From positions 2,356,001-2,420,000 of the forward strand of contig OY740804.1 in the NCBI GenBank assembly GCA_963514005.1: a stretch of DNA of 64,000 nt, written 5' to 3'. Shown piece after piece: positions 1-64,000 of this stretch. Every line of letters begins with the position of its first letter. Position 1 is the stretch's first letter. The position numbers were made by a program, and so were the translations under genes. This DNA comes from Raja brachyura (lineage: Eukaryota). The notes beneath the pieces were generated by a model that saw nothing but the letters and a program-made list of their open reading frames with translations, ran no database searches and was not told the DNA's origin.

Positions 1-88
1 CGGGCTGGCGGGTTCTTCACGTAGTCTCTCCAACTTCTCATAAAATAAAGATCAAACTTCAAACGGTAAGTTCTCGTTTAATCTTTCC
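1..88 (+). mobile_element. 3' terminus of a DIRS-type retrotransposon (element extends upstream of the window)
   Basis: ttcttcacgta...ctcataaaataaagatcaaacttcaaacggtaagttctcgtttaatct closely matches the reverse complement of the terminus of the full DIRS copy at 2940-3030. Confidence 0.75.
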
Positions 89-1184
89 ATTAATCCTATA
101 ATTCAGATGAAATAGGATGTCATTGAATGAGCTTCATATGTTTTAAGAGGTAGTGTCTCTTTAAGTTGCAGTTGTGTGGTGGTGGAGCCACATGCAGTTA
201 TTTTCTGTTCCTTTGTTCTGGAAATGCATTAGCTATCTATGTGGAAAGTAACTGTTTATTCTCTGTCTTCTCAACTTTTAACAGTTAGAGATGCAAATAT
301 GCAGTTTTATCAGTGTTTTAAGTTTTTTTTTCTATTTCTTACCTTTTGAATTGAGTTGAGGATACCTTGCGTTTGTCCTAGTGTCTGACCTTTCAGCTAA
401 GGAAATGTGCAGACACTCAAGGTCAGAAGCAAACTGTTTCAATCTGCAAAGATAATAATGCACCTTCCTTGAGCATAACCAGATATGGACAATAGCTTTT
501 CTGAAATCGGAAGAAACTATAGGGCTTTAATATTGCCATATATGGACATGGCGGGACTGTGCGAGAATGTTCTATAAGATAAAGAATTGCTGAATTGCTG
601 ACTGATTTGGGTATAAGTATCCGCATGTGCTGTGCATCTTTGTATATACTATCATACTCAGAGTTTCCTCCCACACCAGCTTGGCGAAATAAAGACGTTA
701 CTGCTTATTACTAACTTTATTGTGTGGTTGTAAAATTATGAGAGCCAGATAGGGTCGACAGTCAGTACCAATTTCCCATGGTGGAAATGCCAAAGACTAG
801 AGGGCATCGCTTTAGGATGAGACAGGCAACAGGGGCACAGAGGGTGGAGGGTGCCTGGAACCCGCTGCTGTGGGTGGTGGAGGTAGATACAATAGTTACA
901 ATAGAGGCTTTCTCTAAAACATCTCATGGATACGCAGATAATAGAAGATTATGGATCACATGCAGGCAGAGGAGATTAGCTTAACTTGGCATCATGTTCA
1001 GCATGGACATTGTGGGCCGAAGGGCCTGTTCCTGTGCTGTGCTGTGCTGTTCCATGTTCTATGTTACATAGTCTTCTCAATCATATCTTGAGAAGAACAT
1101 TTTCCAGAGGTGCCCTGGTACCACCAGTGTGACATTCATTATATCTGCTGCAGTCAATGAGTGTGTTGTGAAAACAGCCAGAGG

Positions 1185-2939
1185 AGACAATAGACAATAG
1201 GTGCATGAGTAGGCCATTCGGCCCTTCGAACCAGCACTGCCATTCAATGTGATCATGGCTGATCATCCCCAATCAGTACCCCGTTCCTGCCTTCTCCCCA
1301 TATCCCCTGACTCTGCTATTTTTAAGAGCCCTATCTAGCTCTCTCTTGAAAGTGTCCAGAAAACCGGCCCCCACCGCCCTCTGAGGCAGAGAATGTCACA
1401 GACTCTCTGTGAGAAAAAGTATTTCCTCGTCTCTGTTCTAAATGGCTTACCACTTATTCTTAAACTGTGGCGCATGGTTCTGCACACCCCCAACATTGGT
1501 AACATATTTCGTGCCTCTAGCGTGTCCAAACCCTTAACAATCTTATATGTTTCAATAAGATCCTCTCTCATCTTTCTAAACTCCAGAGTGTACAAGGCCA
1601 GCTGTTCCATTCTCTCAGCATATGACAGTCCCGCCATCCCGGGAATTAACCTTGTAAACCTATGCTGTACTCCCTCAATAGCAAGAATGTCCTTCCTCAA
1701 ATTAGGGGACTAAAAATGCGCACAATTCTCCAGGTGTGGTCTCACTAGGGCCCTGTACAACTGCAGAAGGACCTCTTTGCTCCTATACTCGACTCCTCTT
1801 GTTATAAAGGCCAACATGCCATTCGCTTTCTTCACTGCTTGCTGTACCTGCATGCTTACTTTCATAGACTGATGAACAAGGACCACCAGATCCTGTTGTA
1901 CTTCCCCTTTTCCCAACTTGACACGATTTAGTAATCTGCCTTCATGTTTTTGATACCAAAGTGAATAACCTCACATTTATCCACATTAAACTTCATCTGC
2001 CATCCATCTGCCCACTCCCCCAACCTGTCCAAGTCACCCTGCATTCTCATAGCATCTTCCTCACAGTTCACGCTGCCACCCAGCTTTGTGTCATCTGCAA
2101 ATTTGCTAATGTTACTTTGAATCCCTTCATCCAAATCATTGATGAATATTGTAAATAGCTGCGGTCCCAGCACCGAGCCTTGCAGTACCCCACTAGTCAC
2201 TGCCTGCCATTCTGAAAGGGACCCGTTAATCCCTACTCTTTGTTTCCTGTCTGCCAACCAATTTTCTATCCATGTCAGCACTCTACCCTCAATACAATGT
2301 GCCCTAATTTTGCCCACTAATCTTCTATGTGGGACCTTATCAAATGCTTTCTGAAAGTCCAGGTACACTCCATCCACTAGCTCACCCTTGTCCATTTTCC
2401 TAGTTACATCCTCAAAATATTCCAGAAGATTAGTCAGGCATGATTTCCCCTTCGTAAATCCATGCTGACTCGGACCGATCCTGTTACTGCTATCCAAATG
2501 TGCGGCTATTTCATCTTTTATAATTGACTCCAGCATCGTCCCCACCACCGATGTCAGGCTAACTGGTGTATAATTCCCTGTTTTCTCTCTCCCGCCTTTC
2601 TTAAAAAGTGGGATAACATTAGCTACCCTCCAATCGACAGGAAGTGATCCTGAATCTATAGAACATTGGAAAATTATGACTAATACATCCATGATTTCTA
2701 GAGCCACTTCCTTAAGTACCCTGGGATGCAGACTATCAGGCCCTGGGGATTTATCAGCCTTCAGTCCCATCGGTCTACCCAACATAATTTCCTGCCAAAT
2801 GTGGATTTCCTTCAGTTCCTCCGTCACCCCAGATCCTCTGGCCACTACTATATCAGGAAGATTGTTTGTGTCCTCCTGAGTGAAGACGGATCCAAAGTAC
2901 CTGTTCAACTCATCTGCCATTTCCTTGTTCCCCATAATA
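1185..2939 (-). mobile_element. CR1 LINE, 3' part of ORF2 (RT) and 3' tail; host of the DIRS insertion
   Basis: ORF 1928-2935 has CR1 RT motifs (KSPGPD, YLDFQKAFDKVPH, QGSVLGP, KFADDTK). The downstream ORFs are frameshifted. There is a (GACAATA)n-type tail at about 1185-1200. The element continues at 7851-8390. Confidence 0.95.
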
Positions 2940-3163
2940 GTGAGATTAAACGAGAACTTACCTGTTCGAAGTTTGATCTTTATTTTATGAGGAGTTACGA
3001 TGAGGGATTACGTGAAGAAGACCCCGCCTGGCGCTGGAACGGCATACTTCAAAGCAGCGGCATGAAAAACACAGAACCAAATAGCCGGAGTAAAATAGTA
3101 AGGCTCAAAATAGACTAGAACTACCAGATGATCATTTATATTATGAGGGTTGGGAGTGGAGGG

Positions 3164-3276
3164 CACGTAATCCCTCATCGTAACTCCTCATAAAATAAAG
3201 ATCAAACTTCGAACAGGTAAGTTCTCGTTTAATCTCACTATTTTACTTCGGAGTCACGTGAGTGACTACGTGAAGA
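3164..3276. repeat. DIRS internal complementary region (ICR)
   Basis: 3164-3238 is the reverse complement of 2940-3014, followed by TAT, then 3242-3276 is the reverse complement of 7816-7850. Confidence 0.92.
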
Positions 3277-3527
3277 TTTTAAAGCCCTGTGTTTTCCATG
3301 TCGTAAACTCATTTCATACGACTCTCTGTTTGGTCAAAACAGTAGTGAGTAAAAATATTTTAACACATTGTTATATTTTATGTAATAAGTCCTTTAATTA
3401 TAAAAAAGAACAACTTTTTTAAAATAAGAACCCCTCTATTGCAGGGGAAAATTACAACAATTGATAAATGATGTAAATGGTAACATAAATCGATAATATA
3501 AATCGATAATATAAACAAAGCAAGCAT

Positions 3528-4486
3528 TTAAAGGGAACCCAGTACTGCGTGTCCAAATCCTGGCACCGTGACAACAGGTTTATTGTAGAACTTTGAAAAA
3601 GTTTCTTCTCTAGACCACCCTGCGGCCTCTAAAATTTGATCGAGTGGTACGTCCTGTACCTTCGCCGCGGACGTAGCTGCTGCCCTAGTGGAGTGAGATT
3701 TAAACACATCAGTGTCTATTCCTGCTAGACCCAAAACCTGTTTTAACCATCTAGAAATGGTTTGAACTGAAACTTTTGTATGTGGTTTTTTGTGTGTTAT
3801 TAATAACGCTTTCTCAGAACCTCTGAGACTTTTGGTTACCTCCATGTATTGAGTTAAATGCTTAACTACACACAACGTTTCATCAATAGGATATGCTTTA
3901 AACATTACCTTCATTCCAGTTTTCCCTGGTCTGCTTTGTTTGATCAAGTCATAGACATAAAACACAATGTTATCTGTAGTCACATGCATGCAATCCAACC
4001 TTAACAATTGCAAAGTCTGTACTCTTTGAGCTGATACCAATGCCATTAACATAACCACCTTGAATGTTAAGTTCTGCAAAGACATTGAATTAATTGGAGT
4101 CCATTGTTTAAGCAAAGTGAGAACAATGCTAACATCCCAAATTTCTGTATATCTGGGCTTGGGAGGATTTTTATTAAAAATACCTTTCATGAATCGGGAT
4201 ACTAATGGGTGAGACCCAACTGAATCTCGATCCGAAATTTGTCCTAAATAGGATGACAATGCACTCCGAGCACAATTAATGGCACTATAACTCAAATGCT
4301 CATCAAAGTGTAACCCAGCAAGGAACTCCAATACATTTGAAATGTTTGCAGTATGATAAGATATCTTTGCCTGTGTACAAAAGGCTTCCCATTTCTAATA
4401 TGCGACATATATTGTTTTCTAGTGCTAGTCCTCCAAACTGTATCTATAACATCCATGGTCCTGTCCGACAGTTCAAACTCTTGCAA
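3528..4486 (-). pseudogene. DIRS tyrosine recombinase, split by a frameshift (ORFs 4292-4486 and 3528-4331)
   Basis: Catalytic residues present: SAQR(R), HSTR (H-x-x-R), AAGW, KFY(Y). The N-terminal WRTSTRKQY segment is in another frame. Confidence 0.9.
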
Positions 4487-4494
4487 TGGTCTGG

Positions 4495-5607
4495 TCAGAA
4501 CCTGCAGATTAACAAATTCATATGATCATGCAATGGATGAATTTCTTTTGTTACTGGTTGTGTCAACAGATTGTCGCAACTGGGAATTGTCATACATGGT
4601 TCAATAATCATTTCTAGCATCAATGGGAACCATGACTGCGTGGGCCAATTTGGCACCACCAAAATGCCTTTGGCAGCGTCTTGCGCTATTTTCTTGAGAC
4701 ATTGCCCAATGAGACAGAATGGGGGAAAAGCATAAAAGAACGTATCCCCCCAGTGTAGCGAGAAAGCATCCACCGCTACTGCCCCCGGATCGTGTTCCCA
4801 AGACACGTATTTCGGCAATTGGTGATTCAATCTAGATGCAAACAGATCAATGTCCGGTACTCCATACCGACTGACAATATTTTTGAAAATTTGTGGATTT
4901 AACATCCATTCTGTATTGTCTTTAAATATTCGTGATCTTTTGTCTGCCACAACATTGTTTCTCCCTGGGAGATAAATAGCTGAAAGCCAAATATTTTTTG
5001 TAATACACCATTGCCATATCTGGTTTACCAGATGATCACATGGAATTGATCTGACACCACCCATGTGATTGATATATGCCACAGCTGTGGTATTATCTAT
5101 TTGTACTTGGACATGTAAATCCTTTAATGAAGAGCAATAAGCTTTTAATCCATAGAATGCTCCCAGTAACTCCAAATAATTAATACCATATGTTTGGAGC
5201 AATAAATCCTCTTGGACAGCCCATCTGCCTCCACAGCTGGTCTCATTGTCCGTAGCCCCCCATCCGAGAGAACTTGCGTCAGTTTGTAATACCACGACTG
5301 GCTGATGAACTAAAATGTTTTTAGCAGCTTGTGGAACATTCTCAATCCACCATTGTAATTCCGATAAAGCTTCCTTAGGCAATTGCATTGGCCTATCAAA
5401 ATGGCCTGCTCGCTGAATTAGTGCTTTAGTTTTTGCCCTTTGAAGATTCTGGTAATGTAAACGACCAAATTCTACTGCTGGAAATGCTGCTACCAATTTA
5501 CCAATACCCTTGGCAACCTCTCGGATGGAGGGATAAGGTTTGTTAATCAATTTTTGACATACATTTGTCAAATCTAACTCCTTATTCATTGGTAAAGTTA
5601 CCAACAT
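4495..5607 (-). pseudogene. DIRS RNase H plus DNA adenine-methyltransferase-like domain
   Basis: TDASSLGWG, INYLEL, DNTTAVAYINHMGG, NVVAD (RNase H); DLFASRLN...DAFS...YAFPPF (DIRS MT-like domain). Separated from RT by a frameshift near 5610. Confidence 0.9.
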
Positions 5608-5613
5608 GGTGAC

Positions 5614-6693
5614 TCAGTTAATCAGAAACCCCAGATATTCAATGGTTTGGGACGGCTGTAACTTAGACTTTGTTGGATGGATCAGAAACCCCAACTTCTC
5701 CAACAAGCTAATAGTTGCTGAGACTGATTCCCCAGCTAATTCCTGATTAGCATTGACAATTAAAATGTCATCTAGATAAGCCATAACGATGTGTTTTTGT
5801 GCCCTTAACAGTGCAAGTGCTGGCTTTAACAATTTAGTGAACAATCTAGGTGCTGAACTTAATCCATTTGGCAAAGCTTTGTATTGCCACAGCTGTCCCA
5901 TCCATTTAAACTTTAAATACCTGCGAAAATCATGACGAATTGAGACCGAATAATATGCATCCTTCAAGTCTATTGTAGCCATATAACAACCTGTTGATAC
6001 CAACTGCATTGCAGTGTAGAAAGTGTCCATTTTAAAATGTTTATACTGGACAAATGTATTCAAAAATGTGAGATCTAAAATGATCCTACAACCCCCATCT
6101 TTCTTCAGTCTGGGGAAAATGTTTGATATAATTTGTTGTGGATCCTCTCCTGTTCTCTCGATAACTCCTTTTTTACTCAAACTCTTAATCTCTTTGTCCA
6201 TTTGATTAACCTCAAACTCGGAGAACCTTAAAGGATGACTAGGGTCATACTGTCCCAATGGAACCATACCTTCCACAAAATCAATGGTAGATCCTTGTAC
6301 AGTGTCTAATACCACACGATCAACTGTAATATTGTCCCATTCCTTATAAAACATTTGGAGTCTACCGCCAATCTGTGGCCCATCCCAGCATTCCTTTTTA
6401 ATAGGATAATGTTTATGTACCTCTCCAGCTGGACGAGATGATCTCCTTTTCCCAAGGAATGGGTGTACATTCGGCTGTGTTGGCTGGAAATTCATCCTTA
6501 TCATACTCCTGCCTCGGCTTGTACCAGCTCCAAAATCAAATCTCTTCCTTGAATAGCCAGACCATCTCTGGCCAAAGTTGAAGGGTCTCATACGACCAAA
6601 AGTTTTTGCTTCTTCATCTATTTCTTTAATTTGTTTAGACAAATCCTCTCCGAACAAAAACCCAGGAGTTTGAACATTGCTTGGTTTACACAA
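5614..6693 (-). pseudogene. DIRS reverse transcriptase (with gag C-terminus in frame)
   Basis: GGRL, KKDGGCRIILDL, IDLKDAY, LPNGLSSAPRLF, YLDD motifs. Confidence 0.92.
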
Positions 6694-6750
6694 TCCTGCA
6701 AATCTTGGATGTAACAGAGGTCGAATGGCAATCTTCCTCGTGCAATTAAT

Positions 6751-7695
6751 CTAAAAAAATGAGTTGCAAAATAAGGCCAACATATGTTTCTGCACTTTGG
6801 TCATTCCACAACCTTCCACTTGTCTGCCAAATGCAGTAATGCCAGCTGAAATCAGCTTGAGGACTCTTTGAAATCGAATTTCCTGCGCCCGCATAATTGA
6901 TGACATAGGCGCCCAAACAACTGGATTCACCGTAGGTACCTTTAATGAGGCACAATTGATAGGTGTTTTATACATTTCTGTTGTCTCAACCATAACAGCA
7001 TCTTGAAGCGGGTGAGAGACCATATAATTAATATTGGCCGCCAGGTTTACTTCCATGGCCTCACCGCTTCCTCCAGGTATAGCAAAATCTTGTGCCACAT
7101 CAGGCACACCTGGATCCATATATTTGAATTGTGGTGTGTCCTCCGGACCACAAACACCACTTGCAGGGTCTGTCTCATACAGCCCTGGTACTCCTGAAAC
7201 TTGTTCAAAGGAGACTTCCTCCAGTCCATACCCAGGCACTGGGGTTTCAAATTCCCAATTCGAATTGGCACCATATTCACGATATGGAACCCCCTCAGGG
7301 GCTGCCTGGGAATATTCTGGGTTCGTAGACCCTTGGTTGATTATAGTCTGGAGCATTTTCTCCATTTGGTCCATCCTGAGCCATAAGGCTTTCTTTTCTG
7401 GACCTTCAGAATCAGAGTCCTCTGAAACCCCAGGCCCTGCAGCTTTTCTTTTACTTTTTTGAGGCACTGGGATTTCCTCTACAGTTTCTGTTTGTGGAGC
7501 AATCAAAGCCTCACTAACGGGTGTTTCAACGGCCGCCGGTATCGGAACCGGCTCCGCAATAAACTGCTGTCCCGACTCTTCTGCACCCCGGGACGCACGT
7601 TTTACCCGCTGTTTCTTGGCCTTCTCCATTTTATTTTTTCCTCTAACTCCTCCTGGTTTACCCACCAGGCTACGGAGTTCTGAAACCTCGCCCAA
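6751..7695 (-). pseudogene. DIRS gag-like ORF1 ending at a premature TAG
   Basis: Highly similar to ORF 8609-9601 of the second copy, which has GAG (Glu) where this copy has TAG. Confidence 0.85.
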
Positions 7696-7850
7696 AATTT
7701 TGTAAAACTTTCTTACCTGCGGGCCGGTTCCTTACCGCTGTGTGGAGCTGCGCTCTGCAGCTCTTTCGTTGCCGACAGCGACGACGTAATGCCGTTCCAG
7801 CGCCAGGCGGGGTCTTCTTCACGTAGTCACTCACGTGACTCCGAAGTAAA

Positions 7851-8390
7851 ATAAATGTACCTTTCTCAGTCTTGAAGGGTCCAACTTTGGTCTTAACTAA
7901 TGTTTTCCTCTTCACATACCTAAAGAAGCTTTTACTATCCTGCTTTATATTCTTGCCTAGCTTACCTTCGTACCTCATCTTTTATCCCCGTATTGTCTTT
8001 TTGGTTATTTTCTATTGCTCTTTAAACATTACCCAATCGTCTTGCTTCCCGCTCATCTTTGCTGCGTTGTACTTCTTCTCTTTAATTGTTATACTGTCCC
8101 TGACGTCCCTTGTCAGCCACAGTCACCCCTTACTCCCCTTGGAATCGTTCTTCCTCTGTGGAATTAATTGATCCTGCCCCTTCTGTATTATTCCTAGAAA
8201 TACTTGCCATTGTTGTTCCATTGTCATCCCTGCTAGTGTATCTTTCCAGTCAACTTTGGCCAGCTCCTCCCTCATGGCCCCATAGTCCCATTTATGCAAC
8301 TGTAACACTGACACCTCTGATCGACTCTTTTCCCTCTCCAATTGTAGATTAAACCTGACCATATTATGGTCACTACCTTCTAATGGCTCA
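7851..8390 (-). mobile_element. CR1 LINE ORF2 middle segment (continuation of 1185-2939)
   Basis: SDHNMVRFNL...KTKVGPFKTEKGTFI joins directly to MGNKEMADELN at 2935 when the DIRS is removed. Confidence 0.9.
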
Positions 8391-8391
8391 T

Positions 8392-9648
8392 TTTACTTCG
8401 GAGTCACGTGAGTGACTACGTGAAGAAGCCCCGCCTGGCGCTTGATTGGCATTACGTCTACGCTGTCGGTAGGAGAAGAGCTGCAGAGCGCAGCTCCACC
8501 AGCGGTAAGGAACAGGCCCGCAGGTAAGTAAATTATTTTACTTTCAGGGCATTGCAAACTCCGTGAGGCTGGTGGGTAAAGACTAGGAGGAGTTTAAAAA
8601 AAATTAAAATGGAGAAAGCTCCGAAAATATCGCGGGTAAAACGTGCGTCCCGGGGAGCAGAAGAAAAACAGGCGGGACAGCAGATTATTGCGGAGCCGGT
8701 TCCGATACCGGTGGCCATTGAAATACCCGTTAGTGAGCCTTTGGTTGCTCCACAAGCAGAAGCCACGGAGGAAAGTCCAGTGACTAAAAAAAGTAAAAGA
8801 AAATCTGAGAGGCCCGTGGTTTCTGATCACTCTGATACTGAAAGTCCTCCAGATAGAAAAGCCTTATGGCTTAGAGTGGAACAAATGGAGAAAATGCTCC
8901 AGTCATTATTCAACCAAGGGTCCAAGTACCCAGAATATTCCCAGGCAGCCCCTGAGGGGGTTCCATATCATGAATATGGTGCCAGATCGAATTGGGAATT
9001 TGAAACTCCAGAGACTGGGATTGGGCTGGAGGAAGTCTCCTTTGAGCAAGTCTCAGGAGTACCAGGGCTGCATGAGACTGATCCTGAAGGTGGTGATTTC
9101 GGTCATGAGTACCCACCACAATACAAAAATATTGTTCCAGGTGTGCCTGATGTGGCACAATGTTTTGCTATACATGGAGGAGGCGGTGAGGCCATGGAAG
9201 AAAACCTGGCGGCCAACATTAATTATTTGGTCTCTCACCAGCTTCAAGAAGCTGTGATGGTTGATACAGCAGAATTATATAAAACACCTATTAATTGTAC
9301 CTCACTGAAGGTACCTACGGTGAATCCGTCCATTTGGGCGCCAATGTCTTCAATTATGCGGGCGCAGGAAATACGATTTCAAAGAGTCCTCAAACTGATT
9401 TCGGCTGGGATCACTGCTTTTGGAAGGCAAGTGGAAGGTTGTGGAATGACCAAAGTTCAGAAGCATATGTTGGCATTATTCTGCAACTCATTTTTTGAGA
9501 TTAATTGTATGAGGAAGATTGCCATTCGGCCCATTTTCATCCAAGATTTGCAGGTTTGTGCAGATCAAGCAATGTTCAAGGTCCTGGTTATTTGTTCGTA
9601 GAAAATCTGTCTAAACAAATTAAAGAGATTGATGAAGAGGCAAAGACC
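8392..9648 (+). mobile_element. Second DIRS copy, 5' terminus plus gag, truncated by a rearrangement
   Basis: Starts with the same terminus tttacttcggagtcacgtgagtgactacgtgaagaag. gag ORF 8609-9601. Homology stops at EEAKT (9648). Confidence 0.9.
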
Positions 9649-10656
9649 TCTGCTTGCACGAGGCTGAAGGGCTTGGCCAAGTAGATACAAGGATCGAACC
9701 CGCACAGGTTTAGGTATCGTATAGGGGAATTTGTTGTGCTAACCAAAAATAAAGATGAGTTGTTCCAGTGCTTGAATCAGTGGTTTTTGACTGAACTAGA
9801 CTGGGGGTAAGCTTGAGAAGAACATATTTACGCCCTCCCCCCCCCACTCTACCCCTGTCCCTCTCCCACTACGCCTTACCTCTCTCTCTCTACCCCCCTT
9901 GCACTCTGCCTCGCTCCCTCTCTACCCCCCCCCCCTCTACCCTCCCTCTCTAGCACCCCTCCCTCTCTAGGTATTGAAGAGGGAGGGTGAAGAGGAGGAG
10001 GAGGGGATACGGAGAAATGAGCCATGCCTGCACAGTTGGGGGCTATTCGTGAGTGGTGGAATATTGCGTTGGGGAACGGGTTGCGTTGGGGAACGGGTGA
10101 GTGGTGGAATATTGCTTTGGGGGAGCAGACCCAATGGTTCTGCACTTGGTCTGCACAGTAATTTTATATCATTCTATCAGGTCTATGGGTGTTTCTATAG
10201 TGGCAGCCCTCCACTGTCTACCCTGGTCTATCAGGTCTCAGCTATTCCAAGTAAACCAGACCATAATAGTACAAGACAAAGTATGTGGGACATCACCGGT
10301 GGTGCAGTGTCCATCGTGGTTGTGTAAGGTTGAGGTGGGTGGCGTAGGATTGTAGTTGGGATGTGCATGTTGGTTCAACAACCTTGTGCTTGCTGGGAAG
10401 AAGCTGCTCTTGAACCTGGAGGTCACGGCCCTCAGGCTCCCGTACCTTCCCCTGTGGTAGTGGTGATAAGAGAGTGTGGCCAGGGTGGTGTGGGGCTTTA
10501 GCTGGAAGACCAGACTCCATATGGAGGTAAGAAGGAAGCTTGTGACCTCCGTCCTGGTCAGCAGAGTTAACACAACTTCTCCACACACTCCCAACGAGGG
10601 TCAAAACTGGATGCTAATCAGCAGCCCTAACAATGCACGAGGGCAATGCATGTGTG

Positions 10657-10965
10657 GCACAGTGGCGCAGCGGTAGAGTTGCTGCCTTACAGCGCTACAG
10701 ACCCGCCTTCGATTGTGACTACAGGTACTGTCTGTACGGTGTTTGTACGTTCTCCCTGTGACCGTGTGGGTTTCCTCCGGGTGCTCTGGTTTCTTTTCAG
10801 ATTACAAAGACGTGCAGATTTTGTAGGTTAATTGGCTTCAGTAAATTGTCCGTAGTGTGTAGGTTAGAACTAGTGTACGGGTGATCACTGCTTGGATTGG
10901 ACTCGGTGGGCCGAAGGGCCTGTTTCCACGCTGTATCTCTAGGCAAAACAGAACTAAATTAAATT
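10657..10965 (+). mobile_element. tRNA-derived V-SINE (HE1-like)
   Basis: ggcacagtggcgcagcggtagagttgctgcc head, central gtttgtacgttctccctgtg...gggtttcctccgggtgctc domain, (CTAAA)-like tail. Mirrored at 19255-19565. Confidence 0.8.
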
Positions 10966-11100
10966 AAAGGCAACTGTATGACATTTAATCTGGTGATGTT
11001 GCCCGTAGTGAGCAAGAGTTGCACAAAGTTCACACCCAACTCAATGCTGGCGTACAAAGAATCACACACACCGGCTGACTTCAGGGCAGGCAGAAGAGAG

Positions 11101-11106
11101 TTTATT
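11101..11106 (-). terminator. Putative polyadenylation signal of V-domain gene A
   Basis: AATAAA on the minus strand followed by a GT-rich tract, in a block conserved in all three paralogs (19115-19120, 26216-26221). Confidence 0.5.
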
Positions 11107-11985
11107 TCCATTAAACGTACATTTACCGGAGCAAACAGGGTCAGTTCTCCTCACTGCATGCGATCCACGCTCACACCTTCCATGCTGCTCATCTTTATAC
11201 CTTTACTATTCCCTACTTAGTGCCATAGAGTCATACAGCACGGAGACAGGCCCTTCCCCCAATACCATGTGCTCTATTTTGCCCACTAATCTCCTATGTG
11301 GGACCTTATCAAATGCTTCCTGAAAGTCCAGGTACACTACATCCACTGGCTCTCCCTTATCCCCAGATCCTCTGGCCACTAGTACATCAGGGAGATTGTT
11401 TGTGTTCTCCTTAGTGAAGACGGATCCAAAGTACCTGTTCAACTCGTCTGCCATTTCCTTGTTCCCCATAATAAATTCGTCCTCTAAGGGTCCAATTTTG
11501 CCACTTCACATATCTAAAGAAGCTTTTACTATCCTCCTTTATATGCTTGGCTAGCTTACCTTCATACCTCATCTTTTCTCCCTGCATTGCTGTTTTAGTT
11601 ATCTTCTGTTGCTCTTTAAAAGTTACCCAATCCCCTGGCTTTCCGCTCATCTTTGCAATGTTATACGTGTTCTCTTTTATTTTTATAGTGTCCCTGAATT
11701 CCCTTGTCACCACGGTCGCCCCTTACTCCCCTTAGAATCTTTCTTCCTCTTTGGAATCCGGGTGCTCCGGTTTCGTCCCACATTCCAGAGATGTGCATGT
11801 TTGTAGGTTAATTGATCAGTGTAAATTGTATCTAGCGTGTGTGGGATAGAACTAGTATGTGGGGTGATCATTGGTCCCCATTGACTCTGTGGGCCGAAGG
11901 GTCTGTTTCCCTGCTGTACCTCTGAACTAAACTAAACTAAACTAAACTAGACTTTGCTACTGACCCTGGGACGGGCCCTGCTGAA

Positions 11986-12525
11986 TCAGTGGGAGATTGT
12001 CAGCTGGGTCAATAATTCACATACCGGATCATCAGTACTCTTGGACCAAACACAGGAATACATCCCTTTATCTTTCTCTTTTACGCCTGTCAGGAGCAAC
12101 GCGGCGTCCAGTTTCGAATGGACGCTTTCATGCACGAACTTCCAGCGGACATCAGGTCCCTCATAAGCCGCAAGCGTTTTACTATTGTAACTGGCAATTT
12201 CAACACCATCTTTTCTCCATTTAACAAACAAGGCACCATCGTAATATTTGGATGCTCTACAGGGCAGCGTAATAGAACCACCCGGAGATGCAACAAGCTC
12301 CTTCATTTTAAGCGTTGTTAGGATATGACTGAATGCAGCAGAATCTGGCTCGTTCATGCATCTTGGAAGCTTTTTAACGTTGACTTGCCGAGGAGCCCGT
12401 GCGTTCCACCCGGGCAAGTTTGCTTCCTCTCCCCATTCTCTGGAGATCGGACCTGTTCCAGTTCCGGAGACTTGCCACACCATCTCCACAAGGACCATGA
12501 ATCCTATCCGTCTCTGCAGTCCCAT
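11986..12525 (-). CDS. Predicted secreted single Ig V-set domain protein, copy A (179 aa)
   Basis: Signal-like N-terminus. ITLPC (C89), VKWRKDG (W103), DAALLL-x-GV-x-E-x-D-x-G-x-YSC (C158). Stop directly after the G strand, no TM segment. Splice acceptor ttgtttcacccacag 4 nt before the ATG. Confidence 0.85.
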   Translation of the reverse strand: MGLQRRIGFMVLVEMVWQVSGTGTGPISREWGEEANLPGWNARAPRQVNVKKLPRCMNEPDSAAFSHILTTLKMKELVASPGGSITLPCRASKYYDGALFVKWRKDGVEIASYNSKTLAAYEGPDVRWKFVHESVHSKLDAALLLTGVKEKDKGMYSCVWSKSTDDPVCELLTQLTISH

Positions 12526-13102
12526 GTTCCTGTGGGTGAAACAACCTTATTGCAACTCAGTAGGGTTCATGATGACATTCTCTGAACCCGCCCAGAGTTG
12601 GGGAACCGAGAACCAGAGGACATTTGTTTAAGGTGAGGGGGGGAAAGATTTAATGGGAAACTGAGGGGTGACTTTTTTACACAAAGGGTGGAGGGTGTTT
12701 GGAACGAGCTGCCGGAAGAGGTAGTTGAGGCAGGTACTATCACAATGATTAAGAAACAGTTAGACAGGTACATTGATAGGGCAGGATTAGAGGGGTAAGG
12801 GCCAAACGCAGGCAGGTGGGTCTAGTTTTGATGGGACAAGTTGGTGGGCGCGGGCAAGTTGGTGGGCGCGGGCAAGTTGGTGGGCGCGGGCAAGTTGGGC
12901 CGAAGGTCTCGCTGTATGACTCTATGACTCCATCACTTGTCCCACCCCGGTCATTCCTCCTTCTCCCTGGTCCTGTCTAGCAGAAGGTACAGAAGCTTGA
13001 AAGCGTGCACCACCAGACTCAGGAACAGCTCCTTCCCCTCTGCTATCAGGCTTCTGAACTGGGGGAACAGTGAACAGAGACAATCCCACCCCCATCACTC
13101 AC

Positions 13103-13220
13103 AGACACTTGAAGGATCCACTTGGGTGGTTACCAGCTCCGGAGTCTCCACACAGGGTGACGAGGCCGGTCTTATCTCCTGCCGTCGCTCGCTCCTTTTA
13201 TACCTACTCCAGCTGCCAAT
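13103..13220 (-). promoter_or_regulatory. Putative promoter and non-coding exon 1 of V-domain gene A
   Basis: TATAAAA at 13202-13196, CCAAT at 13216-13220, donor ct|GTGAGT at 13102. The same elements are conserved upstream of copy C. Confidence 0.65.
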
Positions 13221-13589
13221 GGCCAACCAGGCGCCCCACACATCCTGCTTGTGTCTCCACCACGTCTGTCCCAGCCACGCCACGTCACCACCACAGCCCT
13301 GGCACCTGCGCTGGTTTCACAGTTTATACTCAGCAGTGCGGGGAGCCAGTGTCACCTCTCCCCGATCAACCCCCCTCAACCTGTAACCTACCCCCTGCCC
13401 ACTGCTGTTCCACAAGTCGCCGGTCAGGAGAGAGTTGAAGTGGGGAGTGGTGACCACAGACAGAGAATATCGGTCGGCCCAGGACTGGGTTTGTCATGGC
13501 CCCAGTAAACCCCAGGGAGGAACGACAGTCGGGTAATTTCAGAAATCAACTTTATTCAGAATAAAAAATAGACACAACACAAACCGTGT

Positions 13590-13805
13590 GAAAATAGACA
13601 ATAGGTGCAGGAGCAGGCCATTTGGCCCTTCGAACCAGCTCCACCATTCAATGTTATCATGGCTGATCATCCCCAATCAGTACCCCGTTCCTGCCTTCTC
13701 CCCATATCCCCTGACTCTGCTATCTTTAAGAGCCCTATCTAGCTCTCTCTTGAAAGCATCCAGAGAACCGGCCTCCACCGCCCTCTGAGGCAGAGAATTC
13801 CACAG
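13590..13805 (-). mobile_element. CR1 3' end fragment
   Basis: Near-identical to the CR1 3' UTR at 1190-1395. Confidence 0.8.
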
Positions 13806-14856
13806 AATTCCACAGTGTGAAAGGACTCTTCATCCAATCTCAGTGTGTGAACATTGAATAATGTCATACTCAGTGGTGTTTGCACCTGTCTTTAAAGCAA
13901 CACTCTCGCCCCTCGTGTGGTTCCCTGGGGTGATTTGCCTTCCATTGTTTGAGGGGTGTCCCCAGCGGACTCTGCCCCCCGATGTCCAGCAGCGGAAGGA
14001 TGGAAATGTCAACGACGAGAGAGAACAGCTTTACGGTGAGAGGGGCAAAGTTTAAAGGAGATGTGCAGGGCAACTATTTTACACAGAGGGTGGGTGCCTG
14101 GAACATGCTGCCAGGGGTGGTGGTGGAGGCAGATACAATAATGGTGTTTAACAGACTTTCGGATGGGCACATACCCATCCAAGTGTCTATTAAATGTTGT
14201 ACTAGTACCCCCCTCAACCACCTCCTCTGGAAGCTCGTTCCATACACCCACCACCCTGTGAGTGTAAAAGTTGCCCCTCCGGTTCCTATTGGGGTCAAGG
14301 AAAGAGCGTTAACGTCGCGGCCCTGATTCCACCAATCTTTCCACCACCACGCACAAGAAGCGACAAGACAGACACCATTGTGTGCAGATGCTGAGAAGTG
14401 CGTTCAGCTCTGGCTGAACAACTTCTAATCTTGTGTGTGGACTCGATAAGAAGAAGGTTCCTATTAAACCTTGCCCCTCTCACCTTAAATCTATGTCCCC
14501 TGGTTCTTGATTCCCCGACCCTGGGTAATAGACTATCTGGGATTCACTATCTCTATTCCCCTCATCGTGATTTCAGTCACTATGGAATAAAATGCTGCTC
14601 CTAAATTTGGAGTTGACCCAAGAGTGTCAAAGTTAAGGGTGCACAAAATGCTGGAGAAGCTCAGCGGGTGCAGCAGCATCTATGGAGCGAAGGAGATAGG
14701 CGACGATTCGGGCCGAAACCCTTTTTCAGACTCGCCCAGTGTCAAAGTTAAAGTGACTAATGATGTGCCTCAGGGTTCGGTGCTGGTCCAGTGACAGTTT
14801 ATAAACACAAAAGGCTGCAGTAACTCAGCGGGTCAGGCAGCATCTCTGGAGAAATG

Positions 14857-15152
14857 TGGCGCAGCGGTAGAGTTGCTGCCTTACAGCGCTTGCAGCGCCA
14901 GAGACCCAGGTTTGATCCCGACTACGGATGCTTGTCTGTACGGAGTATGTACGTTTTCCCTGTGGCATGCGTAGCTTTCCTCCAAAACTCCAAAGACGTG
15001 CAGGTTTGTATGTTATTTGGCTTGGTATGTGTGTAAATTGTCCCAAGGAGTAGGATAGTGTTAATGTGGGGGGATCGCTGGTCAGTGCGGACTCGGTGTG
15101 CCGAAGGGTCAATTTCCGCGCTGTATCTCAAAACAAAAAATAAAATAAAACT
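14857..15152 (+). mobile_element. V-SINE (HE1-like); the inner breakpoint of the inverted duplication falls in its head
   Basis: SINE head, V-domain core and tail. The reverse complement of its head reappears at 17181-17242. Confidence 0.8.
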
Positions 15153-15224
15153 AATGGGAATAGGTGACGTTTCGGGTCGAGGCCCTTCTTCACACTGAGA
15201 GTCAGGGAAAGGGAAATGTGCGTT

Positions 15225-15660
15225 ACTGTTTGTCATCTATATCAATGATTTGGACGAGAACATTCATGGCAAGATTAGCAAGTTTGCAGATGACACAAAA
15301 GTTGGCGGTTTTGCAGATAGTGGAGATGGTTGTGAAAAATTGCAGCAGGATCTTGAAATATTGGCCAGGTGGGCTGAGGAACGGTTGATGGAATTTAATA
15401 CAGAGTAATGTGAGGTGTTGTATTTTGGGGAGTCTAACATGTGCAGGACCTACGCAGTGAATGGCCCGGCACTGGGGAATGTTGTAGAGCAGAGGGATCT
15501 ATGAGTGAAGGTGCATGGCTCCTTGAAGATGCAGTCGCAGGTAGATAGGGTGGTCAAAAAAGCTTTTAGCACATTGGCCTTCATCAGTCAGAGTATTGAG
15601 TATGGAGGTTGGGAGGTCATCTTGCAGCTGTACAAGACGTTGGTGAGGCCACATTTAGAT
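15225..15660 (+). mobile_element. CR1 RT fragment (different subfamily)
   Basis: Translates as LFVIYINDLDENIHGKISKFADDTK... Confidence 0.8.
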
Positions 15661-15894
15661 CCCGACGTTTAAGAAACAATGAGTCAGGTACATGGATAGG
15701 ACAGGTTTGGAGGGATATGGTCCAAACACAGGCAGGTGAGACTATTGTAGCTGGGACATGTTGACCAGTGTGGGTAAGGGCCTGTTTCCACGCTGTATCA
15801 CACTATGACTCTATTACACTATGACATTAAATAAATAATGATTACAAAATGAAACTCCACATAAATCCCATCTTCTCCTTTTTAGATATAGATT

Positions 15895-16592
15895 TAGCTT
15901 TTAGATTTATAGACCACTGGAATCTCTTCTGGGGCAGGGGTGACCTGTACAAAAGGGACAGGTTACACCTTAACTGGAGGGGGACCGACATTCTGGCAGG
16001 CAGGTTTGCTAGGGCTACATGTGGGGGTTTAAACTAAATAGTGGGGGGAGAGGGATTAACAAATTGGGAGTATAAAGATGGAGTTGAAGGGGAAGTGAGT
16101 ACAGGAAAAATTACAAAAGATTCACGAATTAATGGGAAGGAAAGTTCGTGAAGGGATAAAAGTGTAAGGTCAGAGCCAATTGCGAGCGGTGCGAGGGGGG
16201 ACGTGAATATGGAGCTCAAAGTGTTGTATATGAATGCGCGAAGTATAAGGAATAAAGTGGACGAGCTTGAGGCTCAGTAAGAAATTGGCAAGTATGATGT
16301 TGTGGGAATTACAGAGACATGGCTGCAAGAGGCCAGGGCTGGGAACTGAATACCCATGGGTATAACTCCTATCGAAAAGACAGACAGGTGGGCAGAGGGG
16401 GTGGGGTAGCTCTGTTGGTGAGGAATGAACCAGGGGTGACATTGAAACAGGGGTGACATTGAAACAGGAGATGTGGAATCAGTATGGATAGAACTAAGGA
16501 ATTGTAAGGGCAAAAAGACCATAATGGGACTTATCTACAGGCCCCCAAACAGTAGCCTGGACTTAGGGTGCAAGTTGAATCAGGAGTTAAAA
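15895..16592 (+). mobile_element. CR1 5' portion: end of ORF1 (esterase-like) and start of the ORF2 endonuclease
   Basis: FRFIDHWNLFWGRGDLYKRDRLHLNWRG; LYMNARSIRNKVDEL, GITETWL, YRPPNS. Confidence 0.85.
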
Positions 16593-16595
16593 TAA

Positions 16596-17181
16596 ATTGG
16601 TGATTTAATCTAGATGCAAACAGATCAATGTCCGGTAATCCATACCGACTGACAATAGTTTTGAAAATTTGTGGATTTAACATCCATTCTGTACTGTCTT
16701 TACATTTTTGTGATCTTTTGTCTGCCACAATATTGTCTCTCCCTGGGATATAAATAGCTGAAAGCCAAATATTCTTACAAATACACCAATGCCACATCTG
16801 GTTCACCAGATGATCACATGATAATGATCTTACTCCACCCATGTGATTGATATATGCCACAGCTGTGGTATTGTCTACTTGTAGTTGGGTATGCAAATCC
16901 TTCATAGTAGAACAATAAGCTTTTAATCCATAAAATGCCCCCAATAACTCCAAATAATTTATACCATATGTTTGGAGAAATAAATCCTCTTGGACAGTCC
17001 ATCTGCCCCCACAGCTGGTATTATTATCCGTAGCACCCCATCCAAGAGCACTTGCATCAGTTTGCAAAATCACTGCTGGCTGCTGAACTAATATGTTTTT
17101 AACAGCTTGTGGAACATTCTCAATCCACCAATGTAATTCTGATAAAGCTTCCTTTGGCAATTGCATGGGCCTATCAAAATG
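16596..17181 (-). mobile_element. DIRS RNase H fragment, probably a displaced part of the second DIRS copy
   Basis: ORF 16531-17244 HFDRPMQLPKEAL...TDASALGWG...DLFASRLNHQ is a close paralog of 4495-5607. Confidence 0.9.
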
Positions 17182-20100
17182 ATCGAACCTGGGTCTCTGG
17201 CGCTGCAAGCGCTGTAAGGCAGCAAATCTACCGCTGCGCCACATTTCTCCAGAGATGCTGCCTGACCCGCTGAGTTACTGCAGCCTTTTGTGTTTATAAA
17301 CTGTCACTGGGCCAGCACTTGTGATGGAGTCATAGAGTCATACAGCGAAGTCTTCGGCCCAACTTGCCCGCGCCCACCAACTTGTCCCATCAAAACTAGA
17401 CCCACCTGCCTGCGTTTGGCCCTTACCCCTCTAATCCTGCCCTATCAATGTACCTGTCTAACTGTTTCTTAATCATTGTGATAGTACCTGCCTCAACTAC
17501 CTCTTCCGGCAGCTCGTTCCAAACACCCTCCACCCTTTGTGTAAAAAAGTCACCCCTCAGTTTCCCATTAAATCCTTCCCCCCCTCACCTTAAACAGATG
17601 TCCTCTGGTTCTTGGTTCCCCAACTCTGGGCGGGTTCAGAGAATGTCATCATGAACCCTACTGAGTTGCAATAAGGTTGTTTCACCCACAGGAACATGGG
17701 ACTGCAGAGATGGATAGGATTCATGGTCCTTGTGGAGATGGCGTGGCAAGTCTCCGGAACTGGAACAGGTCCGATCTCCAGAGAATGGGGAGAGGAAGCA
17801 AACTTGCCCGGGTGGAACGCACGGGCTCCTCGGCAAGTCAACGTTAAAAAGCTTCCAAGATGCATGAACGAGCCAGATTCTGCTGCATTCAGTCATATCC
17901 TAACAACGCTTAAAATGAAGGAGCTTGTTGCATCTCCGGGTGGTTCTATTACGCTGCCCTGTAGAGCATCCAAATATTACGATGGTGCCTTGTTTGTTAA
18001 ATGGAGAAAAGATGGTGTTGAAATTGCCAGTTACAATAGTAAAACGCTTGCGGCTTATGAGGGACCTGATGTCCGCTGGAAGTTCGTGCATGAAAGCGTC
18101 CATTCGAAACTGGACGCCGCGTTGCTCCTGACAGGCGTAAAAGAGAAAGATAAAGGGATGTATTCCTGTGTTTGGTCCAAGAGTACTGATGATCCGGTAT
18201 GTGAATTATTGACCCAGCTGACAATCTCCCACTGATTCAGCAGGGCCCGTCCCAGGGTCAGTAGCAAAGTCTAGTTTAGTTTAGTTTAGTTTAGTTCAGA
18301 GGTACAGCAGGGAAACTGACCCTTCGGCCCACAGAGTCAATGGGGACCAATGATCACCCCACATACTAGTTCTATCCCACACACGCTAGATACAATTTAC
18401 ACTGATCAATTAACCTACAAACATGCACGTCTCTGGAATGTGGGACGAAACCGGAGCACCTGGATTCCAAAGAGGAAGAAAGATTCTAAGGGGAGTAAGG
18501 GGCGACCGTGGTGACAAGGGAATTCAGGGACACTATAAAAATAAAAGAGAACACGTATAACATTGCAAAGATGAGCGGAAAGCCAGGGGATTGGGTAACT
18601 TTTAAAGAGCAACAGAAGATAACTAAAACAGCAATGCAGGGAGAAAAGATGAGGTATGAAGGTAAGCTAGCCAAGCATATAAAGGAGGATAGTAAAAGCT
18701 TCTTTAGATATGTGAAGTGGCAAAATTGGACCCTTAGAGGACGAATTTATTATGGGGAACAAGGAAATGGCAGACGAGTTGAACAGGTACTTTGGATCCG
18801 TCTTCACTAAGGAGAACACAAACAATCTCCCTGATGTACTAGTGGCCAGAGGATCTGGGGATAAGGGAGAGCCAGTGGATGTAGTGTACCTGGACTTTCA
18901 GGAAGCATTTGATAAGGTCCCACATAGGAGATTAGTGGGCAAAATAGAGCACATGGTATTGGGGGAAGGGCCTGTCTCCGTGCTGTATGACTCTATGGCA
19001 CTAAGTAGGGAATAGTAAAGGTATAAAGATGAGCAGCATGGAAGGTGTGAGCGTGGATCGCATGCAGTGAGGAGAACTGACCCTGTTTGCTCCGGTAAAT
19101 GTACGTTTAATGGAAATAAACTCTCTTCTGCCTGCCCTGAAGTCAGCCGGTGTGTGTGATTCTTTGTACGCCAGCATTGAGTTGGGTGTGAACTTTGTGC
19201 AACTCTTGCTCACTACGGGCAACATCACCAGATTAAATGTCATACAGTTGCCTTTAATTTAATTTAGTTCTGTTTTGCCTAGAGATACAGCGTGGAAACA
19301 GGCCCTTCGGCCCACCGTGTCCAATCCAAGCAGTGATCACCCGTACACTAGTTCTAACCTACACACTAGGGACAATTTACTGAAGCCAATTAACCTACAA
19401 AATCTGCACGTCTTGGTAATCTGAAAAGAAACCAGAGCACCCGGAGGAAACCCACACGGTCACAGGGAGAACGTACAAACACCGTACAGACAGTACCTGT
19501 AGTCACAATCGAAGGCGGGTCTGTAGCGGTGTAAGGCAGCAACTCTACCGCTGCACCACTGTGCTGCCCATGCATTGCCCTCGTGCATTGTTAGGGCTGC
19601 TGATTAGCATCCAGTTTTGACCCTCGTTGGGAGTGTGTGGAGAAGTTGTGTTAACTCTGCTGACCAGGACGGAGGTCACAAGCTTCCTTCTTACCTCCAT
19701 ATGGAGTCTGGTCTTCCAGCTAAAGCCCCACACCACCCTGGCCACACTCTCTTATCACCACTACCACAGGGGAAGGTACAGGAACCTGAGAGCTGTGACC
19801 TCCAGGTTCAAGAGCAGCTTCTTCCCAGCAAGCACAAGGTTGTTGAACCAACATGCACTTCCCAACTACAATCCTACGCCACCCGCCTCAACCCTACACA
19901 ACCACGATGGACACTGCACCACTGGTGATGCCCCACGTACTTTGTCTTGTATTATCATGGTCTGGTTTACTTGGAATAGCTGAGACCTTATTGTGTACTT
20001 AAGCATAAAATCATGATAGACCAGGGTAGACAGTGGAGGGCTGCCTCTGCAGAAACACCCATAGACCTGATAGAATGATCTAAAATTACTGTGCAGACCC

Positions 20101-20602
20101 ATTGGGTCTGCTCCCGCAAAGCAATATTCCACCACTCACCCGTTCCCCAATGCAACCCATTCCCCAACGCAATATTCCACTCAAGCATAGCCCCCAACTG
20201 TGCAGGTACGGCTCATTTCTCCATATCCCCTCCTCCTCCTCTTCACCCTCCCTCTTCAATACCTAGAGAGGGAGGAGGGGTAGAGAGGGAGGGGTGCTAG
20301 AGAGGGAGGGTGGGGGGGGGGGTAGAGAGGGAGCGAGGCAGAGTGCAAGGGGGGTAGAGAGAGAGAGGTAGGGGGTAGTGGGAGAGGGACGGGAGTAGAG
20401 TGGGGGGGGGGGGGAGGGCGTAAATATGTTCTTCTCAAGCTTACCCCCAGTCTAGTTCAGTCAAAAACCACTGATTCAAGCACTGGAACAACTCATCTTT
20501 ATTTTTGGTTAGCACAACAAATTCCCCTATACAATACCTAAACCAGTGCGGGTTCGATCCTTGTATCTACTTGGCCAAGCCCTTCAGCCTCGTGCAAGCA
20601 GA
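17181..20602 (+). repeat. Right arm of the inverted duplication
   Basis: Reverse complement of 14780-14917 joined via TT (17319-17320) to the reverse complement of 9649-12936. Confidence 0.93.
17696..18235 (+). CDS. Predicted secreted single Ig V-set domain protein, copy B (179 aa; promoter and exon 1 deleted)
   Basis: Identical to copy A except R6W and V16A. The upstream TATA/exon 1 block is absent. Confidence 0.75.
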   Translation: MGLQRWIGFMVLVEMAWQVSGTGTGPISREWGEEANLPGWNARAPRQVNVKKLPRCMNEPDSAAFSHILTTLKMKELVASPGGSITLPCRASKYYDGALFVKWRKDGVEIASYNSKTLAAYEGPDVRWKFVHESVHSKLDAALLLTGVKEKDKGMYSCVWSKSTDDPVCELLTQLTISH

Positions 20603-20950
20603 AACACTCCAAAAGGTCACGCAGTCGCAAACGCTCTTCCAGAAGATCGACAAAGGACCTTGTGGGGGCCTGCCTTTTATAGGTCCCCGAACCTCGATGG
20701 GCCAAACTACATAGGGGTGGTCTCTTTACAATCCAATCAAACTTATTAATTACATCAGTACATTGTAGACAGTTCCTCAGACCAATAACAGAGTCTCCCA
20801 TACATTGTTTCAGGAGAAGCTTCTGGAAGAAGCTAACATCTTAAATACTGCAACATTTACCCTGGAATTCAAACAAACCTGCCAGGGAACACTTTAGCCA
20901 ATCAACAAACAGCAGGGTAACTGTCTGGCAACATTATTTACAATATTTAC
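20427..20950 (-). mobile_element. Putative solo LTR
   Basis: On the minus strand: TG-starting candidates near 20950, TATAAAA (20681-20675), AATAAA (20503-20498), ending ...GAACA at 20427. No clear TSD and the 5' boundary is uncertain. Confidence 0.4.
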
Positions 20951-21204
20951 AATTGCTGTTGCAGTAATCCAATCAATTTCATGCATTTTACACTTCCTTG
21001 GAGGTCTTCTGCAGAAATCTCATTCATTCTGTCAATTGAAGAGATACTCATACATTTCTTATTTGCAACATTGATCTGGGCCCTAGACTTACTGGCTCCA
21101 TTCAGAAGCTTGATTTCTTCTGCAGAGTACATCAGACGACCAAAATGGCCGAACAATACATGTCCTTTACTAAATGTTGTTGCTATTACTGCCCTGTTTC
21201 AGCC

Positions 21205-22328
21205 AGGATTTACAGGTAGAGAGGGAGAAGGAGAGGGAGGTGGGGTAGAGAGGGGGGAGGGAGGGCTGAAACAGGGGAAGAGAGGGAGTGTAGATGTGAC
21301 AACCCTTCCCTACCCCCTCCTCTCCCTCAATCCCCCACTCTCCTTCCTCACCTCCCCAGGATCTTTCCCCTCCCTTTCTCCCCTCCCCAATCCCTCCTTC
21401 ACTCTCTTTCCCTCTCCTTTCCTACCGCGTCAGCTGCTCCATCTCTGCGAGGCCTCAACGCCACCGTGACGACCCACATTGCGATGCCTCACCGCTGGGA
21501 TCTCCAAGCTCGCTATCAAAACATGGGGGGGACATAATTCCTTGGTGGCACACACGCACACGCGTGCATGTGGCACACACGTGAGGCTTCGGCCGTGGGC
21601 CCTGTGGATGGTAACATCGAGAGTTGACCTGGTTGGTGATCGACTCCGAGCTCCAGCAACAGCAGCTTCGTCCGCCCTGAATCGTGGGGCTTGAATCGGC
21701 CCATTCGCGGGGTCTTTCATTGGCCGGCGGGGGCTTCAACATCGGGAGCCTCGATCGCCTCGATGCTGTTTTATTTTAAGCCGCGCCAGGCGATGAAAGG
21801 CCCTGCGAGATGGCCGATTCTGCCCATCGAAAGCATCTGATAAAGTCCGAAACATGTCCCCTACCTCCCAAAGCATAGGGGGATGTGTCCCATGCACCCC
21901 CCAGGATTTCTGCCCATGGCGGTCTCGATGTCTCCTTCACTGCCGCAGTCTCGACGCCTCTTTGATGGCCGCGAATAAGCCCATGCGGGGCGTAGAAGGC
22001 CGGGCCGGATAAAGCGGAACGTTAATTTAAATGTCCCTCTCTGTGACATCACCGGAAGCTGATGGTCGCCCACTCCCCCTTTGTGACGTCACTAGGTTGA
22101 AGGTTTGCCGCTTAACAAGTTGTTTTTCACTATTTTTAAAACGCTATAACTTGTGAACTACATCATGTAATGTGAAGTGGAGCAGTTTATTTTTTCGATG
22201 TGGTTAATGTGATTAATAATCTGTGAAAACTTCTGCGCTAGCACGTGGCATTTTGATGAAGGTAGAAAGACACAGACAACACACACACACACACGTATAC
22301 ACATATACAAGACGAGACTTTTAACTGT
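21205..22328 (+). mobile_element. Non-autonomous interspersed element with C/G-rich low-complexity tract and (CA)n near its end (Helentron/DINE-like?)
   Basis: Organisation resembles 32060-33445 (opposite strand). The family assignment is inference only. Confidence 0.3.
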
Positions 22329-22329
22329 A

Positions 22330-23157
22330 CAAATCAAATCAAATCAAATCAAATCAAATACGTTTATTTGTCATTGCACATCAACTGTACAACAAAATTT
22401 CATGTGCATCCCCTTCAATGGTAAACAATAAAAGACACGGGATAAAAAGATTAAAAAAAAGAACAAAACACAATAACACAAACAACCATTTACTCTCACA
22501 TTTACATTTACTACAAGATCAATGCATAAAATAAGTAATAGATAATAAAAAATGCACATTATATTGCACATTCTAGCAGACAAATTTTTATTTGCGCCCT
22601 GAATTGTGTAGTGTTGCCCGTAGTGTTATCTGTTTAAGTTAAGTTCTCTAATGGCACGTGGGTAGAAACTGTTAGTTAGTCTGCAAGTGCGGGCCTTCAA
22701 AAACCCGTATCGCCTCCCAGAGGGCAGCAGAGTGAAAAGGTGGTTGGCAGGGTGGGATGAGTCCTGTGTGATGTTTGTCACCCGGCGTAAACATCGGGCC
22801 TTGTAAATGTCTTCCAGGGAGGGTAGTTGAGCGTTTGTGATGCTCTGTGCTGTTTTAATAACCCTCTGTAGTGCCTTCCTTCCTTCCAGCCACAGTGCAG
22901 CTAGCAAACCACACCAGGATGCCATAGGAGAGGATGCTTTCCACGGCGCACCGGTAGAAGGACAGCAGCAGCTGCTGTGAGACGTTTGCTCTCCGCAGAG
23001 TCCTCAGGAAATATAGCCGCTGCTGTGACTTCTTTACGAGAGTGATGGTGTTCACTGCCCATGTAAGGTCCTGGGAGATGTATGTGCCCAGAAACTTAAA
23101 GTCAGTGTCTCTCTCCACCATGTCTCCTTTGATGTAAAGAGGAGCAGGTTCTTCTCT
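22330..23157 (-). mobile_element. Rex1/Babar-type non-LTR retrotransposon 3' fragment
   Basis: FKFLGTYISQDLTW...KKSQQRLYFLR...FYRCAVESILSY...LQRVIKTAQ...SHPANHLFTLLPSGRRY; AATAAA and a (TTTGA)n tail at 22330-22358. Confidence 0.8.
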
Positions 23158-24353
23158 CAGACATGAGAGGCATAGATAGGGGAGATAACCAGAACCAATT
23201 TCCCAAAGGGTTTGGAGAGGGTGCAGAAGAGGTTTCCCAGAATTATGCCTGGATTGGAGGCTGTTAGTTTGGCTGTAAAGGAGTGGGGGGGGGGGGAGGG
23301 ATTGAGGAAGAGACGGTGGTAGGGAGGGAGAGGGGGAAATTGGGGGGGGGGGGGGTGAGGAGGGAGAGTGGGGGAGGAGGGGGAATAGAAGGAGGGGGGG
23401 GTGGTTGACCCGACAATTACATCACAATGGGATCTCAGCTGCCAATCAACAGTGTTGAGGTAAGCTCCAGCCAGTGCAATGAGAGATTTCTTACATTGTT
23501 GTGAGGAGAGGTAGGGAGTGGAGGTGAGGGAGGGAGTGACTGAGGGTAGGGAAAAGGAGAGGGAGAGAGAGGTGATGGAGGGAGTGGACATAGGGAGGAG
23601 GAGAGGGGCGAGAAGGAGGAGAGTGAAGAGGAGGGGGAGGGAGTGTATGAGACTCGCCTGCGCAGTTGTGGGCTATGGGTGAGTGGTGGAAAATTACATT
23701 GGGGGAACGGGTACATATCAATGGAATCTCATTTAGATTTCTTGGGAGGAGGTTTTTCATTGTGGAGGGTGAAAAAGGGGAGAGGTTTTATTTACTCCTT
23801 TCTCATTTACAAAATAATTACAATTGTGGGGAGGGGTGGGATTGGGGGGGAGCTCCCCGTTTCATTGATTTTACACCGATTTTTCCACCACCACGCACAA
23901 GCAGCACAAGAAGCGACAAGACAGACACCATTTTATGCAGAAGTGTGTTCAGCTCTGTCTGAACAACTAATCTTGTGTGTGGACTCGATAAGAAGATTTC
24001 ATGTCATTGAGTGATACAGCATGGAAACATGGAAATGCCTATTTTGGCCCAACTTACCCACATTGGCCAACATGTCCCAGATACGCTAGTCCCACCTGTC
24101 CGCGTTTGGTCCATATCCCTCCAAATCTGACCTATCCATGTTCCCGTCTAACTGTCAGGATAGTTTCTGCCTCAATTGCGATGGTTGGCCAGAGCCAGAC
24201 GTGGTGGAGACACAAGCAGGATGTGTGTGGCGCCTGGTTGGCCGCTGGCAGCTGGGATGACGTTGTTCTTGTTAAACGTTAACGGCTGATGCAAGGACAC
24301 GTTTGGCAGAGGGTGGAGAGGTCACAGCTGACTCCGGCTTCGTGGGAGGCAGT

Positions 24354-35800: not shown

Positions 35801-38800
35801 TTAGAATTACAGCGCGGAAACAGGACCTGGGGCCCATCGAATCTGCACCGACCAGCGATCCCCGCACACTAACACCATCCTACACACACTAGGGACAATT
35901 TACATTTATAATAAGCCAATTAACCTACAAACCCGTACATCTTTGGAGCGTGGGAGGAAACCGAAGATCTCAGATAAAACATACGCAGGTCATGGGGAGA
36001 ACGTACAAACTCCGTACAGACAGCACCCGTGGTCGGGATCGAACCTAGCTCTCTGGCGCTATAGGGCAGTAGATAGGCACAAAAAGCTGGAGTAACTCAG
36101 TGGGACAGGCAGCATCTCTGGAGAGAAGGAATGGGTGACGTTTTGGGTTGAAACCTTTTGTCAGATTGACCTGAAACGTCACCCATTCCTTCTCTCCAGA
36201 GATGCTGCCTGTCGCGCTGAGTTACTCCAGCTCTTTGTGTCTATCTTCGGTTTAAACCAGCATCTGCAGTCCTTCCTACTCGCTGTAAGGCAGTAGCTCT
36301 ACCTCTGCGCCACTGTGCTGCTGCCCTGTTCCCAAACCATGCTGTGATGCATCCCGATCAAACGCTTCAACGTTGAGTGAGTGGAATAGTGAAAGGCTCG
36401 GATAGCTTGGATGTGGAGAGGATGTTTCTACTAGTGGGAGAGTCCAGTGCCAGAGTGCACAGCCTCAGAATTAAAGGACGTTCTTTTCGGAAGGAGATGA
36501 GGAGGAATGTCTTTAGTCAGGGTGTGGTGAATCTGTGGAGGCCAAGTCAGTGGATACAGTATATTTGAGGCAGAGATAGATAGATTCCTGATCAGTACGG
36601 GTGTCAGGGGTTATGGGGAGAAGGCAGGAGAATGGGGTTAGGAGGGAGAGATAGATCAGCCATGATTGAATGGGGGAATAGACTTGATGGGCTGAATGGC
36701 CCAATTCTGCTCCTATCCCTTATGACGTTATGTGTGTAGGTTGGGGCTGCGCTCCAGTACCTCGTAGTAAGCCACCAGTCCTGGCTCCCGAGTGAAGAGT
36801 CCCACTTGACCGGCTCCAGTCACTGGAGCCCCCACGCTGTTGCCACTGCTGCTCAGGGTGAACGTGCGTCCGTAGGTGGGGAACCCGACGAGGAGCTTCT
36901 CTGCTGCCGCCCCTTGTTGCCGCCAATACTTCAGAGCAAAGTCCTGCAGAGATAACCGCACGCACCAACATTACTGAAGGTCAGGTTAACATATGACGAG
37001 CGGTTTGATGGCACTGGGACTCGACTCTACTGGAGTTTGGAAGGATGAGGGGGGTTGGGGGGGGGGTTCTCATTGAATAGTGAAAGGCCTGGATAGAGTG
37101 GATGTGGAGAGGATGTTTCCACTAGTGGGAGAGTCTTGGACCAGAGGTTATGCTGTAGCCTCAGAATTAAAGGACGTTCCTTTACAAAGGAGATGAGGAG
37201 GAATATATTTAGTCAGAGGGTTGTGAATCTGTGGAATTTATTGCCACAGACGGCTGTGGAGGCCAAGTCAGTGGATATTTTTAAGGCAGAGATAGATTGA
37301 TTCTTGATCAGTGCGGGTGTCGGGGGTTACGGGGAGAAGGCAGGGGAATGGGGTTGAGAGGGAAGCATAGATCAGCCATGATTGAATGGGGAAGTAGACT
37401 TGATTCTGCTCCTATCACTTATTAACGTATGACTAGCGAAAGAATCACTGCTGACACAGAGTCACGATAGAGTCATTGATACCAAACATGTAACAATTAC
37501 TTTCATAGATAGACACAAAATGCTAGAGTTACAGTGGGAGAGGCAGGATCTCCGGAGAGAAGGAATGGGTGACTTTTTGGGTCGAGACCTTTTTTCAGGC
37601 TGAGAGCTGCAATCTGAGACTCTCTCAGTCTGAGGAAGGGTCTTTTTTATTTAAATAATATTTTTATTAGAAGTGTATACATATCATAATCAAAACACAT
37701 TTTGTTTCTCAGTTACATATTGTTAATATGGGTCTGAAGAAGGGTCTCGACCCGAAACGTCGCCTATCTCCTTCGCTCCTTAGATGCTGCTGCACCCGCT
37801 GAGTTTCTCCAGCCTTTTGTGTAACCCTCGATTCTCCAGCATCTGCAGTTCCTTCTTTAACACATATTGTTAATAGATGGGGTTTCAGCTATCAAAGTAG
37901 TAAGGGTCCTCATTTATTAATTGCATATTGACTCTGCTTCTATTTGTCTATTTTATTTTTTATAGATAGGAAGAAAAGAAAGAAAAAAAAGCGATGAAAA
38001 AGAATAGAATAAGTTACCAATAATACACCTTTGCAGATGGGCTGTAGACTATAAAACGCAACTGTTCATCTAATCCTGGGTTCAAGCTTCAGCCAGGCTT
38101 CCGTGCCGGACCAATTTACCCCTTTCAAAAAGACAATAAATGGAGACCATATTCTAACAAATAATTCTTGTTCGTCAATTAAGACAAGTCTGGTTCTTTT
38201 TCAAATGTAAGGTCTCCGACATCTCCATAAATCCACATTTTAATTGTGGGGGTTGTTGGATTTTTCCAAAATTTTAATATTCATTTTTTCCCAGTTATCA
38301 TACTATAATCACGGAAGTTTCCTTGGCTTGTTGTATGTTTTAGGCTTTGTTCTGATATTCCTAATATTATTAGTTTTGAGTCGGGATCCAATTGGGTATT
38401 AACAACTTCAGGAATTATTCTAAAAATATCTGCCCAAACATTTTTGATTTTTATACAATAACAAATTACAAAAGTATGAGTCCTTAGCCCCTGAGTGTTG
38501 ACATTTATCACAGATAGGGGAAATATGTGGGAAAATTCTATTTGATTTTGTTTTAGAGTAATGCAGCCTATGTAGTACTTTAAATTGTATTAAAGAATGT
38601 CTGGCATTTAACGAGCATTGATGTATATGTTGTAGACTTTCATTCCAAATATCTTTCATTATAAGTTGGTCTGATTTATTTTCCCATGTTTGTCTATATA
38701 AAATGCCATTGACGGGGCCGCATTATCTAGAAGAGTATTATATATGTGAGAGATTAATTTATCTGTATTAGGATGTTTAGTCAAACATTCATCAAGAGTC

Positions 38801-41800
38801 TCTGGCTCTCTAGTTGTGTAATCTTGTGTATGTGATTTAACATCATCTCTAAGTTGTAGATATCTAAAAAAGTTATTTGAGTGTAGTCCATCATTCTGTT
38901 ATAACTCCTGAAATGAAAGAAAAATACTTTTCCTATAAAGATCTCCCACCGTTTTAATTCCATAATTTTTCCATTGTATAAAACCTTTATCCAACACAGA
39001 GGGTTTAAATGAAGCGTTATTTACAATTGGAAGAGAGAGTGATAAATTATCCAATTTTAAAGTCTTTTTTAATTGTTTCCAAATTCGTATACCACTATAT
39101 AGTATAGGGTTTTCACTATAGGTTTTTTTAAATTCAGTTTTGTGGGAGCTAACAGAATCGAGCCAATTTCAAAAGGCAAACAATCTTCCTTTTCCATCTT
39201 TAACCAGTCTGGTTGCTGATCCATATCTTCCAACCAGAAGTTCATATTTTTAATATTAACTGCCCAGAAGTAAAATTTAAAAATTGGTAAAGCTAATCCT
39301 CCATTCGTCTTAGATTTACATAAATGTTTTTTACTTATTCTATGGTTCATATAATCCCAAATAAACCTTGTGACAATAAAATCAATTAAAAAAAATAAAT
39401 TTGGGGGCAGATATATCGGGATTGACTGAAAGAGGTACAGTAATTGCGGGAGAAAGATTATTTTTATAGCATTAATTCTACCAAACAATGAGATAGGAAG
39501 TGTTTTCCAATACTGAATATTCTTATGTAGTTTATTAAATAAAAATGGGAAATTTAATTTAAATAAATAAGTATATTTCTTAGTCACATAAATTCCTAGG
39601 TATTTAAATTTTTCGTTAACTATTTTAAAGGTGAATTGTTGCAATGTATGTAGGTTGAGTTCCGTTATTGGCATAATTTCACTTTTGTTCCAATTAATTC
39701 GATATCCCGAAAATGAGCCAAATTTGTTATAAGATTTAACAGCTTTGGGATGCTAGTTTCTGGGTTAGTGATGAATATTAATACATCATCTGCATATAAA
39801 GACATTTTATTAACTGTATCTTTAGTATTATACCCATATATTTCTGGGTGGGCTCTAACATTTTCTGCCAATGGTTCAATAGCAAGGGCGAATAATAACG
39901 GGGATAGTGGGCATCCTTGTCTACAACCTCTAGATAAATTAAAATTAGGTGATAACATTTGATTTGTCAATATTCTAGCTGTTGGGTTAGTGTATAAAAG
40001 TTTAACCCATGTGCAGTACTTCTCGCCCAGTTGAAATTTTTCCATCACCAAAAATAAATAGGGCCATTCTACCTGATCAAATGCTTTTTCAGCGTCTAGC
40101 GAAATGACTGCTAAATCGACATTAGCTATTCTATTTGAATATATAATATTAAATAATCATCTCAGATTATAAGATAAACATTTTGGAACAAAACCTGTTT
40201 GATCAGGGTGTATTAATTTATGAATCACTAAACTTAATCTATGGGCTAGAATTTTGGTTAATATTTTCTGATCGGTGTTTAAGAGAGCAATTGCTCTATG
40301 TGAGCCTGGGTCTTCAAGATCCTTATCCGTTTTTGGTATAAGAGTTATTGTTGATTCGTTTAAAGTTTCTGTTGTGTAAAGGCATAATTATACAATGTCT
40401 GTAGACGTGGAGAAATCAGATCATACATTTTTTCCTAGAATTCAGAGCTTAGGCCGTCAGGGCCTGTGGCCTTCCCGTTTTTTAAAGATCTGATAGACTC
40501 TTCGATGTCTTTTACTGTTATTTCAGCACCTAGTAATTCCCTCTCTTTCAGATCTAAACCTGTAAGATTACATTTCTGTAAAAATGATTCCATTCTTGCA
40601 GAACGTTCTGTTGTTTTGGTGATTAAAGTTTTTGATAGTATTGTAGAAATCTGTCATTGATATCCTTGGGTAGTGTTAGTATTTCCCCCATATCTGATTT
40701 AATTTGATAAATTGTTTTTTCCCCATCCAGTTTTCGGAGTTGACGTGCTAATAGTTTTTGTGGTTTGTCACCGAATTCAAAATGTAATTGTTTAGTATGT
40801 TGATAAAGTTTTACGACTTGGTCTGAATATATTTGGTTTAACTTATATTTAAGTGCAGCAATTTTATTGTGTTTTATCATAGAGGGCACAGTCGCTATAT
40901 CTAATTGCCTTATTTCCATTTCCAGTATCTGTTGTTTAGCCCAATTCTCTTTATTATGAAAGGCTTGTGAGGAGATTAACGCTCCTCGTACAAATGCTTT
41001 AACTGTTTCCTAGAGAAGGGAGGCAGATGTTTCAGGGCGGTCCTTCAGTCTGAGGAAGGGTCATGACCCAAAACGTCACCTATCCATGTTCTCCACAGAT
41101 GCTGCCTGACCCGCTGAGTTACTCCGGCACTCTAACTATCTTCAGTGGAGAGACTGCACATTATTACAATCAAGCTGTCCACAGTGTACAGATAGAGGAT
41201 AAAGGGAATAACATGAATAAAGTCCAGTACAAGGTGCTGCCTGACCCCCTGTGTGTCTATCTTCGGTGTTGGGAAGAAGCTATTCTTGAACTTGGTGGTA
41301 AAATAGTGAACATGAAGAAGGTGTATATTATGAATCTACTCACAATGTTATAGAAAATAAATTTGCCTTTGTCAGTGGGACCCAGGAAGAGCGGGCTGTT
41401 GTGACCGGTCACCTTCTCCCAGTGTCCGTGGAAGTCAAACGTCCTCACAGAAATAAAGTCCAAGCACCTGATTAAAACAAGGTTGTTAGATTCATGGAGT
41501 CGTGCGGCACAGAAACTGGCCAATAGGCCTCAGCTCAGCCCAATGCTGACCATACTAAGAACTCATGGAATATTGAACGGTACAGCACAGGTACAGGCCC
41601 TTCAGCCCACAATGTCTGTGGCAACAAGCATTGTTTAGAAAGGAACTGCTGATTTAAACCGAAGATAGACACAAAATGCTGGAGTAACTCAGTGGGCCAG
41701 GCAGCATCTCTGGAGAGAAGGAAGGGGTGATGTTTCAGGTCGAGTCAGTCTGAAGAAGGGTGTCAACCTGAAATGTCACCCATCACCTATCCATGTTCTC

Positions 41801-44800
41801 CACAGATGCTGCCTGACCCGCTGAGTTACTCCAGCATTTTGTGTCTATCTTTAGCTTAGTTTAGTTTTTCTTCAGTTTGGAGATACACCGCGGAAACAGG
41901 CCCTTTGGCCCACCGACCAGCGATCCCCACACATTAACACTATGCTACACACACTGGGGACAAGTTACATTTATACCAAACCAATTAACCTACAAACCTG
42001 CACGTCTTTGGAGTGCGGGAGGAAACCGAAGATCTCGGAGAAAACCCACGCAGGTCACGGGGAAAACGTACTAACTCCGTACAGACAGCACCCGTAGTCG
42101 GGATCAAACCCGGGTCTCTGGCACTAAAAGCGCAGTAAGGAGCAACTCTATCGGTGCGCCACCGTGATTGGTTACAATTTATTCGGCATGCGTAATGCAA
42201 TTAATCTTTACCGAGTTGCTGTGAAGATATTTTTATTGCATGCTATCCAATCACATCAGATAATACTCTACATAGATACACCCAAACCTAACTCAAGTAC
42301 TCGTACAATTGGGTGGCAGCAGTAGAGTCGCTGCCTCACAGTGCCGGAGACCCGGGTTCGAACCTGTCCACGGGCGCTTGTCTGTACAGAGTTTGCACGT
42401 TCTCCCCGTGACCTGCGTGAGTTTTCTCCGAGATCTTTGGTTTCCTCCCACACTCTCCCACTAGTGGAAACATCCTCTCCACATCCACTCTATCCAGGCC
42501 TTTCACTATTCTGTACATTTCAATGAAGTCCCCCCTCATTCTTCTAAACTCCAGTGAGTACAGGCCCAGTGCCGTCAAAGGCCGCCATGCGTGACTCATG
42601 TGGGTACTCACTGTGAGATGGCAGAGATATTGTAGGCTTTGTCGATGACCTCCTTGTAGGCAGCGACGGCAGCGGTTAGTAGCAGTCTGCCTTTGTCCTC
42701 ATTCTGCGCCTCGTCCTCTATCGCTGCTCGCAACTCCTGCAGAACGCCAGAAGGAAACAGTGACACAGGGCGCTCAGTTCAGTTTACTGTCACGTGTACC
42801 GAGCTACTGTAAAAAGCTCTGCCTGCTAACCAGTCAGCGGAAAGACAACACATGATCACAATCGACGAAGGACACAAAAAGCTGGAGTAACTCAGCGGGA
42901 CAGGCAGCATCCCTGGAGAGAAGGAATGGGTGACGATTCAGGTCGAGGCTCTTCTTCAGAGTCGACCCGAAGTGAGTGTGTAATGGGAAGTGCACTGTGT
43001 GAGTGTGTAACGGCATAGGGCGCAATGTGAGTGTGTAACATGGACTAGTGCGCCGTGTGTGAGTGTGTAACATGAACTAGTGCGCCATGTATGAGTGTGT
43101 AACAGCAGAGTGCGCAGTGTGAGTGTGTAACGTGAACTAGTATGAGTGTGTAACGTGAACTAGTGTGCGTGTGTAACAGGTAGATTCCCGGCCCTCTCAC
43201 CTTCAGCAGGACGGTGAACCGGTTGCGATCCTCAGCCGGACTTTCTCTGAAGCTGGGATACTGCCAGTCTATGTCCAGGCCGTCGAATCCAAACTGGCGC
43301 AGGAAGGAGACGGCGGAGCGGATAAAGGTCGCACGAGTGTCCACCGTGGCCACCATGTTGGTGAATCTAACGGGAGCAGAGAGAGCACCGCGAGTAGTCA
43401 CTCTGTTTAGTTCATTGTCACGTGTACCGAGGTACAGGGAAAAGCTTTTGTTGCGTGCTATCCAGTCAGCGGAAAGACAATACATGATTACAATCAATCC
43501 ATTCATAGTGTACAGATACATGATAAGGGAATAACGTTTAGTGCAAGGTAAAGCCAGCAAAGTTCGACGGTCTCCAATGAGGTAAATGGGAGGTCAGGAC
43601 CGCTCTCTAGTTGGTGATAGGATGATACAGTTGCCTAATAACAGCTGGGAAGAAACTGTCCCTGAATCTGGAGGCGTGTATTTTCACACTTCTGTTCCTC
43701 TTGCCTGATGGGAGATGGGTGAAGAGGGAGTGGCCGGGGTGAGACTGGTCCGTGATGATGCTGCTGGCCTTGCCGAGGCAGCGTGAGGTGTAGATGGAGT
43801 CGATGGAGGAAGGGAGGTTGGTTTGTGTGTTTGTGCAGCTCAGGCAGCATCTCGGACGTTCCTTTAGGAAGGAGATGAGGAGGAATTTCTTTAATCAGAG
43901 GGTGGTGAATCTGTGGAATTCATTGCCACAGACGGCTGTGGAGGGGATTGACAGATTCTTGATTAATCCGGGTGTCAGGGGATACGGGGAGAAGGCAGGA
44001 GAATGGGGGTGAAAGGGAAAGATAGATCAGTCACAATTGAATGGTGGAATAGACTGGATGGGCCGAATGGCCTAATTCTGCTCCTTTCGCTTATGAACTT
44101 TTGATCGATTGATCGATTGATTGATTGGTTGGTTGATTGATTGATTGACACAGTGGTACCGTCTGTGTGGAGTTTGCATGTTCACCCTGTGACCACGTGG
44201 GCCTTCTCCGGGTGCTGCAGTTTCCACAATCCAAAGACGTGCGGGTTTGTAGGTTAATCGGCCCCTCTGTAAATTGCCCCTTCGTGCGCAGGGAGTGGAT
44301 GTGAAAATGGGATAACACAGAAGGAGTGTGAATGGGTGATCGATGGTCGGCGTGGACTCGATGGGCTGAAGGGCCTGTTTTCATGCTGTATCTAAACTAA
44401 TCACAGGCGTGGATAGTGAGGGACAAAGGCAGTACGTCCGGGTCTCCAACTGTTAAGACTTTACCTGGTAGTTCCAAAACTCCAGCCTCCAATGGATAGA
44501 AGGGTTTTCAGATTAGTATTCCTGTTGCAAAGAAAAAGCATAAACCATCAGTGCGAGAGAGTTCAGAAAATAGTGGCAGAAAAAGCATCTTAGTCACAGA
44601 GTCTCCAAATAAGCTCCAAACTCTAAAGATGAGGGCGTCACGGTGATGCAGAGGTAGAGTTGCTGCCTCACAGCGCCACAGACCCGGGTTCGATCCTGAC
44701 TACGGGTGCTGTGTGTGCTGCCTGACCCGCTGAGTTACTCCAGCACTCTGTGAAACGTCACCTATCCATGTTCTCCACAGATGCTGCCTGACCCGCTGAG

Positions 44801-47748
44801 TTACTCCAGCACTCTGTGAAACGTCACCTATCCATGTTCTCCACAGATGCTGCCTGACCCGCTGAGTTACTCCAGCACTCTGTGAAACGTCACCTATCCA
44901 TGTTCTCCACAGATGCTGCCTGACCCACTGAGTTACTCTGTGACCTATTGATGATATGACTTACTTGCTTTTCAGATTATTGAATTTCTTGTACATTTCC
45001 TCGTCTTCGCTCTCCAAGCTGGTGAGTTCGTGGTCTTCTGTTATGTTGGCGTAGGCGAATATCAAGTGGGTGCAGAGACAGGGGTCAATTTTATCGGGCA
45101 GGAACCTGGCGCCATCCTTCCTGTACTGAGCCCAATTAGTGTAGTAACAGACCAGCTTGTACGAGGAGACTAAAGTGTGAGAAAAATCACAATTCAGTTA
45201 CTTTGAGTAATAAATTAGTAATAATTGGGGTGGCATGGTGGCGCAGCGGTAGCGTTGTTGCCCTAAAACCCTTAGAGACCCTCGTTCGAACCCGACCACG
45301 GGTCCTGTCTGTACGGAGTTTGCACGTTCTCCCTGTGACCTGCGTGGGTTTTCTCCGGGCGCTCCGGTTTCCTCCCACAGTCCAAAGACGTACAGGTTTA
45401 CGATGGAATTGAATGCAACATCTCCAAGTTTGCGGATGACACTAAGCTGGGGGGCAGTGTTAGTTGTGAGGAGGATGCTAGGAGGCTGCAATGTGACATG
45501 GATAGGTTTGGTGAGTGGGCAAATGTTTGGCAGATGCAGTATAATGTGGATAAATGTGAGGTTATCCACTTTGGTGGCAAAAACAGGAAAGTAGACTATT
45601 ATCTGAATGGCGGCCGATTAGGAAAAGGGGAGATGCAACAAGATCTGGGTGTCATGGTACACCAGTCATTGAAAGTAGGCATGCAGGTGCAGCAGGCAGT
45701 GAAGAAAGCGAATGGTATGTTGGCATTCATAGCAAAAGGATTTGAGTACAAGAGCAGGGAGGTTCTACTGCAGTTGTACAGGGTTTTGGTGAGGCCACAC
45801 CTGGAGTATTGCGTACAGTTTTGGTCTCCTAATCTGAGGAAAGACAGAGAAGGTTCACCAGACTGATTCCTGGGATGGCAGGACTTCCATATGAAGAAAG
45901 ACTGGATAGACTCGGTTTGTACTCGCTGGAATTTAGAAGATTGAGGGGGAATCTTATAGAGACTTACAAAATTCTTAAGGGGTTGGACAGGCTAGATGCA
46001 GGAAGATTGTTCCCGATGTTGGGGAAGTCCAGAACAAGGGGTCACTGTTTAAGGATAAGAGGGAAGTCTTTTAGGACTGAGATGAGAAAATTATTTTTCA
46101 CACAGAGAGTGGTGAATCTGTGGAATTCTCTGCCACAGAGGGTAGTTGAGGCCAGTTCATTGGCTATATTTAAGAGGGAGTTAGATGTGGCCCTTGTGGC
46201 TAAAGGGATCATGGGGTATGGAGAGAAGGCAGGTACGGGATACTGAGTTGGATGATCAGCCATGATCATATTAAATGGCGGTGCAGGCTCGAAGGGCTGA
46301 ATGGCCTCTACTCCTGCACCTATTTTCGATGTTTCTATGTTTCCATATTGGCTTAGTATGTGTAAATTGTCCCTAGTGTGTGTTAATGTGTGGGGATCGC
46401 TGGTCAGCGCGGATTCGGTGGGCTGAGGGGCCTGTTTCCGTGCTGTTTCTCTAAACTAAACGCGTAATAAATGACTTTTGTTTTGTTTATCATGTTTATC
46501 CAGTCAGCGGAAAGACACTAAGTGATAACAATCGAGCCGCCCACAGTGTACGGATGCAGGACAAAGGGAATAACGTTTAGTGTGAGATAAAGCCCATAAA
46601 CGTCAGATTGAAGATGGTCTCCGGTGAGGTAATAAAATGAGTAACAAATGAAAAATAAAATGAGTAATAAATAAATAAAAGTGTGAGAAAAATCACGGCG
46701 GTTACTGGGAGTAACAAAAATGAGTCTAATAATAACAAAAGTTTGATCAAACTATAATCACCTCTGGAATACTCCATCAGTGAATGGTGTTACACGAGTC
46801 CATAAGTGATAGGAGCAGAATAAGGCCATTCGGCCCATCAAGCTACTCCACCATTCAATCATAGGTGATCTATCTCTCCCTCTCAACCCCATTCTCCTGC
46901 CTTCTCCCCATAACCCCTAACACCTGTACTAATCAAGAATCTATCAATCTCCACCTTTTCAGGGTCCCCTACCTGGTCGGAGAGGCAGCTTTTCTCCGGG
47001 CTGCAACTTCGACCCGTCCTCGCGGCCTACCAGCGGGCCTGGAGCGGCGTTTCCTGAGGAGACCGCCCAGAACCTCGGCTTCAGCAGCGGCTCAGCGCTG
47101 GAGCGCCATCGGGGAGCGGAGCGGGCGGTGCCTTGCCTGGGTCGCCGCGCTGGAGCTCCGGTTTGCTGAGACCGCAGGTGAACATCGCGGAGCTGCGGGA
47201 CTGTGGAGCGGCCGGCTGCGGGCGGCAGCGCTGAACTTTAATATCGGGAGCCTGGGATCTCTCGGCGAGATCGCCAGTTGTGGAGCTCCAGTAAGCGTGG
47301 CCTTGTCGGCTTCGGAAACCACGGACTCCAGTAGGGAAGCGGCCGTTCCAGGTGTCCCAAGCCGCAGTGAGGACTCTCCCGACGCCGGAGCAACATCACC
47401 CGGCGAGAAGGCCTAAAACATTGGGCCCCCGACTGCAGAGGCCTCAATAGGCCCGACTATGGGTGGACATGGGGATGAGACTGGACTTTGTGCCTTCCCC
47501 CACAGTGGGAACCATTGTGGGGGATGATTTTATGTTCATTGTTAATTCTTTAGTGTTGGGTCTTATCTTGGCTGCTGGAGGTGAGCGTGAACGCTGGCGT
47601 GATTGGCTGCTGCTGCCCTCTCTACAAATTGTGTATTGTTACTGTGTATGTTGTTTTTGTTTCATGCTTGTTTAATTGTAAGGTGTCATTTTTGGTTTAA
47701 TTGTAAGATGTCCTTGAGAGTCCTGAAAGGCACCCTATAAATAAAATA

Positions 47749-47779
<31 letters not shown>

Positions 47780-50700
47780 GAAAATACCAAATGACTTTGG
47801 CCTCCACAGCCTTCAGTGGCAAAGAATTCTAGAGATTCACCACCGTCTGGCTAAAGAAATGTCACCTCATCTCCTTCCTAAAGGAATGTCCTTTAATTCT
47901 GAGGCTGTGCCCTCTGGTCCTAGACTCTCCCACTAGTGGAAACATCCTCTCCACATCCACTCTATCCAGGCCTTTCACTATTCGGTAAGTTTCAATGAGG
48001 TTCCCGCTCATCCTTCAAAACTCCGGCGGGTGGTGCCGTGAGTGGCAGCTTTGCCAATAGCCTGTCCCGACTCTTTCTATTTTATTTGTATGTTTTAATG
48101 TATCTTTTTTGTTTTGTATTAGGTGGGGGGTGGGGGGTGGGGGGTGGGGGGTGGGGGGTGGGGGGTGGGGGGTGGGGGGTGGGGGGTGGGGGGTGGGGGG
48201 TGGGGGAGGTTGGGGGCAAACTCTTTTTTAAACTCTCTCCTCGACGGAGATGCAACGGAGATACGATACGTAGATTTTCCGTATCGTATCTATGTCTGCA
48301 CTGCGGCCTAACATCGTGGAGTTGGCCATCCCTTTGTTAGGGATCAACTTCTGGAGCTCCGACCGCAGACACTTGGACCGCCCCGATCACGGGAGCCTCG
48401 ATCGCCTTGATGTCGGGGATTTAATCGCCCACCGCGGGAGCTTCGCGTGAGGTCCAGTAGTGAATCTGTACCCTGACCAATAGGTTACACCACTGTGTAT
48501 GATGTGTGAAGGCGGAGAGACTTACCCACAGATCCATGTAACAAGGCCACCAAGCTCACTAAAACAGAAATAAATACACTCCTTTATTTCATATCACATA
48601 TGCGAACATTATTTTAAATGTAGACAAAAATGCTGGAGAAACTGAGTGTGTAAAACTCACCCGCTGAGTTTCTCCAGCATTTCCGTCTAGTTCGTTTTTC
48701 CCAGAATCTACAGTTCTTTATTAAACAAACATTATTTTTAATACTTGTCACAATTTGATAACAGGATGACCAGGAAATTGTCACAATTTAATAACAGGAG
48801 CAGCAAGGTTGGTCACAAACTATTTTATATTAATTAGTTTTAGGAATTTATTTGACGCAAAGCTGTATTCTAAACACGTCGAGTATTCGGCCCAACTTGT
48901 CCATGTCGACCAAGTTAGCGATCTAACAAGGCCCCATTTAAGTTCATGTTGGAGGAGCAGAATTAGGCCTCATTCTGGGCCAATCAAGGCTACTCTGCCA
49001 TTCTATCACGGCTGATCTATCTCTCCCTCTCGATCCCAATCTGGGATCCTTGATTGCCCCAATAGCCTAAAGCTGCTCCTCCAACAAGAACTTGTATAAG
49101 GAGTAAGAGTGTTGTAAAGACAAGCCTGAAGGCTTTGTGTCTCAATGCGAGGAGCATTCGTAATAAGGTGGATGAGTTGAAGGTGCAGATAGCGATTAAT
49201 GACTATGCTATAGTTGGAATCACGGAGACTTGGCTCCAGGATGACCAAGGCTGGGAGCTGAACATCCAGGGATATTCAATATTCAGGAGGGATAGACGAA
49301 AAGGAAAAGGAGGTGGGGTAGCGTTGCTGGTGAGAGAGGAGATTAATGCAATAGAAAGGAAGGACATTAGCGTGGAGGATGTGGAATCGATATGGGTAGA
49401 GCTGCGAAACTCTAAGGGGCAGAAAACGCTAGTGGGAACTGTGTACAGGCCACCTAACAGTAGTATTGGAGTTGGGGATGGCATCAAACAGGAAATTAGA
49501 AATGCGTGCAACAAGGGTAACACGGTTATAATGGGTGACTTCAATCTGCATGTAGATTGGGTGAATCAAATTGGCAGGGGTGCTGAGGAAGAGGATTTCC
49601 TGGAATGTATGCGGGATAGTTTTCTCAACCAACATGTGGAGGAACCAACGAGAGAGCAGGCTATTCTAGACTGGGTATTGAGTAATGAGGAAGGGTTAGT
49701 TAGCAGTCTTGTTGTGCGTGGCCCCTTGGGCAAGAGTGACCATAATATGGTTGAGTTCTTCATTAGGATGGAGAGTGACAAAATTAAGTCAGAAACAAGG
49801 GTTCTGAACTTGAACAAAGGTAACTTTGAAGGTATGAGATGTGAATTGGCCAAGATAGACTGGCAGGTGATTCTTAAAGGGTTGACAGTGGATGTGCAAT
49901 GGAAGGTATTTAAAGACTGCATGGATGAAGTACAAAAGTTGTTCATACCAGTTTGGCAAAAGAATAAATCGGGGAAGGTGGTGCATCCATGGATAACAAG
50001 GGAAATCAGGGATAGTATAAAAACAAAAGATGAGGCATACAAATTTGCCAGAAAAAGCAGCCTACCGGAGGACTGGGAGAAATTCAGAATGCAGCAGAGG
50101 AGGACAAAGGGCTTAATTAGGAAAGGGAAAATAGATTATGAAAGGAAACTGGCAGGGAACATAAAAACTGACTGCAAAAGTTTTTCGATATGTAAAGAGA
50201 AAGAGACTAGTTAAAACAAATGTTGGTCCCTTGCAGTCAGAAACAGGTGAATTGATCATGGGGAACAAGGACATGGCAGACCAATTGAATAACTACTTTG
50301 GTTCTGTCTTCACTAAGGAAGACATAAATAATCTGCCGGAAATAGCAGTGGAACGGGGGTCAAATAAGATGGAGGAACTGAGTGAAATCCAGGTTAGCCG
50401 GGAGGTGGTGTTGGGTAAATTGAACGGATTGAGGGCCGATAAATCCCCAGGGCCAGATAGTCTGCATCCCAGAGTACTCAAGGAGGTAGCCACAGAAATA
50501 GTGGATGCATTAGTGATAATTTTTCAAAATTCCTTAGATTCTGGAGTAGTTCCTGAGGATTGGAGGGTAGCTAATGTAACCCCACTTTTTAAAAAAGGAG
50601 GGAGAGAGAAAGCGGGGAATTACAGACCAGTTAGTCTAACATCGGTAGTGGGGAAACTGCTAGAGTCAGTTATTAAAGATGGGATAGCAGCGCATTTGGA

Positions 50701-52744
50701 AAGTGGTGAAATCATTGGACAAAGTCAGCATGGATTTACGAAAGGTAAATCATGTCTGACAAATCTGATAGAATTTTTCGAGGATGTAACTAGTAGAGTG
50801 GATAAGGGAGAACCAGTGGATGTGTTATATCTAGACTTTCAGAAGGCTTTCGACAAGGTCCCGCATAAGAGATTAGCATACAAACTTAAAGCACACGGTA
50901 TTGGGGGTTCAGTATTGATGTGGATAGAGAACTGGCTAGCAGACAGGAGGCAAAGGGTAGGAGTAAACGGGTCCTTTTCAGAATGGCAGGCAGTGACTAG
51001 TGGGGTGCCGCAAGGCTCAGTGCTGGGACCCCAGCTATTTACAATATATATTAATGATTTGGACGAGGGAATTCAATGCAACATCTCCAAATTTGCAGAT
51101 GATACCAAGCTGGGGGGTACAGTTAGGTGTGAGGAGGATGCTTGGAGGCTGCAGGGTGATTTGGATAGGCTGAGTGAATGGGCAGATGCATGGCAGATGC
51201 AGTACAATGTGGATAAATGTGAGGTTATCCACTTTGGTGGCAAAAACATGAGGGTAGACTATTATCTGAATGGTGGCAGATTAGGTAAGGGGGAGATGCA
51301 ACGAGACCTGGGTGTCATGGTACACCAGTCATTGAAAGTAGGCATGCAGGTGCAGCAGGCAGTGAAGAAAGCAAATGGTATGTTAGCATTCATAGCGAAA
51401 GGATTTGAGTATAGGAGCAGGGAGGTTCTACTGCAGTTGTACAGGGTTTTGGTGAGGCCACACCTGGAGTACTGCGTACAGTTTTGGTCTCCAAATCTGA
51501 GGAAAGACATCCTTGCCATAGAGGGGGTACAGAGAAGATTCACCAGACTGATTCCTGGGATGTCAGGACTTTCATATGAGGAAAGATTGGATAGACTCGG
51601 TTTGTACTCGATGGAATTTAGAAGATTGAGGGGGGATCTTATAGAAACCTACAAAATTCTTAAGGGGTTGGACAAGCTAGATGCTGGAAGATTGTTCCCG
51701 ATGTTGGGGGAGTCCAGAACAAGGGGTCACAGTCTAAGGATAAGGGGGAATTCCTTTAGGACCGAAATGAGGAAAACATTCTTTACACAGAGAGTGGTGA
51801 GTCTCTGGAATTCTCTGCCACAGAAGGTAGTTGAGGCCAGTTCATTGGCTATATTTAAGAAGGCGTTAGATGTGGCACTTGTGGCTAAAGGGATCAGGGG
51901 GTATGGAGAGAAGGCAGGTACGGGATACTGAGTTGGATGATCAGCCATGATCACATTGAATGGCGGTGCAGGCTCGAAGGGCCGAATGGCCTACTCCTGC
52001 ACCTATTTTCTATGTTTCTATGTCTAACTTATATGGGGCCACTTTAGATTGGTGCGGGTGTCAGGGGTCATGGGGAGAGGGCAGGAGAATGGGGTTAGGA
52101 GGGAGAGATAGTTCAGCCGTGATTGAATGGCGGTGTAGGCTCGATGGGTTGTCTGTGGCAGTGAATTGCACATATTCACCACCCTCTGACTAAATAAATT
52201 CCTCCCCATCTCCTTCCTGAAGGAACGTCCTTTAATTCTGATCTGGCCACACCTGCTATTTCAATCATTCCTAGGGTGGCACGGTGGTGCAGCGGTAGAG
52301 TTGCTGCCTGACAGCGCTCGCAGCGCCGGAGACCTGGGTTCGATCCCAACTATGGGTGCTGTCTGTCTGGAGTTTGTACGTTCTCCCCGTGACCTGCGTG
52401 GGTTTTCTCAGAGATCGTCGGTTTCCTCCCACATTTCAAAGACGTGCAGGATTGTAGGTTAATTGGTTTGGTGTATGTGTAAATTGTCCCTGTTGTGTGT
52501 AGGATAGTGTTAATGCGTGGGTCGGCACGGACCTGGTGAGCCGAAGGGCCTGTTTTCAGTGCTATATCTCTAAACTAAACCAAATATAAAGTCAACAGGT
52601 AATGGATCAGCCAAGATGTGCTGAATGATACAGCAGAACGGGGCACTCCAGACAATGGCTCAAGCTTCCATTTTTTAGGTTCTAAATAATGACAAATGAT
52701 GAAAATATCCACCGCTTACCCATCAAGAGAAGTTCTCTGCTCAT
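29655..52744 (-). CDS. GH18 chitinase-family protein (CHIA/CHIT1-like, 471 aa, 11 coding exons) with CBM14 domain; catalytic Glu replaced by Gln
   Basis: Exons 52744-52720, 48558-48526, 45169-44965, 44521-44465, 43366-43201, 42736-42612, 41467-41344, 36943-36761, 34149-34033, 32002-31867, 29899-29655. All are GT-AG and phase-compatible, 1416 nt including the stop. Motifs KLVCYYTNWAQYR, LSIGGW, FDGLDIDWQYP, GFPTYGR, WIGYDN, GGAMLWSLDFDDF. Confidence 0.93.
29937..30769. other. Assembly gap
   Basis: Run of N. Confidence 1.
31090..31239. other. Assembly gap
   Basis: Run of N. Confidence 1.
31867..32002 (-). CDS. Chitinase-like exon 10
   Basis: AQWLMNNKFGGAMLWSLDFDDFSGTRCKEGVYPLINALKSLLNIT; acceptor ttccccag, donor GTTTGG. 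Confidence 0.9.
32880..33358 (+). repeat. Polypyrimidine (C/T) low-complexity tract within a GC-rich interspersed element (about 32060-33445)
   Basis: About 480 nt almost entirely C and T. Confidence 0.85.
33596..33910 (+). mobile_element. V-SINE (HE1-like), full length
   Basis: Pol III A/B-box-like head, V-domain core, (CTAAA)n tail. Further copies at about 35795-36070(-), 41860-42165(-), 42310-42452, 52275-52585, 53648-53850, 54780-55095(-). Confidence 0.85.
34033..34149 (-). CDS. Chitinase-like exon 9
   Basis: TCVFLKTATLKVIPEQKVPYAFKGSQWIGYDNQQSYKFK; ag/gtaggt boundaries. Confidence 0.9.
36761..36943 (-). CDS. Chitinase-like exon 8
   Basis: DFALKYWRQQGAAAEKLLVGFPTYGRTFTL...FTREPGLVAYYE. 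Confidence 0.92.
37650..41032 (-). mobile_element. Decayed L1-clade LINE ORF2 (RT and C-terminal region) in chitinase intron 7
   Basis: [66 protein letters not shown]; many frameshifts. Confidence 0.9.
37728..37767 (+). ncRNA. Minimal type I hammerhead ribozyme motif in a short Penelope-type element (37729-37861)
   Basis: ATGGGT-CTGAAGA-A-GGGTC-TC-GACCC-GAAAC-GTC-GCCTAT: intact CUGAnGA and GAAA core, stem II, GUC site, stem I with G-U pairs. 14-bp flanking duplication acatattgttaata (37715-37728, 37862-37875). Confidence 0.65.
41344..41467 (-). CDS. Chitinase-like exon 7
   Basis: [41 protein letters not shown], 124 nt. Confidence 0.92.
42612..42736 (-). CDS. Chitinase-like exon 6
   Basis: ELRAAIEDEAQNEDKGRLLLTAAVAAYKEVIDKAYNISAISQ, 125 nt. 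Confidence 0.9.
42970..43180 (+). repeat. Degenerate intronic tandem repeat (about 20-30 bp, gtgagtgtgtaacatgaactagtgcgcc)
   Basis: About 8 recurrences of gtgtgtaa(c). Confidence 0.7.
43201..43366 (-). CDS. Chitinase-like exon 5 (active-site exon)
   Basis: FTNMVATVDTRATFIRSAVSFLRQFGFDGLDIDWQYPSFRESPAEDRNRFTVLLK, 166 nt. Confidence 0.95.
44465..44521 (-). CDS. Chitinase-like exon 4
   Basis: NTNLKTLLSIGGWSFGTTR, 57 nt. Confidence 0.92.
44716..44942 (+). repeat. 66-bp tandem repeat (about 3.5 units) derived from a Penelope-type repeat
   Basis: Unit tgctgcctgacccgctgagttactccagcactctgtgaaacgtcacctatccatgttctccacaga. The same unit forms arrays at 63235-63880. Confidence 0.85.
44965..45169 (-). 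CDS. Chitinase-like exon 3
   Basis: SSYKLVCYYTNWAQYRKDGARFLPDKIDPCLCTHLIFAYANITEDHELTSLESEDEEMYKKFNNLKSK. Confidence 0.95.
45403..46344 (+). mobile_element. 5'-truncated CR1 nested inside a V-SINE (SINE halves 45231-45400 and 46346-46460)
   Basis: KFADDTKLGG...YGEKAGTGY*, 3' UTR and (TATGTTTC) tail. The SINE sequence resumes afterwards. Confidence 0.9.
46957..47779 (+). mobile_element. GC-rich retroposed element with a (TAT)n tail, inserted in a CR1-related repeat
   Basis: Ends gaaaggcaccctataaataaaatata(tta)n. The host ctatcaatctccacctt|aaaatacc is split around it. Confidence 0.55.
48526..48558 (-). CDS. Chitinase-like exon 2 (signal peptide)
   Basis: ttctgttttag|(V)SLVALLHGSV|gtaagt, phase 1-1. 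Confidence 0.8.
49095..52023 (+). mobile_element. Young CR1 LINE with a nearly intact ORF2 (endonuclease plus RT), one frameshift near 50185
   Basis: ORFs 49135-50214 (NARSI, GITETWL, YRPP, MGDFN, SDH) and 50231-51931 (RT, FADD); 3' UTR and ttctatgtttctatg tail. Confidence 0.95.
52720..52744 (-). CDS. Chitinase-like coding exon 1 (start codon)
   Basis: aggATG MSRELLLM + G|gtaagc, 25 coding nt. Joins exons 2-3 to give the signal peptide MSRELLLMVSLVALLHGSVVSS. Confidence 0.75.
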
Positions 52745-52962
52745 CCTAGTGTCTGAAGCAGGTTAGTTTGTCACTGAATTCACAACAAGTGGATCTCTGA
52801 TGGTGTGTGTACATTACTTCAAACAGATCTGTGGAAGAACTTAAAGATAAGCAACTAACATTGAGAACCGGCGGAATATATTTAGTGTAGAGATACAGCA
52901 CAGAAACTGGCCCTTCTGCCCACCGGGTCCACGCCGATCATTCACCATCCATTTACATATTA

Positions 52963-53268
52963 AGGGCCTATCCCACTTGGCGACAACTACGACAATGGAA
53001 TTCACCAAAGTCGGCACCGGCGACAAACTACGTAACCTGGAGACATCCTGGCGACAATCTACATCAGGAGAAGACAAGCTACGACAAGACCACGATCGCC
53101 GAAAAGTTTTGAACATTTCAAAATCCAGCGGCGACCAGAAAAACGCTATGTCTCTTTGTGCGACTGAGGAGACGACTCACGGTCATACAGGCGACACGCC
53201 GGCAACCGTGTGGCAAAGGCCTGGTCACCGGCAGTCGCTTAAAAAATCGCTTAAGTGGGACAGGCCCT
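52963..53268. mobile_element. Harbinger-like MITE with the same TIR type as 29096-29333
   Basis: agggcctatcccactt.../...aagtgggacaggccct, flanked by TTA/TAA. Confidence 0.75.
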
Positions 53269-55419
53269 TAAGTTCTAGATCTATGTCATCCCACTCCCTA
53301 AACACTAGGGGGCTAATTACAGAGGGGCCAATTAACCTATAAACCCGCACGTCTTTGGGATGTGGGAGGAAACCGGAGCACCCGGAGAAGTGGGTGTGAA
53401 TCTAGGTGGTGCGGAGGGGGAAATATGTGGGGAAAAGGGTGAATGGTGTTTGTAGGTTGATTGGGAAAATTGGGGAATTCACTATTCATACCCAAGCGGA
53501 ATAGGTCGGTACGGGTGAGGGAGAATTATTGGCAGATAACACACAGGTGGGGAGTGAATGAGAATTTCACCCCAGGATAAAGGTTCTGACTGTCTACCCT
53601 ATCTACACCTCTCATAATTTTACATACTGTACTTCTATCAGGTAAGGTGGCATGGTGGCGCAGCGGTAGAGTTGCCGCCTCACAGCGCCAGAGGCCCGGG
53701 TTCCATCCTGACTACTGATAATGTCTGTACGGAGTTTGCACGTTCTCCCCGTGACCTGCGTGGGTTTTCTCCGAGATCTTTGGCTTCCTCCCACACTCCA
53801 AAGACGCACAGGTTTGTAGGTTAACTGGCTTTGGTATCAACTGAACTAAACACAAAGGTAGATACAACATGCTGGAGTAACTCAGCAGGACAGGCAGCGT
53901 CTCTGCAGAGAAGGAATGGGCGGCATTTCGGGTCGAGACCCTTCTTCAGACTGATATCAGGGGAGGGGGCGGGACAAAGATAGAATGTAGGCGGAGACAG
54001 TAAGACTAGTGGAAAAACTGGGAAGGGGAAGGGCATGGAGAGGGAAAGCAAGAGATAGCAACTAAACACAATATCTAACTAGAGAACCACTTAATATTTA
54101 AGTTGGCCTTCTGTGGCAATGAATTCCACAGATTCACAACCCTCTGACTAAAGAAATTCCTCCTCACCTTCCTGAAAGAACGTCCTTTCATTCTGAGGCA
54201 AAGACCACTGGTCCTGGACTCTCCCACTAGTGGAAACATCCTCTCTGCATCCACTCTATCCGGGCCTTTCACTATTCGGTAAGTTTCAATGAAGTCCCCA
54301 CTCATTCTTCTAAAATGCAGCGAGTACAGGCCCAGTGTCAACATATGTTAACCCACTCATTCCTGGGATAATTCTCGTAAACCTCCTCGGGACCCTCTCC
54401 AGAGCCTAACACATCCTTCCTCAGATACGGGGCCAAAAATTGCTCACAATACTCCAAATGCGGCCTTACCAGCGCCTTATAGAGCCTCAGCTCAGGTGGG
54501 CGGTGTAGAGGAATAAAATGGTTAAAGTTGTCCAGATTGTAAATATCTAACCCTATGTTGGGACTGGTGATCTTCCAGCACAGTGTTGTTCACATTTAAT
54601 ATCTGTGTTTTTCCTTTGAGTTTTTGTATACTTACATTTTCCATCTTCCTCTCGCACCAGAAATCCAATCTAGATCAGATCTAGAGTTTAAATTCTAAAC
54701 GCCATGTCACAATGAGTTTCAGATGTCATAATCCAGGATGTCATGAGTCTACCATCTGGAGAGAGGTTCTTGGTTTTTTAGTTCAGTTTAGTTTTCTTTA
54801 GAGATATAGCGCAGAAACAGGCCCTTCGGCCCACCGAGTCCGTGCCGACCAGCGATCCCCGCACCTTAACACTATCCTACACACACACTAGGGACAGGTT
54901 TACAATTTTACCGAAGCCAATTAGCCTACAAACCTGCACTTCTTTGGAGTGTGGGAGGAAACCGGAGCACCCGGAGAAAACCCATGCAGGTCACAGGGAG
55001 AACGTACAAACTCCGTACAGACAGCACCTGTAGTCAGGATCGAGCCTGGGTGTCTGGCGCTGTGAGGCAGCAAATCTACCGCTGCGCCACCGTGCCTCCC
55101 TGGGTGTGATTTATTAGAAGGTTAACTGGATAAACCATTAGAACTAGGACATTTTCTTTCGCCAGAGGGTGGTGAATCTGTGGAATCTGAGTGGCTGGAG
55201 AGTAAAGGTCCAGAATATGACAGTTTTAGAATGGATATATAGACATGTTTAGCTGTCCTTATATTCTGGTAGTCAATAGTGTAGTCAATAGTGCTTTATT
55301 TGTCACTGCTCGGTGAAATTCTTTTTGCATGTATTACACATGCGGATGCCACCATTTTCAGCGCCATTATTCAGTCAGGTCGGCCCGCACGCTAGTTCCC
55401 TCCCCACCTTGCCCTGTAA

Positions 55420-56881
55420 CTGGGGAATTAGAGGAGGGCACCAGCAAATGGGGAATTAGGGGAGGGCACCAGTAAATGGGGAATTAGGGGAAGGACACCA
55501 GTTAATGGGGAATTAGGGGAAGGACACTAGTAAATGGGGAATTAGGGAAGGGCACCAGTAAATGGGGAATTAGGGGAGGGCACCAGTAAATGGGGAATTA
55601 GGGGAGGGCACCAGTAAATGTGGAATTAGGGGAGGGCACCGGTAAATGGGGAATTAGGGAAGGACACTAGTAAATGGGGAATTAGGGGAGGGCACCAGTA
55701 AATGGGGAATTAGGGAAGGACACTAGTAAATGGGGAATTAGGGGAGGGCACCGGTAAATGGGGAATTAGGGAAGGACACTAGTAAATGGGGAATTAGGGG
55801 AGGGCACCAGTAAATGGGGAATTAGGGAAGGGCACCAGTAAATGGGGAATTAGGGGAGGGCACCAGTAAATGGGGAATTAGGGGAGGGCACCAGTAAATG
55901 GGGAATTAGGGGAAGGACACTAGTAAATGGGGAATTAGGGGAGGGCACCAGTAAATGGGGAATTAGGGGAAGGACACCAGTAAATGGGGAATTAGGGGAG
56001 GGCACCAGTAAATGGGGAATTAGGGGAGGGCACCAGTAAATGGGGAATTAGGGGAGGGCACCAGTAAATGTGGAATTAGGGGAGGGCACCAGTAAATGGG
56101 GAATTAGGGGAAGGACACTAGTAAATGGGGAATTAGGGGAGGGCACCAGTAAATGGGGAATTAGGGGAGGGCACCAGTAAATGGGGAATTAGGGGAAGGA
56201 CACTAGTAAATGGGGAATTAGGGGAGGGCACCAGTAAATGGGGAATTAGGGGAGGGCACCAGTAAATGGGGAATTAGGGGAGGGCACCAGTAAATGTGGA
56301 ATTAGGGGAGGGCACCAGTAAATGGGGAATTAGGGGAAGGACACTAGTAAATGGGGAATTAGGGGAGGGCACCAGTAAATGGGGAATTAGGGGAGGGCAC
56401 CAGTAAATGGGGAATTAGGGGAAGGACACTAGTAAATGGGGAATTAGGGGAGGGCACCAGTAAATGGGGAATTAGGGGAAGGACACTAGTAAATGGGGAA
56501 TTAGGGGAGGGCACCAGTAAATGGGGAATTAGGGGAAGGACACCAGTAAATGGGGAATTAGGGGAGGGCACCAGTAAATGGGGAATTAGGGGAAGGACAC
56601 CAGTAAATGGGGAATTAGGGGAGGGCACCAGTAAATGGGGAATTAGGGGAAGGGCACCAGTAAATGTGGAATTAGGGGAGGGCACCAGTAAATGGGGAAT
56701 TAGGGGAAGGACACCAGTAAATGGGGAATTAGGGGAGGGCACCAGTAAATGGGGAATTAGGGGAAGGGCACCAGTAAATGGGGAATTAGGGGAGGGCACC
56801 AGTAAATGGGGAATTAGGGGAGGGCACCAGTAAATGGGGAATTAGGGGAAGGACACTAGTAAATGGGGAATTAGGGGAGGC
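55420..56881 (+). repeat. G-rich minisatellite, 28/29-bp unit, about 50 copies
   Basis: Unit gggcaccagtaaatggggaattagggga with a variant ggacactag unit; each unit contains TTAGGG. Confidence 0.97.
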
Positions 56882-57610
56882 GTTTTGCATATAATCCAGC
56901 AAAACCATTCTGCATATAAGCACAATCACAAGTAAGGGTGAAGGGATTGAGCAGATTTCTTCCGAGGCAGTACACAAACAGTCGCTACATTTCCGGCACC
57001 CCAATCTTGTAGCTTTCAAAAGTTCTTAAAAATATCAAGTCTTGTTATCGAGTTGTGGGAGAGGTTGGACAGACTTTATTGCTTGGAGTGTAGGAAACTG
57101 AGGATAAACGTTGTGGGGTGTATAAAATCATAAGAATAGGGTAAAAATATCTAGCCTTTTCCCAACATTGGGGAACCAAGAAATGGAGATCGTTGGTTTA
57201 AGAGGGAAAAGGTGAGAGGGGGCAAAACATAATAGCAACAGAGGGCAACTTTTCCACACAGTGTTTGACAAACAAGATTAGCATTCACTTTTTTACACCA
57301 ATACACCAAAAAATCTACCCCTCATGTGAAACCTTATAAATAGCAGATATAAATTAGATAACTTCAAGACTGAAAGTCAAAAACCTTTCATGACAGACAA
57401 ATGTTCATCATTTTACCACCAATTTGGACACAAAAAATGTGACATTAAAACGAGTGCCAGATTTAGTCATGAATATTTAATTTATAAATAAACTTCATCT
57501 GGCCCTTCATACATACATGTTTTGATAAAAATCTAGGCTTAACATCTTAATCAATACTAGGAGAAAAATACAGTAACATAAAGATAATAGAGTACAGTAA
57601 AGATCCCGTA

Positions 57611-57789
57611 GACAAAAGTGCTGGAGAAACTCAGCGGGTGCAGCAGCATCTATGGAGCGAAGGAGATAGGCAACGTTTGGTCCGAAACATTGCCTATTTC
57701 CCTCGCTCCATAGATGTTGCTGCACCCGTTGAGTTTCTCCAGCACTTTTGTCTACCTTCGATTTTCCAGCATCTGCAGTTCCTTCTTAA
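57611..57789. mobile_element. Short Penelope-type insertion with fold-back structure and a 17-bp flanking duplication
   Basis: acagtaaagatcccgta at 57594-57610 and 57790-57806; inverted arms of about 70 bp spanning 57608-57755. Confidence 0.75.
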
Positions 57790-58174
57790 ACAGTAAAGAT
57801 CCCGTAACGGTTGTTGTGCTTGATGTCCATTGCCACAACGGGCTCGGTACGCACGTAAGTTAAATCTCGGAGGTTCCAAATCTCTAATGCTTTTCAAAAA
57901 CCCAATGAGGTATCCTGTGGTCGCAGCGATTTTTGTGTGTTAATTCTTTTTTCTTATTTTCCAATTGAATATATCAAAAACATCGCGGTGTCAAAAACGC
58001 AACGACCGTGTATGATATATTTCACGATTTTAAAAAATTTAAAAACAAACATTTTTTGACATAAATTGGTCATCAAAACGAAGAAACTGATCCAATGTTC
58101 AATTTGGCAACACACTGTCCCTTGTTTACCTTTCGTACGGACCAAGTTGCTAACCATTCCTTAGTGTCGACTTC

Positions 58175-58532
58175 GGGGTGGGAGATTGCAACCTTCACGT
58201 GGTCCGCCCTGTTTCGACGAATGCAATCAACCCGGCATGTACAATCAAATAAGATCAAATAGAACAAGTTGTCCGACAACTTTAGGCCATGCACGCCACA
58301 CGCAAGAAGAAGTGTCAACATCGGGAACCATCGATAATCCAACCATTACGGAGACATTTTACTTACAAAAAAATCAGCCCAAATCAAATGATCTGATGAA
58401 TCATCGGCCATCTTCTTCTTTCATGTGGCGTGTACAGCCTAAAGGACAACTTGATCTTTCATTTGTGCACGTCGAATTGATGGCATTTTTCGAAACAGGG
58501 CGGACCACGTGGAGGTTGCAATCTTCCACCCC
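58175..58532. mobile_element. MITE-like element with 42-bp terminal inverted repeats
   Basis: ggggtgggagattgcaaccttcacgtggtccgccctgtttcg (58175-58216) vs 58491-58532, 2 mismatches; no TSD seen. Confidence 0.65.
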
Positions 58533-58929
58533 ATTGGCCATCGATGTCACTCAGATCCATAAGGTAATGTACCGACTAGATCACGTTGGTGAAAATGCTT
58601 GGTTTTCACTGGGACACCAAAACAAACATTTTTTTAGTGTCCACCGCAACGTACGTTTGTGTGTATGATCGTGTAACGCGCGTTGCGGTGTCCACGCAGA
58701 TGGATGCTGTATTCTACTACATGATCAGGTGAATGAAGTGGAAATGGTGATTGCAATGTTATTGTTCCACGCGGTATTCATAAACATAGAAAGGAATAAG
58801 AAATATGTGCAGTAACTATGCCACCACACAAAATATATTTGTGTATTCTGATGCCATTTTTGGAAACTTGCCATCAATATGCTTTCTTTGCTTGTATTTG
58901 TTGTTGATACTATGTCAGTCATGAACCCA

Positions 58930-59400
58930 GTCTGTGGAAGTCTCTGCCTCAGAGGGCGGTGGAGGCCGGTTCTCTGGATGCTTTCAAGAGAGAGCTAGGT
59001 AGGGCTCTTAAAAATAGCGGAGTCAGGGGATATGGGGAGAAGGTAGGAACGGGGTACTGATTGGGGATGATCAGACATGATCACATTGAATGGCGGTGCT
59101 GGCTCAAAGGGCCGAATGGCCTATTCCTGCACCTATTGTCTATTGTCTATAGAACATAGAAACATAGTAAATAGGTGTAGGAGTAGGCCGGTCGGCCCTT
59201 CGAGCCAGCACCGCCATTCAATATGTCAAGAGAGAGTTAGATTTAGCTCTTAGGGCTAACGGAAATCAGGGGATATGGGAAAAGCCGGCACGGGGTACTG
59301 ATTTTGGACGATCAGTCATGATCATATTGAATGGCGGTGCTGGCTTGAGGGGCCGAATGGCCTATTCCTGCACCTATTTTCTATTTTTTTATGTTTCTAT
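58930..59400. mobile_element. Cluster of CR1 3' end fragments in both orientations, with nesting
   Basis: Repeated CR1 3' UTR (gaatggcggtgctggctc...cctgcacctatt) and tails. Confidence 0.8.
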
Positions 59401-60338
59401 AATCATGGCTGATCATCCAAAATCAGTAATAACTCATTTATTCTTCACAGTGCCTGCCTTGTGATTTTTCTCCCTTATTTATTATTCAGTTCATTACTCG
59501 TTTTATGAATGTACCTCGTAGTTTGCAATATTTACACGCAAGATGGTGATTAAAGAAATTAAATGTGGTGCAATATCCACCCTGACTTCAGAGTTGTTCC
59601 ATGCCACTTGGATGTATGAGTGCATGGATGGGACAAGTTTGGAGGGATATGGACCAAACGTGGGCAGGTGGGAGTAGTGTCGATGGGACATTGTTGGTCG
59701 GTGTGGGCATGTTGGGCCGAAGGGCCTGTTTCCACACTGTATCACTCTATGACGTAAAGATCAGGGAGTTCAGCTCTTGCAAGAACGGTTCACTTGGTTG
59801 TGAAAGCAAACGTATAATTTCATCAGAGCAACAACCAGATGTTGGCCAAGACATAAATAAACACACAGCGATCACATCCTGAGGACTACAGGCTCCCATC
59901 CTTCCCGGCAATTGAGATCATCAGTTCATAAGGCCGTAAGTGATAGAATTAGGCCATTCAGCCCATCACGTCTACTCCGCCATTCGATCTATCTCTCCCT
60001 CCTCACCCCTCACAAACGAAGAGAGGTCCCGACCTTAAACACATCTGTCCATTCCATCCAAAGATGCTGCCTGGCCTGCAGTCCAGTAAAGTCAAATATG
60101 GAAAGGCCTGGATAGTGTGGATGTGGAGAGGATGTTTCCACTTGTGGGAGAGTCCAGGACCAGAGGGTGCAGCCTCAGAATAAAATTACATCCGTTTAGA
60201 AAGTAGATGAGGATTCTTTAGTCAGATGGTAGTGAATCTGTGGAATTCATTGCCACAGACAGCTATGGAGGCCAAGTCAGTGGATATTTTTCACCTGCAG
60301 ATTGACAGGTTCTTGATTAGTACGTGTGTCAGGGGTTA

Positions 60339-60822
60339 TAGAAACATAGAAACAAAGAGATTAGGTGCAGGAGTAGGCCATTCGGCCCTTCGAGCCTGCA
60401 CTGCCATTCAATATGATCATGGCTGATCATCCAACTCAGTATCCCGTACCTGCCTTCTCTCCATACCCTCTGATCCACTTAGCCACAAGGGCCACATCTA
60501 ACTCCCTCTTAAATATAGCCAATGAACTGGCCTCAACTACCCTCTGTGGCAGAGAGTTCCAGAGACCCACTACTCTCTGCGTGAAAAAATTCCTTCTCAT
60601 CTCGGTCCTAAAGGATTTCCCCCTTATCCTTAAGCTGTGACCCCTTGTCCTGGACCTCCCCAACATCGGGAACAATCTTCCTGCATCTAGCCTGTCCAAC
60701 CCCTTAAGAATTTTGTACGTTTCTATAAGATCCCCTCTCAATCTCCTAAATTCTAGAGAGTATAAACCGAGTCTATGCAGTCTTTGTTCATAAGACAGTC
60801 CTGACATCCCAGGAATTAGTCT
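60339..60822 (-). mobile_element. 5'-truncated CR1 with a GGTTAT flanking duplication
   Basis: ORF 60436-60807 matches the C-terminus of CR1 ORF2; ggttat on both sides. Confidence 0.88.
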
Positions 60823-63234
60823 GGTTATGGGGAGAAGGCAGGAGAATGGGGTTGAGGGGGGAAGATAGATCAGACATGATTGAATGGAGTAGACTTGATG
60901 GGCAGAATGGCCTAACTCTGCTCCTGTAACATGAACTCCCGTGAAGTTTGATTAGAGAGAGAGCGTGGATTTGAACTCTGGGTTGTTACTGTGGGTCTCT
61001 GGAGAACATGCTGTCTGCCACTCTTCCTCCTTGTCATAGAGTCATAGAATGATACAGAATGGACACAGGCCCTTCGGCCCAACTTGCCCACACCGGCCAA
61101 CATGTCCCATCCACACTAGTCCCACCTGCCTGCGTTTGGCCCGTATCCCTCCAAAACTGTCCTATCCATGTACCTGTCTACGTAACTGTTTCTTAAACAT
61201 TGGGATAGTCCCGACCTCAACTACCTCCTCTGGCAGCTTGTTCCATACACCCACCACCCTTGTGTGACAAGTTACCCTTCAGGCTCCTATTGAATCTTTC
61301 CCCCCTCACCTTAAACCTATGTCCTCTGGTCCCCGATTCACTTTACTCTGGGCAAGAGACTCTGTGCCTCTACCCGGTCTATTCCTCTCAGGATTTTATG
61401 CCCCTCTATAATATCACCCCTCATCTTCCTGGGAATAGAGTCCCAGCCTGCTCAACCTCTCTCTCCCTGTAGCTCAGACCCCTCGAGTCCCGGCAACATC
61501 CTGTGATGAGTCTGAAATGTGCAGACTCAGTGCGGAGATCTGGAGGAACACTTGAGTAATCCAGACAGCTCATAACCTGTCGACAATTTAGTAAGTAAAT
61601 AAGACCACACTTACTTATTACTGGAGGTCAACTCACTCGAATAACATTTAATCCTCTGGTATTTTTAATGAGTTTGTCCATCTATTTTTAAATAGGTCAC
61701 ATTGTCCTTCGCCAAGAATTACTGCAGCTGCTGGAGAACTGGGGGCAGGTAGAGCTGCTGCCTCACAGTGCCAGAGACCCGGGTTGTTCGATCCTGACCT
61801 CAGGCGCTGTCTGTGTGGAGTTTGCACGTTCTCCCTGTGACCACGTGGGTTCCCTCCGGGTGCTCTGGTTTCTCCCACATCGCAAAGTTGGGTTGTCACA
61901 AAAACAAGAACTGGTTCACAGTTCAGGGTCATTGAAAGTTTATTGTCAGTTTGTGGGCAGTGGGACAATTATTCCTTGTGTGCCCGTGTGGGTTTAACTG
62001 TGGGGGATTCTGTCTCACGCTAGACCACCACGTTGATCTGGCCCAACATATCATGACCTTTGTCCACTTGCCTCTTGTTATTATCAAGGAAGTGCAGATG
62101 CCGGTTAATAAACAAAAGGACACAAAGTGCTGGAGGAACTCAACAGGTCAGGCAGCTTCTCTGGAGAACAGGTGACAATTCGGATCGGGACTCCTCTTCA
62201 GAAATCCCAAGGGTCCCAACCAAAAACATCATCTGTCCATTCCCTCCGCAGATGTTGCCCGACCCATTGAGTTCCAATCAGTGGAATTCTTTGCCACAAA
62301 AGGCTGTGGAGGCCAAGTCAGTGGATATATTTAAGAGATAGATAGATTCTTGATTAGTACGGGTGTCAGGGGTTATGGGGAGAAGGCAGGAGAGTGGGGT
62401 TAGGAGGGAGAGATAGATCAGCCCTGATTAAATGGCGGAGTAGATGATGGGCCGAATGGCCTAATTTTGCTCCTATCACTTATGATCTTGTGAACATGAG
62501 CTTGTTGTGTGATTGCCAAGATTCCAGCATCTGCAGTTGTTTGTGAAGGCCGTCAACCCATGAAGACAATGAATAATTTTCAAAGATAGCAGATGTTATG
62601 ATAATCAGAGGAATTGGCAGAGTCTACACAAGTGCGAATATTAAACCCACTGTGTGATTGCCCCCAACAAGGCATCAAATCAATGGGCTGGATAGTAACA
62701 ACGATAAGTTTGGGTAGAAAAGGACTTGTTAGGTCTGTACCAGGACAGCTGTAAGATGGGAAAACATCTAGTATCAGGTGGGTGAATGTTTTATTTGTTT
62801 GGCTTCACATGGAATGAGGCGAAACCTCCCTGAATAGTCTGAAGAAACATAGAAACATAGAAAATAGGTGCAGGAGTGGGCCATTCGGCCCTTCGAGCCA
62901 GCACCGAGTACAAGACCATGCGCAACAAGGATCAAATGAACGGTCAGTGTCTTTTTCCCAGGCTAGAGGTTTACAGTGAGGGGAGAGATTTAAAAACTCG
63001 AGATTTTTCAGTGTTTCCCTGAACCGATTTTGCAATAGATGTGGCAATTTAAAATTGCCCAATTTTGGAGTTAAAGAGAAGAGGAAGTGGTCGCAGATGT
63101 CCGCCCTTGAGTAACGTCCAGAACAACAACAAACTGTGACCTTCAGAGTCCCAGACCCTTCAGCCCACCTTGCCCCTGCTAACCATCGAAGGCCTATCCA
63201 AACCAATCCCATTGCCCATCTGAAAAACAGACGC

Positions 63235-63880
63235 AAAGTGCTGGAGTAACTCAGAGGGCTGGGCAGCATCTGTGGAGAACATGGATAGGTGACGTTTCAC
63301 AAAGAGTGCTGGAGTAACTCAGCGGGTCAGGCAGCATCTGTGGAGAACATGGATAGGTGACGTTTCACAAAGAGTGCTGGAGTAACTCAGCGGTTCAGGC
63401 AGCATCTCTGGAGAACATGGATAGGTGACGTTTCGGATTGGGACCTTTATTCAGTGCTTGGAGCAGGGTGCTGAGTTACTCCAGCACTGTGTGAAATGTC
63501 ACCTATCCATGTTCTCCACAGATGCTGCCTGACCCGCTGAGTTACTCCAGCACTCTGTGAAACGTCACCTATCCATGTTCTCCACAGATGCTGCCTGACC
63601 CGCTGAGTTACTATATGCTATATTTAAGAGGGAGTTAGATGTGGCCCTTGTGGCTAAGGGGATCAGAGGGTATGGAGAGAAGGCAGGTACGGGATACTGA
63701 GTTGGATGATCAGCCATGATCATATTGAATGGCGGTGCAGGCTCGAAGGGCCGGATGGCCTACTCCTGCACCTAATTTCTATGTTTCTATGTTTCTATGT
63801 TACTCCAGCACTCTGTGAAACATCACCTATCCACGTTCTCCACAGATGCTGCCTGACCCGCTGAGTTACTCCACCACTCT
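63235..63880. repeat. Tandem and inverted arrays of the 66-68-bp Penelope-derived unit, interrupted by a CR1 3' end (63613-63798)
   Basis: Three minus-orientation units, then plus-orientation units; gttact flanks the CR1 tail. Confidence 0.8.
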
Positions 63881-64000
63881 GTCGTTCTTTGTAAAACAGT
63901 TCCTTGTTTTTGCAAGGAAATACTGGGAGTGGGTAAGATGTTCACAGATCTACAACACTCTCACTGAGCAGCCAATCTCACTGAGAAGCAAACTCCCCCT

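What the first reader, a model, noticed from the sequence alone, without database searches (positions are those of the whole stretch)
43201..43366. Intact chitinase-family gene with a dead catalytic site but a retained chitin-binding domain (probable independently evolved chi-lectin)
Seen: the motif reads FDGLDIDWQYP (CAG at 43263-43261) instead of DxxDxDxE. The usual MTYD motif reads RTFD (exon 7). The groove tryptophans (TNW, GGW, AMLW), the frame, the splice sites and the six-Cys CBM14 are intact. Established: the Glu is the GH18 general acid. Mammalian chi-lectins (Ym1 with Gln, CHI3L1, OVGP1) lost it but also lack CBM14. Inference: a non-hydrolytic chitin-binding lectin with two binding modules in a cartilaginous fish.
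Basis: partly seen in the sequence, partly recalled or inferred. Interest (0 to 1): 0.75.

Follow-up and report, generated by a model that had tools for sequence, protein, structure and literature searches.

The report
Skate chitinase turned chitin-binding pseudoenzyme
Skates carry an intact chitinase gene that has lost three of the residues used to cut chitin but kept its chitin-binding tail domain, so it likely makes a secreted protein that grips chitin without digesting it, a pseudoenzyme that arose separately from the mammalian ones.

Summary
Observation confirmed. An 11-exon minus-strand gene (52744-29655) gives a 471-aa GH18+CBM14 protein with no internal stop and all introns GT-AG. The catalytic Glu is Gln (CAG, 43263-43261). 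This is not an error or a private allele: 4 of 4 laid runs match, and the Gln is shared with Amblyraja, Rhinoraja, two transcript-sized contigs and the sawfish Pristis, while 118 of 118 non-batoid homologues keep Glu. Y212F (also in sawfish) and M210R (skates) remove two more catalytic helpers. The four core stacking Trps, D213, Y141 and the three key CBM14 residues are kept, and CBM14 is far more conserved than the linker. Trees nest the gene among Glu-bearing shark chitinases and reject grouping it with a CHI3L1-type domain, so the loss is independent. The same genome holds 17 GH18 copies, 5 without Glu, including a second independent pair that also keeps CBM14. Verdict: new variant of a known kind (chi-lectin); tissue and ligand unknown.

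The parts
52720..52744 (-). Exon 1 coding part (ATG; first half of the predicted signal peptide)
   Evidence: 25 nt, GT donor; N-terminus matches Rhinoraja XP_078276467.1
48526..48558 (-). Exon 2, rest of the hydrophobic predicted signal peptide
   Evidence: AG/GT, phase 1
44965..45169 (-). Exon 3, GH18 start: Y27 and W31 kept; Y56F, F58Y, W71S (45011-45009), N72E
44465..44521 (-). Exon 4, GGW lid motif (W99 kept, N100S)
43201..43366 (-). Exon 5, catalytic motif DxxDxDxQ: D136 and D138 kept, E140Q (CAG 43263-43261), Y141 kept
42612..42736 (-). Exon 6: A183 kept, G187Y (42658-42656), E196N creating an N-glycosylation sequon
41344..41467 (-). Exon 7, motif III RTFD: M210R (41445-41443), Y212F (41439-41437); D213 and W218 kept
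36761..36943 (-). Exon 8: Y267, R269 and E297 kept
34033..34149 (-). Exon 9, GH18
31867..32002 (-). Exon 10, motif IV (W358 kept, L362F)
29655..29899 (-). Exon 11: Thr/Val/Pro-rich linker, CBM14 (29801-29658; six Cys; P451, L454, W465 kept) and stop codon; AATAAA at 29494 and 29451

Best explanation
This is an intact skate GH18-CBM14 gene in which the catalytic acid and two catalytic helper residues are replaced while the sugar-stacking residues and the chitin-binding domain are kept, so it likely encodes a secreted lectin that holds chitin without cutting it. Inferred mechanism: (1) the signal peptide exports the glycoprotein; (2) CBM14 docks on insoluble chitin through W465 and its P451/L454 pocket; (3) the barrel groove (W31, W99, W218, W358, D213, Y141) likely holds a short GlcNAc chain non-productively. 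Gln cannot protonate the glycosidic oxygen, Phe212 cannot steer the N-acetyl oxygen, and Arg210 is predicted to fill the cation/acetamido pocket. (4) The protein would therefore coat, protect or cross-link chitin, or tag it for immune cells, rather than degrade it. Shown: gene integrity, the substitutions, their conservation and their independent origin. Inferred: inactivity (about 0.9), CBM14 binding (about 0.8), groove binding of chitin (about 0.6). Tissue is unknown.
For: Clean 471-aa frame. Gln in 4 of 4 laid runs and in Amblyraja XP_032898113.1, Rhinoraja XP_078276467.1, Pristis XP_051890544.1 and two Logan proteins. Glu, M210 and Y212 each in 118 of 118 non-batoid homologues. CHIT1 simulations place D138, E140, M210 and Y212 at the core of catalysis, and three of these four are changed here (PMC12502790, passages). 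All four AMCase stacking Trps plus D213 and Y141 (PMC10312649 section 7) are kept. The three high-impact CBM14 residues (PMC5459812, passages) are kept. CBM14 is identical at 48 of 48 positions in Amblyraja and both Logan proteins; in Rhinoraja it is 44 of 48 against 15 of 29 in the linker (Fisher p 1.5e-4), and in Pristis 33 of 48 against 10 of 32 (p 1.3e-3). Whole ORFs on 1539-nt and 1726-nt contigs imply spliced mRNA in relatives (inference). The model of P0001 has pLDDT 85 and matches full-length CHIT1 best.
Against: No binding or activity data. 20 of 172 strongly conserved columns differ, several of them in or beside the groove by alignment to CHIT1 (W71S, N100S, G187Y, M210R, L362F), which could block chitin. 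Ym1, with the same Gln, is reported to have lost chitin binding. All five Pristis models lack exons 1-3, so that gene may be incomplete or decaying. No stingray or electric-ray orthologue appeared among the listed hits. The 118 comparison proteins are top similarity hits, not an unbiased sample.
Confidence: 0.55

Rival explanations
1. CBM14 is the only chitin-binding part. The barrel has lost sugar binding and acts as a Ym1-like protein surface (signalling, scaffold or matrix protein) tethered to chitin.
For: M210R, G187Y and W71 loss are fixed in skates. Long stem branches followed by short skate branches suggest remodelling and then constraint. Ym1 is reported to have lost chitin binding.
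Against: All four core stacking Trps, D213, Y141, Y267, R269 and E297 are kept across skates, which is what continued sugar binding predicts.
Confidence: 0.25
2. The groove was retooled for another, probably anionic, glycan, making a two-ligand adaptor that links chitin (CBM14) to an acidic glycosaminoglycan or mucin in a skate gel or mucus.
For: Glu loss plus Arg at 210 makes the -1 pocket more positive. In CHIT1 simulations a cation settles between D138, M210 and W358. Skates make their own chitin in ampullae of Lorenzini gel (bioRxiv 10.1101/687301, passages).
Against: Entirely inferential: no expression data, no geometry computed. Arg210 is absent from Pristis. Arg could simply pair with D138 and plug the pocket.
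Confidence: 0.12
3. The protein keeps weak or altered catalytic activity (slow hydrolysis or transglycosylation).
For: D136, D138, D213 and W358 are kept.
Against: Glu-to-Gln or Glu-to-Asn GH18s are described as having very little or no activity (PMC5827449, passage). Y212 and M210 are also gone.
Confidence: 0.05
4. It is a sequencing error, a private allele or a decaying pseudogene.
For: The cluster does contain decayed copies and orphan exons. The Pristis models are incomplete at the 5' end.
Against: CAG in 4 of 4 laid runs. Full-length open orthologues in two skate families. Domains far more conserved than the linker. Transcript-sized contigs.
Confidence: 0.03

Closest known systems
Human chitotriosidase CHIT1 (PDB 5HBF) and AMCase/CHIA
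   Same: Signal peptide + GH18 + linker + CBM14 architecture; best sequence match (E 1e-151) and best fold match; D136, D138, D213 and the four stacking Trps kept.
   Different: E140Q, M210R, Y212F, W71S, G187Y; predicted inactive; belongs to an elasmobranch-only clade rather than to the CHIT1 or CHIA clades.
Mammalian chi-lectins Ym1/Ym2 (Gln), CHI3L1 and CHI3L2 (Leu/Ile), OVGP1
   Same: GH18 fold without the catalytic Glu; Gln as in Ym1/Ym2 (PMC1945033, passage).
   Different: Keeps CBM14, whereas YKL-40, YKL-39 and Ym1/2 have only the GH18 domain (PMC2717817 abstract in listing; PMC9488994 table). Separate origin: the AU test rejects a clade with a hamster CHI3L1-type domain, p 5e-4.
Atlantic salmon Chia.5
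   Same: A fish GH18 with loss-of-function changes in the catalytic motif (PMC10234404, passage).
   Different: Chia.5 has a truncated chitin-binding domain; here CBM14 is whole and is the most conserved part.
Insect group II chitinase OfChtII, inactive N-terminal GH18 domains with CBM14s
   Same: Glu-less GH18 domains (Val, Asn, Gln) combined with CBM14s and proposed to act as anchors (PMC5827449, passages).
   Different: OfChtII also carries two active domains; the skate protein has none.
Shark 'acidic mammalian chitinase-like' proteins (Heterodontus XP_067913406.1, Heptranchias XP_067863652.1, Mustelus XP_078098321.1)
   Same: Same clade (SH-aLRT 99-100); 60-64% identity to the three shark proteins measured (Mustelus, Pristiophorus, Heterodontus); same architecture.
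   Different: All keep E140, M210, Y212 and W71; they are the presumed active relatives.

Membership tests
GH18 fold family | GH18 profile match and TIM-barrel fold | tested here: met
   PF00704 on six of eight exons scanned; model of the 96%-identical P0001 matches CHIT1/AMCase with target TM 0.96-0.97 for the catalytic domain
Active GH18 chitinase | DxxDxDxE with catalytic Glu | tested here: not met
   Gln, CAG 43263-43261
Active GH18 chitinase | Motif III MxYD (M210, Y212, D213) | tested here: not met
   RTFD; Met and Tyr each in 118 of 118 homologues
Active GH18 chitinase | Measured hydrolysis | not testable with these tools
   needs an enzyme assay
Chi-lectin (functional class) | Catalytic Glu absent | tested here: met
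Chi-lectin (functional class) | Oligosaccharide-binding residues retained | tested here: inconclusive
   W31, W99, W218, W358, D213 and Y141 kept; W71, N100, G187 and M210 changed
Chi-lectin (functional class) | Intact, constrained, expressed gene | tested here: met
   open frame; domains more conserved than linker; expression only inferred from transcript-sized contigs of relatives
Chi-lectin (functional class) | Measured carbohydrate binding | not testable with these tools
   needs a binding assay
Mammalian CHI3L1 lineage | Common descent (monophyly) | tested here: not met
   AU p 5e-4 against a clade with one CHI3L1-type domain
Ym1/Ym2 (CHIA-derived) lineage | Nesting in the CHIA clade | tested here: not met
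   The gene falls outside the CHIA clade; Ym1 and OVGP1 themselves were not in the trees
Mammalian chi-lectins | No CBM14 | tested here: not met
   PF01607, E 3e-10
CBM14 | Six Cys, terminal Trp, and Pro/Leu pocket | tested here: met
   C425, C445, C455, C465, C467, C468; P456, L459 and W470 correspond to CHIT1 P451, L454 and W465

The most novel reading that the evidence does not exclude
A ray-lineage adaptor in which CBM14 grips the animal's own chitin while the rebuilt barrel groove (Gln140, Arg210, Tyr187) binds a different, acidic glycan, cross-linking chitin into a skate gel or mucus such as the electrosensory gel. It would be a structural partner for endogenous vertebrate chitin built from a former enzyme.
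Probability: 0.12. Interest if true: 0.78.

Novelty: new variant of a known kind. Interest (0 to 1): 0.46.

Why it matters
Pseudo-chitinases have arisen repeatedly, so the Glu loss alone is not surprising. What is new is a vertebrate chi-lectin lineage, shared by skates and a sawfish, that keeps and strongly conserves CBM14, unlike the mammalian ones. It shows stepwise groove remodelling that can be ordered on the tree: E140Q and Y212F in the shared ancestor, then M210R in skates. It is also the only member of its clade among the 14 copies from this genome that were placed in a tree, while sharks keep several Glu-bearing members. It offers a natural test of how a chitinase becomes a lectin, and a candidate partner for the chitin that cartilaginous fishes make themselves. 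NCBI annotates the orthologues simply as 'acidic mammalian chitinase-like'.

Tried and rejected
Expression by reads: no RNA holder listed. Four guessed-RNA runs laid on 41300-45200 matched essentially only intronic repeats, which says nothing for or against expression. Assembly error or private allele: rejected. Descent from CHI3L1: rejected. Single origin with the DINWQ paralogue pair: rejected, AU p 3.5e-58. My first idea that the YKL-40 W69 result applied to the lost Trp was dropped: W69 aligns to CHIT1 T69, not W71. The apparent Trp71 in Pristis is an artefact of a non-homologous N-terminus, so the timing of W71 loss is open. The label 'G184' in the script is G187 by the alignment. The careful tree did not finish; the quick tree is cited. 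Before trees I dropped one mis-fused shark protein, the mollusc outgroup, one near-identical Logan protein and two incomplete paralogues. Two of the five near-identical CHIA-type copies (C24 2262k, 2293k) were not fetched in full. A search for SmChiB mutant papers found nothing. The search of 50%-identity representatives did not run, so distant or stingray relatives are less fully sampled. Earlier scan notes were on bacterial proteins or empty and did not bear on this. Whether oyster Cg-Clp1 carries a CBM14 could not be settled from the passages seen.

Full report
Gene model. The finding lies in exon 5 of an 11-exon minus-strand gene from ATG 52744 to stop 29655. The spliced CDS is 1416 nt and gives 471 aa with no internal stop; all ten introns are GT-AG. 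Pfam finds GH18 on six of eight exons scanned and CBM14 on exon 11. Two N runs (29937-30769, 31090-31239) lie in intron 10. The linkers of Amblyraja and both Logan proteins align to ours over all 32 positions, so no hidden exon is needed. The closest relatives are skate proteins at 96% identity, so the window is most likely from a rajid skate (inference).

The substitution is real. The motif is DGLDIDWQYP, with CAG at 43263-43261. Of 23 runs listed I laid four, with four organism labels, on 43185-43400. All 4 of 4 cover the codon in one contig and none differs there, although they differ at 0, 4, 2 and 13 other bases. The identical one may be the assembly's source. Gln is also in Amblyraja radiata XP_032898113.1 (Rajidae), Rhinoraja longicauda XP_078276467.1 (Arhynchobatidae), Pristis pectinata XP_051890544.1 (Rhinopristiformes) and two Logan proteins (taxonomy). 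Of 160 proteins held, 126 were 380-560 aa long. The 118 non-batoid ones all have Glu, Met210 and Tyr212. These are top similarity hits and not a random sample.

More than one catalytic residue is gone. Numbering follows human CHIT1 by the alignment. Skates have E140Q, M210R and Y212F; Pristis has E140Q and Y212F but keeps Met. A CHIT1 simulation study treats D138, E140, M210 and Y212 as the key active-site residues. In it Y212 drives the acetamido oxygen to the anomeric carbon and a cation settles between D138, M210 and W358 (PMC12502790, passages). Glu140 is the proton donor in AMCase (PMC10312649, passages and section 7). Glu-to-Gln GH18s are described as having very little or no activity (PMC5827449, passage). 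Inactivity is therefore a strong inference, not a measurement.

Binding residues. The four stacking Trps named for AMCase, with D213 and Y141, are kept. In CBM14 the three high-impact residues of an alanine scan (P451, L454, W465) are kept, and G453, changed here to Glu, was low-impact (PMC5459812, passages). Against this, 20 of the 172 columns that are at least 90% conserved in the 118 homologues differ in the window protein, among them Y56F, F58Y, W71S, N72E, N100S, G187Y and L362F. That W71 and G187 line the outer groove is recalled and comes from no call. Ym1, also Gln140, is reported to have lost chitin binding (PMC11190707, passage citing Okawa 2023; the original was not available to me). 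So CBM14 binding is well supported by conservation, while groove binding is plausible but open.

Selection and expression. Identity to Rhinoraja is 44 of 48 in CBM14, 327 of 367 in GH18 and 15 of 29 in the linker (Fisher p 1.5e-4 and 2.5e-6). To Pristis it is 33 of 48 against 10 of 32 (p 1.3e-3). Both domains are constrained relative to the linker. No dN/dS was computed. P0001 and P0008 are near-complete ORFs on contigs of 1539 and 1726 nt, while the gene spans 23 kb, so these are most likely spliced transcripts from relatives; the tissue is unknown. All five Pristis models lack exons 1-3, so the status of that gene is uncertain. No stingray or electric-ray orthologue was among the listed hits.

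Origin. In three trees the window protein, the skates and Pristis form a clade (support 100) inside an elasmobranch clade (99-100) whose shark members all keep Glu. Two long stems (0.29 and 0.22) are followed by short skate branches. AU tests reject joining this clade to a hamster CHI3L1-type domain (p 5e-4) or to the DINWQ paralogue of the same genome (p 3.5e-58). Ym1 and OVGP1 were not in the trees, but the gene lies outside the CHIA clade, the subgroup in which PMC1945033 places Ym1/Ym2 (passages).

Genomic context. The own genome gave 17 GH18 exon-5 matches from 18 candidates, all on C24 between 1.72 and 2.45 Mb. Five of the 17 lack Glu: this gene, two DINWQ copies, one DIAWH and one DVDWA. 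The DINWQ pair is CHIA-derived, also has D213N, and keeps a six-Cys CBM14 with its Trp. The other two had no CBM14 match. Of the 14 copies placed in the tree, only the window gene falls in the elasmobranch clade. Pseudo-enzyme formation is thus recurrent in this cluster, which lowers the surprise of any single case but shows that CBM14 retention happened at least twice.

Structure. The AlphaFold2 model of P0001 (96% identical; 50-sequence alignment) has mean pLDDT 85 with a low-confidence linker. Foldseek ranks full-length CHIT1 first. Side-chain geometry of Arg210 could not be examined.

Known relatives and novelty. Chi-lectins are known in mammals, insects and oysters (PMC1945033, passages). 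YKL-40, YKL-39 and Ym1/2 have only the GH18 domain (PMC2717817, abstract in listing; PMC9488994, table passage). Salmon Chia.5 has catalytic loss with a truncated binding domain (PMC10234404, passages). Insect ChtII joins inactive GH18 domains to CBM14s alongside active domains. Searches listed no paper describing a skate or ray pseudo-chitinase. The library lacks most subscription papers; I did not see Hussain and Wilson 2013, and no supplements were read. Skates make chitin in ampullary gel (bioRxiv 10.1101/687301, passages), but nothing here links this gene to that organ. The scan's earlier notes held nothing on this gene or genome.

Verdict. A real, conserved, independently evolved batoid pseudo-chitinase that keeps CBM14: a new variant of the chi-lectin kind. 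It most likely works as a non-cutting chitin binder (0.55 for both modules binding; about 0.9 for inactive and functional). Interest 0.46.

Noticed in passing
G000:C24:2137596-2153521 and 2174383-2185939 (+); loci L009, L010: A second, independent pair of Glu-less GH18 genes with CBM14 (DINWQ, MTYNF: D138N, E140Q, D213N), nested among CHIA/AMCase-type copies, so CHIA-derived as Ym1 is, but with the binding domain kept. Exons 3-11 were found without stops in the aligned parts.
   Followed up: partly
G000:C24:1780737 (L011) and 1823822 (L016): Two more Glu-less GH18 copies (DIAWH, DVDWA), both also with Y212F and no CBM14 match, in a divergent CBM-less subclade.
   Followed up: partly
G000:C24:1.70-2.46 Mb: Tandem cluster of 17 GH18 copies, including five near-identical CHIA-type copies, one gene with two CBM14s (1701223-1701534), one with three CBM14-like repeats (2075057-2075593), a decayed copy near 1865100, and a copy near 2449500 whose exons 9-10 look broken.
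   Followed up: partly
G000:C24:2213040, 2246148, 2275154, 2306386 and 27482164: Five copies of this gene's exon 10 region at 88-90% DNA identity; no matching exon-5 copies were found, so they look like orphans. Four are interspersed with the CHIA repeats.
   Followed up: partly
window 25036-25587 (+), 17675-18232 (+), 11989-12546 (-): Three open frames with Ig V-set domains, two nearly identical and in opposite orientation; gene identity not worked out.
   Followed up: no
window about 3531-7731 (-), with a fragment at 16534-17274 (-): Run of long ORFs ending in a tyrosine-recombinase domain (PF00589), likely a DIRS-type retroelement.
   Followed up: no
window 49066-51928 (+) and about 38000-40960 (-): LINE elements inside intron 2-proximal intron 1 (endonuclease and RT frames) and intron 7 (broken RT) of the gene.
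   Followed up: no
G000:C2:6942509-6958513 (+); L076, L077: Four CBM14-like exons with Thr/Pro-rich stretches and no GH18 exon-5 match on that contig: possibly a peritrophin- or mucin-like chitin-binding gene.
   Followed up: no
window about 55400-56900: Long minisatellite with a unit of about 26-27 nt upstream of exon 1.
   Followed up: no
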